Shown here: positions 1 through 64,000 of the stretch, piece by piece
Layout: every line of letters starts with the position of its first letter
How positions within the stretch are numbered: the stretch's first letter is position 1
NCBI GenBank assembly: GCA_030704615.1
Contig: CM060731.1
Span: 22,506,001 to 22,570,000 of the forward strand
From: Takakia lepidozioides
Taxonomy: Eukaryota > Plantae > Bryophyta
DNA: 64,000 nucleotides
Reading direction: 5' to 3'
Translations under genes and position numbers: made by a program
Notes under the pieces: generated by a model
Seen by the model: the letters and a program-made list of their open reading frames with translations, nothing else
The model's database searches: none
Told to the model about the DNA's origin: nothing

Positions 1-1130
1 CCGTCAGGAGAGGAGGAGAGTGTGGGGATTGCACCAGGACCACCTCAATTGTCTCCATTGGACACCACACCTATTGTGTGGCAGTATCCGGATGAAGGCA
101 TTTGTCTTCTGGACTTGTTTGGCGGGATCAGCACCGGATTGGCTGCTGTGTTACAAGCAGGTGTACGAGTTTGGCGTTACCTGTATGTGGAGAGGGATGA
201 GACTGCACGACGCGTTTCACTTCGCCATGTTGCTCAGTTGGTGCAGCGGTACCCTGAGTTGTTGTCGGTGTCTGCAATTCGTGGATATCAGCAGGCCTTG
301 CCACAGACATTTCGTTGCTGGGGGCGCAGGATTTGGAGCGGGTTGGCTCCATTGATCTGGTAGTGGCAGGTTGGCCCTGCCAAGGGCATTCATCATCCGG
401 GCATGGCAATGGATTGCGAGACTCGAGGTCGGGTCTGTTTTGGGAGATGGTGCGGGTTTTGCGCCACTTGCAGCTTCATCAAGCTGTATCTCCAGCATAC
501 ATCTTGGAGAATGTGCCACTGATGGGCGATTCTCGGGCCAGGGTGATGGCCAGTGTGCATCAAGTCCGGTCGTGGCTTGGGTCAGCAGTGTTGCTAGATG
601 CAGCTACAGTGGGGTCACGGGCTCATCGTCCACGGCTATGGTGGACTAACTTGATGCCACCCGCACTGCTCAAGCGTGCATTTGATGGGGTGCAGCGGCC
701 AGCACATCTCACAGTGGATAACATTCTGGACACAGGGAGGCAGTCTCAGCGTGTGAGACACGATGACCGTTCGCCTTTGGCAGTGGTCAACAAGGTGGGT
801 CAACCACGAGCAGCATTACCTACACTGCTCAGCTTCCCAGGATCGCATGCTTTCCGGGATAGTGGACCTGGCCTCCTGTGGGATGCTCAGTTGCAGCAGT
901 TAGTGGAGCCTAATGCTGACGAGCGTGAGCGGGCAATGGGTTTTACCACTGGTACCACGGCGGTGTCGTCTCTTTCTGAGGCATCACGTCGTCAAGTGTT
1001 GGGGCAAGCAATGGATCTCAATTGCTTGACCTGGATTATCAGCTTGGCTCTGGCTGAGCAACGCAGAGTGCGGAGTACACTTCCCTCAATGGTCTCTCTG
1101 CCTACCGAGACGGTACAAGCAGTGAGTGGG
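1..1130 (+). CDS. DNMT3-like C5-cytosine DNA methyltransferase domain of the retroelement polyprotein (one frameshift near 305)
   Basis: ORFs 22-363 and 315-1223 together give the main motifs in unpermuted order: I LDLFGGISTG, II YVERD, IV DLVVAGWPCQ (PCQ 375-383), V SGLFWEMVRVL, VI YILENV (ENV 507-515), VIII LDAATVGSRAHRPRLWWTNL, IX ERERAMGF, X RRQVLGQAM. The reading frame is open from base 1. Confidence 0.9.
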
Positions 1131-1156
1131 GGCGAGCATGTGAGGACCACGGGTGC

Positions 1157-4048
1157 ATGCATCCATGGCACACGTGGGAGGTGCTCGAGGTTCAGAGGGA
1201 GTTGGCAGCCAAGGCGGCTGTGATAGATGAGGTTGGGGATTCTTCTCGGGTTGAGGAGGTCCTCAATGATGAGATGATGGGGCAGGATGAGGTCTTGTCA
1301 TTGACTGAGCAGGCATGGAGTACTGCTCAAGAGGTTGCAGCATAGCAACCACGGGACGCGTCCTCTACCTCTAAGCCCACTGGACTTAAGGTTGTAGTTA
1401 CGGAGGACAATTGGGAGCCTGACATTGGACCCATTGTCACCGGAGGAGAGAGACGACGTATACGGCGGTTCCTGAGGGCTTACAGGAATTGCTTTGCCTT
1501 CAGTCTGAAGGACTTGGGAGCACTGAAGGGTCAAGAGATCCGTATTGAGTTGGCCACTGACACGCCAATCTTTCGGAGACCCTATAGATACAGTGACATG
1601 GAGAGGTCTTTGATTCAGATGAGGACTCAAGATCTCTGGGAGGCAGGTTTGGTGGAGCTCTCTGGTGGAGAGTATGCTTCAGCCACAGTGATGCCAGCCA
1701 AGAAGGATGTCTATGGCAATTGGACGGAGAGACGTATGTGCGGTGATTACCGGCCTGTAAATCGTCAGACCAAGTCCGATAAGTATGCCATGCCAACACC
1801 AGAGGAGATCTTTGATGCCATCGGGCATGCTAAGGCCTTTAGCACTTTGGATTTACGATCCGGATATCACCAGTTGCCAATCAAGGAGGCGGACAAGCAG
1901 AAGACCGCATTCTGGGGGATCAATGAGCACGGCAAGGATTGCCTATACCAGTGGCGGTTCTTACCATTTGGGCTTAAGAATGCTCCTGCAGAGTTTCAGA
2001 GAGTCATGGATAGGATTCTAGCAAGGGTGGACTTTGCTCGGTGCTACATAGATGACATCATCATCTTTAGTGTTACGATGGAGGAGCATGAGAGACACCT
2101 TCAGGTGGTATTGGAGCGCTTGAGAGCGCACGGATTGAAGTTGCATCCGGGGAAGTGCAAGTTTTTCCACAACCAGATTGAGTATCTGGGTCACATGATA
2201 TATCCTGGAGGATTGGGGGTACAGCAAACTAAGGTAGAGGCCATTGCACAAATTCCACGCCCCACGGATGTGAGCCGAGTTCGAGCTTTCATGGGGTTGG
2301 CAAACTATTATAGACGGTTTGTCAAGGGATTTAGTACCATTGCAAAGGCTCTAACCAAGCTGACCAAGGTGGACCAGGAGTGGCAGTGGGAAGATGAGCA
2401 GGAACGAGCTTTTCAAGAGCTCAAGGCGAGGTTGACCTCGGCGCCTATCTTGAGACGACCTATCAGGGGGCGTCCTTTTCAGCTGCATACGGATTGGAGC
2501 ATGTTGGGGCTTGGAGCGGTGCTCACACAGGTGGATGATGAGGGAAGAGAGTTCGTAGTGGCTTACGCTAGCCGCTCGAACAACGCTGTAGAGGCTAAGT
2601 ACAGCTCATATGAGGGAGAGTGCTTAGCTGCAGTGTGGGCCGTGGCACACTTCAGGTGCTATCTATACAGCAATCTTTTCACCCTTGTCACGGATCACCA
2701 GCCACTCAAGTGGTTGATGGAGTCAGACAAGCTTACGGGGAAGCTTGCACGGTGGGCACTTATACTCCAGGAGTATGACTTCCAGGTTGTGCATCGACCG
2801 GGTTTGGTCAATCGGGATGCGGATGGATTGAGTCGCAATCCATGCATGAGCCAGCAGGATGACACTGGAGCTCGGTGGCATGGTGAGACGGACGAGAAGA
2901 TGGTGCCGGGATGGCACGCATCTGCATTTTTGTGTATCTTGGCATGGGGAGGTCAGATTGGACCTACAATAGGGATGACTGTAGACGGAGTGTCTGAGGA
3001 CCTTGAGGCTAGTGATGAGCTAGGTGGTGCCAGAGATATACATGAGGATTCGGCTGTGTTGGACTACCTCCGCACGGGAGACACGGCAGCCATTGTGACT
3101 GCCAGGGAGAGGGATCGGATCCTGCAACGAGCCAAGAGGTTCAAATGGGAGGGGATACACCTACTTCGAGTATGGGAGAATGGTCGGGTGAGGATTGTGC
3201 CTCACCCCACACAGCGTGCACGGTTAGTGCGGCATGCCCATGAGGAGTTGGGGCATTTTGGAGTGCGACGCACTCACAGTTTACTGCAGGGGCAGTATTG
3301 GTGGCGTGGTATGCATACAGAGGTGCAACAGTTCGTGGCTAGGTGCATGGTATGTGACAGGGTGCGTGCTTCATTCAACGCCCCTACACCACAGTTGCAT
3401 CCTTTACCAATCATGGGATTGGGCTACAGGTGGAGTCTTGACTTCGCAGGACCGTTGCCACTGACTATGCGCCACCACAAATATGTGTTGGTGATGGTGG
3501 AGCACTTCTCCAAGTGGATTGAGTTGGTTCCATTGCCTGACAAGGCTAGTGAGGGGGCTGCGTATGCATTCTTGGATCGTGTGCTTAGCCGATTTGGTGC
3601 TCCAACTGAGGTACTCACGGACCAAGGGAGAGAGTTTTTGGGGGAGTTTCAGGCTTTGTGTGATAAAGCCTTGATAGACCACCGCACCACTTCTCGGGAT
3701 CATCCTGAGGCCGATGGCTTAGCAGAGAGAGTTGTTCAGACGGTGAAGAGGGGTTTGCGCAAGTATGGCTTGCAGAAGGGACACCTAGGAGATTGGGATC
3801 TTCAGGTTCCTTGGTTAGCCATGGGCTACAGGTTCAGCAAACAAGCATCACTTGCCTCTTTCTCACCATATTTCCTTCTCTTCGGCCGGATTTGCCTGCA
3901 GCCATTCGTAGGGACACTGCTCAAGTCCTTAACCTTCACGATCCAGACGTGTGGGTACGTGCATGTGATCAGCGTGCAGAGTTGTTCAAGAAAGTCATGC
4001 CCATGGCTTTTGAGAACCTTGCCATTGCACAGCACCGTGATACGTTGA
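1157..4048 (+). CDS. pol: Gypsy pol: linker, reverse transcriptase, RNase H, integrase core
   Basis: ORFs 1157-1345 and 1514-4048 share a frame and are separated by a single TAG (1343-1345). Motifs: RMCGDYRPVN, LDLRSGYHQ, PFGLKNAP, YIDD, LHTDWS, TDHQPL, HEELGH..CMVC, SLDFAGP, TDQG, AERVVQ. Frameshift near 3890. Confidence 0.95.
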
Positions 4049-4473
4049 GGTATGCCACTATACATGGTGGAGGATATCGTCATGGGGTTCGGAGGTTTAG
4101 CCCTGGTGACTATGTTTATTTGCAGCAGACTGCTCCTACGACTCTGGATGTTACTGCAGGGCGTGTTATTCTGAGGGTTCGAGAGGTGTTGCCCTCAGGG
4201 GTCCTGATCTTGGAGGGTCGGGATGGCATGACTTGGAAGGACCATGTGCGTAATTGTGCGTCATGTCACCTTCCCAATGTCGATGGCAGAGTTGACCCAA
4301 ACTTGGCAGTGGTACCTGCAGGTTTGAGGTGCATGCTTTGTGGGTCTGCCAAAGGGGCAGCCACCATGCTGGTGTGTGATCGATGCTCAAGGGGTTGGCA
4401 TATGGGATGCTTGACACCACCTCTTGAGAAGGTTCCTGACGGAGATTGGTTGTGTCCACACTGCTTGGGATAG
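3890..4473 (+). CDS. Integrase C-terminal region ending in a C4HC3 PHD finger (about 4330-4464)
   Basis: CMLC-x11-CDRC-x4-HMGC-x11-WLCPHC immediately before the stop codon, preceded by an SH3-like FSPGDYVYL module. Confidence 0.9.
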
Positions 4474-4724
4474 TGGCAGTGGACATGACTGGAGGCAGCT
4501 AACAAGACATGGGAGGCCAAGCTCATAGGAGTCAATACATGAGATCCCAAGCTCAAGTTCACAGGTTGCAAGACGGCGACTAATGATGGGGCAACTCTTG
4601 CACCCGTCTATCGAGTTTGAGTGTAGTAGGGATAATGGTGGAGGACTTAGTGAGGCTATGGTCACTATCACATCTTGTGGCTACCTGGACTTAGAAGGAC
4701 CTAAGCACCAGCTAGGGGGGCGAT

Positions 4725-4912
4725 TGTGTGGACTAGTGACTGCCATAGTGGGCAGCATAATGGCAGCCTAGTGACTGACTAGTTGTAGCCTAGTGGTTGG
4801 ACTAGTGGTTGGACTAGTGGTGGACTAGTAGTATACTAGTGTGTGGTGTGCACATGTGTTGTGTGGTTTTGGACAGCGATGTAGTTGTGTAGCGATATGT
4901 ATGCGCACGACA
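4725..4912 (+). repeat. Putative 3' LTR of the DNMT-Gypsy element (short, with internal GGACTAGT-type repeats)
   Basis: TG directly follows the polypurine tract. A candidate end ...GCACGACA at 4912 is followed by a shift to AT-rich sequence. The partner LTR is outside the window, so the right end is unverified. Confidence 0.45.
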
Positions 4913-5941
4913 GTATAAATGGACAAACAAATGTGGAAGACTCGCACTCACTAGAACTTGGTGTGTATAATTATGGTAAAAAAATGAAAATAAAAATGGA
5001 GAAACAAATATTATGGAAGAGTCATTGAGACGGACAAGTATTTAAATTAACGACTCGTCGTTGGAACCTAGTCTTAAGATACATAGAAAGCACACTAGTA
5101 CATAAAATTGATAAGTGCATGTGAATTCAAAACAAACGAGAAAAGTAGCGCAAAAAGGAAGGGAGAAGAGATTTGGATTACCATAAGGTCCATAACCATT
5201 ATTGGTTATGTACATTGGATAGTACAATCATATTTGCAAAAGGAATGGTGAGGGTTTAGGGATAAATGCTTAAGGATCTTTTAGGGTAAAGGGTTTAGGG
5301 GAAAGGGTTTTACTAGGATAAGGGTTTACTAAGGTAGGGGTTTTGGTTTAAGTTAGAAATGGACAAACAAACATGAAAGACCGTTTGTCGCTAGACATAG
5401 ACTCGCTTAGAGGTCCAGGAAAAGGAAGAAAACATGAGAGGTATAAGTTAAGGAGTGACAAATTGAAAAGTGTGGCAATAATGATAGGGTAAGGGTCCTC
5501 TTAGTGGGATACCTCAGTTGGAGACTTGGCTTGAGTCAAGTGCAAGCACTGAGAGACGGACTAGAATTGGCGCAATGACGATACATTGAAAAAAAACATT
5601 TAGACCGGATTGGAAAAGAAAGACTCTAGGGGTTGTGCCAGCATTTTGCTTTTTGGGGTGCATTGTCTGTTTTGTAAGCCAGAATCCCCCACACAAATAT
5701 TTATAGATGAACAGAATGTACAGCAGTGCAGAATCCAGCACGTCAAAAAAAAAAAAAAAATTTGAACGTCCACTACCCACTCGAGGTTCAGTGCGACAGA
5801 AACAAAAAAAACAGGAATGATCCCCCAACGCAAACACGAAGGGAAAAAAGCGTAAAGAATTTTTTTATTTTAAAACAGAGGACCGGAAATCACCTCAACA
5901 TTTAGTCCATGGACTGAAAGTGGTTCACAAGAAGGCAACCT

Positions 5942-8900
5942 TCAGATATCTGGCTGAAGGTTAGCCTCCTCCAAATTCGCGCGCGCCTTCACTGCTTCCA
6001 CCGCTGTAATTCTCTTGGTGCTATTTCTTGTCGTATTTTTTCGTGGCAGCATTGTCCACACGACATTGTTCACGTGGATCCTTGAGCAGGATCTGACGGG
6101 TTGTACTCCCAAACTTTTGATCAGCAGTCCCTGTACCTCTCAAAGTCTGAGGGGTTACCTCTTTTCTTTGGTCTCCACCACTTCACCTTCACTTTCTTAA
6201 AATTAAGATCTTCCCTTTCTCGGATGACATTTAAAATTGTCATTCCCATCCAGACCGGGCACGTCGTTGGGTCATGAAGGCGAACGAGCACAAAAAACCC
6301 TTTCTCAATATCCTTGAACGGATTCAAGGGTATTATTGGACGCTCGCACCTAGGGCCACAGTAAGGTTCTGGAACTTCATCCTCATCTTCCATATCTTCC
6401 AGTATCTGTGGCTGGATGCCATCCCTCCGATGGTTTGAGGACCAATTTGTTTTCGGCCAGAATCCCTCAAGAAGCTGAATACGATCCGGAATGTTCTGCA
6501 TTAGCTTATCAAGTTCAGCAAGAATATTTCCCCAGTATTGGTCGTATTGTTCCATTACACCCCGGTAATGATCGTCAAGCAACATTCCATTGGTCCAAAA
6601 ATCTCTATATTTCTTAATACCATTTTTAATGAAGGACTGTTTTTCGGAGGAGTCGTCCCTGACTCCCCATATCGGTCTTCTTGGAACGGCATCTGGGTCT
6701 ACTTCAGGGAGATTTGGAATCCCATCAGGGTTGGACTTCCACATCTTAACGTTGGAGTTTGTAGGAAGCCACTCCAAATCAGTAGAGCTCTGACTTCTTG
6801 TACTTCATAATGGGCCAGCCATCCGCATTCTTAAAAAACCGAAAGACGTGCATCTCTGAGATCCCGACCAAAGCCTCATTTCCATCAAGAGTACAACCAT
6901 TAACAAACTTCTTGAAGTCGGGAACCTCCTGAATAATTTGAGGAATGAATTGCATATCTTGGGAGATCATGAATGACCTCATCAAATCCGGAAGAATGTA
7001 GGTGTTGCGTTCCTTTAGCTTCTTCGAGAGATAGCTAAAAAATCCGTCAATATCCTCATGGGTGTGCCTGACCATGAGAAAACCAAGCTGGATCTCTTCA
7101 AAGACATCTTTGGCAGTGAGGAGGGATTCTTATTGTCCTTGGAGGAGTTGTCCATCTGCAAATAAAGTCGTTTAGGAAGTGGTCGAGCACCACGTTTATC
7201 TTACGGCCTGTAGGGTTTCAGAGCCTCCAAACATCTCGATTTACCTCTCATGAGCGTTTCAAAAAAATCATTTTGAACTTCATTATCGAAAATGTTCCTG
7301 GATTCCCGACATGTCGGCTTTTCCAGTTGACGCAGGCACTGAGCCAGCGACCCAATTGTGAAGTTTGAATTGTCCTTCCAGAACTCAAGAGAAAATTGAG
7401 CGTAAGCTTCATCACCGTGTCTATGCGTAACCATTCTTGTCAATGAGACAGACAACTGACCTAATCCCGAGACCATCTTGTTCGTCGTCTGTAGCCTCGG
7501 AATAGCCATTTTCCTATTATTCATCTTATCGTGAATAATACACAGGAACTCCTCCGGAATCATAGACTCATTCCTCCAGCTATGGTACAGCCTTCTGCAT
7601 GACTCTTGATGTCTCAAGTGTAATCAAACGCCTGCTTATGTGCGACCTGTTCGGAACTCCTCTTAATTTACTTCTTGATCAAGTCCTTCAACATCTCGCA
7701 TTATGTGCACTTAGCAAAGGTGCTTCCGATTTTCCGAACCTCAGAATAAACACGGTGGTGGCGGCTGAAGTCTGTGCCACTTTTGTCGCTTCCAGCACAA
7801 CATTCACCCTTGTTTTGTTTTGGTTCTGTATACGGCTTACAACTGGCTGCGAGACTTTTTTCAAACCGAGAAGTCTGTTCGTCTGCACCCCAACTCCCCA
7901 ATAATGTCAATGTCCACTGGGCAGTGGAGGTCCTACAAAGTGGAAGAACAAGAAAGCATGATGGCATCAACAAGAATAAAATCAGCCACAGTATTATGAA
8001 AAAAGAAAGGGGACAACGAATAAAAGTCACCTCGTTGGACTCCTCTCAAATTCTCTTCCAGTTCATTTCGGGTGGCAAAATTCTCAAATTATCCCGACGT
8101 CCCTCTCCAATGCAACGTGTTTTGTGAGGCATAAGGTCAATATCGGCATTGATAATGGACATAATGTTCTCCTCTGCCTGGGGTATCCCTGTTCAAGGCC
8201 GCTTGACGCCACGATTTCCGCGGAAAGATGACAAACAACCCTCTTTACTGAGCTTTTTGTACTCCATGTACGTTGACCTTCCAATTTCGTGTATTATCCA
8301 CCATGTTTTCTCACAAACATCAACACCTTCTATCGTAACATACGACCTGCGCGATGCCCCTTCCATAATGTGAAGTCGTTTTGAAACATTCAATCCAAGT
8401 TCTCTCTTCTCATCGAATGACGAACCCCAAAATGTAGTACGAATTGCCAAGGTTTTTCTCCAATCAAAATACTGGCAGCACTGAAGCTTGCAGCAAGGTT
8501 TGCTGCTCACCGACCTCACTTCCTCCAAAGTCAGATTTTTCTTGCATTCTTTTTAGTCCCCCAAATTGGATGTTTTTTTCTTCCTATTAAAATGCCTGTA
8601 TGCTACTTTCTTCACGCCTGTACCATGGTCGTCATTCTCCATGTCACTGCATGATCGCATGAAATTTTCGAGATCAACGGAGAGTATTCGGCCATTTTCA
8701 AGAAGTCTTGTTTTTGTTAACGACCATTTCACAATGGACATCAGATAACCGGATTCTCCAGAGATTGTTCTGGTGACCAAAACCCCAACATCGTCCTCTC
8801 CGAGTTTGTCATTCAGAATGATCTCGTTAGGAATGCATGCCTGAATTCGGCCTTCGAACAGGGCGTTTTCGTCCTCCCCAAGAAGAAGACACTGCAAGTT

Positions 8901-9320
8901 TCTCCAACAATCTCTCCCAAGACCTACAGCCGGATCCTCTTCAGTTTCACCGTTGGACGGAATTTCATTGCTTTCAGTGCTTTGTCCTTGATAATCACTA
9001 TCTTCTGTGATGGAATGACATCCCGGGTTTGTTTGAGATGCTGAATCCACAGTTTCATGCGAGTGAACACAAGAGACATCCCACACAACTAGAGTCCCAA
9101 TCGCCTCCTTCAATGTGTCAGTATCTATGTGTCGATAAGGCAGAGGATAGGAGCTGAATGCGTCATCACAAAAGATCATGGTAACTGAAATGGTAGACGA
9201 ACACAAGTGGTGTTCGTGGCAAGTTCCTTCCCCAGAAACATTTAGGCAATCTCCTGAGGCAACCACTGATGGAGATCCAGGAAGCGACAGAAACACCTTT
9301 TGGCCTACTTGGAGCCCCAT
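5942..9320 (-). pseudogene. DDD/E transposase, Sola/DUF7869-like, with N-terminal Tnp1/En-Spm-like domains; disrupted
   Basis: Fragments read PCCKLQCC..RTTFW..VCEKTWWIIHEI, FAKCT, CIIHDKM, LYLQMDNSSKDNK and FLMVRHTHEDIDGFFSYL. There is an intron at about 7886-8029 and several stops and frameshifts. Likely start is MGLQVGQKV at 9320. Confidence 0.7.
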
Positions 9321-9329
9321 GAATTTAGT

Positions 9330-9353
9330 AACCTCCACTGGGCAGTGGAGGTT
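9330..9353. repeat. 24-bp palindrome AACCTCCACTG-NN-CAGTGGAGGTT (perfect copy)
   Basis: 11-bp perfect inverted arms, 10 bp upstream of the likely transposase ATG. Confidence 0.9.
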
Positions 9354-9603
9354 CAATAAAATCGTATTACAGGAAGGAAGATTAACTGAAGGAAAGAACG
9401 TCGTGCCACCGAAAGGAGGAGTTGAAGTAGAACTTTTTTGACAGTTTTGAATGAGAAAAACAATATGGTTTGAAAAAGTAAAGTCAATGTTTGGATCTAT
9501 CCCGAGACTGATGAAAAACAATTGGATAAAGTGGAGTATAAGGGCGGAATATAGAACAATGTGACTACATCTATCTGAACTATCAGATGAAGTCACAAAT
9601 GCC

Positions 9604-9627
9604 AACCTCCACTGGACAGTGGAGGTT
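9604..9627. repeat. 24-bp palindrome AACCTCCACTG-NN-CAGTGGAGGTT (perfect copy)
   Basis: AACCTCCACTG GA CAGTGGAGGTT. Confidence 0.9.
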
Positions 9628-10406
9628 GGATGATATCTGTTGATGAAATCAACCACATGAATGAACAATGGATACTGAAGAAGCCCTCTGTAGATAAGAA
9701 ATTGATTATAGGGATGGATGAATAATAATGTGGCGACTGCCCAGTGGAGGTTTGGGAGTAACTTTAGACAAACAAAAGCAAGTTTAGTGGGTGCACATGG
9801 AGAGTACAAAAAAAAATGAGTATCATATTATCCTACGTGAGAAATGTGCAGTTGACACCCGAGACTAAGGAAGCAGAGAGAGACTCAGAGGCTGCTTCAG
9901 AAGTACCCTGTGGGCAGAGTGGTGCAGGAAAGGCAAAGAGATGCACGTTGTCAAGAGAGGTGCAGGATGTTCAGAGAGGTGCGCAAGAGAAAAGAAGCAA
10001 GTGAGAGGTTCGCAGTAGGAAGTTGGTGCTGTGTGGAGTCGGACGTTATATAGAGGTGACAAGTAACTTTAATCTTGAATCGCTCCAATGGCAGTGTGGT
10101 ATGTTTTCTCTCCCAGATCGATTGTGGCCACTTTGGATTAAGGCGGAATCGAACGGCTTATTTCAACTCGCGAAATCACGGCTTCATTGAAAGTGTGCAC
10201 AATTTTCCATTTATTGACAGCAGCCATTGTCACATTTAATTATGGAACAAACGATAACAATCGTTGAATTCTATCGTACTTGTACATTAGTAGGACTACA
10301 TGTCTGACATCATTATCGTGCGGCTCTGACAACAGAGTCTGCAATAAGCGTGAAGGATGTCGATTCTGACAAGTGGCCTGGAGAAATGAAGTCATGCGGC
10401 TAATCG

Positions 10407-11017
10407 TGTTATGGACATAGCCCAGAAATTTTTACCAAGAGTAAATACCAGAAGTTATCAAGTTACCATGTTACCGGAAGTTATCTTGACTTACCGTAAT
10501 TTATCATGATCTACCATGATTTACCATTAGTTACCAAGTTACCGGGAGTTTATCAAATTACCAAGAGTTACTTGGGAAACTGCTCATGAAGCTTCTTTTG
10601 GAGGAAACTTCTCCATCAAGATACCTCATTTGTTTAAGGAAGCTTCTCCCATCAAGAAACCTTTATAGAGGAAGCTTCTTAGGGAACTTCTTAATAGCCA
10701 GTATATATAGAAGGCGAGACTGGACACTCTTCAGTCTCGCCAATACCAGTTCAAGCTACTCTTGTTTCCAATTCCCAGTACTCCAGTTCCTAGTACTCTA
10801 GCCCAATTTCCAGTATCTGGTACTCCAGTCCAGTTTCTAGCATTCCAGTATTCAAGTCGTGTTCCAATATCTTGTTCTCTTGTTCATTGTTATAAAGATC
10901 ATCATGATTCATATTTACTCATCATGCATTCGGCCACGCCGACCTTGACTTCTTGTCTAGTCTTATACATCTAGTCTGATCTCTTATTTGTGTTTAGTGA
11001 TATTCTCGTCCTTGACA
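10407..11017 (+). repeat. 5' LTR of the Tcn1-like element
   Basis: TGTTATGGACATAGCCCAGAA...CTTGACA, with TTACCA-type repeats and a TATA-like GTATATATAG at 10701. It lacks a segment present near the start of the 3' LTR. Confidence 0.93.
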
Positions 11018-11055
11018 GTTTGGCGAAACTAAAGTTTGTTCCTTAGTTAGTTAAG

Positions 11056-12081
11056 ATGGAAGACACATTTGCGGAAATGGTCGCTACATTGCAGAGTCTT
11101 GAGCTCCAGATGCAAGAACTTCGTGCCTCTACTGCCCAACTACAAGCTGATCAGTCTCAAGATCTTGGCAACGCTCTCCAACAATTTGCAACAACAAACA
11201 ATGGATCTTCAACCTTACGAGTCCCTACTACAACAAATCCTACTGCAACAGTTCTTCCAAATCTTAAACAAATTACAAGGGAATCAAAAGTCAACATGCC
11301 CGAGAAATTTGATGGGACGAGATCAAGATTTCGTGGTTTTATTCAATAAATGCGATTGTTCCTACGACTACATCCACAACGCTACCCTGATGAAGGTATT
11401 CAAGTGGGATTCGTGGGCACCCTTCTATCAGGTATTGCCCTATCTTGGTTTGCACCGCTATTAGAGAAAAATTCGCATTTACTATACAATTTTGAAGCGT
11501 TCATGTCCGAGTTCACTGCAACGTTTGGAGAGAATGATACAGAGAGAGTTGCAGAGACAAAGATGCGAAATCTTCGACAATGAGCACGTCCAGCTTCCGT
11601 TTATGCTGCCGAATTTTGACAACTTATGTGCGATATCGACTGGAATGAGAAGAGCCTCATTTGTCAGTTTCGATGTGGCCTAAAAGAAGATGTAAAAGAT
11701 TTGTTGCTGACAATGTCAAACGTGAATACACTGAGCGAATTCATCACCCAAGTCATTGCATGTGATAATCGTTTGTTCGAAAGACGTCAAGAGAAGCGAT
11801 TTGGATGGTCGACGATGCACCATGCCGCTGCTACTACGACACCAAACACAATGACCCATCAGACATCCGGTAATGATCCTATGCAGATTGATGTTTTCCG
11901 ATTCAAGCCATTGACGCCACAAGAAAAACAAAGACGGCGCTCGAATGGATTATGTCTTTATTACGGAGAAGAGGATTACATAACATTAAACTGCCCCAAC
12001 AAGAGAAGATTCAAAGCTCGGGGCACAACTCAAGTGTTCGATATGAGGAGGTCGGAAAACGAAGATGTCCAGTCACAGTAA
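11056..12081 (+). pseudogene. gag: gag (in-frame stops)
   Basis: PEKFDGTRSRFRGF, LLSGIALSWF, DPMQID and a degenerate zinc knuckle LCLYYGEEDY..NCP. Confidence 0.9.
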
Positions 12082-12099
12082 AGACCATGTGGCTGGACA

Positions 12100-15000
12100 C
12101 CCCAAATTCCTCACCCAAAAAAGGTCTCTTTCTACCTCCAGACCCTGTACCTTGTTTAAAGATCAGGATGCAAAATTGAGATATCTCCGTAGAAGCACTT
12201 TTGGACTCGGGCGCTTCAGCGTGTTTTATTGACAAAGACTTTGCGAAGCAACACAATTTAACGCTCGTAAGAAAGAAATTCTCGGCCCCTGTTGAAGTCA
12301 TCGATGGACGACCGTTAGCATCAGGAAATATTGACCATGAAACTCGACCCCTTGAAGTGAAGCTTAAAAATCAAGCATCACAGATTGTTTTCAATGTCAT
12401 CCAGTCTCCAACGAATCTTGTGATCCTTGGACTTCCCTGGTTTGTACTTCATAATCCTGACATCGACTAGCGATCACGAAAAATTTCGGCAAGACAAAAA
12501 TGCAAAAGTACCAAAGGTATTCAACCCCTATTTCTTGGAGCTAGAGCCTTCATGAGAGCTACGAAGAAAGACGCGATATTTGCACTTTATGCGACTTCGA
12601 TCAAAACCACAACAGACTAACGTACTTCAACATTACCCACTCAATATCAAGATTTCAAGGATGTCTTCGAGAAGAAAAATGCAGACATGTTGCCAGAACA
12701 TCGACCTTATGATTGTGCAATTGAGTTGCAAGAAGGAGCTCAACCACCATTCGGCCCGATCTACAATTTATCTCAGACGGAGTTGGCTGCTTTACGCGAA
12801 TACATTGATGAAAATTTGTCAAAGAATTTCATTCGACATTCGAAATCACCCGCGGGAGCACCTATCTTATTTGTGAAGAAGAAGGACGGATCGTTACGGA
12901 TGTGTGTGGACTATCATGGGCTCAACAAAGTCACTATAAAAAATTGTTACCTACTACCGCTGATTTCCGGACTCCTCGAACAACTTGGACGAGCAAATTT
13001 TTTCACAAAAATCGACTTGAGATGAGCTTACAACCTTGTACAAATACAAGAAGGAGACGAATGGAAAACTGTTTTTCGCATAAGGTATGGACATTTCGAA
13101 TACAGTGTTATGTCTTTCGGTCTTACAAATGCTCCAGCAATTTTTCAACACATGATGAATGACATCTTTCGAGAATTTTTAGATGACTTTGTAGTCATCT
13201 ATTTGGACGACATTTTGATATTCTCATAGAATGAAGAAAAACATGGTCGCCATGTATGCCTTGTCCTTGATAAATTGAGGGAAAAAAGACTATATGCCAA
13301 GTTGGAAAAATATATTTTCCACCAATCTGAAGTCGAATTTTTGGGCTACATTATTTCCGACAAATGAGTCTTTATGGATCAGAAGAAAATACAAACCATC
13401 ATCGAGTGGATTAAACCAACTTCGGTCCGAGATGTACAATGTTTTCTAGGATTTGCAAATTTCTATAGAATCTTCATCAAGGACTACTCCAAAATTGCTG
13501 CACCATTAACACGACTCACATGGAATAACAAATTTATATGGGACGAGAAGGCTGACCAAACATTTGAAAGGCTGAAGCAGACATTTACAACGGCTCTAAT
13601 ACTGGTACATGCAGACCCATCTAAACCATTTTTTTTGGAAGCAGATGCATCAGACTTTGCACTTGGCGCGGTACACTCTCAATACGTTGCAGATGGCCGA
13701 CTTCACCATGTTGGTTTTCGTTCTTGCAAATTTTCTGCTGCGGAGATCAATCATGAAATCCATGACAAAGAACTTTTAACGATTATCGATGCTTTTGAGG
13801 AGTGACGTCATCTATTGGAGGGAGCTTATAAACATCAGGTCACTGTCTATACCGATAACAAAAACCTCGAGTATTTTATGAGTGCTCGTGTTTTGAATTG
13901 ACGTCAAGCAAGATGGAGTATGTCACTAGCAAGGTTTGATTTTGTTATTACCTACCGTCCCGGACATCTTCAAAGAAAACTAGATGCTCTTTCTCGACGA
14001 TCGTATCTTGCGCCAAAAGAAGGGGATGCAACTTTTGACCAACAGAAATCCATCATCTTCAAACCAACAAATCTCCAATTGAATATGTTATCCATGTCCA
14101 CCTATGACAATGTAGAGATTATAAAGGAGATTCAGGAAGCACTGAAGAGCGACCAATTTGCCACGACATTACGAAGTCAACTAAATTGACCTCGAGACAA
14201 CCCACATGTTACAAATGACTTCGAATTCAAAGATGACTTACTTTATTTCAAGGGACTTCTCTATGTACCACCAGGACCTACACGACTTCGAATTCTTCAA
14301 ATATGTCATGATGTTCCGACTGCAGGACATTTCGGCTTCAACAAAACAATGGAATTGATATCGAGTGACTATTGGTGGCCGTAGATGTGGAAACTCGTGA
14401 AAGAATTTATAAAATTTTGCGACACGTGTGCTAGAGCGAAGGGACCACGACATCGACCTTACGGCCTTCTTCAACCATTACCCATTCCCAAGGGTCCATC
14501 GTCGTCCGTGTCTATGGACTTTATTACGAATCTTCCAATTTCCAATACCACTGATTCAATCCTTGTTATTGTAGATCGTTTTACAAAGATGACACATTTC
14601 ATTCCGTGTAATAAGACGGTTACCGGCGAGGAAACTGCAAGACTCTTCCTCAATATCAAATTTCTGGAGGGGATTATTTCACATATTGGATACTAAGATC
14701 AACCTCTCTACATCTAATCATCCACAGACTGATGGTCAAACCGAACGTATAAACCCAGATTTTGGAACAGTATCTTCGCTGTACGATAAATTATCACCAA
14801 GATAATTGGACGGACCTTCTGTCATTAGCTGAGTTTGCATAAAACAACATCATACATTCTTCGACAAAGCAAACTCCATTTTTCTCCAATTATGGTCATC
14901 ATCCTCGAGCAAACTTTTTCCACATGAAGATTGTTGGAAGCCCTGCTGTAGAAAAACTTGCTACTTATCTTGCTACAATTCACAAGGAACTTACATTCCA

Positions 15001-15512
15001 CCTCGCAGAAGCTCAAAAATAATACAAGGAGTATGCAGATCAACATCGCCAACTCCAACCCCAGTTTAAGGTCGGAGATCGTGTGTGGCTTCTTTGACGG
15101 GACATACAAACCTCGCGTCCATCAAGAAAGTTGGATTTATCAACGCCTGAGACCATTCAAAATTATTTGACAAATAAATCCGGTCAGTTTTCGGCTTGAA
15201 CTCCTACGAAGTATGCACATCCATCCAGTCTTTCATGTTTCATTATTGGAGTTGTATCATCCATCGAATATTCCAGGGAGAGTCTCCGTACCACCTCCAC
15301 CAATCGAAGTCAATCAGGAAATTGAGTATGAAATCGACGAAATTTTAGACTCTCGCATCAAGTATAAACGTCTTGAGTATTTCGTAGATTGGAAATGCTA
15401 CGACATCAGCAAACGAACGTGGGAACCTTCATCCAACCTCGCCAATGCATCTGACAAAGTCCAAGAGTTTCATCAACGATATCCAGCTAAGCCCCGAGCT
15501 ACACGTCAATAA
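12100..15512 (+). pseudogene. pol: pol: protease, RT, RNase H, integrase and chromodomain; many stops
   Basis: [51 protein letters not shown], and the chromodomain EYEIDEILDSR..EYFVDWKCY..TWEP (about 15320-15490). Confidence 0.92.
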
Positions 15513-16116
15513 GACGTCACAATGATGATGTCCGCCAAGTTAGCTTCAAGGTGAAGACTCCACATTCAATATACCTTATACACGTTAAGGAGGGAGGAGC
15601 ACCACACATCAGTATATATAGCTACACTTCCAACACTCTTGCATCTTGTATTGGCAGCATGGAGTCACATGAATCAGATACATTGGAGTTGTCGCTTACC
15701 CAACTACCAGATCAGCCGTTCCGACTCTCACGATCTTCAATATCACGCCGACGCTCTCGAGACGATGGGCCACCAATGCGACGCGTACTTCCTCGTCTAG
15801 ACCCCGTACGACGACAAGTGGAGCCCACTCGAAGTCTGATAATTCTATTGGAGGTTGAGGCTTCGGACCCAGAGGGCAACGAAATTATGTTTGAAGACAG
15901 TTTCGAAAATCAGAATGCTCAAATCACTGCGTGGTCCCCAAGTTCGAGGTGTTGGACACTATTGATGGTTACAGGGACCTATAAATCATTTGAGTCAAGA
16001 ACGAAGAGCCGAGTACTTGACAAGTATCATTCGCCGGATTTTGAATTTTCTCCAACTCTAAGCAAGTCCAAGATTTTACCGCTCCTCGAGGAACTCGACG
16101 CTAGAGGAGGGGGTGA

Positions 16117-16802
16117 TGTCACGGACATAGCCCAGAAGAACGACGAAAATCTGATTGTTATGAAAATCTGATTGTTGCGAAAAAACGTCTCACGATTTTT
16201 CTTCTTCTATCTTTTCCCTTTATATTCTTTACCTACCAGGAATAAATACCAAAAATTACCAAGTTACCATGTTACCAAAAGTTATCATGATTTACCGTAA
16301 TTTATCATGATCTACCATGATTTACCATTAGTTACCAAGTTACCGGAAGTTTACCAAATTACCAAAAGTTACTTGGGAAACTGCTCATGAAGCTTCTTTT
16401 GGAGGAAACTTCTCCATCAAGATACCTCATTTGTTTAAGGAAGCTTCTCCATCAAGAAACCTCTATAGGGGAAGCTTCTTAGGGAACTTCTTAGTAACCA
16501 GTATATATAGGAGGCGAGACTGGACACTCTTCAGTCTCGCCAACACCAGTTCAAGCTACTCTTGTTTCCAGTTTCCAGTACTCTAGCCCAGTTTCCAGTA
16601 TTTGGTACTCCAGTCCAGTTTCCAGCATTCCAGTATTCAAGTCGTATTCCAATATCTTGTACTCTTGTTCATTGTTATAAAGATCGTCTGGATTCCTATT
16701 TACTCATCATGCATTCGGCCACGCCGACCTCGACTTCTTGTCTAGTCTTGTACCTCTAGTCTGATCTCTTATTTGTGTTCAGTCATGTTATCGTTCTTGA
16801 CA
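16117..16802 (+). repeat. 3' LTR of the Tcn1-like element
   Basis: TGTCACGGACATAGCCCAGAA...CTTGACA, a direct repeat of 10407-11017. Confidence 0.93.
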
Positions 16803-19143
16803 AATCGCCACAACTAATTCTAGACTGCACATTAACAATCGATCATTATAAGCTGGGAGAAATCCGGAGATGAACCATAAAACACTTTGAGATTTTTCTG
16901 TTTATATTTATCATGCTGTTACAGTGAATAAAACACTTGGGCAGGGCGGGGTATTACACGCCGGCGCATTGCATTGGACAGCGAGGGCGGTGCATTACAG
17001 ATGTACGGAATGCTCTGTCGTGCCTTGCTTGCTTGCACATGTTTAATGTAGGGATGGACCCCTCGTGTCGGGTATCCCTTGATAAATGGGCAGTCCCTAT
17101 GGTGGTTCTGGACCTTAAATCGAAGAATACCCGACACGAGGGGCCATCTACTATCCTTAAAGCCGTATGTCACATGACACTTGCGGGTGTTGTCAGGGAA
17201 TATTGACGCCTAGCAGCTAACAGCCGAAAGTGATTGTGGACGGCTCATAATGAGACAATGATTATACAGTGTGATGAATCCGTAGGTACAGCGATGTGTC
17301 CTCTGGCAGATTGTGTTCGAAATGACTGCCTAGGCGTGCCACATGGGTGGTCACATGTGCGTATAGGGCGTGGGTTAAGGTTTGGCGGCTTCGAATCTAT
17401 TTTAAGATTTTTGTAAGCGTGAGGGTTGTAGAGTCTGACCAATGGCGTCATTACAGTCATTTCGTCCTTTATTCATTTGTCTGTCCAGTCGTCTGTCCAT
17501 TAAACGTGTGTGCATTCGTCTGTCAATTTGGAACAAAAGTTGAACTAATTTCATCTGTGTGGATGGACAATATTAATGTTAGTTTGCGTGGATGGGGCAG
17601 AACATCCATTTGGGCCGCGCGACCGTTTGATTTCGGACAGAGGCGATGGTTCAGAATCATCCTTGAAGGTCGCTTATAAGGGGTGCGCTCTTTGAGCCCG
17701 GCCTTTGGGCTTCCCATTTTCTACGCGTAAGCGTTGCGCGAGTGAGAGCTTGATAGTTGAGAGAGGAGAGCGTGAAAGAGAAGAGTTTTGGAGCGCGTTT
17801 TGCAGCAACTGGACACTGGAACGTGGAAAGAAAGAGAGCAGATTTGGCCAAGCGCAGAGAGAGGAGAGGATAAAAGGTGAGAGAGTGAAATAGGCAAAAT
17901 TTGAAGAGCGGGGAGGAGAGACAAGACAGTGGCGAGTGGAAATTGACGAGTGCAGAGGCGATATCACAGTGCAATTACCGGCAGGCGGAGATGCGGAAGA
18001 GAGTATCAAACGAAGGACTGTGGTTGCAGGAGCACCAAAATGGCCGGCACAAGCAGGTACAACATTGAAAACTCCATCTTTTCATCTTCTGTTTCATGTT
18101 TTGTGTTGGCCTGTTCTCAATTCATGTGTCGGCCTGTTATCAGTTTTGTATTGGCCCGCTCTCGATTCATGTAACCTGTTCTCGATTCAATTCGTTTGGA
18201 TCCTGCTTCATTCTATGCTGCATTGCACTTTCTTCAGTGCACTCTCATCTCTGCTTCAGTGCTTCAGTCCGTGCTTCAGTGCACATTAGGTTTCTGTTTC
18301 ATTGTCTGCTTCGTTGTTTGCTTCATTCCTGCTTCATTCTCTGTCAATTCATTTCAATCCTGCTCCATTCTGTGCTTCAGTGCACTCCTGCTTCATTGCT
18401 TCAATGTTGTTTTTCAATTCACCGATGGTTTGTAGGGTGGTTTTGTGTGCAATATGGTTTGTGTGTGCTTGTTTTGGTCGATTAGGGTAATGGTTTAGGG
18501 TGGCGGGAGATTATCGTGCTGGTTGTATTGCTTGTTTTGTTCATTGTGGTACGTGGTTTTTTGAAGACAATGGTTTCGGAAATGTCCAGATGTTTATTAC
18601 TCAACCGTTTTCTTGATCCCCAAATCCAGCGTTAGTTTGTTCTTGTCAATCAATAGTTGATGCATTTCTTCCCATTCAAATTCGATTCTGAATGGAAATT
18701 TTTATTTCTTATTCAATTTTGTCGAATTTGGCAATTATGAAAAACCCACGATAGCCTAGTCTACTTGTATTCTACAGTAGACATAGGCTAACAGTAGGCT
18801 TCGTGCAGGCCATAGTAGACTATTTGTAGACCCATGTCATGCACATGAGGAACAAAAAACTGGAACCTCCATTGCCCAATAGAGGTTCACATGAATTCTG
18901 TATGGGGAAGCTGAAAGACATTTTTTTAAAGTAAGGACGAAATCGGATAATTCCGGGAAAAATGAAAATCAGTGTGAGACGATGTAGGAACGAGTGATGG
19001 AATCATATGTGTAACATTGTAAGTGTGAGACATACTTTCCAACGAAACTGGAATACGATAACTGGGAACCTCCACTATCCAGTGGAGGTTCAATATTTCT
19101 TTGGGTCAGCGAGTTACACACTCTGATTATTTTTTCTGTCAGT

Positions 19144-19818
19144 ATGAGAAAGAGGAGCGTGGGTGGGGAACCGGTGTCTGACGATGAGTACAAGACCGTC
19201 AGCTTAAAGTGGAGCAAGAGACGGTGTTCGGTAGACGTGATGGAAGCAGACCATCCAGATCAATAACATGGTGTTTTGGAACCAGATGAAAAATCCAGTT
19301 GGGGGTCTACCGAGCCGAACAAAGTGTTTGGGATTGATGAAAATGTGACTGTAGAATCCCCGCGAAACGCAGCTGAATCTCCCAACAATAGACCTCAAGA
19401 CTACTCCACAGATACCCTAGTGGAAATAAGAGATACCCTGGCGGAAATAAGAGATAGCCTTCATGAAAACAATGATGTCAACGGATCTCCTGCCTACTCC
19501 CAAGATTATCTGACATATACCCCTCCAGACTATTCCCCGGACACATTGGCGGCGATACGAGAGACCGTTTTTGGATTTCCCGCATCTCCGGGTTACTCGC
19601 CGGCATTTCCTGAATCCACAACAGGATCTGCAGGATATTACCCTCCAAACTTTTCCCTAGACACTGCAACGAGACCGGGAGTCCTGGAACTCTAGGACGT
19701 CTCCGGATCTCCAGGATACTCCCCTACGTCTCCTGATAGTGTCACCAGATCCCCGAAATATACCCCTCCAGACTATTCGTCTGATACACTCAGGGAGATC
19801 AAAAGGAGCATTTTGTAG
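19144..19818 (+). pseudogene. Small Ser/Pro/Tyr-rich protein with RNA Pol II CTD-like heptads (two in-frame stops)
   Basis: ATG follows a GT-AG intron (19019-19142). One frame runs through TAA at 19264 and TAG at 19693 and contains SPAYSQD, PDYSPD, SPGYSPAFP, SPGYSPTSP and SPKYTPP. Confidence 0.55.
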
Positions 19819-20050
19819 TTCTTGGGGTACATAACCTAGACTCGTCTGAATATAATAGACGAAGTCTGCGCGAGAAGTCCCTGAGTATTTTTTGGAGGAA
19901 TTAGGTTAAGAGATTTCATTTGTAGATTTGTCATGTTTCAGGATGATGTATTCAGTGGTTCCTGAGCCTCATTTTCATTAAAGTTTCTTTCTACAACATC
20001 TGTATAATAGGGAAGATTTCCGCTTTCATGTAGAAAGCCTCATACATATG

Positions 20051-20074
20051 AACCTCCACTGTCCAGTGGAGGTT
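20051..20074. repeat. 24-bp palindrome AACCTCCACTG-NN-CAGTGGAGGTT (perfect copy)
   Basis: AACCTCCACTG TC CAGTGGAGGTT. Confidence 0.9.
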
Positions 20075-21180
20075 CCTATATATGGAATGATGGATGCTAG
20101 TAAGAGAGATCTTGTTATTTTATTATCTAATGAATTTGTGTTTGGTTGTAACAGAAGACATCCCACGCCACCAGATTGCGTCCCGGGATTGATTGGAGAT
20201 ATTTGTGGCGCATTCATATGCCAGAAGTCCTCAAATTTCAAAACTGACCATACCGCAATTTTTGAGCTGAACCCAGAGGTGACAGATTGGGGCATCGTCC
20301 TTGTGGATACACCCCCTGATCACAAGCTGTCTTTTCATTACAGAAGTCTTGGAGTAATAACAGACTTAAAATACGCAGAAGCTCTCAATATAGAGCTTGA
20401 ATCTGAAGAGGAAAACCCGATGTTGGTTTTGTTCCTGTATGAGGATGCGAGAACCCCCAGGACGTTTGGTTTCAAAATGGAGGTGGGTCATCTGAATAAG
20501 TCGTTGATGAGTGAATGCATTGGACTGGGTTTTAGATTTCCCGACGAGGGCTCAGTATTTACCGACGTAGGTTTGTCGAGGGCCTGGAGTATTTTTCTGG
20601 ATCTTCTGCACGCAATGGGGAACGACATTCGCAAGAAGTGAGCACTAGAGGAAGCATCGAAGCCGAAGAAGGGAAAACGCAAGTCGTCGACAGCCGGCAA
20701 TGATGAGAATGAGGCCGGGACTTCTGCAGGAAAGAAGAAACAGAAGGAGGATCAGGATCCAACATGGATGACAGATAACAAAAGACCTAAAACTGGGGAG
20801 ATTTTCGACAAGGAAAAGTGAAGATGGAGGAGAGGCTCACGAAGGAATACAACGACGTATTTCCGTTTGGATTCGAGAGTACCTTCCTTGTGAAGGTTTC
20901 CATGATGGAACTAGCTCCAAGGAGCATGGTTTACAGGCCGTTAAATATCAAGCATAAGGACGAAGTGAAAGCGTGACTCTTCCAGCTTCATTTGTTCGAC
21001 TCCAAACATCCGGAGTATCTTGCGCCAATCAACCCTTCCAATCCCGAGAAGATTGCTTCATCGCGATCGAAGCAATGGAAAGAAATAGACGTATCCAGGT
21101 TCTTCATCATTGGTGGACAACACACCATCGTGGCCACAAAGGTAATGGACTTCATTTCCACCCAGCCCTCTCTTTTAACG

Positions 21181-21204
21181 AACCTCCACTGGGCAGTGGA
21201 GGTT
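21181..21204. repeat. 24-bp palindrome AACCTCCACTG-NN-CAGTGGAGGTT (perfect copy, intronic)
   Basis: Lies inside the predicted intron 21142-21223. Confidence 0.9.
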
Positions 21205-23769
21205 GGTGTTCCCACTCCTGAAGCTATCAAAGCTCCTCAATGATCCCAATAAGGCGCAAAAATTTAATACAACAATGCCGGAGAAAGTTGCGCATGCGCG
21301 AATGTTATTCAACCTGAGGGGGAAGCCAAAGAAATACAACCATCACACCACCAAGTCCGAGACGAAACAATGGAAGGTATGCATTTATGGAATGAAAATC
21401 TACTATTCACCTTCATTTTATGCTAAAGAATACTTCTGTTGTCGGAGTGACACATAATTTTTCCGTGGATGAATATGCAGGAGTTCATGTTTGCCTGTCA
21501 TTTGATACTTGAAATTGGTAGCACTAAGGAGACAATGGTCCTGGTACTTTGCGACGACGACATTTGGAAGATCTGGGAAGATGTGTTCAAACGCTGGGAG
21601 CAGGGAAAGCTTCTCGACCCGCTTGGGATACAGTACAAGGGTGAACAGCAACAACTCACGAAATCCGCTTCGTCAATACAATTTTTGAAGATGACTCTGT
21701 GGTATTTGAGGCCAATGACTATGTGAACATACTGGAAGCTTTTGTGGCTCGGAAAATGAACATGAGTGCTTTTGTTTTCTTATCGACTCAACCGTCCTCG
21801 GGCAATCTGGTCTCCTACATCCAAAATGGTCCCAGAAGAACATTGTATCTTGTCCGGCAGGGATTTGATGTTCCGGGGGAGTATGAAAATGTTTACAAAA
21901 ATAGCACGAAGACTTTCTCTCGGACTATCCTGTGCCTGGACTACGTTTTCCAAGCGACACTTGAGGAGATGCAGAATCTGGACGAGCACATCGCGACAGT
22001 GTACTTAATTGAGCCAATTCAGCCGATTCTTGAAGGGCCTTCTGGGAAGCCATCAGCTTTTGAAGAAGAGTGCAAGATTTATAATCATGAGCTACGAGGT
22101 GACACCTACGACTATTTGGCCTCCCTGTTTTGTCGAGACGGGATGTCTGCTGTCAACATCTTCGGAGGCGTGATGTTGACGTATGCCCTTCATGTAAGTG
22201 TAAAACATGTTTGCATTTTAAATACGATTTTTACATTTTTGATCGAACACGTCCTCTGTTTTACTGACTGGGATTTATCTGCAGGCAAGAAACATTTGAG
22301 TGCTTGACATCAACCACTCAACCAAAAAAATATTTTGCAAAAGAAAAGTTGAAGGAAATTTTAAGAAGCTTCAAATTGAGAATGACAATGTTGCTGAAGA
22401 GGTTGACGGCGAAGACGATGATGAGGATGAGGAAGTGGAGGATGAAGATTTGGAAGAAAGATGAGGACATTCCGAACACAGGGAGGAGGAGGAGGGCATC
22501 GAAGGTAATGAGGACAATGAGGGCCACAATGGAAACAATGCAGACCCTTGGGGGGCTGGACACCTTGATTTGATTCAGGACTTCAGAACTCAGTCACTGG
22601 ATAGACTTGAGAACACCACGGAAGATGGTGCGGTCCCCAAGGTCGTGATTCGGGACGGGGATTCGAGTTCAAGCGAGAGAACTAAGAATAATCCTCCTTC
22701 ACCCTCAAGGGATGCCGAGGCCAGCTCAATCGAGGTGGGCCGAAATCTTGTTCGGAGTGCAGAAGACTGGTTCAAACCTGTAGAAGGGGATGAGCCGGCG
22801 CCAATGTGTAGAGAGAGCGAGGACAAAGAGCCTATGTCCCACAAAAGACAACAAACACAAAGCGAGGACTAAGAGCCCGTCTCCTGCAAAACGGGACAGT
22901 GGTGACAAAGCCAGGACTAAAAGCCCGTCTCTCGGAAAAAACAGGGGAGGCAGAGGTCGGACTCAAAGCCCAACTGACTCTCAAAGTGTCTCCGAACATG
23001 TCAATGTGGATGTAGGTAACGAATGATACCTAGAGATTTATGGCGTCTTTAAGTATTTTAAATGAAACAAATTGTGTGTTGCATCTGGTTGTGTTCTGGT
23101 TGTGTTTTTGACAATAGCTAATCTGTATTTTGATTTTTGTTTGTCGTCATCTTCCCACCTTCTTCAACTTTACATGTGACTGACGGTTACGAAAACTCAT
23201 ATAGATCCATGAATGGAAATTGGAGGAAATTACACAAACCCGGACAGAATCCATCGCGACTCAAACAGTGAGGAGGCAGGTGGACTTAACAATCAGGGTC
23301 AGCCAACCTGATCTGGTCATACAAGCAACCTCCACTGTCTAGTCGACGTTGCGAGATGGAGGAAATGAGTCGGAGATGGTCGTTGCTCAGCGTGAAGGAA
23401 AGAGATGGAGTAGCCACAGCGGAATCCCTCTCCGAAACGGGTATACACTACATAACCATCTTAGAAATGTTCTTCTTTGTCCTTCTTCTAGTTTTCAAAA
23501 CGAATTAATTGTTCTGTTATTCCACATGATGATATGATTCACCCTCCAATCGACTATCACCAATCTGTGAACCCACATGATTAGTATCGCCTTTCTGAGG
23601 GACCGAATGGATGTCGACCAGGATACTACGTCCTGGTCCTTGACGTCGGTTACCTTGGTGAGGTATACCTCCGAGATGGCTCGAGATCCCCTCCCGCAAC
23701 CCATCTTTGTGTATGCGCTGGAAAATTATGGGGTAAGTCTGAAACTGATCAAGCATTTGAGAAGCTCAA

Positions 23770-25010
23770 GGTAGCTCTTACCACTGTCCATGTGCTCGTT
23801 TATCCTGACTTTAGTCTACTTTTCTTACTTCAAATAAATGCTAGTGATCTAGCTGTCTCTGCCATTTTGAGCCAGGTACTTCAAGACGCCTGGACAAACA
23901 TGAATGAAATTACAGTATCACAGACAATGAAGGCTTGGCTGTCATTTTCGGGGTCAAACATTTTAGGCAATACTTACATGGTTGTCATTTCTCTGTTGAG
24001 ACGGATCACCTTCCTTTGAAGGCCCTCAAGACGCCTCGAGAATTATTTGGTCGGCTTGCTCGTTGGTCACTCATACTACATGGATTTGAGTATGATATAG
24101 TCTACAAAGAATGCAAGGAAAACAACAATGCAGATGCACGTCTGACCCGTACTGAAACTAAAATTCCTACATCTTATCTCATCTTGGATGACTTGTACGT
24201 ACCTTAGGACATAGCTGTTAAAAGGGCAGCAACAGTAGCTCCTTCTGCTCAAACTTTCCACAACCTTTTAGATGAGCTCCCACGCTCTATGGATTTGCAG
24301 TCCAATTGGGATCTCATCAGCTTTGCTGTTGGCTAAATTCTATCGTGTGTTGGTGTGTGTGGGAGTATGGTTTGTGTAGATCAGCTCAGACATGCTCTCT
24401 TTCCTTTGCAGCTCACTGTTCTTGTTGAACATGGTGCCTTTTCTTGTTGAATCCTTTCCCTGGAACTAGTACTTCAAGGACCATGCTGTGATGACGAAGA
24501 TCCAGAATGTGGTGCAGTAGTCATTGCAGGAGCTCATTGAGGCGGGCACTCCTGTCAACCTATAACTAACCCACTGTTATTGGGCCATGTCTAGAACATA
24601 GTCGATTGATGATTGCATATATGCAACCTTGCTCCATAAGTGCAAGACCGACACTCAGCTTCCTGGCCGCATTGCCAAGGCTACTCAGCGGCAAATTTCC
24701 TATCATTTTCCCTATCATGAGGAGCGTGAAGGCAAATTGTTCTCAAGATAATTGTTTTGGAAGGTCTCACTCATGCTATGGAGGTTCCAAGTATGAGTTC
24801 ATTACCTGCTTTGCTGGAACTCTTTCATGCTTCAACATATGCGGGTCACCTTGGTGTGACCAGAACCATCAAACGGTTACATGAGGTATACACATGGAAA
24901 GGAATGACCCGGGATGTCTCAGACTTCATTGCTAAATGTGTTGAATGCCACGCCAAAACTTTGCTCCCTAGAGCTCGAGCTTCGAGCTTTACCTCACAGA
25001 ATCTTATTTC
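23770..25010 (+). pseudogene. Highly degraded Gypsy pol remnant (RNase H and integrase zinc finger)
   Basis: LVYPDFS..LQINASD, GVKHFRQYLHG..VETDHLPL..GRLARWSL, FHASTYAGHLG..WKGMTRDV..CVEC. Confidence 0.75.
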
Positions 25011-26602
25011 TATCATTGAGTTATGTTCGATGGATATCTCCCGAAAGGTTGTTCTTGTCAATTTTAAAATTGCTCAATCCAAACATATTGGTATACCCTC
25101 CGGAAGATTGTTAAGTTCTATCATTCTTTAAATTGCATAACATCCAAACAAATATGTTTAATACCTTACGGAAGGTTGTTTCCAGTGTTGGTATGGTATT
25201 TGGGTTTCGCCAGGCATCAACCCGGGTCTCTCCTAACCTAACCTACTGTTCTCTGTTCCCCGTAAACATTTGTACTACCCTACCATAAGGTTCTTGAGTT
25301 CTCTGGCGGTCCCCCAAACCCTAACAGGCGGCGGTTAGGGTTCTCCTTTCCCCGCCCCCTACCAGAGCTCGACTCATAGCTGCAGGTCTGTTCGGGTATC
25401 ATGTTAAGATGCACATATAGACATTATGGATGTAGGGTTTCATATGTTTATGAGCGCCTCTTTATGATCTTCATTTGCGAGACACTATGGATGCAATTGA
25501 TTCAGTGTATAATTGTATGGGGGTCGGTATCCTATGAGATGAGCAGGTTTCCTTGTGGTTTTCTTGAATGTTCAAATGGCTATTTGAATAGTTCAGATGG
25601 CCATTTCAATATTGAATTTGAATTTGAATTCCAGTACCATTTTTATTTTATTATTATTTAATACCACATCCGAGTTCATATTTCTAGGTTATTGACGTTC
25701 AGATACCATTGCTCATATCCGGATTGATTTTTTTCAAAAACCACTCTATGCATACCAAATTCATACTTTAAAAAATCAGGGGCTGCATTATTGGAAAACC
25801 TACCTGCCTTAAAAAAATTCAGAACGGCATACCAGGACCCTTCTGGTATTTCCAATTCAAGATACCAGACCAACACTGGTCATGCTTGATGTATACATGC
25901 GGGACAGTTGTTCATTGCTCAATCGAAATGATGATTGGTGTACCTTCTGGACGATTGTTTCTATCATTTTTCAAATTACATAAAATCCAAACAAATATGC
26001 TTAATAAGGGCCTTATGGAAGAGTGTTTTTACCATTAGGTCATGCTTGACAGATACTTGCTGGAAGGTTGTTCATGTCAATTTTAAAGTTGTTCAATCCA
26101 AATATGTTAGAGTACCCTCAGGCTGGAAGGTTGTTCCTATCATTTTACAAATTGCATAAGTGGGAAGTAAGGGCGCTGGGCATGCGAGGGCCGGGGAACG
26201 GTTGTCGTCGGGCGTTGACGTAAACAGTGATGGACGCTCGTCCGGATACTTGTCCGAAATCCTATCCGGGGGAGATGTGCACCACAAATCGCAGCCTTGC
26301 TATGAAAACACAACAAGAGAAACGAGACAAATGACGATTGCAGGAGCAAGCTGGGGAATGCAAATGGTTTTGAGGACCCTGACAATCACAAGAATTACCA
26401 CAATCTAGTAAGACGTGGTGTGTATGACAGGCTGACAAACCGAGAGATGGAGGCAGGTGTTTGCAGCTCAGTGAATGACTCCTTACACCCAAACAGATCT
26501 CTTCCCCTGAAAAACCCCCTGGGAAGCTCTCAAACCTTCTTACAATGCGAGACCAGTTGTAGTACTCATGGGATGGGCTCCCCGGTATACAGAACAGCAG
26601 CA

Positions 26603-29600
26603 ATGACTTGTGTCACTCGCAATCACTCATCTTTTCCTTCCCGTCATAGGATGGATTTCTCTTCCACCGTCTACCTGTCTCACTTGCATCGTCCCTCTCC
26701 TTCCTCCATAATGTTCGTGCCTCCGTCCCGAGCTCATTGTCGAGGAGGAATTTCTTCTCCGAGCTCCTCCTTTGTTCAATTGTCTACGCCCCGTGCTTCT
26801 GGTGGAGAGATAAGAGCTGACCAGGAGGAGGAAAATGTCACAGCGAACACAATTTCCAATTCAATGAAAGATACTGGAGGAGAAGGCACGGAAGAAAGGA
26901 AAGAAAAAAAGTCGCAGTCATCATGGACCGCGAAGGATTATGAAGGAAACGATTATCTATACAGGCTGGGAAAGGAGTCCGACAATCTGAACATCACAGT
27001 TGGAGCACGGGCAGGCCTCATTGATCATCTGTTTGTGGGCGATTTTCTTGGCAAAGAAGGTTCTTCGATTGACCTTACACCTCCGCATGTCTCACCACTT
27101 CCCCTTCCTCACAATTTGTCATTCTTGTTATGATATCCAACCCCTGCTAACTCAGCCGCCTGCCTCGATCTCAATTATCTATTGGGCCGCATTGTACCTA
27201 GTGTATTCTTTCATTCCAATTAGTGTTCTTCGTGAAAAAGTTGAATTTGGCAGTAGAAAGATTTCCACAGTACCATGGGGATGCTCTGGATACTCTCTCC
27301 ATCTAGAAGACCTCCCCCAATTATCACATTCCGCCCAAAAGGAGATATGCTTCCTTACTTGTCCAGATCATCAGTTTTGATTGACTTATGTTTGGACAGA
27401 GTGAGTGGCTATTGTCTAATGTTGAGTGGTGACAATGCAGCGGATATTGTCTTCAAGTACCGGCAGAAAGTGACGCGCTCTTTCCAGCATCTGCAAGGAG
27501 ACTACTACATTGCCCCAGCATTCATGGTGCGTGGCCATGCCTACGGTCACAGTTTTTGAGTCTCTTTCTGTCTTCCATGGACTCTATGGGGACAAGTCTA
27601 CCAAGCAAGTCCTCATGTGTACATCATCATCTTCTCTTCCTTTCAGTAGTTGCTTTTGGGCTGCTTTTGGGCTTTGGTTTTGTCTCCTCTCTCTTGGTTT
27701 TTTTCCATTTTGTCCCATAAGCTCTTTGAGCTTTCCGCGGACATTATAAAGCACCATTTCATTCGGGGCCCACCCCCGAAACGGTGCAGTAACCGCAAGG
27801 TGAAGTGGCTCTTAGTTACGCCGGCTATGGCCGGCGTCCTCTCTCTCTCTCTACCATTTCATTTCACTTCATTTCCTTTTTACTGCATCTATCCAAACTG
27901 TGTTTGATGGATTTGACTAATTTTTGGCTTGTGTGTAACCTGTTTTGGACGCTTCTTTGCAGGACAAAGTGGGTGAGTGACACGATCCAAGTCCAGTTAC
28001 TCTTCCTTTTTGTTAGGCAAACAGTGTGGCGTCAGATAAAGGAGCAAATGTATGGCTCTTGTGACAGTGACAGAAGAAAAAGACAATCTAGTGATCTTCC
28101 CCATCCTGCGCAGATTGGCAATTAATCCACAGTGAATTCTCACCCAAGGTAGTTAACACTCAATGGGTTGGCCTTTGGAGGTGATGTGGGCTGGTTTCCT
28201 CCAAGACTGGTCATTGCTTATGCTGCTTTCAGAGAATAATGGACTGAAAGTTACCAGTGGGGTGGTTGTCATGTAGTGACTCACATTGTCAAGAACTATT
28301 TGGCACCATGCTTGGATGTGAAGGTGCCACTTATTTTGGGTACCTACCCTTCCTCTGATCCGATTCTCTGCTGTCATATATATCGAACAAAAACTTGGAT
28401 TCTCGTACGTATTTGTGCTTTCCTTCCATGATGCTACAGTGGCAACTAAGGTGACTAGTCCCTGTCTTTGAATAAAGAAGAGTTAGCTGGGGATTGTGGA
28501 GACAAAGTTATTTGCAAAATTTTACTAACAATATTTTAGCTGCAGTCTGTAGGCATGTTTGTCTTCGTATTACGCATCCCAGTTCATTTAACTAGGATGT
28601 AAAATGAGATTTGTATGTGTTGAGGTTTTGCAGGGGTGTGGGGAGGCAAGGGTCAAGGGAAGACATTCCAGACAGAACTTATATTCAAGGCAATGGGTAT
28701 CGAACCAGTCATCTTGTCTGCTGGAGAGATGGAATCAGAATGGGCAGGTTTGTTGGTTCCTTGCAATGTCACATGTTTGTGCAAATAGTAACTTAGTGTT
28801 TCTATAGTGAGTCTGCTACTCAGACCCCACAAAAAGGGTTAGTTTCCCGTGGCGTCAAAGGCCAGAAGCCTATGGCAAGCCAACGTTCAGAGGGAACAGC
28901 ATGAGTACATTCTTCAAACAAATTCTTCATGATGTATGTATGTTAATTTGGCATTTTACCTCAGTGATGAGTTGTATCACTTACTGCATGAGTGTAAAAT
29001 CTCCAAGTGCCTATTTTGTGTTTACTGCGGTTTTCTTTTGAGGATGGAAAAACACACAACTTGTGTTTGCTTAGAATGGATAGCCTTTCGGGTTGGGCAG
29101 GTGAGCCAGGCAAGCTTATCAGGGATCGGTATAGGACTGCTTCTCTAGTAATCAAGAATCAGGTATTCGCTCTTCCTCAGTGCTTTCTCCCTTTCTGCCT
29201 CCCTTTCTCTATTCTTCTCTCTGTAGTTGAATTCACTGCAGAGGGGTCAACTCTGAGGTTAAGAAAACCATGCTTTGTCGCGTTATTAGACCTGCCTTGG
29301 AGTACGGATCTGCTATATGGGTTGATAACTCCAACCAGGCTAAGTCTCTAGAATCCATTCAAGTGGGGGTGCTTAAGGAGTGTATGTCAGCATGCTCCAA
29401 AACAGCCAATGTGGCTGTTCGGGGTGAGTTTGGCATTCCGTCCTTAAGCTTCCGACGAGATGAATTCAAGGTCAGATGGTGGGGTCAGCTGCAACATATG
29501 CCCAACACCAGATATCCTAAATTAATCGACTCTATATCTTGGAAACAGGACCGCCCTGTCAAACAGGCTAAGTCCTGGCAGAAGAGAGTAGAAGAGATCC

Positions 29601-32600
29601 TCAAGGACCTGGACCTGGATCCGCAAGTCTTGACCCTGCTGGATAAATCTGACTTAGAGGCTGTAGTGTCCTCAGCCATGTCTGTTGCCATGAGATTGTC
29701 TGATGAAAATGAAGTTAGGCAGAAAACTTCCCTGAACTTGTTTCCAGTCTGTGACATGGGGGAGGACATCTTGGATGACCTCAAGGGTCTACCCACCCTC
29801 GGCACTAGACTGAAATTTAAACTCAGGGCAGGAAGCCTACCTTTGAACAGCAAACAGAAGCAGAGAGGAAAGGGAGAGTGCAATTGCCCGTTGTGTGGGC
29901 AATCTGAAGACAGTATTCATTTTCTGATACACTGTCCGGGGTTCTCTCACCAAAGAGACGCTCTCTTCAAATCTATTAAGGGAATTGTGCCTGTACCCCT
30001 GTTTACCAACTTTGAAAGTCTCGAGGCTGAGCCAAAAGCCCAGGCCCTCCTGAGGCCTAGTTTTTGGGCAAATCACACACAGCAGATTGATGCTTGTGTG
30101 AAGGGATTTCTAGAGGATATCTGGAAAACCCGGATTAATTCTTTATATGGAGGTAAGTCTTACTACCAACGTCAGCGCTGACAGAGGTAGGTTCTGTCCC
30201 TTTTGTTCCCGCTCAAACTGGGCGCGGGGTCAATGGCCACAAGGCTACGGCAAACAACGTCTTATGAGTACAATCTGTAGTTGAATTGCTGTCCTGTTTG
30301 TCCCACTGACCCTGAAGGTGGAGATCTGGGAAAAAAACGAAGAATGTGAAGTATAGTATTGAAGATTCTTAAACTCTTCATGTGAGGTTTCTTTCTTTTT
30401 TTGGCTCTCTCCCTCTTCTCTCACTTCACATCGATCACACCTGGGTGTCACATCTGTCTATGCCATGGGGCTAGCAGTGCTGTCTTGTGTTCTAGCATCA
30501 TGTTGATTCCAGCCCACTGTGGCTTTGTGCGAGTGATATGGCAAATTTGGGCAGAGTTTCCATATCCTGGTGGGTAGAAACCCCACACCTGCATCAAGGA
30601 GTGTTCATGCGCCTTGTAGAGGATATGTCATAGCCAACATTCACATGGAACAGGCATTTTTAGGCTCAGTAGCGAGATGGGGGGTTGGTGTCAGGGTAAG
30701 ATGAGCTGTCTGATGATCAACGACCTTGATGCGGGGATTGGTCGATTTGGTATGACTCTTTAGGCAAGTGCTTCAAGTTTTAAGGTTTTATCATACCTTA
30801 CATCCTGGCATTTTCTCTAGGAATGTCTCCTGCTGTTATTCGCTTCTCTTGGAAGCTATTTTTGTTTCAGGGCTACATGTACGACTCACTGCTAGTTTAT
30901 TACTTCCTGCCAGTCACTTACAATGTCATCTACATTGTCTTATGCGTGGAGTGGCTAGGTAGCATAATCTCAAAGGGGCAGGGAGCAAGAACTGGAGGTG
31001 AGCAGTACCGGAGAGGACTTTGCATGGAGGCTGGCACATTTAACAGGGAATCTTTTGTTTGCATGTTGGGTGGAGTGAGCAGCAAACACGCAGATGACAG
31101 TGAATAACCAGATGGTGGTGGGCACACTCATGAATCTGGCAGATAATCCGACCCGTGTCAGTGTTGGCCAGGTTTGGAGGGAGGCTGATATCGTGAACCG
31201 TGTGCCCATTATCTGCACTGGAAATGACTTCTCCACCCTCTGGGCTCCGCTAATCAGGGATGGGCGTATGGACAAATATTATTGGTGCGCACTAGTAGTT
31301 TCTGATAACGGGCATTCCAGCACAGATGGCTTCCTATTTTCTGTGTCTTCATGAACTGAGTGCACAAGAGAAGATATTTAGGACGACAATTTGTGCTATT
31401 AGGTCCTTTGTCTTCCTTTCCCTCTTTTCCTCCCTTTTTCTGCCAGAGTGGGCAGATAAGTGGGATGGCCGCAACCATATGGCAAGCGAAGGCTCTCTTC
31501 TCTTTCTTCTCTTTCTCTTTCTCGGATTGGTTTTATGTTGGCCTGCCCTTCTACATCCCTTCCCCACTTCTCCTCATGTCTATGGATTATTCCTGCTGTT
31601 GCTTTTGGGGGTCTGACTGTGCTAGTAAAATCTTAGCTTGCACTTATAAGGAACCCTATGATGGTGGGTCTGCAAATGGGTAAACTATTTACAATCTCTT
31701 GTGCTGAATTCCAGGCAGCCAACAAGAGAGGATTTGGTCAACATTGTTCATCAAATGTACTGCCGGGATGGCCTGACTAAGGAAGACATTGGTCGAATCA
31801 TTGACACCTTCCCCAATCAATGTAAGTCCTTCAAAAAAAACTTTGTTATTTTTAGGACAAGCCCATACATACCAAGGTCCAAAAGAAGTCTGATTCTTCA
31901 TGCTATTCTAGATTCATTCTTTCAGAGATATCTTATGAATATTCATGAAATATTCTTTAGGTTCATTCTTCTTCCTGAACCGATATCAGTTTCACTGACT
32001 TGTATAGAAATGACACAGCACTGGACTTCTATGGTGCTCTACGGTCAAGGACTTACGACGTGCACATTCTCAAGGTATGCCTATCATTTTTGTGTCCTAG
32101 ATTTAAGTACAGAATGGACTGTCCAGAAGCGATTCAAATTCCTCGGAATGTCAGTGATCCTCTCTCTGTACCTAACGTTGTTTGTCTCATTAAAGCTCCA
32201 CTCTAAACATTTCTTGGTTGGGGAGTGATCCGAAGCCTCAAGGATGACTTAATTGAGGGCTCAGATATGGGATTCAAAGAAAACTGCAGAGACTTTGACA
32301 AATCAACTGGGAGGATGGCTTGCCGGTAATCTGCTCCCTAACTAGAAACGCATGTGGAGGTATTGAGGGATGCTGACATCCCTCTGTTGCTGAATCCTGG
32401 CTGCAGTGGGTGGAGGAGATAGGAGGATCTGAGAAATTGGGAGAGAAACTGCTCCGCAGAAAGAAGGATGAGCCCCTTCCCACGTTTGTGCCACCTACGG
32501 TAACACTTCTCTTTCCTTCATTCCCTCCTCGTGCAAGTGGGAGTTCACTGTATTTGACATACGATACTTGATTGGAGCCCAGATAATGTAGGCATTAGAT

Positions 32601-33226
32601 TGTGTTTGCTGTGTCTCATGGCTATAGCTCACGAGAAAAGAGTAGCTCAAAAATGTGTGGGGACATAAAGTCATCTTATGCATTATCCTAGATACATCCA
32701 CTACAAAGTGGTGCATCTGGACCTGTCGACTTATAAGAAGCGTTGGAAGCTGTCCGTGCCTGTATTTTCTCTTCTTGGTGGATGTGTAGCTTGTTATCCT
32801 GGCTGCTTTGTGGGTCTGTTTGAGGTTTTTGTGTTGAGCCACTTGTGCTTCCACGAGACTTGCCATAGTCTTGGGTTGGAGAGAATAGAATGTGGGCCAG
32901 CATATAGAAAGTTTACAGTAGGAGGGAGGCCAATTTGAACATAAGATGATGGACATGAAGAGGATTACATTCTGTGTTCTCAATTCATGCTTTGGGCTTG
33001 AGCGCTTACAACTTGGGGCCATGTAATTTGAAGGATGTTCAGGTAGCTATAGTTATTGCACGTGACAAATGGTTGATTTGTTGGCTGGCAGCAAAGAATA
33101 GAGGACCTGATCAAAGCAGGCAATGAGCTTGCGGAAGAGCAGAGGATGGTAATGAGCATGAAGCTTTCAGACGAGTACATGAAGAAACAAACAGGCCCTG
33201 GTGCTGGCATTTCTATGTCAGCTTGA
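26603..33226 (+). CDS. Rubisco activase-like chloroplast AAA+ ATPase (At1g73110-type paralogue), 12 exons
   Basis: Exons: 26603 (or 26651)-27059, 27441-27526, 27963-27972, 28277-28339, 28634-28747, 29101-29162, 30695-30749, 31083-31284, 31715-31821, 32019-32074, 32407-32499, 33092-33226. All introns are GT-AG and phase-consistent. Motifs: Walker A GVWGGKGQGKTF, LMINDLDAG, TVNNQMVVGTLMN, TGNDFSTLWAPLIRDGRMDK. The N-terminus is Ser-rich and transit-peptide-like. Confidence 0.93.
29234..30273 (+). mobile_element. 5'-truncated non-LTR retrotransposon (LINE) in intron 6 of the activase-like gene
   Basis: 14-bp TSD TCTGTAGTTGAATT (29220-29233 and 30274-30287). An uninterrupted ORF from 29234 to 30181 contains RPALEYGSAIW and a C-terminal CPLC..EDSIHFLIHC zinc finger. 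Confidence 0.88.
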
Positions 33227-35549
33227 GAGACGCTTAGTTGGCCAAATCCTCTAGAGCCATGCAAAGTTCCGTTTCCGTAAATGGCCATCTAGTGTTTCCG
33301 CCATGTCAACGGATAGGCTGGTTTGATAGCTTCTGAGACAGTGTGAACGTGCCTCAATGATGCTGTCAGTGGTGGGGTGTGGTTTGAAGAGGGCTGCAAA
33401 GTGAGAGTTGGCCAGTTTGACAAGATATCTGGGATCCAATCTGGTCGACATCCTGGAGTTCAGACATTGTCCGCGCGGCCCTTCTAATCTGGACTTTGTC
33501 AAAGAAGTACTTTGACATCTTCTCACCCTTTTTTCACCGATTTATACCAGCCTGGATTTTGAGTTTCTGTTCAGTCATGGTTTGGAAGATTTTCTCAGTT
33601 GATTCGAGCTTCCAGGTAGGTGAGGTAAGTAACTGGGTCCTGGCCTCCCAGCTCTAAACTTTTCTGGGAAATGCTAAGGCATTATGTGAGGGCTTGACCT
33701 TTCTTTTCAGTGCGGTTGCAAGGTTGCCGCTCATGAGCCACTACTTTACTGGGACCTGGCCAGGCCCCAACCGCGGCCAGTTGGTCCATTTATCGGTACC
33801 TTCAGTAACAAACCACATTCTAACTTCCATTGGCCCTAGAAATCTTCGATCTAAAGGACTTCATAAATTGTCCAAGCTCCCGGGAAAGAGAATGGTATGT
33901 AGAGTGCTGACCATTCAGATTCCAGTCCCAAGATATCAGATTCTGACACATGATCCTTTTTCTTGCCAAAACAGAATGTTATGGAACCTCACGACACCAC
34001 TGTGATGGAGGTTTTCAGTAAGACAAATCTCCTAGTGGCAAAGTGAGTATGTTAAATGCTGGCAATGATGCCATCAATTGTCGAGCTCCTAAGATAGCTA
34101 TGTCCATTACCCTTCAAGTTCTAGAGGACACACCAGACGGAAGAATGGAGGAAAATTTCTTCTTAGCTCCGCCATCCTTACTGCAAATGTGTAGCGTGCC
34201 AGGGGTTCAACATTTGTTCAATGTCAGTATTGTTGTGCAAGATTGTTGCAAAGGCCCTCTTGAAAATCAACTCTTGCAACAACCAACTTTCAATGTAATC
34301 CCACTTGTAAGTTCACTCACATGAACTTATGATCATACTCAAAGAGAGGGAGGGGACTCCAGTCAAAGCTGATGCAGGGTATGTTGGCCTATGACTGGTC
34401 ATCTAACAATGGTGAAAGATCTTAAAATTTTCGTCTTTTTGTAAATCCGGATCGAATTATAAGGAGCCCAACTTAAGTTCGGCCACAGCCGTGGCAATAC
34501 ACTTGGAACCACTTGATTTCATGAAGTTGAACCAATCAGAATGCTAGTGTGCACCCTGAGTCCTACCACCAATCACACTGATTTGGGGTTACATCAAATA
34601 ATTGTTTGCCAATGGGCAAAAATGACAAGGTTATCTTTTCCCTGCTTTCTCTCTTTTAATATTATTTTTTGGGCTCCGTTCCCTTTTTTTCTTTTAAATG
34701 AGCATTTTTTGGGGTCACGTACGCGCCCTAAACGGGGTTGGTTGCCTCTGTTCGGGCAGCTCTGCCCTGTTTTTGAAATAAAACCATATTATGCATATAC
34801 ACTACTATACGGTCCGTATATCACACCATGACGGCACTAGCCCAGCACCAAGCATGCCTGTTAATAGTTAATAGTTACTTCTACCGCATGCTTCTAGGCC
34901 TTCTTGCCCCCGCCGCGGAATATTCAGGAGAAAAACCTCGGGATATTGGAATCTTTCAAGGGTCTGGGACGGTCTTGTAGACGGACAGTATGGCCTTTTA
35001 GATGCTAAGTACATGTCACGTGTTTCCAGGCTCTCTGTGCGGCCTTGTTTTACTCGACGAACTTTTTTCCGCTTTTCGCCAAATGGAATCAGGTGAACGG
35101 AGAGGTAGTAGATCCGTACGACTGCCATTTGGCCGTGTTAAAATGTCGTACAACGACATTTGTAGCTCGCATTTTTCGCCACGTGGGGGAACAGTAAGTA
35201 CCATCTGAAAAGTAAAAGCGCTTCCCTCGTGGGTTTGTTTTAGAGTTACGTATGGCCATGTCACCTTTTGGTGTGGCGAGGCTGCACAGCCCGCGAGCCT
35301 GCAGTCTCGGTACGCTCAACCAGCCTTTTGTAAGTGGACCCGTCTCGATGGGCAGACTGCAGTGTTCACGAGGCTTGCAATGATCGTCAGGAGTCGTAGT
35401 CAGGCTCGCTTATTAAGTGGGGAGAAGGGAAATCAGGCGGGCCTGCTGTTGAACGACTAATTCGAGAAGCTCGCATGAGTGTGGGCTTAAGTATGTGCAA
35501 TTTTGAGATCTTCTCTTGAAGTGTGAGGAGGGCAGCTGCAAGCTTGAGG

Positions 35550-38500
35550 ATGGCGGAAACGCTGGCAGCAGGCAGCAACAAGGTATGGGTGGATGGAGGA
35601 GGAGCTGGAACGGTGGGTATTGTGTTGGTGCTTGTGCAGCTGAGCTATGCTGGATATTGTTTGCTCACCAAGGTTGCTCTCAACACCGGGATCAACGAGT
35701 TCGTATTTTCAGTCTATCGCGATGTTCTTGCGGTGGCGTTTCTGGTTCCCTTTGCTTTCTATTTTGAAAGGTGTGTACGTTCGATCAAGTCAAGCCAGTG
35801 AAACTGATTTGTCATCCTGCTTTTTCAGATTATACTGAAATGAGATTGAAGTTTAGACGGAAGCTATTCTCTGAAAGGTTTGATGCTACACAGCTTCGTA
35901 AACAATTCATCTTTTGCCTCCTCATTGGCAGCTGAATCCAGGAGGAATTTGGGTTTTCACATGTGCAGAGGGCAACGCACATCAGTGACTCCCACCGTGT
36001 TCCTTCAGCTTTTAGCGTGCGGCTTCACCGGGTCAGTCGCATTTAACATGTTTTCTGCCATTTGACGGGCACACTAGTTCTAGAGTTTGCTCGATGTAAG
36101 AGGAACTAGTGAAGAAAGACATACTGTTGCGAATTCCATACTCAACACCTCATCTATGACTACGGACATGTTGACACTCGACAATATGATGGGCTTTGAA
36201 AGGCAGTCTCAACAGATAGAAATAATTGGAAGAGCGAGGGATGGACTCTTTGGATCATATTTGCCAGGCCTTGTGGTCACACGTTCAATGAGGCAGAGAG
36301 AGAGAGAAATGAAATGAAATGGTGCTTTACAACGTGAGAGCTATTGTTTAGTCATACTAAAACTTAAGTGCTTTCCATAGCCTTGTGGCCATAGATAGAG
36401 GGTCACTGTTACAAGCTTTTCAGGCCCATCACACAGAAGTGTCCTTTCTATGCATTCTCGAGACAGCCTCTCCGTCTGAATCATTCCAATTATGTACACT
36501 TCAATGTATGATCTAGAGAGAAACGGACCATCATGGAGGGTGCAGGATATATGCATTCCAAGTGTTATTTCTTGAAGGCTTGTCCCACACATCCGCTGTG
36601 CTCACCTCAGCGTTTATAAACACCATACCGGTTTTTACGTTTGTAATTGGTGTCCTCTTCAGGTAACTGTCAGGTTCCATAACCCATCGAACTATTGTGG
36701 TCAGTCCGGAGTCTTTCAAATCTGTCCAAGAACTGCCAAACCTCAGGGTTTATGCACCTTCAGCTTGTATGGCCCTGTACTTTGGGTACAGGTTTGTGAC
36801 CCAGAAGGCCCCCTCAGGAAAGAGTTGAACTGCCACCAGATCTAAGTAGCTTCCAACACTTGGGACCATCGTCGACTTCTTGTTAATTGTCTGGCTTGCA
36901 CATATAGAAGGGAAATTTGGTCTGGTGAGAGTGCTGGTAAACCTCCTGGTTGCAATCCCAGAAGGGTGGATAATCCACAAGTTACTTGTACGTCATAGCC
37001 CCCCCCCAACAGTCAAACTAGTTTGCTCTCCCTCTCTTCCCTGGACGCAACAAACATCTCTCCCTCTTTCTCTCTCACATTTTGAGAGATATGATCTACT
37101 GTCCGAGACACTTTGGCTTGAGGTGATGGTTGATGTAGCCTGAAGTAGTTCTTGGTTTGTGCTGCCATGGGCCCTTGTGGCCCTCTGTCAATGTTAGAAA
37201 GTTTTCCTCCTCCTCTTGTCTCTTGTGCACCTCCAGAACTGGAGGCCATGTATCGCCACACAATCTTCTTGACATGATCCCTATCTCTCCCACACCAGTG
37301 GTTATCAGTTTGCACCCTCACAACTTTGATGAGACTCAAAGCAGCTGGCTCAAGTGCGTACGGTGATGGTCCCACATTTCCACTTTCTTTGAACAACACA
37401 GCCTGTGCAGCATCCCTGCTGGCTGCAAACCCAAGACGTGAGGAATTTTTTTCCAGTGCACGACAGGAACAGACCTGTCAGGCCAGTGCTGATCGAAGTC
37501 AACGTCAAGCAGACCTGGAAATCAGTGACAGCCCTCATAATTAAGTCACAGTTCTATTGTGACACCATCCTTGTCCTCAGCGACAGAATTTTGTTTTTAC
37601 TTTGCTCTCCCTCTCTTCTCGGTGCATTGGGGACGATTCAGGATGGGTTCATATAGTCTGAGGATTGAGGCTGAAAGATGGGATAAACTTAGTGTGGTTG
37701 TCCTGCTTGTGCTAGACAAGACAGGTTGTGGTGGCTGGTTGTTGGAAACCCCATCTATCTTTTTTATCTTGTTTACTATTTTCCTGTGGCCTATCTCTTT
37801 ATGCTTCCCTGGACATTGTAAAGTTGTTTACTTTCTTTCTCTCTCTTTAGTGGATGCTATGAAAGTTCTTTCTTTGTGTTCCCCAGTTTGCTCACATGGT
37901 CTTCAGATGATATCTAAGGAGTCAAGATGGTTTTGAATCTTGTACAGGGCTTGAAGAAGGGAAGGGATAGGATGGACTTGGGTACATACACTCATCATAC
38001 ATGAAAGAATTTTGCAGGGTCGAGATAATCCACATTAGGAGGCTTGACGGTCAAGCTCAAGTTGTAGGAATTGTGACATGTCTGGCTGGGCCATTGCTTA
38101 TGTCTCTCTACAAGGGACCAGCTGTTGTAAGTCACGGGCTATCAACAGCTGCGCCTGAGTCTTTACTCTCAATGTGGGGAACAGCAACAACTGAAGTGAT
38201 GAAGTCATCTATATTGGGCTTTCAAGTAGATTCTTGGAGATTTGGGTCACTCTGTTTAATTGTTGATTGTATCTGCATGGCCATCTTCATTAACCTTCAG
38301 GTTTGTCCTTCACGTTTTCCCTCGCAAACTTAATACTCCGTAAGGCCACGTTCCCCTCTCTTTCATCAGTAAGTTCCGCAATGGAGGGGATGCAGAAGCA
38401 GTGATAGTATCCCAGATTTGGCTCTCTCCTCACCCCCTGCCGTACTTCCCCCAACTGTGCTCCATAAGCATGATGCATATCTGTTTTACAATCCTATAGC

Positions 38501-40108
38501 AAGCAAAGTCTAAGGAGTCCCATCTTCCATCTTCCATCTCCCAATTTGTCAAGGCGATAGCAACAGTCCAGTCAGTACTTTCTCTCTCTATGAGCCTCCA
38601 GGAGTCTTAAGCAACTGAGCAATCTCTTACTAACAAGTATGATGTTCATCATTGCAATCATCAGCGACCAATTCTGAAGAGATATCCGGCACCAATCTCT
38701 CTGACAGCATGGGCCTATGTTTTTGGTGCCATTCTACTGCTCGTCACCGGGCTCATTGCTGTGAAGAACCCACAAGACTGGGCAATTACACAAAGATCTA
38801 ATGTCTATTCAATTGCATATGGGGTACGCCTGTTCCCCTCCTTAAGAATGTACCTTTCAATGAGCACTTCTTGTCCTTTGTGTGCGCTGCAGGTGACGAA
38901 CCTTCATATGTTGATGGTGATGAAGAGTCAACTACATTTGCGTAGCCTAAGAAGATTGAGGGAGGGGAGAGAGAGAGAGGGCAGACCAGCATTTTTTGAT
39001 TTGCCAACATTGTTATCAAGGTTTCTGGTTTACCAAGTTCGAGCTGGGAAAGAGAGATAGGCAGCTGGAGCGTCTTCACAGCATTGATGAACATCCAGCT
39101 TGCATGCCGTCCCTCCCATGCTGGGCACTGGGCTCAAGTTCAAACTAACTTGCCTACTTCTCTATAGTAAGTTAGCCCAGCTGCGAAGAATAGGTCCCAT
39201 ACGTCTGATGTGGCCCTCAGGGCTCTGTGGACAGCAGTCCTGGCCAGTTGTTGTATGGTCTGCCTGTTCTTGTTTGCTTGCTGCAGTAGTTCTATTGGTC
39301 TAAATTTTTAGTGGTTGTTTGTGTATTCCACTTGCATACATTTGAAGGATTGTCTTTTGCCACTGCAGGGGATTATTAACTCAGCATTAGCTTTCGCATT
39401 CCAGACATGGAGTGTCCAAAGGGTTGGACCCATCTTGGTGGTAATGTATAGTCCTCTGCAGACTGTCTTTGGGACAATTCTCTCACTCATCTTTCTTGGA
39501 GACAACTATTACTTGGGCAGGCAAGACCTATTTCCTTCTTTTTAACTTTGTCTTCTAGATGAGCTATAAATGTGCACAATGGTGGCCAGAGTCTGCAAGC
39601 AGCAGCTTCACTGTTGATTTCAAAGTATCTCTTCCAGAGAAGTGCTATGAATGCAAGTCTCATTCTTCAGTTCAGTTATCCCAAACTTAAGACGTTTGAA
39701 TGCGAACACGCAATGAAAAAGTCTCCAGGGGGCAGAAGCTAATGTTGGGTCAAGGAGATGCTATAAGTTATGCAGATCATGTGCTGTGTCCTTCTCTTGT
39801 TTTTCCCTTGGTTTGATTTTAACATCGCTTCATATTCAATCCGACGACAGTCTACTGCAATTTGATCAATGTTATGTCTGTGCTGAAAGGGAGGATGGGT
39901 TGGGTGGTTGCACAGTTTGCTTGGAGGCATTCTGGTTCTGGCAGGCGTTTATCTTGTTACCTGGGGTCAAAGTGAGGACCGTCGGTTGACATCACGGTCC
40001 CTTAAGAGTCAGCCAATCCTTGATTGCGAAGTGACAATTAAACCAATTGAGGAGCCCTTGTTATCAGGTAATTCCATCATCTCTATTCAATGTCAAAAAT
40101 ATATATAA
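35550..40108 (+). CDS. WAT1-related / UMAMIT (nodulin MtN21, EamA) transporter, 7 exons
   Basis: Exons: 35550-35770, 35969-36031, 36546-36662, 38018-38300, 38665-38823, 39369-39520, 39916-40108. Motifs: KVALNTGINEFVFSVYR..LVPFAFYFER, LKRYPAPIS, GPILVVMYSPLQ, GVYLVTWG. Confidence 0.92.
36750..37560 (-). mobile_element. Possible degraded LINE remnant in UMAMIT intron 3
   Basis: Minus-strand fragments HWKKFL and RLGFAASRDAAQAVLFKESG weakly resemble the post-RT region of RTE-like LINEs. Confidence 0.3.
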
Positions 40109-40129
40109 CCCTGCATAGTTTTATAAAAA

Positions 40130-40435
40130 GACCCAAGTGGGGTGACTGTACAAATGGGTGTAACTGTCCCCAAGAGGAAACAACCAAAGCTCGTAGAGCT
40201 AGATATATTAACACAAAGAAAGAAATCAAACTATTCTAGTATCACCTACAGCCTGAAGAAGGTCAGACAATAGGAAAGAATGTGGATCAGAGAGTGCGGG
40301 GAGGCGAGATGAAGCCGCCCCGGCAACCTCTGCCCGACGTAAAATAGATTGAGCTTGAGCCTTTTGCAAAGCAACAGAACCTCGTTGTCTAAAGAAAGCT
40401 ACAAGAACAGAGGCGTATGTCAAAAGGTCTGATCA
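40130..40435 (-). mobile_element. 3' fragment of a CRE/R2-like (restriction-endonuclease type) non-LTR retrotransposon
   Basis: FFRQRGSVALQKAQAQSILRRA resembles the QRxSxAxQRGNA-type C-terminal helix of RLE-type elements. Confidence 0.45.
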
Positions 40436-40512
40436 TCAGTCTGCATGCCCACCAGCCTTTTATAATATATATATTGGTATTAGATACCAGACCAGCCTCT
40501 ATCATTTTGGGA

Positions 40513-40634
40513 GAATATTTGGTCATATTCTAGACCAGGCTGAATTGATATCTCATACCATATAGTATGGTGAGTATGGTGAGATATGGTCTGAGATATC
40601 AATTCAGCCTGGTCTAGTATATGACCAAATATTC
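40513..40634. repeat. Inverted repeat (about 50-bp arms) inside a MITE-like segment
   Basis: GAATATTTGGTCATATTCTAGACCAGGCTGAATTGATATCTCA pairs with TGAGATATCAATTCAGCCTGGTCTAGTATATGACCAAATATTC. Confidence 0.85.
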
Positions 40635-41599
40635 GCCATACTCACCATATAGTATAGATATGGTATGGTGGTCATGATACTCATACTCATATCAGAATCT
40701 GGAAAAAAAATACATCCGCCATTACGTAGATGAGACTGGTATAAAAGTTTTGTGATACGTCTAGTACTATGACCAGTCTGGTATGTCCTAAACTTGATAC
40801 CAAAACAACACTGGTAAGAACTTAATGCAGGCGTGCGATTTGACTGTGCTTTGGCCGAATTCAGGTAGCGTCGGCAATTCTGTTGAGGAAAAAAAAAGGT
40901 ATTGGAATAACTGGTTATTTAACCCTCTCACGTCCATGCGTTGGTTATGGCGGTTTAGGAGATATTTGTATGTTGCTGTCAGATTCGACAGCACAGTGCC
41001 GAAATAATTATTTTTTGGAGGCTCAGTCCATTTGGCACCTCATATTTTATATTCCAGGGTTTCAGCAGTTTAGAATTGAAATGTTTCACCACCTGCGACA
41101 CAAGCTTGCGATATGAGCTCCGCATCTTTAGAGGCTACACGCGCCCCTCCGCAACAATCAAGCAGTTCATGAGCACCAAATTTTCTTATTTGTGGACAAG
41201 CTGAGTATGTAATATTTCTGGATTTTTAGACATATCACTTGAGTTAATTCACAAAAATTTCAACAACGCAAAATATAATTTAATTTGCGTCGAATTTGAT
41301 AGCACCGTAGGGTATCAACGACGAAACAAAACAAACTACTTTCAAGTTAAAATAATATTAATATTTAATTTAAAAACATATTTAATCAGTTAATTATTTT
41401 ATTTATTATAAAAATAAAAATACTCCTGCTAGAGCTGACGTAATTAGGAGCCACTTCATTTTTCATTTTATGTCTACCGATCTATGTAAAAGGTGGGTTC
41501 TATAAACTTTTTAAAAAAATTAAATTAAAATTAAATTTTAGTAATAAAATTTTGAATATGTAATTTTAAATTTCAATCATGTGATTTTTACCTTCAGCA

Positions 41600-42950
41600 T
41601 TGACACTGTCACACTTGTTCTTCACCTTTCATCAAGCCAGTCGATGGTTCTCCTCCCCTCTCCCCTCACAACTATTAGAGTATGTTGCTGGACATCTGCT
41701 CCAAGAAAGATGGATCCACAATGCCACCAATGACCACCCTTGTTGCCTGCAGCTGGGTAACAACCAATACGTTCATATGGATACTGGGTAGGCTCCTCGC
41801 GAAGCTTTAGTTTGATACCTCAGAATGGTCATGGAAGTTTGGGCGACAACTAGAGCCTTTTTTCTCATACACCACCAAATAGGGCTACAAGGCTATGTTA
41901 AATGCTCAACCTCTCAAAAGCAAATGGGAGGCCACGTGGGAACACCATTGAAAACTGGTCATCAATATGGAGGTTGGTATATTGGCGAAAATCGAGACCA
42001 GCGAAGATGTCTGCGTTTCTCTGGCAAATTGTTAACAAAGTCCTCAAAGTAGGGGATTGGTTGCAGTTCCAGGATGCCCTCTTGTGTGCTTGTTGTGCAA
42101 CAGGAATCATAGAAAGCTTGGAGCACTGCCTCCTTCACTGTCATGCACCAGCCACGGTATGGCCACTTGTCAAAAGCCTTACTCAAACTGGAACCCCAGG
42201 CAACTCTCTGCTGTTGATCTTCTTCTAAACTATGACCCCAGCACCAAACCCACGGCGGTTGCATGTCCCGTATTTGAAACACTTAGGGTAGCACTCTGTG
42301 GCATCTATGGAAAGCAAGATGCACAAAAACCCTTTTAGGAGAAACAACTACTACCTCTGCTCTTCTCACTTGCGTTTTTTATGATCTTGGTACTGAATCG
42401 AGGAAGGCACGGGCCAAGCTATGTGCATATATCAAACGGAAGCCTCAAATCGCAGCTGCCAGCCATGATAAGTTCTGCTCCACCTGGGGGAATGAGGGCA
42501 TCATCTGCTACATTGCATCTCCAGACTCCTGCATCTGGTCCGACCTTCCACCTCCCTCCTGGAGGGGACTTCGTGCAACACTCCACTGCGTCTCCCGAGT
42601 TTGAAAGGGACATTAATTGGAAACACCTTAAGTGTTCCACAAAAGCCTCATGGCTTCACTATACCCAGGGGTAGGTAGCTTTAGTCAATATTCAAGAAGA
42701 CACCTTTAAAGCCCCAAGAGTGCTTTATTATTTTGGCAATCTAGATTTACTCTAGGGTATTGGATCATGGTTAATAGAAAATCGGTAGAAAACCGGTAAG
42801 GTCGGTAGTTCAATGCTAGCTAGGTCGGGTTTCGACAGGTTCCCTCTAGAAGGGATCAAGGTTCGTTCTTTCACTGAATACGGTGTGTGTGCCTCATGGT
42901 GTAAAAGGGATTTTAATTTTTTTTTCCCGACTAATCTGTAATAAATCTAA
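41600..42950 (+). mobile_element. Degraded L1-type LINE 3' fragment (zf-RVT)
   Basis: WSSIWRLVYW..PAKMSAFLWQIVNKVL..CACC..ESLEHCLLHC..VW. Boundaries are approximate. Confidence 0.75.
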
Positions 42951-43770
42951 CTAGAGCCTTTGTCCCCTATTCATAAATAATATTAATATTAATATTAATA
43001 TTAATAAAAAATAGATAGATACACATACATTTAATATTCATTGTAGAGCATATTAATAAGTATTTATAATATACTAATATATCTATATTTTTAATTATTT
43101 TAAACATTAATAAGAGATAAAATTTTGATATTATGAATTCTGACATTTAATTAGCTATTACCATTATCATATTTATAATATATATGTGCATCTCTCTCCA
43201 ACAACACAAACTGCTCGGTTGTTATGAATCCCCACTTGTGGTTGTCTCATGTAGTGTAAGACTGACGTCGGCGCCTGATTGCGTAAACCTATACAGCTCT
43301 CCCTCCCTTGTGACTAAACACCTTGGTCCCTAAAGCTGTTTTAGCTAGCTCTCAACCATGCAGGTGTTTTACCAATAGTTCCAATATAGCTGCTTTCCTC
43401 AACCAAACTCTGATTGCTCAAAGTAATGTTATGGCCCTCATACCAAACTATAGCAAATAGTGTTTAGCCGTACCGTACTGCCAATGCCTGACTCCCTATA
43501 GGCAAACAACTCATCCAACTGATCTGCACTTAGATCTGTTTGTGTGCCTTGGAAAATATGAATATTTTCCCCAACCACTTGAAGACTCAGTGACGATATG
43601 AGCCATTCCAAGCATACAAAACTTTCATGTGCCACACAGGTCTAATTCTTTGAGCATGGTCTTAGGAATAACTTACATATGGACAATTTTCTAGAGAATA
43701 AACCATCTTACTTTTGAAAATTCCATATATAACTTATACACAGCCTGTGTCTGCCATAGCTTGGTCATAC

Positions 43771-44488
43771 TGTCGCGCACCTCACGTCGGTAAGCTCCCC
43801 CCTCAAGTCATAGTTACTCGCTTGATGCGCGCGCCTAACTCCAACCTGGCCGTCGGGCCAACTTGGAGCTTCGGCTGCTCACCGGGACATAACGGTCCCC
43901 CCTTGATCTCCCAAAGAACCCTCCAACGATTTAGAACCAGCAGAATTCCCTTTGGTAGTTGGCAGTCCGGAACAGCTCCCCACTCTTTGGTCGCTTTCCG
44001 GCTCGCTCGCTTACTCACTAGCTTTTGGTCACCAACGGGCTTGCACCATTCTCGGGGTTACTACTCCCTATATATACTTCTGTAGCTGTCCGCGGGGGTT
44101 TCACAAATAACCATGCCATTTTATGGCGAACCACCACGAACACCCTCAACTCCCGGTGATGAGTCGCGGTGAGTCTTGGCCCACTCACCACGGCCCCTAT
44201 GGACCGTGATGAGTCCCAAGACTCCCCACGACTCCCACCACGAGGTCTCTGCCCCAGGGTGAGTCATATGCCACCCCCACTAAGTCCCGCTAAGCTACCA
44301 CCACCCCTTGTGGAGCCACCCCCACCGCAACCAGGTGTGCGGGGCTCCACCTAGTGAGCACCTCCCCCTCCTTGAGTGCTTTGGGCACTCAAGGGTGCTT
44401 CAGCCCCCCATACCTGTCGCTGCCACTGCCCCCACCACAGGGGCAGCCCCTCTTGTGTCCCGACCCCTTGCCCTCAAGGGCCGCGACA
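43771..44488 (-). repeat. 3' LTR, Galadriel-like copy A
   Basis: Direct repeat of 50005-50729. Confidence 0.95.
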
Positions 44489-45395
44489 CACACCCCTACC
44501 AACAGGGAGTCGATGTCCTCATCGGCTTGTACATTTTGTGGAAACGAACATCCAAGTTGTGGCATCCCACATCAAGGAGTTTGTTTCCGTACCATGGCGT
44601 CCCATGGCAAAGAACCAAACCCCACACTTGACTCTACTCTCCACTAGCTAGTTCGGCCGACTTCCTCCAAGTCCCGGCCAAGGGTGGAGCCTCTCAAGCT
44701 CCTCCCAGTGCACTCTTCTTGGCCTACTTCAAGGCCAAGGAACGATCCTCCCCGAGGATCGAATCGCCTTACTGCAACAACATTGCTTGCGACCGCTCAT
44801 GATGCCGCTTTTGGCATCACCTTGAGCAAGGGTTCACCTCGAACCCTCTTTGACTAGGAAGATAACCTTGAACCAACCGCGCGCCCCAATCACTACAATT
44901 GGGTCCGCCTTGGAATGCTGGCGTGAGGTACGGGAACACGCCGAAGCCGTATTACGACTTCGTCCCGAGGCTACACGATTATAGTACGTGAACGGAAGCA
45001 CGTAGCTTCCGCGTTAGCCCGCACTACAAAGCAACCCCCTCGGTAGCATAGTTATAGTATGCGCACGCGCCAGGTGCGCACTAGCACGTGAACTCCTAAA
45101 GAAGGCGCAAGTTTCCTTGCCCCTTTGGATGGAAGTCACCCGATTTCGGCACTGCGCAAACACACAATTAACCCAATTTACCTCTCCCACTTTTGTAAGC
45201 TAGCATGCATTCTACACACTAGCCAACCACACCATGCATCACCATTCCAAACAAAATAGGAAGCACAACATTTGGAACCCATTTCCTTTATAACAAATTT
45301 TTGTACAATACAAGTTTTTGCAATCGGATTCCTAAGCTAGCTAAGCCGGGCTAAGCATGCATTTCCTCCCCCACGCTCCAAGGTTGATGTCCCCA

Positions 45396-48300
45396 TCAAC
45401 GCTTCTTCCGTTTTTGAGGTCGCCCTTTGAAAACTGCAACCGCCTCGGATGCGTTTCCCATTTCTGAGGCACGCACCCAAGATGCTTCCACATGATGATA
45501 GCCCTTCCATTTGACGAGATACTCCGTTTCTCGGTTCTTGAACCTCCTCGACTTAAGTACTGCCTCCACCTCATACTCAAGTTCATTTTCATGATCCAAC
45601 AGCACAAGTGGCGGACGCAACACTTGATGCCGATTCAGACGCGCTTCATCTTTGAAGTAAGGCTTCAAAAGGGAGACGTAGAATACTGGATGCACCTTGC
45701 TGTTTGCCGGCAGTTCCAATTCATACACATCCTCATTCATAACCTTCCGGATGCGAAAGGGTCCCGCATATGGAGGTACGAACTTTGGACTCACTTCCGG
45801 AGGTAGTCGGAAATTCTTGATGTTCAACCAGACCTCCGTGCCTACCTCAAACTTCACTTCCCTCCGCTTCCGATTCGCCTGTCTTTCATACCGTTTCCTA
45901 GCTTTGGCAATGTTGTACTTTGCGAGCTTCAACAAACGCTCGCGTTCTTCCAGTACCGCCGCTACTGCCGGTTCATCAACGTCATGGGCGGCCCAACTTG
46001 TCGGCACCAGAGGTGCTTTTCCATAGACCAATACGAAAGGGGAAACTCCCGTTGCGGAGTGTTCTGTGTTATTATAACAGAACTCTGCCGCGTCTAAGTG
46101 TTCCACCCAGTCTGTTTGGTCTGCCGACACGTAATTCCTCCGAGATCTGCTTCACTACGGAATTCACTCTTTCCGTTTGGCCGTCGGTCGTAGGTCGGAA
46201 GGCGGTGCTCATCTTCAGCCTCGTCCCCATCTTCTTCCAAAGTGCCCTCCAAAATTTACTCGTAAACTTTAGATCGCGGTCCAAGACAATATCCTTCGGG
46301 ACTCCATGATGCTTTAAGACGTGGGCGAAGTAAAGTCACCTTGTTTCCTGCGCCATTGCCGTCTCCTTGGTGGGGTGAAATGGCCCATTTTACTGAACCT
46401 ATCCACCACCACCATGATTGCATCGAATCCTTTTGACAGCGGCATAGCAGTCATGAAATCCATCGAGACGCTTTCCCAAGTCCCCTCTGGAATCGGCAAG
46501 GGTTGTAACAGCCCCGCTTGCTTTTTGTACTCGCTCCGGTTTTGTTGGCATGTGGTGCATGTCTTGACATACTCCTCTGCCTCCTCCCTCAGTTTGGGCC
46601 AGAAATACTCTTTCTTCAAGAGTGTCGCAGTGCGCTTGGCTGCGCCGTGGCCTGCAAGCGGGCTATCATGGCATTCTCTCAAGAGGCTATCTCTGATCCC
46701 TCCCTTCGGCACGTAGAGACGCTTTTGCTTATACCGGAGCAGTCCATTTTGCAAGTGAAACTGCGATTTAACCCCCATCCTCAAGTCCTGCATCACGGAC
46801 TTCGCCAGCTCATCCTTCCGGCAAGCCTTCCGGATCTTCCTTTGGAGCGCCGTCTCGCCCCTGTTTACCAAAAAAGCTGCTGCTTTCTACTTAAGGCATC
46901 GGCCACCACGTTGTCCTGTCCCAGTTTGTACTGGATATCCACGTCGAACACCGCCAAAGTATCTTGCCACCTAAGTTGTTTTGGGGACAACTTGGGCTGC
47001 GTGGCAAAATACTTCACCGTGACATTGTCCGTGAACACCTTCACTGGGTTGGAACCAACATAGTGGCGCCAAAGCTCAAGACAGTGCACCACTGCCTTCA
47101 TCTCTTTCTCGTGCGTCGGCCACCGTCGCTCCACTTCATTCAGTTTCTTATTTTCGTAAGCCACTGGGCGTCCATCTTGCATCAGTACACCCCCAATCCC
47201 GAAGTCCGACGCATCTGTATGAATCTCGAACGGACGATCGAACTCCGGGATTTTCAAGACTGGAGCTTCCGCCATCCGCTGCTTCAATTCAGCAAAAGCT
47301 TGGCTACAAAAGGTGTTCCATGCCCAGACTTTGGATTTACACAGAAGGTCTGACAGCGGCCCCGCGATCTTGGCGAAATTTCTCACATACTTCCGGTAGT
47401 AGGAGGCGAGTCCTAGGAAGGATCGCACTCCCGGGACCGAAGTCGGAGGCTCCCAGTCCAAGATTGCCCTCACCTTCCTGTCATCTGATCCCATCCTGTG
47501 TAATCACATGCCCCAGGAACTCCACTTTTGTGACCCCGAATTCGCACTTTGAAGCTTTGGCATACAGCTTCCCTCCCGCAATTTCTGGAACACCCTTTTG
47601 AGGTGCTCCAGGTGCTCCTCCTTTGTTTTCGAATACACCAAGATGTCATCGATGTACACGATCACAAAGTCATCCAACCACTCCTGGAAAAGGCTGTTCA
47701 TCATCGTGCTAAAGGTCGCGGGAGCGTTGGTGAGTCCAAAAGGCATCACCAAGAACTCATATGAACCATACCTTGTCTTGCACGCGGTCTTCTCCTCATC
47801 TCCTTCCGCCACTCAAATTTGATGATAGTCGGAGCGCAGATCGATCCGGCTGAAATACTTCGCTCCTGCCAACCGATCGAAAAGGTCGTCGATCCTTGGC
47901 AAATGGTACCAGTTTTTTATAGTCACCTTATTCAAAGCCCTATAATCGACACACATCCGCAGCGCCCCATCCTTCTTGTCTACGAATAGCACCAGGGCTC
48001 CATAAGGTGACTTACTCGGCCGGATGTACCCCTTTGACATTAGATCTTTGAGCTGAGTCTTCAGCTCGACCAACTCTCTGTGGCTCAACCGGTAGGGCGC
48101 CTTGGTAGGCGGTTCCGATCCCGATATCACCTCAATCTTGTGGTCAACTCCTCTTCGCGGTGGCAAGCCACTTGGTAAATCCTCCGGCATCACATCTTGG
48201 TATTTCTCCAAAATCCCCTTGATCCAATCTGGGCTCGGCTCCCCATTGCCTTCTCCCTTCACTTCTCTAATATAGAGCAAAAACTGGGGCTCGTGTGCCT

Positions 48301-49949
48301 CCTCCACGGCCCACTTCCTTGCTGACAGGAGGTTTATTCGCCCTCCCACGGGTTTGGGCGTTTCCGACACTCGTAAGACCTCGCCACCATTCCCACATGG
48401 CAGCGTGACTACTCTCTTGCGGCCATCTATGACCGCTCCGGATTTGCTCAAAAAGGTCATCCCCAAAATGAGATCCACTCCATCGATCTCGCAGATGGTG
48501 AAGTTCTCACGTCCCTCCCAACTCCCCAGTTGAAGAGGAACATCAAACGCCAACCTTGTCGCCAATTGCGGTTCTCCTTTGGCAGAACGCACCTCAATAG
48601 AGGCCCCACGTCACTTGTCGGGAGTCCCAGCTTTTGTACTGTTGCCGGTGTCATGAAGGAGTGCGACGCTCCTGTGTCCACCAACAACGACACGTTAGTT
48701 CCGGATATTATCCCATCCACGAACAATAACTGACTCCCTTTACGTAAGGCGCCAGTTTCCTGATACAACTCACAAGAAAATTTGCCTACCTTGCAAGTCC
48801 TGGCGACCACCGCTTCCACCAAGCGACTGATGGTATCTTCCGACAGCTCTGTGGTCGCCCGAGTCATGTTCAATTGCCGGGGCTTCGTGCACTTCTTGGC
48901 CGTGTGCCCGGGCTCCCCGCAATTGAAACACACTCCATCAAAGGTCGCCTTCTGTCCGCCATAAGCCGCTCCACCCGCTTTTCCTTTCGAAGCACCGGGT
49001 GCCGCCTTGACTTGTGAAGGCCCTCCCTTCGATTTCCACGTGCCATTGTCGCCGCGTGGCCTATCCCACTACTTTTCCGGTCGGAAGGAGTCACCTTCCC
49101 GCCGGGTCTTCTTGTGGTTCAGCTCCGTACGGCCTTGTCTTTCACCCTTAGGGACATCCGAGAAACATTCAGCCCTCTCAATTGCCTCGTTCAAAGTCTT
49201 AGATGGCTTCTCCTCCAACTTCCGCCTGGCCCATGGGGCCAGTCCCGCCACAAAGTTGAAGACCATTTCTGGTTCTGCCATGTCCGCGACTTCGAGCAAC
49301 AACACATTGAAAGCCTGGACATATCCCCGAATGTCATCTGTTTGCTTCAAATTCCTCATCTTGTCCCAGGCGAGCCAGGACGCGTTGAGGGGCACAAACT
49401 GCCTCTTCATCAATTCCTTGAACCCACTCCAGTTCAAGGTTTCCGGGCATGGACCTCGGTCGTGAAGGCGTTTTGCCACCATTGTTGAGCATAGCCCCTC
49501 AAATAGGTGGGACCCACTTCCACCCGATCCTCGTCACTCAACTTGGCCGCCCGGAAGTACTGCTCCAGCTCCAAGAGCCAGGTGTTGAGTGCCTTCCAAT
49601 TTCGGACGCCCTCGAAGGTGCCGGGTTCCTTCGGCTTCACCTTAAACTTTGCCTTAGTGGAAGTGGTATTAGCCGCCTTCAACACATCTTTCAACGTCCC
49701 GCCAAATTGCGCCAACAACCCTTCCCAAAAGGCTGCCGGCATAGGAGGCATCTGTTGGTCGGTCGGAGCTCTCAAGGATTCCTCAGGCTCCGACTCCTCA
49801 GATTCCTCCCGCTCATGAGCGGCCTCGTTTTCGGAAACATGCATCGCTTCCTTAAACGGCCGCCTCGGTGACACGTCGCCCCCATCGGGCTCACCAGGAT
49901 CATCATCTTTTGGGCCGTTCCGCTTTCGCTTTGGCTTGCCCGACCCCAT
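45396..49949 (-). pseudogene. gag-pol: gag-pol with C-terminal chromodomain; several frameshifts and stops
   Basis: KPKEPGTFEG, CFNCGEPGHTAKKC, LVDTGASHSF, YIDD, HTDASD, CHDSPLAGH..CTTC, SMDFM, and the chromodomain EYEVEAVL..EYLVKWKGY..ASW. Confidence 0.93.
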
Positions 49950-50004
49950 GATGAGGCCAATCCCAAGGACGATCGCCTACTGAACTCTAAGCTCTGATAC
50001 CAAG

Positions 50005-50729
50005 TGTCGCGCACCTCACTTCGGTAAGCTCCCCCCTCAAGTCATAGTTACTCGCTTGATGCGCGCGCCTAACTCCCAACCTGGCCGTCGGGCCAACTTG
50101 GAGCTTCGGCTGCTCACCGGGACATAACGGTCCCCCCTTGATCTCCCAAAGAACCCTCCAACAATTTAGAACCAGCGGAATTCCCTTTGGTAGTTGGCAG
50201 TCCGGAACAGCTCCCCACTCTTTGGTCGCTTTCCGGGTCGCTCACTTACTCACTAGCTTTTGGTCACCAACGGGCTTGCACCGTTCTCGGGGTTACTACT
50301 CCCTATATATACTTCTGTAGCTGTCCGCGGGGGTTTCACAAACAACCATGCCATTTTATGGCGAACCACCACGAACACCCTCGACTCCCGGTGATGAGTC
50401 GCGGTGAGTCTTGGCCCACTCACCACGGCCCCTATGGACCGTGATGAGTCCCAAGACTCCCCACGACTCCCACCACGAGGTCTCTACCCCAGGGTGAGTC
50501 CTATGCCACCCCCACTAAGTCCCGCTAAGCTACCACCACCCCTTGTGGAGCCACCCCCACCGCAACCCGGTGTGCGGGGCTCCACCTAGTGAGCGCCTCC
50601 GCCTCCTTGAGTGCTTTGGGCACCCAAGGGTGCTTCAGCCCCCCATACCTATTGCTGCCACTGCCCCTACCACAGGGGCAGCCCCTCTTGTGTCCCGACC
50701 CCCTGCCCTCAAGGCAAAGGGCCGTGACA
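50005..50729 (-). repeat. 5' LTR, Galadriel-like copy A
   Basis: Followed on the minus strand by the PBS and the gag ATG at 49949. Confidence 0.95.
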
Positions 50730-53372
50730 CATACCAACCCAAAAAAACTATGTAGGGCCCTATGCAAATTATGGGTCAAACAGCCTTTGTATGACCAAGC
50801 TATGGCAGACACAGGCTGTGTATAAGTTAAATCGGATCAAAACAAGGCTCTAAATATATTTTATTTTCCCAAATGGATAAATACTAATATGATTTCTGAC
50901 ATACCCTACATGTTCCCTGCCAATACCCGTAATTCCGAGGACGGATTTCTACATGTGTAGGAGCTTTAAAAACTGGACATCGGTGATTTGGTGCTTGTCG
51001 GTGCATTGATTGTGACACAATAGCTTCATGAGAGTGGTGGCAGGGTTGGCTGGCGTCACTGTTGGTGTCTGAGCAGATAACAAGCACAACATGTCATCGC
51101 TGAATATTGCTTACTTGCTGGCATTCGCGATCGTTTTATAAGAGCATGATCAGACGATACCATTCTCGCAGATTTTGTTTTAGTCCTTGTTTTACTCTTC
51201 AGGATGACTCCAAATGTCCCATGAATGCTCACACCTTCATTTCGATGATCACAACACTGATTACATGTAGGTGGTGTCAGAGCAGAAAGTGAAATTCCTG
51301 GATCAGACCGGTGCATTCATTTTCCAAGACCACGTTCAAGCTGAATTAATTGTCTCCACTAAATATGTGATTTGGATAGGCGCTCCCCGATCCGTGCCAC
51401 CTATGACTCATCGCATTATGTATCCATGGATAGCCGACACACAAACAATGCACAAGCCTCTCATTTTACAATAATAGGGTCATGAACGCAAGCGTGCGAG
51501 AAGGACGGTGGGCCCCTCGTCCGGATGAGGGGCGCCCCCCACCCGCGCCCCGCCCGCCGCTACCCACAGTCGCCCACGCCCGCCGTTGCTGCCGCGGTTG
51601 CACCAACCGTGGCTGCCCCTCCCGGGATCCGTCCACCGGCCTGTCCGCTGCGGCCACTCCGCTGGGGCGGGTCCGCTGGGGCTAGTCCGCCTGTCCGCAT
51701 GTCCGCCCGCCCGCAAGATCTGGGCCGTCCACGACGAATCCCATCGCAGCCTTCCAATTTAGGGCCTTATCTCGCCATTGCCATCAAGATGTCGCTCTTT
51801 GTCGTACGCAACTGCGGTGCGTGCGGGCGGTAGTCGTTGCCTGGTGTTCGTGTCTTTGTGTTTTCGTGACATTTTGTCATGATGTGGAAGGGCAGGAGAG
51901 GAGTCGGAGCCCTACAGCCACCATCGTGCATATGCTTCCACTATCTTCGTCATTTTTTTGTTGCTGGCGGGGCTGTTTTTGCGATTTCATTGTACATGTA
52001 ATGCGTTTTGCCCACTTGGTTTGGCCTCTGTCCGGTCATCGCAAAATGGCCAATGTGTTGTTAGGGTTTATTCCAATGGGCCGACCGATTACAAGCCTGC
52101 CTAAAGACGACCTTAGTCTACATTTGGGATATGGTGTCGCTCAATTTTATAATTATTCATGTTGAGATAGCTGCATCCGTCCGTCAGATCACCTCCTCAG
52201 TCTGGAACGGTAACCATGGGCAAGATGATAGCAAAAATTGCCGAAGCATATGCACATGAGGGCGTGTAAAAACATTGCAGATTCCATATCCAGCCATGAA
52301 CTGTTATGTGTCGTGGGCAGAGTTATCGTTCGTCTGTCAATTGTGTCTACTGGGCTGTGTTAGCCTGAGACTCGTGAACTATCTCACATCTGTAGTATGG
52401 GTCTCCCTGTAAAAAAGTCGGGTTCGACAGCCAATACTTGTCGCCCTGGATACCCATATGTCTGTTGCTTCGTTAGTCTTGCTTTGTTGGTGTGGTAATC
52501 GGAGCCTCTTCGGGAGGCTGTGTCCTCACATCGGCCTGGAATATGTTCGCGAGTCTGTTGCGATGTTAGTCTGTCCTGACAACGGTCTTGCGGCGTCTGT
52601 GTACGCTGGTCAGTTGTGAGAAACTGTGAAACCATGGTGCCGCGTCGAAAATTTGGCGTTACACCCTTCCGTCTGCCAGTCTGTTGTCCTGCCAGTCTTT
52701 TCAGCTAGTCTGTTGTCTCTGTCGCACCATCAGTCTAGTCTGCCTGCAGCTTGTTACAGAAGGCGACGGAACAATTACCATGTTGACCTGCCAGTCTGTC
52801 GACCTGCCAGTTTGTCTGTTTTGTATAGTCTGTTTCGTCGTCAGCCTGTTGCAGTCGGGTGGACCTGCTTAGTGGATTACGTGTTGGTCTGCTCAAATCG
52901 GTTTGCTGATTCTAGTTTGCTTGACTCTGTCTGCTATTCACTCGGTCTGCTGTGCACTGGGTAGACCTAGTAAATGCAACGGCAGCGGTGGCGGCGTCAA
53001 TCATGGTGCGCCACGTCATGCCGTGGGTGTACTGCATTTACGCTCCCGGGTCAGCTTAAACTTCAACTTCGCCTTCCCGCCGGTGTTGTGGTCTGCTTTT
53101 ATGTGAACGTCTGTCTTCCTTGCGCAGATTCTTTCCGCGCGCAGATTTGGAGAGTCATCTTAGACCCCAACAGTCGCCAAGACTGTTGCTCCCGTAGGCC
53201 GTTGCGTTCCTCGTCTTCTGCTGTGTACTTGGTTCTCGCTTCTCTGTCTGTGTCCTCGTATGTAGTGCTCGTTCTCGCCGGTTCTCGCACTTTCTGGACT
53301 CCTCCATTCTTTGCACTTCTCCTTTTTTGTTGGGCCCTCTGCCTTTCTCTGTTGTGTTGTGTTATATAGGCG

Positions 53373-56300
53373 ATGGAGGAAGCCTGCGCGAAGAGCGGAC
53401 CCGACTGGATCGACTTTGTGCACGTCACGCGTTTGAAGAAGCTGCAAAGATATTGGTACTCCCCACATGAGTACGATCGCAAAATAGTGGAAGCATGTAT
53501 TGATCTCCGTGTAGCCAAGGAAGAGAACCCAGAATGGAAGAAGGATAGGCTCAGGTGTCCTTTCTTTGAGGAAGCCATAAAGGACAAAATTCAGTTGAAC
53601 CGCCATTGTGTGGACATAGGTTGCAAGGGCACCATTCCACCAAATTTCAAGCCGTGGCCCATACCGGTATCGCAGAAAGCTAAAGATGAGGCTGTTTTCA
53701 AGAGCCGCGGCGCAAACCCAATTCCGCGAAGTACAGAGGAATTGCGCCAACGGTACTGGCGGGTTGCTGGAAGGATGCAACTATGCAGTCTGGAGGAAGT
53801 GCCTGTGCCTCCCCGCAAGCAAAAACTCAGTGATGGGGCAAAAAAAAGCGGGAGCGAAAGCGGCAAGGTCTACTCGCGATGCAAACCTGTCAGTCCTGCG
53901 GGGGGTCCGTCCGAAGCGCGTCAGGCAGGCTCTGCTCGGGATGCAAGCATTGCGGGCCTACATGGGAGTCCGCCCGATGCGCGCCGGACGAGAAGGTCCC
54001 GGCAGACTATACCCATCAGTTCCTCCAGTGAGTCTGAGTCTGCCGGTTCAGCCCCGCCGGTCTGCCGAGCGTACCGACAACATCATCCGAAATAATGACT
54101 TCGAAGGGCAAGGTCTACTGTCCAGTGCAGTGGATATTGCCTTATCTGAGAGGACAAACTTTGGACATGCTCATAGACAGCCTAGACGACAACACCTCTC
54201 TTGCCCACACCGCCCAGGAGACCCAGCAGCCTGGTCTGCGGGTTGGGCAGACCGAAGATATGGGACTTGAAAAGACCACCCACAAGTCTGCTGGTCCAGC
54301 CTACTCGGGAACGTTGCACCTACTTCGGTTTGGCGTTCTCCCACCAGTCTGCCCACCCCAAGACGATCTGCAGTTCTTCCCCTTTTTCTTCAGATATGTG
54401 CAGACAGGACAGATAACATCAAGTATTCGGGAAGCCGAAGAAAAGTGGTTGAATGCCATGCGTGATGGCGATGCGGGCAACATACTTGACGAGGTAATGC
54501 TATCAAACCATTTCTGCAATTTTATGCATTTTTTTGGGACTACTGTCGATTAGTCTGCTGAACTTCAGCAGACTATGCACGTCCATAGTTCGGTCTCTTA
54601 CTTATTCTGCCCCAGTCTCTGGAGTCTGCTAAAGGCAGTGGTCTGCTCATTGCCATGGTCTGCTGAGTCTTGTGGTGTGCTGAATGGTCATAGAGCTCCG
54701 AATGCCCAATGGATCGTGTGTGTTTTGCTGCATAGCAGCCAGCTCCCGTACGAACCGACTTGTGGTGAAGCCGACAGACCTATTTCTTGTGTTGTCGCGT
54801 AGTCTGTTCATCTGTGGAAGACTTCACCAGACTGTATACGTCCATAATTAGGTCTTCTGAAATGTTTTTGTCTGTTGAAGTCCAGATTGTCTGCTAAGGT
54901 ATGAGTGTCTGCTAAATATCATGGTCTGCTGAGTATTGTGGTCTGTTGAATGTGGATTGTGGGCTGTTGATGGTCTGTTGATTGTCTACTGAGTGTTATT
55001 AAATTCAGTCAGTCCAATGGATCCGGTCTGTTCGATGAAGCTCATTTGTCTTTTGTGGCACAGCACATTGCTCAGTCTATTCGCAAAGCCATATCAACTT
55101 GGCGGACGCCACGTCAGGAACCTCTTTTGCATGTGCGTGAGGTGCGGCTTGAAGTGCAGCGGGTTCGCGAGTACATTTTGATGAAATACCCCGGATCGGC
55201 AGCCGCCATAGACGAACTTGACACGGAGTCGGCAGGTCCCCTCTAGCAGACCGCTGACTTCATCACTCCTCAGGAGACCACAACAGACCACGACAGACCT
55301 CAAGAGACCCCAGCAGACCTCATCACACCAAACCACAGTGAAGCACACGCCAGCAATCATGAGCAGGACTCCTCGCACCTGGGCAGACCGAACCACGCCT
55401 CAGCAGACCTCATACCTGAGACTGGGCCAATTGGACAGGGTGAAGACTATGCCCATTTCCCCTCCACTGTGGGCATTTTTGGGGTGTGGAGATTGTCGTT
55501 ACCGGTGGCGCCGAAGAACGCAGAGGATCCTACACTTCCCCGCTTCAGGATTGGTGACACAAGTGCCCATGTGGACTGGTACAATGACCTGCACCACATT
55601 GTAACGGGCCGGAGGTGGCCCTTTGTCCCTTATCTCTATTCCATGGAGTATACTACGGAAGAAGCCAACCATGTTCTAGAGCAAGCAAGGAAAGTTGTTG
55701 TTTCTTCTTTGAGTGAAGTAAATGAACCGCCACTCCTTGTTCAGCTCCTCCTTATGGATGACCCTCGCCCGGAGGAGGTGTGGCATATGGCTATGACACA
55801 CCCAATGTTCGGTGTCCGCAAGAAGCACTTGTCCGCAGTGACTGCGGTCCACTTCAACCGGATGGCATCATCGTTCATGCAGCATCGGTGGATGCAGTTT
55901 GGAAATTTCACATCATACAAGAAGTTGCTGAAGGACTTGCCCACTCTTCGGCAAGACTTCCTACATGGATCACAGGCAGGAGAGTTTGTTACAGACGGAT
56001 CACAAGCACGAGAGTCTGTGGTAGATGAGGCTATGTTGTGGTTCTCGTATGTAATGGAGCGTGCTGTCTTTGACATTGTCTTGCTTAAACCAGACATGTT
56101 CAGAGCATTGTGGTCTGGCTCGCCGCATCACGGCCGCAGTTCCGCGCTTGCCCACCTTGATTCCGCACTGCTGGACCGCCAAATTAAGGACATCGGACTC
56201 GTTGGAAATCTGCTGGAAGGTACTCGCGCGCTGCTCTATCTCATTCACTGCTTCCCCCCCCCCCCGCCAATCCTCCACCGCATTTGTTTATATCATTTTT

Positions 56301-58666
56301 TGTGTTCCATGCAGGGCGGACAACGGGACCTGGAAATCGCATGCTGAGTGCTTTCGACTCCCTTGCCAGGGCTGCTAGAGAGGTTGTCCTGGCTGTGCAG
56401 GGTCATGAAAACCAGGGGACTGTCCCAGGTCCGGCAGGCTGGGGGGAGGTCTCAGGGGACTGCCGGGGATTTTCAGTGGACTGGTATGCAGACTCAGCAG
56501 ACTAGTTTGGAGTCTCAGCAGACTGGTAAGGAAATTGAGCAGACAAGACATGTCATGGAGCAGACTGCCTTGGGAAATCAGCAGACTACCATGGAGTCTC
56601 GAAATGCCTGTGACCAGGAGACTCACAAACAGACTAAACAGAAGACTCAGGATGACACTGGAAAGGACACTCCCATTGCGAAACAGCATTGCCAGAAGAC
56701 CCAGAAGACCTCACAGCAGATCTCAGTGGAGTCTGCTGAACAATACCCTCCACAGACTGTCCTCCACGACTTGCCCACAACATTTGTTACTGAGTTTGTT
56801 ATAACGGGACAGTGGCACATTCAACGGCCTGACCAACAGTGGATGTCTGAGCATTTGACCCAATTGAAACGGACATCATCTGCCAAACCCAACTTCTTAA
56901 TGTCTGCCAACCCTTTATGCCAGAATCGACTTTACCCCGCCGGATAAGTTCATCCACACACTTTGGCCCACACGATGTAACTATGACCTTGGTAAATCCT
57001 CAGTATCCATCATCCTATATGACTTTTGAGCTTAGCCCTGTCTTTGTTTGTTCACTGGCGAGAGTCATCGATGAATTTGAAGTGAGCGAACCGACCTGTA
57101 GACCAATAAACCGCATCATAGACCTTACAGCAGAATCCGATGAGGGAATTCAAGCCAACCCGGCCCTACATGTCTCTGATTGCACCCTTCCCACCGCTTT
57201 GAACCTCGAGTCTGTTCTGTCAGCAGACCCTCAAAACTTACTTGATGGTGAAATTGATAGTCTGTTGGTGCGCCTACAAGACCAGAACCACCGTATGGCA
57301 GAGCAGGACAGGCAGCAGACTGACAAAACTGCCAATGGGAGTGCACAGACGACTAGAGAGGAGACTACCCTGGACACTGTAGAGTACACTGGCCAGGAGA
57401 CTAACCGGGATAAAGGGCAGGAGACTGTCCAGCAGACTACACGGGGAGTTGTCCAGCAGACTAGGCATGAGACTGCCGTGGGTGCAGATGGCATTGTTCC
57501 GGAGTCTGCCAACGACATTGCCTCGAAGCCTGCAGATGACTCCCACGCCCAACAAAGTATCCGCAAGACTGCCCATGAGTCTGCTCCTGTGTCTGAGAAT
57601 CCCTTCCACCAGACTCCACATTACTCTGCCCAAGAGACTACACACATGTTTGCTCAGACGAGTTCACAAGACTCTAGTCAGCAGACAGCACAAGACTCCG
57701 CCGAGGTGACTGCCCTGCTTAGAGAGTCTGCTCGGAAGACTACAGTAGACTTTGCCCACCCGACTGCACATGAGTCTGCCCAGGTGACTGCAGCAGCAGA
57801 CCCTGCCCACCAAACTGCGAATGAGTCTGCCCAGGTGATTGTAGAAGCAGACCCTGCCCACCAGACTGCGAATGAGTCTGCACAGGTGACTGCAGCAACA
57901 GACCCTGCCCACTAGACTGGGCATGAGTCTGCCCAGGTGACTGCAGCAGCAGACCTGTCCCACCTGACTGCGCATGAGTCTGCCCAGGAGATTGCAGAAG
58001 CAGGCCCTGCCCACCGGACTGCGGATGAGTCTGTCCGGTTGACTTCAGCAGACACACCCCAACAAACTGCAACAAACAATTCCCCAGCAGATTGCAGCAG
58101 ACCCTCTCCAGCAGACTGAACAGATGATTGCACTTGAGTTTTCCAAGGAGACTTCTTCAAAGTATGTCCAGCAGATTGCTATACAGCCCGCCCAGGAGAG
58201 TTTCAATGAGGCGACAGTTGAGGACGTCCGCAAGCAGACTTTGCCTTCGCCGTCTCCGTCTGCTCCTGTTCCTGCCAATGTTGGGTCAACAACAAAGACA
58301 GGCGGTCTGCTTACACCGCCCGATTCTCGTGTTAGTTCAACGCATGCCATTCGTGAGGCTGTGAGGACTGGACCGGCAAGTGTCAACAAACCGACTGACA
58401 CTCTTCTGCTGCACAGCAGAGCTGTAATATTGTGGCAGTTTGGGCAAGTTGTCCCAGACATTGCGGTAGAGAGCGCCTCCGTCCGAGCAGAAAGAGGAAA
58501 AACCCAAAAACGTCCGGTCATTGAGGCGGTCAAGGAGACTGGAGAGGGTCATGTTCAAAAGAGACCAGCCAGGAAAAGCAAGTCAGATGTGTTTATGAAC
58601 AAGGACCGCCGATTGTCTTTGGACATGGCCAATGAGGTGGCAGAGTTACTGGCGTCGAAGAAGTAA
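53373..58666 (+). pseudogene. Hypothetical large protein, fragmented by stops and frameshifts, with a Q/T/E/A-rich repeat region
   Basis: Consecutive plus-strand ORFs 53373-54095, 54095-54553, 55469-56347, 56348-56947, 56917-57915 and 58124-58666. Probable intron at about 54494-55060. Confidence 0.45.
57754..58055 (+). repeat. Tandem repeat, about 6 x 51 bp (17-aa unit AHQTANESAQVTAAADP)
   Basis: Units start at 57754, 57805, 57856, 57907, 57958 and 58009. Confidence 0.9.
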
Positions 58667-60048
58667 GTCATATGTGTCTGCTGCTCGGTCGTGTTTTTTT
58701 AAAGTTGCCTTTGCAGGTATGTATTTTCTGGCAGTCTACTGGCTTCTTGTCTGCAGTCTTGTAAGGCCTGTACTCGGTCTGCTGTGACTGTGCCCCACAG
58801 TTGTGTTTGTCGACTTTGTTGATTGTCAGGTCTGTTGTTCGGTCTGCTGTGACAATGTAGTCCACTGTCCGAATGTCCGAATTTCCACTGTCCGATTGTC
58901 GGGTCTGTTGGTCGGTCTGCTAAGAGTCTCCCTTGACTTTGGTTTCTGGACTTTCTGGTAATTCAATTCCCCCAAGTTCGTCAAAAGAAGTCGTGCAATG
59001 GCGACCAATACAGTCTAGTAGACAACCACCCCACGTCCTCACTTGGGCAGACTACTTGGTTCTACTATTAACTATTGTTAGCAGACTACAACAGTCTCCG
59101 TCTGTTTGACCAGTCTGCCGTGCAGTCTGCTGGCCGTTGAGCAGTCTGCCGGCTAGTCTGTTGCATGCTGAGAAGTCTATCGCGCAGTGTGCTGGCCGCT
59201 CATCAGTCTGCTCGGCAGAGTGTGTGACACTTTGATGCATAGTTTATATGTGTGCAGATGGGCTCCGTATCTGGGCGAGTACGCTCCGTGGGAGCAGTCC
59301 GATGGACAGTGCAGAAGACCACAGAGTCAGTCCATACTGTATGTCTGTTGGACCACCCAGTCTGTTAGCCAAAAACCATCAGCAGACTTGGCAGTGTTAT
59401 TCTGTACTCGTGTAGTCTGCTTCGTAGTATGTTTGGCCATTTCCGCGGTCTGTTGAGCAGAATCCCCAGTCTTCCGCAACTAGATGGTGGGGCGCTCTGA
59501 CCTCTGATGGAATGCACTTCCAGGCTATTAATGATGCAAACATGTATGCACTCTCAAGCACATTGTGGACCTTTTATTTCTCTGCATGGAATATGATGGC
59601 ATAACATTGTTTTGCTGTGTGAGTATGCTGTCTACTTGGGTCCCGCCCAACGGTCTGAAACCTTAACAATTCAAGAGTATATTTTCGTTGCAGGTGTTGG
59701 GGCATACATCCTATTACGCATTCTCCGCAAGACTCTGGGTCGGGTTTTCCATGCTTCGACAAAATCCCTCTTCCTTTTCAAAGACAAATTATTATTGTCG
59801 TCAACAGGTCAGAAAGGTTTTGCTGCACGAGGATGTAGCATCCCAGCATCACTTTTGGCCAGGATATATATAAGCTGCCCTCTACAGATTCGAAGGCACG
59901 ACAACACATGTGTCTCGAGGTACTTGTCATCACCCACAATACGAAGTATATCTGACCATTCTTCGGCCATACTCAGTGGGACGTAGACGGGTTCCTCGAG
60001 GGGTGCAAAGTCACAATCCTCCACAGGTCTGTCCATCGCGACAGTCGT

Positions 60049-60764
60049 TGTCGCGGCCTTTTGCCTTGAGGGCAGGGGGTCGGGACACAAGAGGGGCTGC
60101 CCCTATGGTGAGGGCAGTGGTAGCGATAGGTATGGGGGGGGGCTGAAGCACCCTTGAGTGCCCAAAGCACTCAAGGAGGCGGAGGCGCTCACCCGCACAC
60201 CGGGTTGCGGTGGGGGTGGCTCCACAAGGGGTGGTGGTAGCTTAGCGGGACTTAGTGGGGGTGGCATAGGACTCACCCTGGGGCGGAGACCTTGTGGTGG
60301 GAGTCGTGGGGAGTCTTGGGACTCATCACGGTCCATAGGGGCCGTGGTGGGTGGGCCAAGACTCACCGCGACTCCTCACCGGGAGTCGAGGGTGTTCGTG
60401 GTGGTTCGCCATAAAATGGCATGGTTGTTTGTGAAACCCCCGCGGACAGCTACAGAAGTATATATAGGGAGTAGTAACCCCGAGAACACTGCAAACCCGT
60501 TGGTGACCAAAAACTAGTGAGTAAGCGAGCGAGCCGGAAAGCGACCAAAGAGTGGGGAGCTGTTCCGGACTGCCAACTACCAAAGGGAATTCCGCTGGTT
60601 CCAAATCGTTGGAGGGTTCTTTGGGAGATCAAAGGGGGACTGTTATGCCCCGGTGAGCAGCCGGAGCTCCAAGTTGGCCCGGTGGCTAGGTTGGGAGTTA
60701 GGCGCGCGCATCAAGCGAGTAACTATGACTTGAGGGGGGAGCTTACGAAGTGAGGTGCGTGACA
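60049..60764 (+). repeat. 5' LTR, Galadriel-like copy B
   Basis: TGTCGCGGCC...GCGTGACA, the reverse complement of 50005-50729. Confidence 0.94.
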
Positions 60765-60819
60765 CTTGGTATCAGAGCTTAGAGTTCAGTAGGCGATCGT
60801 CCTTGGGATTGGCCTCATC

Positions 60820-63800
60820 ATGGGGTCGGGCAAGCCAAAGCGAAAGCGGAACGGCCCAAAAGATGATGATCCTGGTGAGCCCGATGGGGGCGACGTGTCA
60901 CCGAGGCGGCCGTTTAAGGAAGCGATGCATGTTTCCGAAAACGAGGCCGCTCATGAGCGGGAGGAATCTGAGGAGTCGGAGCCTGAGGAATCCTTGAGAG
61001 CTCCGACCGACCAACAGATGCCTCCTATGCCGGCAGCCTTTTGGGAAGGGTTGTTGGCGCAATTTGGCGGGACGTTGAAAGATGTGTTGAAGGCGGCTAA
61101 TACCACTTCCACTAAGGCAAAGTTTAAGGTGAAGCCGAAGGAACCCGGCACCTTCGAGGGCGTCCGAAATTGGAAGGCACTCAACACCTGGCTCTTGGAG
61201 CTGGAGCAGTACTTCCGGGCGGCCAAGTTGAGTGACGAGGATCGGGTGGAAGTGGGTCCCACCTATTTGAGGGGCTATGCTCAACAATGGTGGCAAAAAC
61301 GCCTTCACGACCGAGGTCCAAGCCCGGAAACCTTGAACTGGAGTGGGTTCAAGGAATTGATGAAGAGGCAGTTTGTGCCCCTCAACGCGTCCTGGCTCGC
61401 CCGGGACAAGATGAGGAATTTGAAGCAAACAGATGACATTCGGGGATATGTCCAGGCTTTCAATGTGTTGTTGCTCGAAGTGGCGGACATGGCAGAACCA
61501 GAAATGGTCTTCAACTTTGTGGCGGGACTGGCCCCATGGGCCAGGCGGAAGTTGGAGGAGAAGCCACCTAAGACTTTGAACGAGGCAATTGAGAGGGCTG
61601 AATGTTTCTCGGATGTCCCTAAGGGTGAAAGACAAGGCCGTACGGAGCTGAACCACAAGAAGACCCGGCGGGAAGGTGACTCTTTCCGACCGGAAAAGAA
61701 GTGGGATAGGCCACGCGGCGACAATGGCACGTGGAAATCGAAGGGAGGGCCTTCACAAGTCAAGGCGGCACCCGGTGCTTCGAAAGGAAAAGCGGGCGGC
61801 CTATGGCGGACAGAAGGCGACCTCTGATGGAGTGTGTTTCAATTGCGGGGAGCCCGGGCACATGGCCAAGAATGCACGAAGCCCCGGCAATTGAACATGA
61901 CTCGGGCGACCACAGAGCTGTCGGAAGATACCATCAGTCGCTTGGTGGAAGCGGTGGTCGCCAGGACTTGCAAGGTAGGAAAATTTTCTTGTGAGTTGTA
62001 TCAGGAAACTGGCGCCTTACGTAAAGGGAGTCAGTTATTGTTCGTGGATGGGATAATATCTGGAACTAACGTGTCGTTGTTGGTGGACACAGAAGCGTCG
62101 CACTCCTTCATGACACCGGCAACAGCACAAAAGCTGGGACTCCCGACAAGTGGGGGCCTCTATTGAGGTGCGTTCTGCCAAAGGAGAACCGCAATTGGCG
62201 ACAAGGTTGGCGTTTCATGTTCCTCTTCAACTGGGGAGTTGGGAGGGACGTGAGAATTTCACCATCTGCGAGATCGATGGAGTAGATCTCATTTTGGGAT
62301 GACCTTTTTGAGCAAATCCGGAGCGGTCATAGATGGCCGCAAGAGAGTAGTCACGCTGCCATGTGGGAATGGTGGCGAGGTCTTACGAGTGTCGGAAACG
62401 CCCAAACCCGTGGGAGGGCGAATAAACCTCCTGTTAGCAAGGGAGTGGGCCGTGGAGGAGGCACACGAGCCCCAGTTTTTGCTCTACATTAGAGAAGTGA
62501 AGGGAGAAGGCGATGGGGAGCCGAGCCCAAATTGGATCAAGGGGATTTTGGAGAAATACCAGAATGTGATGCCGGAGGATTTACCAAGCGGCTTGCCACC
62601 GCGAAGAGGAGTTGACCACAAGATTGAGGTGATACCGGGATCGGAACCGCCTGCCAAGGCGCCCTACCGGTTGAGCCACAAAGAGTTGGTCGAGTTGAAG
62701 ACTCAACTCAAAGATCTAATATCAAAGGGGTACATCCGGCCGAGTAAGTCACCTTACGGAGCCCGGTGCTATTCGCAGACAAGAAGGATGGGACGCTGCG
62801 GATGTGTGTCGATTACAGGGCTTTGAACAAGGTGACTATAAAAAACCGGTACCCTTTGCCAAGGATCGACGACCTTTTCGATCGGTTGGTAGGAGCGAAG
62901 TATTTCAGCCGGATCGATCTGCCCTCCAGCAATCATCAAATTCGAGTGGCGGAAGGAGATGAGGAGAAGACCGCGTGCAAGACAAAGTATGGTTCATATG
63001 AGTTCTTGGTGATGCCTTTTGGACTCACCAACTCTCCCGCGACCTTTAGCACGATGATGAACAGCCTTTTCCAGGAGTGGTTGGATGACTTTGTGATCGT
63101 GTACATCGATGACATCTTGGTGTATTCGAAAACAAAGAAGGAGCACCTGGAGCACCTCAAAAGGGTGTTCTAGAAATTGCGGGAAGGGAAGCTGTATGCC
63201 AAAGCTTCAAAGTGCGAATTCGGGGTCACAAAAGTGGAGTTCCTGGGGCATGTGATTACACAGGATGGGATCAGAATGGATGACGTGAAGGTGAGGGCAA
63301 TCTTGGACTGGGAGCCTCCGACTTCGGTCCCGGGAGTGCGATCCTTCCTAGGACTCGCCTCCTATTACCGGAAGTATGTGAGAAATTTTGCCAAGATCGC
63401 GGGGCCGCTGTCAGACCTTCTGTGTAAATCCAAAGTCTGGGCATGGAACACCTTTTGTGGCCAAGCTTTTGCTGAATTGAAGCAGCGGATGACGGAAGCT
63501 CCAGTCTTGAAAATCCCGGAGTTCGATCGTCCGTTCGAGATCCATACAGATGCGTCGGACTTCGCGATTGGGGGTGTACTGATGCAAGATGGACGTCCAG
63601 TGGCTTACAAAAGTAAGAAACTGAATGAAGTGGAGCGACGGTGGCCGACGCACGAGAAAGAGATGAAGGCGGTGGTGCACTGTCTTGAGCTTTGGCGCCA
63701 CTATGTTGGTTCCAACCCAGTGAAGGTGTTCACGGACAATGTCACGGTGAAGTATTTTGCCACGCAACCCAAGTTGTCCCCAAACAACTTAGGTGGCAAG

Positions 63801-64000
63801 ATACTTTGGCGGTGTTCGACGTGGATATCCAGTACAAACCGGGACGGGACAACGTGGTGGCCGATGCTTTAAGTAGAAAGCAGCAGCTAATATTGGTGTA
63901 CAGGGGCGAGACGGCGCTCCAAAAGAAGATCCGGAAGGCTTGCCGGAAGGATGAGCTGGCGAAGTCCGTGATGCAGGACTTGAGGATGGGGGTTAAATCG
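60820..64000 (+). pseudogene. gag-pol: gag-pol of copy B (frameshifts, a stop in RT, protease motif DTE)
   Basis: ORFs 60820-61827, 61834-62166, 62299-62826, 62766-63173 and 63177-63872. Confidence 0.92.

Follow-up and report, generated by a model that had tools for sequence, protein, structure and literature searches.

The window, a 64,000-nucleotide stretch of Takakia lepidozioides DNA, opens with a Gypsy retrotransposon copy (positions 1-4912), 5'-truncated and frameshifted, in which a DNMT3-like C5 methyltransferase (MTase) is followed by reverse transcriptase (RT), RNase H, integrase and a PHD finger. The MTase is almost certainly a functional part of the element. The overall reading we favor, with modest confidence, is that this is a dead copy of a bryophyte-type Gypsy element, whose ORF1 would encode gag, protease and DNMT, whose pol would be reached by readthrough, and whose MTase, made at capsid level, would act on the element's own new DNA. 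The parts of the copy are as follows.

Left of position 1, outside the window: gag, protease and 5' repeat of this copy
1..81, + strand: end of the protease-MTase spacer of ORF1 (aligns to the residues directly preceding the MTase in intact relatives)
82..1064, + strand: DNMT3-like C5 cytosine methyltransferase, motifs I-X in normal order (PF00145 and DNMT3A/B PDB matches)
1065..1342, + strand: C-terminal tail of ORF1, about 93 codons (relatives stop 57-142 aa past the MTase)
1343..1351, + strand: in-frame stop TAG then CAACCA, a putative CARYYA-type readthrough signal (stop column conserved in relatives)
1346..3885, + strand: ORF2 (pol), from Pfam and the domain map
1730-2200, + strand: RT (Pfam)
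2387-2785, + strand: RNase H (Pfam)
3206-3706, + strand: integrase zinc finger and core (Pfam)
3874..4473, + strand: integrase C-terminal region past the frameshift at ~3885 (continuous with integrase in intact relatives P0232, P0235 and P0236)
4330-4464, + strand: PHD finger (PF00628), with the stop codon at 4471-4473
4711..4722, + strand: polypurine-tract-like GCTAGGGGGGCG (the motif also precedes the B repeat in related loci)
4723..4912, + strand: B repeat ending CACGACA, the 3' end of the window copy (homologous to the B ends of L032, L061 and L071)

The Pfam domains that follow the MTase (RT, RNase H, integrase zinc finger and core, and PHD at E 6.7e-11) are in Gypsy order. The original prediction placed the element at 1..4473, which holds for the coding part, but the element itself runs on to about 4912. 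The copy carries three frameshifts, inside the MTase (~303), in the linker (~1150) and in the C-terminal part of integrase (~3885), of which the first two are copy-specific because reads of other copies have one extra base at 303 and 1150. Hence, of the linker described earlier as having one frameshift and one TAG, the frameshift stands, two more lie outside the linker and the TAG is a family feature. In all three forward frames, the stretch from MTase to RT is free of a protease motif, in agreement with the earlier statement. Among the window-specific changes (n=24; CG 4, CHG 5, CHH 7, other 8) the sequence context was uninformative. Read variants fill 40 listed rows and 291 further ones; none of those listed falls at 1343-1345, which is not evidence on the stop. 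A host gene fragment at 26900-27130 of the window gave no Pfam match, and no tRNA genes were found.

The order gag-protease-DNMT-RT is common to relatives in Marchantia, Calypogeia and Sphagnum, and gag-PR-DNMT-RT-RH-INT-PHD recurs across the 80 loci kept out of 311 confirmed. The proposal that land plants have a Gypsy element with its own DNMT3-like MTase is thus borne out by a family found in these liverworts and Sphagnum. The Ty3/Gypsy order PR-RT-RH-INT is present, with RT-RH-INT in the window and PR upstream in relatives; in those that are intact, 222-241 aa separate the protease motif from the MTase downstream of it. Among the three findings that the original prediction named as speaking against it are copies without the MTase and an LTR or target-site duplication (TSD) boundary between MTase and RT. 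No such boundary was found, and the relatives retain the domain, although the loci were picked by two MTase peptide patterns, so that MTase-less copies were undetectable and conservation of motifs IV and IX is biased. Tree distances of MTase and RT correlate (rho 0.67, 37 shared tips), the MTase tree being built from element sequences only. Intact-looking full-length ORF1 genes of Marchantia polymorpha include Mp_4g09160, Mp_5g06330, Mp_5g06860, Mp_Vg00370 and Mp_Vg00540 (1278-1281 aa), which are annotated as hypothetical.

Read as decay, the linker TAG at 1343-1345 would be a private lesion of this copy; instead, most related copies, whether counted as distinct ones (23 of 28) or as close loci (29 of 35), also have a stop in that alignment column, as do all four loci of a more distant group, g2. 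Selection has very probably conserved it. Hexamers that fit CARYYA come in three spellings, CAACCA in the window, CAGTTA and CAATCA, and the g2 loci read TAG CAGTTA or TAG CAATCA (4/4). The tobacco mosaic virus (TMV)-type (type I) signal, UAG plus CARYYA in frame, is therefore found in the window and the four g2 loci, the g1 loci being one mismatch off. Sphagnum-like loci have CAACCC, one mismatch from the consensus, and then an in-frame ATG two codons past the stop. Such a context accompanies 8 of 2415 stop-like triplets on the + strand of the window. MTase and RT share a frame across the linker in 19 of 26 close loci and 4 of 4 distant loci, and 30 of the 38 database proteins of at least 49% identity end without RT, the other eight running on into pol. 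No shared RNA structure was found 3' of the stop in five sequences (z of -0.4 for the window to -3.6). CARYYA alone is reported to direct TMV readthrough, the level being 6-10% in stable lines of Arabidopsis and 32% in transient expression (PMC2754532, PMC2194720).

As the stop is conserved and lies in CARYYA context, the MTase ends ORF1 (gag-PR-DNMT), and RT and integrase likely need readthrough; judged from sequence, putative readthrough is the likely route to pol. The MTase had been placed inside the pol polyprotein. In the window's lineage it ends ORF1, and the earlier wording suits only the putative readthrough product in which it would be joined to RT. Similarly, the single gag-to-PHD ORF suggested for the family has the right domain order, but in this lineage the conserved stop splits ORF1 from pol. 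Since Closterium proteins and another bryophyte lineage, g3, keep MTase and RT in one continuous frame, a stop is unnecessary for an MTase-bearing element; 14 of the 21 same-frame g3 linkers lack one. A TGA-CAACTG match in g3 loci was rejected as a readthrough site, as it is out of frame.

The same element and ORF1 layout could instead express pol by reinitiation, an internal promoter or splicing, which we consider unlikely. As an in-frame ATG follows the stop, reinitiation is possible in the Sphagnum-like group; L058 and L065 have early pol ATGs (codons 5 and 14), and a Coleochaete transcriptome ORF, P0234, is RT-RH-INT-PHD with its own Met. However, the window copy, L057 and L098 have no usable ATG: the first in pol is codon 85 in the window and codon 117 in the other two, within conserved RT sequence. 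Six of the eight proteins that continue into pol are plant gene models that fuse MTase to RT, but these are joined at differing points. The preservation of frame over the stop and the perfect CARYYA in three spellings argue against any route other than readthrough.

In the mechanism we propose, the stop after gag-protease-DNMT would be read through to give RT, RNase H, integrase and PHD. As the MTase closes ORF1 before the stop, its dose would be that of the capsid; readthrough might be roughly 5-30%, the range of TMV-context reporters in plants, and the MTase would then exceed RT and integrase by several-fold to twenty-fold. The element's protease would release the MTase within the particle, the MTase would put CG methylation on the element's cDNA, and the PHD finger would guide targeting. 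That the element's own cDNA is the main substrate we give an even chance. CpG observed/expected at codon junctions is 0.37 in the element versus 0.77 in an MTase-less chromovirus in the same window (p 1.6e-4), a comparison of one family with one other family in which host methylation can also deplete CpG. In peat-moss-like loci the flanks are equally or more CpG-depleted.

Gag fusions are packaged by default, as is established for LTR polyproteins, and a Gag-fused MTase would be packaged likewise, which argues against an abundant MTase that targets host chromatin or resident copies in trans, to control copy number or rewrite host marks, rather than new cDNA. The neighboring MTase-less Gypsy in the window, which is far less CpG-depleted, also counts against such action. 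Gag-level amounts of enzyme would presumably go beyond the need of one cDNA per particle and the PHD finger is a chromatin reader, both of which suit action in trans, but the PHD sits on the integrase side. Although restraint of copy number has been proposed for such elements (PMC5890265), we think action in trans improbable.

The motifs originally listed are all present, FGGISTG at 118-138 (frame +1), PCQ at 375-383, ENV at 507-515 and AHRPRLWWTNL from 621, with ERAMGF and LGQAM in frame +3 (ORF 258-1223), and the PF00145 profile, the check proposed with them, matches at E 1.1e-12. The description as DNMT3-like and non-permuted also proved sound: the best PDB sequence matches are human DNMT3A/B, above HhaI and DRM2 (profile scores in bits: DNMT3A 88, a DRM-type chain 50, HhaI 30). 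The MTase of the intact relative L032, modeled from an 81-sequence alignment (pLDDT 94.9; single-sequence folding gave 31), superimposes on DNMT3 with Z 29 and rmsd 2.6 over 274 residues. The top 35 structural matches of the model are all DNMT3 (Z 29); a CpG-specific MTase, 4dkj, reaches Z 25 and HhaI Z 24. Motifs I, IV (PC), VI (ENV), VIII (RxR), IX and X together with the class I fold identify a C5 MTase. The MTase region has no introns, and the only MTases from viral contigs were distant ones of phage type (30 loci, 33-48% over short stretches).

The selection test suggested for the catalytic domain indicated purifying selection, with a pN/pS of 0.24 for the MTase and 0.18 for RT (window versus close loci; synonymous sites mostly saturated). 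We predict that the enzyme is probably active. Retention of the domain for a role without catalysis, in nucleic-acid binding or in particle structure, seems a little less likely still than action in trans. It would fit the motif variants GWECQ (30/146) and EHV (7/146) among relatives and the report that the isolated Klebsormidium domain gave no methylation in yeast, a result its authors call inconclusive (PMC5890265). However, the catalytic Cys (142 of 146 aligned sequences), the motif VI Glu (145 of 146) and both motif VIII Arg residues are kept across lineages despite saturated synonymous sites, and the complete DNMT3 fold, including the SAM-binding motif, is retained in the model.

DUF3444 gave no Pfam match in the window pieces or the 25 relatives scanned, which speaks against a host plant DNMT3 gene. 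The chance that a host DNMT3 pseudogene merely lies beside a Gypsy copy is negligible: the element's 5' end is not in the window and its left boundary is unseen, but the order recurs in many loci and proteins of several genera, the MTase lies within TSDs without DUF3444 or introns, and the MTase and RT distances correlate (rho 0.67).

The repeats of the family are split, A-coding-B-A-B (L061, L071, L074, L075 and L081), with A2 after B1 in 12 of 20 3' ends. Two identical terminal LTRs were not seen, B preceding 0 of 22 5' ends. TSDs of 4 bp flank five of six whole A-coding-B-A-B copies and also the A-coding-B copy L042; they enclose the MTase in relatives, and the 5' end and TSD of the window copy lie outside the window. 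In relatives, the element ends, TGTC...GACA, fit the Ty3/Gypsy pattern of a 4-6 bp TSD with TG...CA, and an internal GACA-NN-TRTCA junction mirrors both ends. No tRNA primer-binding site, sought as a TGG start after A1, was present in the four loci inspected. The window copy has no A2-B2 repeats, flank following after 4912; loose read ends lie at 4912 (diverse flanks) and 4913 (the GC-TGTC junction of other copies), where depth falls. A conventional LTR starting at 4725 was dropped given the split repeats and the layout in relatives, and a DIRS or tyrosine-recombinase element was rejected, as a DDE integrase (PF00665) and 4-bp TSDs are found instead.

The split repeats and internal end-to-end junction therefore suggest integration from DNA circles. 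Circles with one or two LTRs would be opened by integrase at a GACA-GC-TGTC site that the element carries mid-LTR, giving A-coding-B and A-coding-B-A-B copies. This route, read from repeat layout and junction sequence, is a tentative proposal to which we give somewhat less than an even chance. A green-lineage Gypsy clade of liverworts and mosses that combines circle integration, a readthrough-loaded capsid-level DNMT3-like enzyme and CG methylation of the circle before insertion would be a doubtful extension of it.

The question of how a retrotransposon benefits from carrying a cytosine methyltransferase has so far been bound to algae with few tools; given the apparently intact Marchantia polymorpha ORF1 genes, it can be addressed in a genetic model plant. 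The conserved stop makes a specific prediction on enzyme dose, and the split repeats with TSDs point to circular DNA, a form usually considered a dead end, as a possible integrase substrate. Acquisition would shift from one alga to a clade across chlorophytes, streptophyte algae and bryophytes. Tools that seek two identical terminal LTRs would probably miss or mis-cut such elements.

Elements of this kind are already known, the closest being KnitGypsy-Dnmt3 of Klebsormidium nitens (de Mendoza et al. 2018, PMC5890265). As described there, it too is a Gypsy element with an intronless, non-rearranged DNMT3-type domain, purifying selection and DIRS-like A-coding-B-A-B repeats, but it is from one alga, is reported as acquired in that lineage and has DNMT and RT in a single ORF. 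The bryophyte element, compared by description only, is in land plants, and its DNMT closes ORF1 ahead of a conserved readthrough-type stop; only the g3 lineage and the Closterium proteins, not the window's lineage, have the DNMT in RT's ORF. The 4-bp TSD and internal end-to-end junction of the bryophyte element are not described for KnitGypsy-Dnmt3 in the sections of that paper drawn on here. Pol proteins of Klebsormidium labeled 'putative retrotransposon' (45-46% identity) share a wider RT group with the bryophyte element (deep nodes weakly supported), and none has an MTase in the same predicted protein. SymbioDIRS-Dnmt3 of Symbiodinium is likewise a retroelement with A-coding-B-A-B repeats that carries a DNMT3-type domain, and two copies are reported to methylate CG de novo in yeast, but it has a DIRS RT and tyrosine recombinase, whereas the bryophyte element has a DDE integrase and TSDs (PMC5890265). 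EpiLTRs/DAM-LTRs are also Gypsy-like and combine a methyltransferase with a chromatin reader; the DNMT, accompanied by DAM and a chromodomain, is the sister of DNMT4, and neither land plants nor mosses or bryophytes are mentioned in the portions of the preprint cited (bioRxiv 10.64898/2026.05.21.726589). The host DNMT3 genes of non-flowering plants (PpDNMT3a/b) share the non-permuted DNMT3-type catalytic domain, but are described as having an N-terminal MTase plus the DUF3444 that is absent from 25 element relatives (PMC6453930).

An in-frame stop between coding blocks is shared with TMV, MuLV, Tca2 and SIRE1, and CARYYA is the TMV signal (PMC2194720, PMC2754532, PMC3441728); in contrast to these, the stop here comes after an enzyme appended to gag-PR. 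A stop separating gag and pol is reported to be rare among LTR elements (PMC3441728), and plant elements with a GAG-PROT ORF and a second ORF for the rest occur (PMC6317226). Finally, the internal junction resembles the palindromic end-to-end 2-LTR circle junction reported as an integrase substrate in foamy virus (PMC1180852), but the viral junction exists only in circles, whereas here it is built into the integrated element and inherited with it.

The plus strand of the first 4473 bases encodes a C5 methyltransferase (MTase; 82-1064), followed by reverse transcriptase (RT), RNase H (RH), integrase (INT) and a PHD finger, and every motif quoted in the original prediction is present. This copy is dead, owing to frameshifts at about 303, 1150 and 3885. 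Four public runs, which represent no more than two samples and may include the window's own source, yielded contigs in which other copies are longer by a single base at 303 and again at 1150. In run X1 the depth over 1-4900 was about a thousand-fold that of 5424-5600, a ratio that is not a copy number but agrees with a highly repeated family; no second copy of the MTase element was found within the 64-kb window. The host is likely a bryophyte, a call kept at that strength because a pol protein of Coleochaete is 71% identical to the window pol.

A first protein search gave 71 proteins; the named ones with 54-77% identity belong to Marchantia, Calypogeia and Sphagnum, and in many a CCHC knuckle and D[TS]G protease (PR) precede the MTase. 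From the 311 loci confirmed in a metagenome scan a set of 80 was retained, which divides into three groups, and the order gag-PR-DNMT-RT-RH-INT-PHD recurs across it; judged by this domain order the MTase belongs to the Gypsy element, as had been proposed. The locus set is redundant, several loci being one insertion seen twice. The MTases of the close, Sphagnum-like group g1 are mostly 59-71% identical to that of the window (L032, a g1 locus, has 90% identity to a Sphagnum protein), those of g2 50-53% and those of g3 about 40%. Midpoint-rooted FastTree phylogenies with local supports and without host DNMT3 grouped the window, for both RT (0.949, plus one other protein) and MTase (0.998, plus further proteins), with sequences of Calypogeia, Marchantia and Sphagnum-like type, and distances in the two trees were correlated (rho 0.67, 37 tips). 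Related proteins that carry the MTase were also found in Closterium, Spirogloea, Tetraselmis and Hariotina. The presence of such elements in land plants is solid, and a close algal precedent exists.

Other MTase-bearing lineages were seen. Group g3 (L069-L110), from the same metagenomes, has GWECQ and IENT/I motifs and clusters by RT with two proteins of Calypogeia. In proteins P0042, P0046, P0054, P0060, P0063, P0210, P0171 and P0348 the order is RT-RH-DNMT-INT-PHD, a second architecture in which the catalytic PCQ and the EN are intact. These proteins form a single RT clade (support 0.999), with the chlorophyte Hariotina reticulata among its members; by domain order, the MTase thus sits in two different slots among related elements. 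Element proteins P0138, P0368 and P0393 carry bacterial names in the databases (Obscuribacterales, Leptolyngbya, Synechococcales), likely owing to eukaryotic contamination of metagenome bins.

The DNMT3-type wording of the MTase motifs was borne out. DNMT3A was the best PDB match of the window MTase piece (E 8e-8), and a profile from 81 relatives scored 88 bits for DNMT3A vs 50 for a DRM-type chain and 30 for HhaI, which argues that the enzyme is DNMT3-like. The predicted structure of the intact L032 domain (pLDDT 94.9) matched DNMT3A/B/C with a TM of about 0.72 (Z 29, rmsd 2.6 across 274 residues). Among 146 aligned MTases the catalytic cysteine is conserved in 142, the motif VI glutamate in 145 and the two motif VIII arginines in 125 and 129; as the locus search patterns were drawn from motifs IV and IX, conservation of those two is partly selected, whereas ENV and RxR are free of this. 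EHV replaces ENV (motif VI) in the lineage of P0040, P0045, P0047, P0048, P0050 and P0051. Purifying selection, a proposed check, was found: pN/pS between window and g1 was 0.24 for MTase, 0.18 for RT, 0.14 for RNase H and 0.16 for integrase (synonymous sites mostly saturated), and within g2 it was 0.20 for MTase vs 0.04-0.08 for the other domains. These ratios indicate that the MTase is constrained, though less than RT.

The original prediction placed the MTase inside the pol polyprotein, noted a TAG in the linker (1343-1345) and proposed testing for a single gag-PR-DNMT-RT-RH-INT-PHD ORF. The window's lineage has a conserved stop between MTase and RT. Among 38 proteins with a complete MTase and at least 49% identity, 30 stop without RT, most ending 57-142 aa past the MTase. 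The TAG column is TAG or TAA in 29 of 35 g1 loci (23 of 28 distinct copies; the five exceptions are two deletions, one linker insertion, one TAC and one divergent sequence), and g2 has one in-frame TAG in 4/4 loci. Comparison across copies therefore indicates a family feature, not damage. The hexamer after the stop is CAACCA in the window, CAGTTA or CAATCA in g2 (two loci each) and CAACCC in nearly all g1 loci; the first three fit CARYYA, which by itself drives TMV readthrough (PMC2194720, PMC2754532). A CARYYA-type context is rare on the window plus strand, with only 8 cases among 2415 stop-like triplets. RT lies in the MTase frame in 19/26 g1 and 4/4 g2 loci. Past the stop, the first in-frame ATG of the window is codon 85 and that of L057 and L098 codon 117, within conserved RT sequence; it comes early in L037 (codon 3), L058 (5) and L065 (14). 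Taken with the hexamers, the shared frame and the late ATGs, the conserved stop makes gag-PR-DNMT the ORF1 of the window's lineage, with pol most simply a putative readthrough product. By analogy with reporter efficiencies of 6-32%, several to twenty MTase molecules would be made per RT. Group g3 has no corresponding stop, 14 of 21 same-frame MTase-RT linkers being stop-free. P0058, P0061 and P0262 were noted together as gag-PR-DNMT proteins ending 13 aa past the MTase; P0262 is a pol protein of the Klebsormidium-like RT clade, and P0058 and P0262 both lie on 10044-long contigs, a match hinting that a split past the MTase may exist in Klebsormidium-type elements too.

Self-comparison of L061, L071, L074, L075 and L081 gave the layout A1-coding-B1-A2-B2, A and B being parts of a split repeat. 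Elements start with TGTCATG and end with CACGACA, a 4-bp TSD flanks five of the six complete copies, and B1 directly follows a purine tract. The B1-A2 joint is CACGACA-NN-TRTCAYG, with a 2-base spacer, in 11/11 loci matched by pattern (GC 5, AC 3, GT 2, TC 1) and also in L039; in window-family reads the same junction appears as GC-TGTC at 4913, while flanks that begin at 4912 are diverse. None of 22 5' ends has B before A1. Of 20 3' ends, 12 run on into A2 and 8, the window included, end at B1; L042 is one such B1-ending copy and has its TSD intact. Split repeats and 4-bp TSDs of this kind are also present in g3 elements, and 0.8-1 kb insertions lie inside L031, L039, L049, L053, L055 and L089. 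Reverse transcription might give an ordinary B-A...B-A cDNA, and integrase might then open circles of one or two repeat units at the internal junction, losing the two spacer bases. We hold this only tentatively; it would yield exactly the two observed forms, and foamy virus integrase, which cuts circle junctions, is a precedent (PMC1180852). Alternatively, both ends could be copied from the internal junction in a DIRS-like manner, and recombination between B1 and B2 could later produce the short form.

The rest of the window contains the following.
6121-9827, minus strand: decayed element with a DUF7869 domain, probably a DNA transposon
11047-12081, plus strand: presumably a gag-like remnant; no Pfam match found
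29231-30181, plus strand: what we take to be a LINE-like C-terminal ORF remnant; no Pfam match found
31662-32228, plus strand: 35 aa within an ORF that has no other match resemble the RuBisCO activase AAA helical domain (PF21228, E 4e-7); this may be a fragment of a captured gene
43771-50735, minus strand, and 60049-64000, plus strand: chromodomain-bearing Gypsy, two copies 96.7% alike, no MTase; LTRs ordinary, 730 bp, 96.3% alike in the first copy
57724-58118, plus strand: presumably a tandem repeat array within a long unmatched ORF; no Pfam match found

The chromovirus, of the same GC content, served as the MTase-less CpG control. Observed/expected CpG over codon boundaries was 0.37 in the window element vs 0.77 in the control (p 1.6e-4; one family against one) and 0.31-0.54 in relatives. 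This shortage is consistent with long-term CG methylation, and host methylation could also cause it. SymbioDIRS-Dnmt3 enzymes methylate CG in yeast (PMC5890265).

In the full-text-searchable literature, covered by titles and abstract openings (subscription journals, Repbase and theses lying outside), we found no description of land-plant elements of this kind, nor any report of a transposon MTase followed by a readthrough stop or of a CACGACA-NN-TRTCAYG-type junction. Two later papers, as far as consulted, name only 'streptophytes', and Marchantia is not mentioned in the text of PMC5890265 and three keyword-searched supplements (the main supplement PDF lying outside). According to that paper (de Mendoza et al. 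2018), KnitGypsy-Dnmt3 of Klebsormidium has DIRS-like repeats and its DNMT within the Pol ORF, whereas the window lineage has the MTase in ORF1, before the stop. Two features are new and testable: the conserved readthrough-type stop, by which the MTase falls in ORF1, and the split-repeat layout with its TSDs and internal end-to-end junction.

Follow-up and report, generated by a model that had tools for sequence, protein, structure and literature searches.

Chromatin reading by transposons is, in the textbook case, the work of integrases tipped with a chromodomain, which choose the landing sites of new copies. In chromoviruses such as MAGGY (cited in the available text of preprint 10.1101/2021.11.30.470311), this small chromatin reader stands right after the SH3-like domain of the integrase. 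The same preprint, in its bulk account of PHD-transposon fusions, reports PHD and Chromo domains joined to reverse transcriptase (RT) and integrase (IN) domains, and the available text of PMC8557442 describes the PHD finger as an accessory domain common among transposons of Chlamydomonas. Elements that carry a cytosine methyltransferase are known as well. KnitGypsy-Dnmt3 of Klebsormidium nitens (PMC5890265) is described as a Ty3/gypsy element whose pol includes, ahead of RT, a DNMT3-like domain in unrearranged form, and the legend of Figure 4c in that paper gives its group a DIRS-like arrangement of terminal repeats. The name "Gypsy-DNMT3" for these elements of streptophytes is used in the available part of preprint 10.64898/2026.05.21.726589.

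The element considered here is of this already published type (Gypsy-DNMT3 of streptophytes; PMC5890265). As to the PHD finger at the end of its integrase, the word "PHD" is absent from the available text of PMC5890265 and of its three supplements (figures aside), the words "PHD" and "Marchantia" are absent from Neumann 2019 (PMC6317226), and a literature search, with figures, Repbase and subscription journals outside its scope, turned up no account of such a finger in Gypsy-DNMT3 elements. What is added here is the typing of the finger at the level of residues, the evidence of selection upon it, and an argument that ties it to the function of the integrase. Taken as a whole, this is a well-supported but modestly new case, from a family that has been partly described before.

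The element and its relatives

The window (the whole stretch of 64,000 nucleotides of Takakia lepidozioides that was analysed) begins inside a Ty3/gypsy LTR retrotransposon of the streptophyte Gypsy-DNMT3 group, a liverwort-type member of it. Positions 1 to about 4900 on the plus strand hold the 3' three-quarters of the element, the 5' part lying off the start of the window, and the G+C content drops past about 4900. The features found are collected in Table 1. RT, RNase H and IN follow one another within the window in the order of a Ty3/gypsy pol, and the order of the element as a whole is (gag-PR)-DNMT3-like-RT-RNaseH-IN-PHD. The protease can be seen upstream of the methyltransferase in a relative (P0082), the corresponding 5' part of the present copy lying outside the window. 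A search for repeats in positions 1-9000 found only a 28-nt family of three copies, downstream of the element, and a tblastn search of the window with the three ORFs of the element found no second copy that carries this PHD, only other gypsy elements.

Table 1. Features of the Gypsy-DNMT3 copy at the start of the window, numbered from the first nucleotide of the window.
Feature	Position	Strand	Basis or remark
DNMT3-like C5 cytosine methyltransferase domain	1..1223 (match ~100-1223)	+	PF00145, E 3.3e-12
DNMT motif I, LFGGIS	115-132	+	translation
Frameshift, 1 nt missing relative to other family copies	303..304	+	runs X1, X5, X6; frame 1 to frame 3
DNMT motif IV, GWPCQ	369-383	+	translation
DNMT motif VI, LENV	504-515	+	translation
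Frameshift, 1 nt missing relative to other copies	1150..1151	+	frame 2 (the RT frame) downstream; translation of 1151-1516
Sole in-frame stop between DNMT and RT	1343..1345	+	frame 2
Reverse transcriptase	1730..2200	+	PF00078, E 1.5e-33; residues 73-229 of ORF 1514-4048
RNase H	2387..2776	+	PF17917, E 1e-34; PF17919, E 5.8e-32
Integrase zinc-binding H2C2 domain	3206-3370	+	PF17921, E 2e-16
Integrase catalytic core	3425-3706	+	PF00665, E 5.2e-14
Frameshift, 7 nt missing relative to other copies	3884..3885	+	contig of run X12, and loose ends in runs X1, X5, X6
Integrase C-terminal region	3943..4263	+	predicted long helix 3943-4065, then five-strand SH3-like barrel 4111-4263 (AlphaFold2 model)
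C4HC3 PHD finger	4330-4464; two residues (L-G) more; stop 4471-4473	+	PF00628
3' non-coding part of element	4474..4606	+	still genome-repeated; family contigs reach ~4606, where other copies diverge

The methyltransferase has motifs I, IV and VI in unrearranged order, and in the subfamily to which the window copy belongs the catalytic motifs are intact. Its closest solved structures are DNMT3A and DNMT3B, at E values of about 1e-7, followed by M.HhaI. The best protein matches to the element come from Marchantia polymorpha (75-78% over the PHD tail and 69-72% over the DNMT), and the next from Calypogeia (Calypogeia fissa), Sphagnum and many environmental sequences, with M. polymorpha and C. fissa together spanning 69-78%.

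The kinship with the K. nitens elements is evident from several comparisons. The RT-RNaseH-IN part of the window copy is collinear with that of K. nitens KFL_009030040 at 48% identity (385/801), and the two methyltransferases are 45% identical (113/249). The DNMT of the window copy lies in one frame with RT once 1-nt gaps are allowed, and in relatives the two share a single ORF. An integrase tree was constructed with FastTree from 70 rows, with the PHD columns excluded, the broken window copy not among the rows, and local SH-like support values. In this tree K. nitens P0058 and the nearest relatives of the window copy, P0005 and P0007, fall into one clade with 99% local support, and the same clade takes in all 23 rows with a terminal PHD outside the chlorophyte type and five rows with a DNMT before RT. 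The K. nitens proteins that were retrieved end before the PHD or have a degraded one, unlike a 79%-identical relative (P0145) in which the PHD is present.

A second set of gypsy elements, with the order RT-RNaseH-DNMT-like-IN-PHD, occurs in chlorophytes (Chlamydomonas reinhardtii, C. eustigma, Volvox, Pleodorina, Tetrabaena, Monoraphidium and Haematococcus). They are homologous to the element of the window in the integrase tail, the PHD and the DNMT-like domain. They differ from it in the place of the DNMT-like domain, which lies between RNase H and IN, in the frequent alteration of motifs IV and VI (many have ECQ or ACE rather than PCQ in motif IV, and ENT or ENA in place of ENV), in an acidic loop of the PHD, and in the 50-490 residues that follow the PHD.

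State of the copy in the window

The window copy is dead. Relative to other copies it has suffered three frameshifting deletions, and it has one in-frame stop besides. Copies were compared by aligning contigs from public sequencing runs (X1, X5, X6 and X12) to the window; the family is very abundant, with 54,307 contig pieces in run X1. As the copy now stands, the methyltransferase is read in frame 1 to about position 303 and in frame 3 beyond, RT through IN in frame 2, and the PHD in frame 1. The last of the deletions leaves the integrase core in frame 2, apart from the C-terminal domain and the PHD, which are in frame 1.

When the three missing stretches are restored, one long frame runs from the methyltransferase to the PHD, interrupted by the single stop between DNMT and RT. 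That stop may be either a mutation or the natural boundary between ORF1 and ORF2, because relatives occur both as one ORF and as two. The single-ORF relatives are P0020, P0066, P0068 and P0077, the first of which is one ORF of 1516 amino acids with DNMT, RT, RNase H, IN and PHD. The two-ORF relatives, with both ORFs on one contig, are P0082 with P0012 and P0074 with P0008; in them gag-protease-DNMT comes first and RT-RNaseH-IN-PHD second.

The copy is broken, and no PHD-bearing integrase is made from this locus. The first-pass annotation had placed the PHD finger in the same polyprotein as the methyltransferase, a claim that holds for relatives such as P0020 and fails at this locus, where three frameshifts and a stop come between them. 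Run X12, which is possibly an RNA run, has two contigs (2173 and 1205 nt) about 92-95% like the element; they represent another copy and may equally be DNA.

The PHD finger and its predicted ligand

The last reading frame of the element (frame 1 of 3793-4473) has zinc ligands in the spacing C-x2-C-x11-C-x2-C-x4-H-x2-C-x14-C-x2-C, that of a canonical C4HC3 finger, with the first Cys codon at 4330 and the last at 4462-4464. The match to PF00628 covers residues 180-224 of the frame at 42.7 bits, as compared to a cut-off of 24 (E 5.5e-11). The C4HC3 PHD originally proposed at 4330..4473 is therefore confirmed, its coordinates exactly, and so is the reading of its core as CDRCSRGWH, with Gly two residues before the His (position His-2) and Trp at His-1.

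The finger starts about 22 residues past the predicted five-strand SH3-like barrel, which itself comes after the integrase core. It had been suggested that this is where chromoviruses carry their chromodomain. The window holds a chromovirus of its own, at 45399-46151 on the minus strand, with SH3_Tf2-1 and then Chromo, and comparison with it bears the suggestion out, the Chromo domain being at the equivalent place. Pfam gives no Chromo match at the integrase C-terminus of the Gypsy-DNMT3 element, and the PHD is found there instead. The element is thus like the chromoviruses in having a small chromatin-reader domain right after the SH3-like domain, and unlike them in that the domain is a PHD rather than a chromodomain and that its predicted ligand is the unmodified N-terminus of H3 rather than H3K9me.

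An AlphaFold2 model of the last 195 residues, built from an alignment of 39 sequences (mean pLDDT 85), consists of the long helix, the five-strand SH3-like barrel and the PHD. Over the PHD (residues 141-195) blocks of ten residues have mean pLDDT values of 80-96, rising to 94-96 from residue 161 on. The whole model, when submitted to Foldseek, matches the cassettes of Tudor/SH3-like barrel plus PHD in PHF1, MTF2 and UHRF1, with poor rmsd. The modelled PHD alone superposes on solved PHDs at 0.5-1.8 A, among them DPF2 (5b79), DPF3b, BAZ2A/B (some of these with unmodified H3), ATXR5 with H3 (5vab; TMt 0.86), BHC80 (2puy), MOZ, CHD5 and UHRF1. A cross-braced PHD fold is accordingly what the model predicts.

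To judge how regularly the finger accompanies the integrase, I considered 377 relatives pooled from protein searches. A full C4HC3 motif lies within 90 residues in 273 of the 285 relatives that have at least 52 residues past the integrase tail, and the 12 without a full motif include copies with single substitutions of a ligand. In an exhaustive search the number of cluster representatives came to 262 at E<=1e-30 and to 1074 at the looser limit of E<=1e-10, and most of the best 150 align over both the integrase tail and the PHD. Two strong matches among the representatives (P0308 and P0327) were rejected as members of the family, as they have four tandem PHD fingers and no integrase.

There are 126 relatives with RT, IN and PHD, and 94 of them have a DNMT in the same protein: 90 between RNase H and IN (the chlorophyte type) and 4 before RT, as in the element of the window. 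The other 32 proteins lack a DNMT; 22 of them have the look of a second ORF, whose DNMT would be found in the ORF upstream. In both architectures the PHD follows the C-terminal domain of the integrase. Two relatives have the order RT-RNaseH-DNMT-IN-PHD-Chromo, with PHD and Chromo in tandem.

Variation among genomic copies was assessed over the 141 nt of the PHD, within an alignment spanning 4290-4620. There are 13 variable sites. Ten are third-position synonymous differences, the codon of the His ligand included; one more counts as synonymous provided that its two changes are linked, as their equal depth suggests; and the remaining two are K>R or K>R/M at positions other than ligands. The probability of finding at least 10 of 13 synonymous, when 22% of possible single changes are, is 4e-5, a count in which the contigs are not independent copies and which lists only differences present in at least 10% of contigs. 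The substitutions point to a PHD under purifying selection, or constraint. Subfamilies differ in the loop that follows the first CxxC.

The class of reader to which the finger belongs was sought among proteins of known structure. There are 98 sequence matches in PDB at E<=0.01, and all 60 listed are PHDs without an H3K4me3 cage: CHD4 PHD1/2, KDM5A/B PHD1, PHF12, ATXR5, DPF2/3, KMT2C/D, PHF21A/BHC80, WSTF, BAZ2A/B, ORC1b, UHRF1/2, KAT6A/B, AIRE, CHD5, BRD1 and RCO1 are among them. ING, BPTF and TAF3 were not found among those 60. By both sequence and fold the finger thus groups with readers of the unmodified H3 tail, ATXR5, BHC80 and MOZ among them, as the first-pass annotation had proposed. 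The solved PHDs nearest to it (KDM5A/B PHD1, CHD4, ATXR5, BHC80, BAZ2A/B, AIRE and UHRF1) all read that unmodified tail.

The Trp of the ING cage presumably sits at His-2. At the two cage positions the PHD of the window has Gly (His-2) and Arg (before Cys1), with no aromatic residue at either. The same is true of nearly the whole family, where His-2 is Gly in 139 of 156 PHDs and aromatic in 2, and an aromatic residue precedes Cys1 in 1 of 156. The cage of ING3, by comparison, is described in the available text of PMC5000080 as a Tyr before Cys1 plus a Trp.

Residues that may contact H3 were assigned from ungapped alignments to the PDB matches, with the roles of the residues in KDM5B PHD1 and in ATXR5 taken from the available text of PMC4225485 and of preprint 10.1101/2020.10.15.341198, respectively. 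By this comparison D196 corresponds to KDM5B D328 and ATXR5 D41, which form a salt bridge with H3R2, and an Asp after Cys3 is found in 145 of 156 family PHDs. The residues corresponding to the H3A1 pocket of KDM5B (L325, P347, G349 and W351) are L193, P215, G217 and W219, and the P-x-G-x-W motif they belong to is found in 110 of 156 family PHDs in its strict form and in 150 of 156 in a loose one. The strand that pairs with the peptide, M192-L193-V194, is kept. Set beside KDM5A/B PHD1, ATXR5, BHC80/PHF21A, BAZ2A/B, AIRE and CHD4 (2mny, 7klo, 5vab, 2puy, 4q6f), the finger is 38-46% identical, and it has in common with these readers the C4HC3 fold, the lack of a cage, the Asp after Cys3 and P-x-G-x-W.

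The site for K4 is less orthodox. The acidic contact that KDM5B makes with K4 is also used by BHC80 and AIRE. In the finger of the window, Ala176 takes the place of D308, the residue that holds the K4 amine in KDM5B; Ala189 stands opposite KDM5B E321, and Ser199 opposite ATXR5 D44. At the positions of the ATXR5 residues that contact unmodified K4 (V23, G31 and L37) are L178, A186 and M192, all conservative changes. Unlike KDM5B, then, the PHD of the window appears to be without the acidic K4 contact, and its K4 site would be most like the small hydrophobic one of ATXR5. Acidic residues are also missing from the loop that follows the first CxxC; of the 156 family PHDs, 114 have two or more there, and these are mainly of the chlorophyte type.

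The alignments and the model give good support to the prediction that the finger is a cage-less reader of the N-terminus of H3. Strict specificity for unmethylated K4 is less certain, and it is less secure for the subfamily of the window copy than for its algal relatives, because the acidic K4 contact is not kept and the loop has no acidic residue. The class of cage-less PHDs also includes K4-insensitive readers (UHRF1, matched by both sequence and fold) and binders of other partners. Given Ala176 and the non-acidic loop, a reader like UHRF1, dependent on R2 and A1 and tolerant of K4 methylation, is therefore possible as well.

Proposed integration targeting and other possible roles

The role predicted for the finger in active copies is to bring the integrase to nucleosomes by way of the unmodified N-terminus of H3, so that insertions would be biased away from promoters marked by H3K4me3, and I consider this moderately probable. 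The PHD would contact H3 A1, R2 and probably unmethylated K4, and it would hold the intasome on nucleosomes with free A1/R2 tails; active promoters marked by H3K4me3 would then be disfavoured as new insertion sites. Three parts of this are predictions: that the finger binds H3, that methylation of K4 blocks the binding, and that binding directs integration, the last by analogy with the chromodomains of chromoviruses. The bias would be mild rather than a precise address, because most of any genome lacks H3K4 methylation. The DNMT3-like enzyme would likely act separately, for example on new cDNA or the provirus, and not where a PHD aims it; action of the element's methyltransferase on new cDNA or provirus is the proposal of de Mendoza 2018 (available text of PMC5890265). 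If integration targeting is correct, a cage-less PHD in a large and old family would be a second, independent solution to the problem that chromodomain-tipped integrases solve, and one with the opposite logic, in which the integrase reads that a promoter mark is absent and not that a heterochromatin mark is present. Since the elements carry a DNMT3-like enzyme too, they would offer a compact natural system in which to ask if one transposon is able to select the site of its insertion and also to mark it.

Reader and writer may be more closely coupled than this. The ADD domain aims animal DNMT3 at chromatin unmethylated at H3K4, and the PHD might do likewise for the element's own DNMT3-like enzyme, by way of an uncleaved polyprotein or a pre-integration complex, a route that would be compatible with integration targeting. 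Such a pair of reader plus writer was proposed at the outset, and its co-occurrence is indeed conserved: DNMT and PHD are in one protein in 94 of the 126 relatives and on the same contig in the ORF1/ORF2 forms, the chlorophyte architecture puts the DNMT directly before IN-PHD, and the enzyme is DNMT3-like with its catalytic motifs intact in the subfamily of the window copy. The steering of methylation fares worse. In the clade of the window copy the DNMT and the PHD are some 1100 residues apart, with RT, RNase H and IN between them, and retroelement polyproteins are normally cleaved. The DNMT has changed its place within the lineage, whereas the PHD has never left the integrase, and for this reason I prefer a role in targeting integration to one in steering the methyltransferase. 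The PHD is kept even in chlorophyte relatives with altered DNMT motifs IV and VI, and its value would therefore be independent of a canonical DNMT. That the PHD aims the enzyme, by either route, thus seems unlikely. A broader proposal is that an old green-lineage clade of gypsy elements, spanning chlorophytes to liverworts and mosses, keeps a DNMT3-like writer together with a PHD reader of unmodified H3, so that the logic of ADD-DNMT3 has been re-created within a parasite. Nucleosomes unmethylated at H3K4 would hold the intasome, and the fresh insertion would be methylated by the enzyme that the element brings with it, the landing site thus being first chosen and then marked. I regard it as conceivable, though doubtful.

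Two further roles for the finger were weighed against integration targeting by way of unmodified H3. Many PHDs read H3K4me3, and for some gypsy elements of animals whose integrases end in a PHD, targeting through this mark has been proposed, with insertions going to active promoters. For the present finger this is very improbable: it has no cage, with Gly occupying His-2, Arg preceding Cys1 and no free aromatic residue elsewhere, and neither the 60 listed PDB matches nor the top 50 fold matches include a reader of H3K4me3, except for UHRF1 with a K4me3 peptide. It is also rather improbable, if less so, that the finger is no histone reader at all and serves as a zinc-stabilised module for contact with protein or nucleic acid, as with a host factor or in the assembly of the intasome. 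Some PHDs do have non-histone partners, and the acidic residues that contact K4 are missing in the subfamily of the window copy. However, the residues for H3A1 and H3R2 are kept across the family (the Asp in 145 of 156 PHDs, P-x-G-x-W in 110 strictly and in 150 loosely), and in two relatives the PHD is paired with a chromodomain.

Methyltransferase and reader domains in the relatives

In the chlorophyte-type relatives, such as the proteins from Chlamydomonas eustigma (P0048) and C. reinhardtii (P0206), a DNMT-like domain lies between RNase H and integrase, and its homology spans the whole length of the domain. Motif IV is often ECQ or ACE in these proteins and motif VI often ENT or ENA; several of the domains went undetected in the Pfam search. 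Two environmental gypsy polyproteins, P0201 and P0241, have the domain order RT-RNaseH-DNMT-IN-PHD-Chromo, and so carry a methyltransferase domain together with two putative chromatin readers in tandem.

The integrase tail and 3' end of the PHD element

A C-x2-C-H motif follows the SH3-like barrel and precedes the PHD finger in the PHD element (the degraded Ty3/gypsy copy at the start of the window). Amongst 39 aligned relatives, its second cysteine is invariant and its histidine nearly so, while the first cysteine is sometimes lost. Farther downstream, a run of short near-repeats precedes the drop in G+C at about 4900.

Surroundings of the PHD element

Further gypsy fragments occur at 12.7-14.7, 23.9-25.0 and 60.8-63.9 kb, and the PHD element therefore sits in a transposon-rich stretch. 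The window also holds a separate chromovirus-type element, with zf-CCHC, protease, RT, RNase H, integrase H2C2, SH3_Tf2-1 and Chromo domains, the last at the integrase C-terminus. The open frame with the short RuBisCO activase match may represent a host-gene exon.

Features in the window, with positions and strand
Feature	Position	Strand	Remarks
C-x2-C-H motif	4255-4272		residues 124-128 of the frame 3886-4470
Near-repeat run	4760-4830	+	units like ggactagtg / gactagt; 3' non-coding part of PHD element
Gypsy fragment	12744-14690	+	RT/RNase H piece
Gypsy fragment	23878-24984	+	RT/RNase H piece
Open frame	31662-32225	+	short match to RuBisCO activase helical domain (PF21228, E 4.3e-07)
Chromovirus-type gypsy element	45399-49068	-	broken into several frames
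Gypsy fragment	60793-63872	+	gag/Ty3 capsid and RNase H; extends toward window end

Follow-up and report, generated by a model that had tools for sequence, protein, structure and literature searches.

A decayed transposon-borne accessory gene of a DUF7869 element and its family's faint likeness to ParB/DndB proteins and amino-methylases

The design in which a transposon carries an accessory gene for a ParB-methylase protein appeared in print in 2025 for giant transposons of algae. As far as the available parts of that paper go, Sola1-1_Ec32 is a 21.5-kb Sola-1 transposon of Ectocarpus with an accessory gene, and the authors propose that the accessory protein binds and modifies its own element (PMC12477816). 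According to the accessible portion of a preprint, most copies of PAG3, encoded by the giant Plavaka transposons (EnSpm/CACTA) found in red algae, are degenerate, and arrays of inverted repeats near its gene are taken as its likely binding sites (bioRxiv 10.1101/2025.02.11.637652). Prokaryotic and phage fusion proteins, as excerpted in PMC12704722, place a ParB-fold front before an N6_N4 methylase, and DndB, as excerpted in PMC4738411, has a DGQHR motif with a GQH core.

The locus described here lies in a window of 64 kb, by which we mean the whole stretch of DNA that was analysed. We interpret it as a dead accessory gene of a ~12-kb DUF7869 DNA transposon of the cut-and-paste type, whose family probably (at a rough probability of 0.6) derives from a prokaryote-type fusion of a ParB/DndB-like part with an N6/N4 amino-methylase and would bind the element's palindromes. 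Likened by description and not by sequence alignment, the element shares with Sola1-1_Ec32, as the available text presents it, a large size and an additional gene that runs opposite to the transposase gene, and the window family would share with the Sola1-1_Ec32 product (~1,100 residues) the order of a ParB-like part and then an N4/N6-type methylase part. The domains of Sola1-1_Ec32 were recognisable to its authors, whereas the window family falls below library thresholds and its hallmark motifs are degenerate; furthermore, the termini of Sola1-1_Ec32 read AACCG..CGGTT and its terminal inverted repeat is imperfect and 282 bp long (PMC12477816, parts available), whereas a search for terminal inverted repeats found none in the window element.

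To the extent that the preprint portion describes it, PAG3 resembles the window protein in being an accessory protein of a transposon with a ParB-like N-terminus (putative in the window family), in the degenerate state of the copy, and in the inverted repeats near the gene. It differs in its 2OG oxygenase, where the window family has a methylase-like end, in the transposon superfamily, and in its repeats, which form tandem arrays, whereas the window palindromes are single and spread through introns and spacers. With the prokaryotic and phage fusions (PMC12704722, excerpt) the family would share a ParB-fold front with a methylase behind, with DndB the GQH core (PMC4738411, excerpt), and with beta-class methylases a motif X-I block at the C-terminal end. 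Unlike the fusions and DndB, as far as these sources describe them, the gene is eukaryotic and has introns, the Arg of GxxR/DGQHR is replaced by Ser or Thr, and neither DPPY nor FxGxG is present; the family also has long extra parts, namely N-terminal repeats, a ~480-residue middle exon and an acidic and coiled tail. The coordinates of the features are collected in Table 1.

Table 1. Positions of the element, its accessory gene and its palindromes within the window.
Feature	Position	Strand	Remarks
Repeated DNA-transposon-like element	4913..23514	.	~12.2 kb without the nested insertion; extent approximate
Transposase gene remnants (DUF7869, PF25273)	6121..9827	-	transcribed away from the accessory gene
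Nested LTR retrotransposon, foreign to the element	10402..16802	+	LTR pair 10433-11017 / 16234-16802
Likely 5' part of the accessory gene	19144..19818	+	ATG 19144; three PPDYSxDTL-type repeats
Upstream exon	20155..20818	+	161-residue region of no recognised kind, then basic linker; frame of 19982
ParB/DndB-like segment	20824..21141	+	Arg motif MVYRPLN; GGQHT at 21112-21126
Intron remnant with palindrome 21181-21204	21142..21214	+	GT at 21142
Exon with third conserved N-domain block	21215..21376	+	LLKLSKLLNDPNK ... ARMLFNLRGKP
Intron 2	21377..21480	+	GT..AG; frames join 21376 to 21481
Exon 3, first part	21481..21669	+	contains VLVLCDDDIWKIWEDVFKRWEQGKLLDP; stops at deletion junction 21669|21670
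Exon 3 after deletion	21672..22193	+	last 49 codons (22047-22193) are the methylase motif X-I-like block NHELRGDTYDYLASLFCRDGMSAVNIFGG
Intron 3	22194..22284	+	GT..AG
Exon 4	22285..22461	+	ARNI-(TGA; CGA in other copies)-VLDIN, then acidic tail
Palindrome AACCTCCACTG-NN-CAGTGGAGGTT, 24 nt, nine copies	7909..23350	.	both element arms
Two palindromes named for the L016-type and L021-type lineages			TTCAGCTCGAnTCGAGCTGAA and TTTATCCTCGAnTCGAGGATAAA

The first-pass annotation, which was made from the letters of the window, had proposed a ParB-like protein, possibly fused to a degenerate amino-methyltransferase fold, in a plant transposon. Its placement in a transposon was borne out by even repeat depth over both arms, by contigs that join 10401 to 16803, and by the DUF7869 match; the two domain likenesses turned out to be statistical, with hallmark residues absent and no fold obtained. 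Summed contig depth was even (~4,000-10,000 in X1) over 5464-10111 and 17416-24055 and dropped to 62 at 24056-24700. From 23617 onward the contigs carried the window sequence, and one X2 contig connected 4912 with ~23515. The LTR pair of the nested retrotransposon was 90.9% alike over 585 nt, and the direct join across its place of insertion was found in contigs of other copies from X1 (1), X2 (2), X3 (1) and X5 (1). DUF7869 was the sole family match of the window transposase (E 1.7e-21 at 6782-7129(-) and E 1.1e-5 at 7018-7200(-)), the core of which was ~45-51% identical to the long transposase frames of contigs L003 and L002. The accessory gene and the transposase gene form one mobile unit in the window. 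A literature search on DUF7869 returned nothing, and a scan of viral contigs with the transposase alignment gave no match.

Judging from the sequence and its frames, the accessory gene extends on the + strand from ~19144 to at least 22461. The span of 20821..22320 first assigned to it was too short. The ATG at 19144 opens the frame series. Frame and strand indicate that the part beginning at this ATG, in which in-frame stops stand at 19264-66 and 19693-95 and in which the PPDYSxDTL-type repeats constitute direct repeat family D2, is likely the same gene as the downstream exons. The ATG at 20824 was rejected as the gene start: some other copies have four more bases (GCGA or ATGC) behind 20817-20819, at the end of the upstream exon, by which the window copy is short, and because of these bases we join the frame 19982-20818 to that of 20824. 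The upstream exon, which has a TGA in frame at 20639-41, gave no family match; its 161-residue region scored 0.86 to unnamed clusters in the ESM Atlas. The string 'WGIVLVDTPPDH' in this exon was considered as motif IV and dropped, as no family search supported it.

Every peptide quoted in the first-pass annotation was found in frame on the + strand, with VKVSMMELAPRSMVYRPLNIKHKDEVKA and FFIIGGQHTIVATK within 20824-21141, LSKLLNDPNKAQKFNTTMPEKVAHARMLF within 21224-21376, and YNHELRGDTYDYLASLFCRDGMSAVNIFGGVMLTYALH as the peptide ending at 22193; the introns it had proposed were corroborated by the GT..AG ends of introns 2 and 3. For 21142-21223, the GT start was present and a clean intron was not, as part of the next exon is absent there. 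One X5 contig departs from the window at 21145 and another rejoins it at 21215, and the latter reads ...KIVWSTDEQR directly before 21215, in agreement with YVVWSTDPLKLQR (YVVWSTD) of the relative L021. We therefore place a missing 5' part of the exon near 21142-21214. The remainder of this exon aligns to LQRISKFYNDTNH ... RRIWLNSGRP of homologues. Intron 3, whose position is shared by L003, L016 and L017, has one base more than its counterparts in the other copies that span it, base 22273 being omitted in X1 (10 contigs), X2 (7-8) and X3 (3). Past a further TGA at 22462-64, the exon 4 frame continues to 22869, and relatives read (M/I)K/C..Q.FCICE(N/A)D in the place of this exon.

Damage to the window copy comprises the four-base deficit, two internal deletions and no fewer than two private CGA>TGA stops. 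The TGA stops at 20974-76 and 22297-99 are both private C>T changes, and other copies read CGA: C was found at 20974 at an X1 depth of 3146/3702 (6 contigs) and in all of X2, X5 and X6, and at 22297 at an X1 depth of 13280/13280 (22 contigs) and in 2519/2729 of X2. An internal deletion had been suspected near 21700; it proved real and was relocated to 21669|21670, where the frame changes and where contigs of other copies diverge from the window with loose ends (4 in X1, 2 in X2 and 2+1 in X5; the X2 loose ends at 21669 have a median of 114 letters). Among the majority differences listed for X1, 447/798 were A>G or T>C, which points to C>T/G>A decay of the window copy relative to the others. 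The window copy is thus a dead relic, and its only value is as a pointer to a protein family.

Intact, intron-bearing homologues that adjoin related transposases were found on eukaryote-like contigs of two MAGs, with introns at positions shared with the window gene. In a tblastn search, the window exon 21672..22193 matched L003 with 39.6% identity over 48 residues (E 2.7e-5), a 9.6-kb contig that holds transposase, palindromes and the accessory-gene end together. Profile A2 retrieved two open frames in the MAG G002, one of 486 aa (E 4e-12) and one of 500 aa (E 3e-11), and a third contig carries a 32%-identical paralogue. The homologues are under purifying selection, with dN/dS of 0.12-0.25 for L016 versus L017. 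Family HMMs built without the window ranked the three exons of interest first among 2532 six-frame pieces, and in the correct order (E 3.6e-4 at 20977-21240 and E 0.079 at 21179-21454, with HMM B giving E 0.012 at 21451-21723), and 20824..21141 was collinear with the intact homologues in the alignment. The N-domain query had no match in MAGs G001, G003-G005 and G006-G010, the search for homologous proteins with pieces of exon 1 returned none, and tblastn against phages gave chance matches only (E 3 and above).

In Pfam, NCBIfam, PHROGs and PADLOC, searched up to E 10, the window exons matched no ParB, DndB, DGQHR or methylase model, and searches of the PDB with the window sequence and with profiles matched neither ParB nor methylase; the ParB-like and amino-methylase assignments of the first-pass annotation were not borne out by the window's own sequence and gained support as profile-profile likenesses once homologues were added. 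For the N-domain, alignment A5 compared by hhalign with 30 DndB sequences gave a probability of 41% (P 2.8e-4) over 88 columns, GQH and the Arg motif both falling in register, and A5 compared with 9 ParB_N sequences gave P 0.007 over 18 columns with GQHS on GERR; the proposed register, GQH(S/T) on DGQHR/GERR together with the upstream Arg motif, is therefore the one recovered. The A5-DndB score of 35.1 was reached by 0/124 column and 0/124 block shuffles (maximum 23.8), and cross-controls gave P 0.35-0.52 here and 0.34-0.52 over all five. With A5 reduced to three intact rows, the DndB match weakened to P 0.006. The window by itself reached P 0.07 here and 0.42 in the methylase comparison, neither of which is significant. 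The intact 509-aa frame of L016 matched no ParB model in Pfam. The phosphate-binding Arg of GxxR/DGQHR is absent, the window having GGQHT and L016, L017 and L021 having NGQHS, and AlphaFold2 of exon 1 from a single sequence gave no usable fold (pLDDT 34.8). Profile comparison, then, suggests a faint but specific resemblance of the N-domain to DndB/ParB.

For the other end of the protein, the family C-part compared by hhalign with 16 PF01555 sequences gave a probability of 70% (P 4e-5, 52 columns, so that 52/221 methylase positions are aligned), and the score of 40.0 was reached by 0/127 and 0/127 of two sets of shuffles (maximum 26.5). The parallel that had been drawn to HPTxKP..GD.VLDPFxG reappeared in the same register, with H.xEL...GD.V...F/YxG on HPxxKP...GD.VLDPFxGSG. 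In Pfam, PF01555 was the sole family on the 500-aa frame of L015 (E 0.033, profile positions 135-192), where its 14.6 bits fall short of the cut-off of 26.7; it was absent from the near-identical L014 frame and from the window. Motif IV was looked for in the window and, as the first-pass annotation had said of DPPY/SPPY, none was seen, the region being partly deleted; L016 and L017 (G002) have no canonical (D/S/N)PP(Y/F/W) and offer 'ADPYF' alone. The SAM-binding loop FxGxG is likewise absent, with FGGVM in the window, YAGSK in L016 and L017, and FCGQK in L003. AlphaFold2 of 21672-22193 from a single sequence gave no usable fold (pLDDT 32.3). By profile comparison the C-terminal end thus appears to bear a faint but specific resemblance to methylase motifs X-I, in which the residues themselves have changed. 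Two further candidates were dropped: 14-3-3 for the 183-residue C-part, whose ESM Atlas score of 0.82 to 14-3-3 clusters is at chance level and whose 14-3-3-like YNHELRGDTYDYLA match in the PDB had E 0.4; and 'TVYLIEPIQPI' on 'idlivtdPPyni', which ranked first among local matches when the window was compared by itself (P 0.42).

We consider it unlikely that the gene is an orphan transposon frame unrelated to ParB proteins or methylases, with chance motif likenesses and with palindromes that are transposase-binding sites or small hairpin insertions. Such a reading accommodates the missing hallmark residues, the uniformly negative direct family and structure-sequence searches, including phmmer of the 183-residue C-part with 0 matches among 1.84 billion representatives, and the marginal PDB matches of profile A2, one with VPS28 at its helical N-end (E 0.0059) and one with a PPR protein (E 0.12), which overlap the 'motif X' helix, so that this stretch may be a mere helical hairpin. 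It would, however, leave to chance two independent domain likenesses that match known ParB-methylase fusions in order and register, that exceed all 248 and 254 shuffles with flat cross-controls, and that are joined by PF01555, alone among Pfam families, on one intact homologue; the same architecture is moreover in print for a Sola-1 element, in the available text of PMC12477816.

Less probable again is an active ParB-methylase that would place 6mA or 4mC on element DNA after loading at the palindromes, its function having been lost in the window copy. Strong purifying selection on the whole protein, the likeness to the SAM-binding end of PF01555, an acidic residue ending the next strand (CICE(N/A)D in relatives, VLDIN in the window) and the precedent of the Ectocarpus protein, as the accessible text of PMC12477816 presents it, would all fit such an enzyme; but intact relatives have YAGSK or FCGQK instead of FxGxG and no (D/S/N)PP(Y/F/W), and the methylase profile aligns over the last quarter only. 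The least probable alternative is that only the ParB/DndB-like front is real and that the C-terminal domain is something else, such as a 2OG oxygenase or a purely structural domain: although PAG3 joins a ParB-like front to an oxygenase (bioRxiv 10.1101/2025.02.11.637652, accessible portion) and the ~480-residue middle exon is mostly without a detectable relative, Pfam at E up to 10 gave no oxygenase family, and of the signals from the C-part the one to PF01555 is the strongest and the sole specific one.

The preferred reading remains a palindrome-binding protein of ParB-methylase descent. The likeness of intact relatives to ParB/DndB and to methylase tails suggests that the protein likely once bound the element's palindromes. 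Its ParB-like part would recognise them and bring the methylase-derived part to the element's DNA, and since intact relatives are without the phosphate-binding Arg, canonical DPPY and FxGxG, the conserved activity is expected to be site binding and not NTP-driven clamping or methyl transfer. Such binding might serve to mark the element for its transposase or to shield it from silencing. If the protein does bind these sites, these transposons carry a borrowed bacterial site-and-binder module. The family also shows that divergence can take accessory genes of this sort beyond the reach of Pfam, so that surveys by domain match will undercount them.

Copies of the window palindrome stand at 7909, 9330, 9604, ~9729, 18864, 19067, 20051, 21181 and 23327; in the copy at ~9729 the left arm has decayed, and the ninth right half-site lies at 9742. 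At no more than 3 mismatches, 8 matches were found against 0.00 expected (100 shuffles), and the same 8 against 0 (20 shuffles) when transitions were tolerated. The palindrome was found neither in the nested retrotransposon nor in the rest of the 64 kb, the element ends carry no half-sites, and metagenome scans with the window protein and with the palindrome gave no match. In every lineage, palindromes occur in the introns and flanks of the accessory gene, and their sequence is lineage-specific. Three sublineages with different palindromes and 32-84% identical proteins therefore offer a natural swap experiment for specificity. We raise, as a tentative and somewhat doubtful idea, that a eukaryotic lineage of DUF7869-type transposons has a private 'address system', a selected protein without hallmark ParB or methylase motifs whose palindrome changes with it in each sublineage; if so, each transposon family would recognise its DNA among that of related families, either to transpose or to evade silencing.

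Finally, as an observation given no weight here, a contig of 5,983 bases from a run presumed to be RNA carries a diverged relative, in which extra letters are kept at intron 1 and approximately the length of intron 2 is absent.

The accessory gene is a selected component of a DUF7869-type DNA transposon, of which the window copy is dead. The first-pass annotation had read this gene as an intron-containing ParB-like protein, possibly fused to a degenerate N4C/N6A methyltransferase fold. All of the peptides that it quoted were located on the + strand where it had placed them, which confirmed the observation; its interpretation was partly supported at the level of the family. The frame series of the gene opens with an ATG at 19144. 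Three PPDYSxDTLxEIR-like peptide repeats at 19383-19814 fall within what is likely the N-terminal part of the accessory protein, and no counterpart of these repeats was seen in the relatives from the MAG G002.

Features of the accessory gene and its transposon in the window, and palindromes of the window and of loci of relatives (L numbers)
Feature	Position	Strand	Remarks
Nested LTR retrotransposon	10402-16802		LTRs 90.9% alike
Transposase gene remains, Pfam DUF7869	left arm	-	E 1.7e-21
Long upstream frame	19982-20818	+	
Exon segment	20824-21141	+	contains VKVSMMELAPRSMVYRPLN and FFIIGGQHT
GT dinucleotide	21142	+	from sequence
Exon segment	21224-21376	+	contains LSKLLNDPNK...HARMLFNLRGKP
Intron	21377-21480	+	
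Exon segment	21481-22193	+	internal frame change
Intron	22194-22284	+	
Exon segment	22285 onward	+	ARNI, TGA, VLDIN, then acidic tail
In-frame TGA stops	20974-76 and 22297-99	+	
Window palindrome	both element arms		AACCTCCACTG-nn-CAGTGGAGGTT, 9 copies
L016 palindrome	5' of gene, both introns, 3' of gene		TTCAGCTCGA-n-TCGAGCTGAA or near variants, 6 copies
L017 palindrome	in and around gene		L016 type, 7 copies
L003 palindrome	upstream of transposase frame		L016 type, 5 copies
L021 palindrome (diverged paralogue)	1 between exons, 3 upstream		TTTATCCTCGA-n-TCGAGGATAAA, 4 copies

The nested retrotransposon was ~10-50x commoner in the public sequencing runs than its host DNA transposon. In other copies, position 10401 is joined directly to 16803 (5 contigs, 4 runs), indicating that the arms at ~4913-10401 and 16803 to ~23514 constitute one ~12-kb element. 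The summed contig depth was even across both arms and fell ~hundredfold past 24056. With the transposase remains in the left arm (- strand) and the accessory gene in the right (+ strand), the two genes are divergently oriented. Near the left end, 622 bases (4956-5577) are skipped by contigs of other copies (one each from runs X3 and X5) and are probably a further small insertion in the window copy. The stretch 258-4912 is an LTR retrotransposon with a very highly repeated 3' end at 4912; its coding region opens with PF00145, a cytosine-5 DNA methyltransferase domain (E 1.1e-12, 258-1223), followed by a 900-residue RT/RNase H/integrase frame whose final stretch (3709-4473) is Cys/His-rich and PHD-like. 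DNMT-bearing retrotransposons are known, and a 2026 preprint has methylase-carrying retrotransposons as its topic. On the right side, the transposon is adjoined by pieces of a different gypsy-type element (23585-25128) with RNase H and integrase zinc finger parts, and contigs were identical to the window from 23617 onward, with low-copy depth past 24056.

For the comparison of copies, contigs from four public runs were aligned to the accessory-gene stretch, which proved to belong to a family with very many copies (on 2 kb, run X1 alone contributed 574 contigs). Other copies read C at position 20974 (X1, depth 3146/3702, 6 contigs; all of X2, X5 and X6) and at position 22297 (X1, 13280/13280, 22 contigs; X2, 2519/2729), and therefore both stops are private CGA>TGA changes. 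The internal deletion suspected near 21700 was borne out and placed between 21669 and 21670, where contigs of other copies diverge into different sequence (4 from X1; 2 from X2, median 114 letters; 2 from X5; and one entering from the opposite side). Further defects had gone unreported. Some other copies carry 4 extra bases behind 20817-20819, which bring the long upstream frame into register with 20824, so that the ATG at 20824 is not the start, and one other-copy contig has ...KIVWSTDEQR immediately 5' of 21215, a coding sequence absent from the window. The majority of X1 contigs differed from the window at 798 positions, 447 of them A>G or T>C, indicating that this copy, a relic, decayed chiefly through C>T and G>A changes.

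Relatives of the DUF7869 piece were present in public protein sets (6/104 candidates at E <=1e-5), and their alignment, used to search prokaryote genome assemblies, yielded 11 loci. The best two, L002 and L003, were long intron-free transposase frames of eukaryote type on short contigs of two MAGs, and spliced genes on other contigs of both MAGs indicated that these short contigs are eukaryotic DNA. The MAGs of L002, L003, L016, L017 and L021 are labelled cyanobacterial and acidobacterial. GT-AG introns were found on L003, L016, L017 and L021; all five contigs are evidently eukaryotic DNA binned in bacterial MAGs. L003 also contains the last 82 residues of an accessory-gene homologue, in opposite orientation to the transposase frame, with 39.6% identity to the window over 48 residues (E 2.7e-5) and an intron position common to both. 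In the other of these two MAGs, G002, a two-row profile search returned two open frames (486 and 500 residues; E 4e-12 and 3e-11), and a third G002 contig carries a paralogue that is 32% identical; an N-domain query gave no match in the nine other MAGs searched. The G002 gene is divided by GT-AG introns into three exons, which appear as open frames of 509, 486 and 419 residues. Exon by exon, dN/dS between its two copies was 0.14, 0.12 and 0.25, showing that purifying selection acts on the accessory protein. HMMs made from the relatives without the window were run on all 2,532 six-frame window pieces. The best matches (20977-21240, E 3.6e-4; 21179-21454, E 0.079; 21451-21723, E 0.012) were the exons of the gene, ordered and on a single strand, and thus the window gene belongs to this family.

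Lineage-specific palindromes occur in and around the accessory gene in every lineage compared. The 24-nt palindrome of the window was found in 8 copies at <=3 mismatches (0.00 expected), one of them at 21181 between two exons, and in a ninth, half-decayed copy near 9729; there was none outside the two arms in the 64 kb. Protein and palindrome co-vary across lineages, as would be expected of a putative protein-site pair, and it is equally possible that the palindromes are bound by the transposase instead of the accessory protein.

Profile comparisons suggest that the ancestor of the accessory protein was probably a fusion of a ParB/DndB-like domain with a beta-class amino-methylase. The N-domain contains an Arg block (...IRAFE... 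/ ...VYRPLN...), a second block, (I/L)I(N/G)GQH(S/T)V.A, and a third, W.aY(I/V)V.s.D..KL..IS.FYN..NH. Its alignment matched 30 cyanobacterial DndB (PF14072) sequences in hhalign (probability 41%, P 2.8e-4, 88 columns), with the Arg block on that of DndB and GQH(S/T) on DGQHR. The score of 35.1 was reached by 0/124 column and 0/124 block shuffles of the query (maximum 23.8; reversed 11.9), and the match was weaker (P 0.006) with the three intact rows only. Against 9 ParB_N (PF02195) sequences, only GQHS.AAS on GERR.RAA was aligned (P 0.007). The Arg of GxxR/DGQHR is replaced by Ser or Thr, intact relatives included.

The C-end of the family reads Y.ELEYRVHNTELTMEFYLRVLSAWCQTGDKVVSVYAGSKILNAAL, intron, then MKGLQCFCICENDAQQSY (L016), and its window equivalent NHELRGDTYDYLASLFCRDGMSAVNIFGGVMLTYALH, intron, then ARNI(R)VLDIN. 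This part matched 16 N6/N4 methylase (PF01555) sequences, taken from 21 loci after two fragments, one sequence with a stop and two of >520 residues were left out, in the register HPxxKP...GD.VLDPFxGSG (hhalign probability 70%, P 4e-5, 52 columns). The score of 40.0 was reached by 0/127 column and 0/127 block shuffles (maximum 26.5), and the result was unchanged without the window row (P 4.4e-5). Five cross-comparisons (N-domain with the methylase set, C-part with DndB and with ParB_N, and each query with the DUF7869 alignment) gave P 0.34-0.52. For the 500-residue frame of L015, PF01555 was the sole Pfam family reported, at profile positions 135-192 of 221 and 14.6 bits, below the cut-off of 26.7. 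The methylase profile was aligned over a quarter only, and FxGxG is replaced by YAGSK, FCGQK or FGGVM, intact relatives included. Motif IV, (D/S/N)PP(Y/F/W), was looked for in the window and the intact relatives and was absent in canonical form, G002 having only ADPYF. A two-row C-end profile also matched, marginally, VPS28 in its helical N-end (E 0.0059) and, at E 0.12, a PPR protein; these matches overlap residues of the putative motif X helix, so that region may be a plain helical hairpin instead.

Direct searches with the window gene gave no such signal. No window exon matched ParB, DndB or methylase models in Pfam, NCBIfam, PHROGs or PADLOC (E up to 10), PDB sequences and phage genomes gave no relevant match, phmmer with the 183-residue C-part found 0 matches among 1.84 billion representatives, and Atlas neighbours of window pieces were at chance level only. 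Single-sequence AlphaFold2 models of window pieces had pLDDT values (34.8 and 32.3) too low to inform, and hhalign with the window alone was non-significant (P 0.07 and 0.42). Family-level searches with library models and profile searches of PDB detected neither domain. Both the ParB-like front and the amino-methylase end that had been proposed find their support in the family alignments, but not in the window sequence itself or in the residues that define either family.

On the reading of a ParB/DndB-like and methylase-like ancestry, the front of the accessory protein might recognise the palindromes and so bring the rest of the protein onto element DNA. Given the loss of nucleotide-binding and catalytic motifs in intact relatives, the conserved activity would be expected to be site binding, rather than clamping or methyl transfer, and could serve to mark the element for its transposase or to shield it from silencing.

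Comparable systems are described in the literature. The 21.5-kb Ectocarpus element Sola1-1_Ec32 encodes, opposite to its transposase, a 1,104-residue protein with ParB-like and N4/N6 methylase domains, and the authors proposed that proteins of this sort bind the element that encodes them and modify it (PMC12477816). PAG3 of Bostrychia Plavaka elements has a ParB-like domain and a 2OG oxygenase and adjoins inverted-repeat arrays (bioRxiv 10.1101/2025.02.11.637652); in chlorophytes, Iyer et al. described fusions of Dam-type methylases with a ParB-type HTH (PMC4738411), and phages commonly encode ParB-methylase fusions (PMC12704722). Thus, the idea put forward in the first-pass annotation is already in print for algal elements. 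Our literature search found no paper naming DUF7869 and, linking Sola1 with ParB, only the Ectocarpus paper. The present family is set apart from the algal ParB-type accessory genes by the extent of its divergence and its missing hallmark motifs, and it is this family, not the window relic, that merits further study. Downstream of the accessory gene, L017 has a further 284-residue open frame (1368-2219, - strand) containing VVFDLNGILCACE, which we take to resemble a HAD/FCP1-type phosphatase motif.
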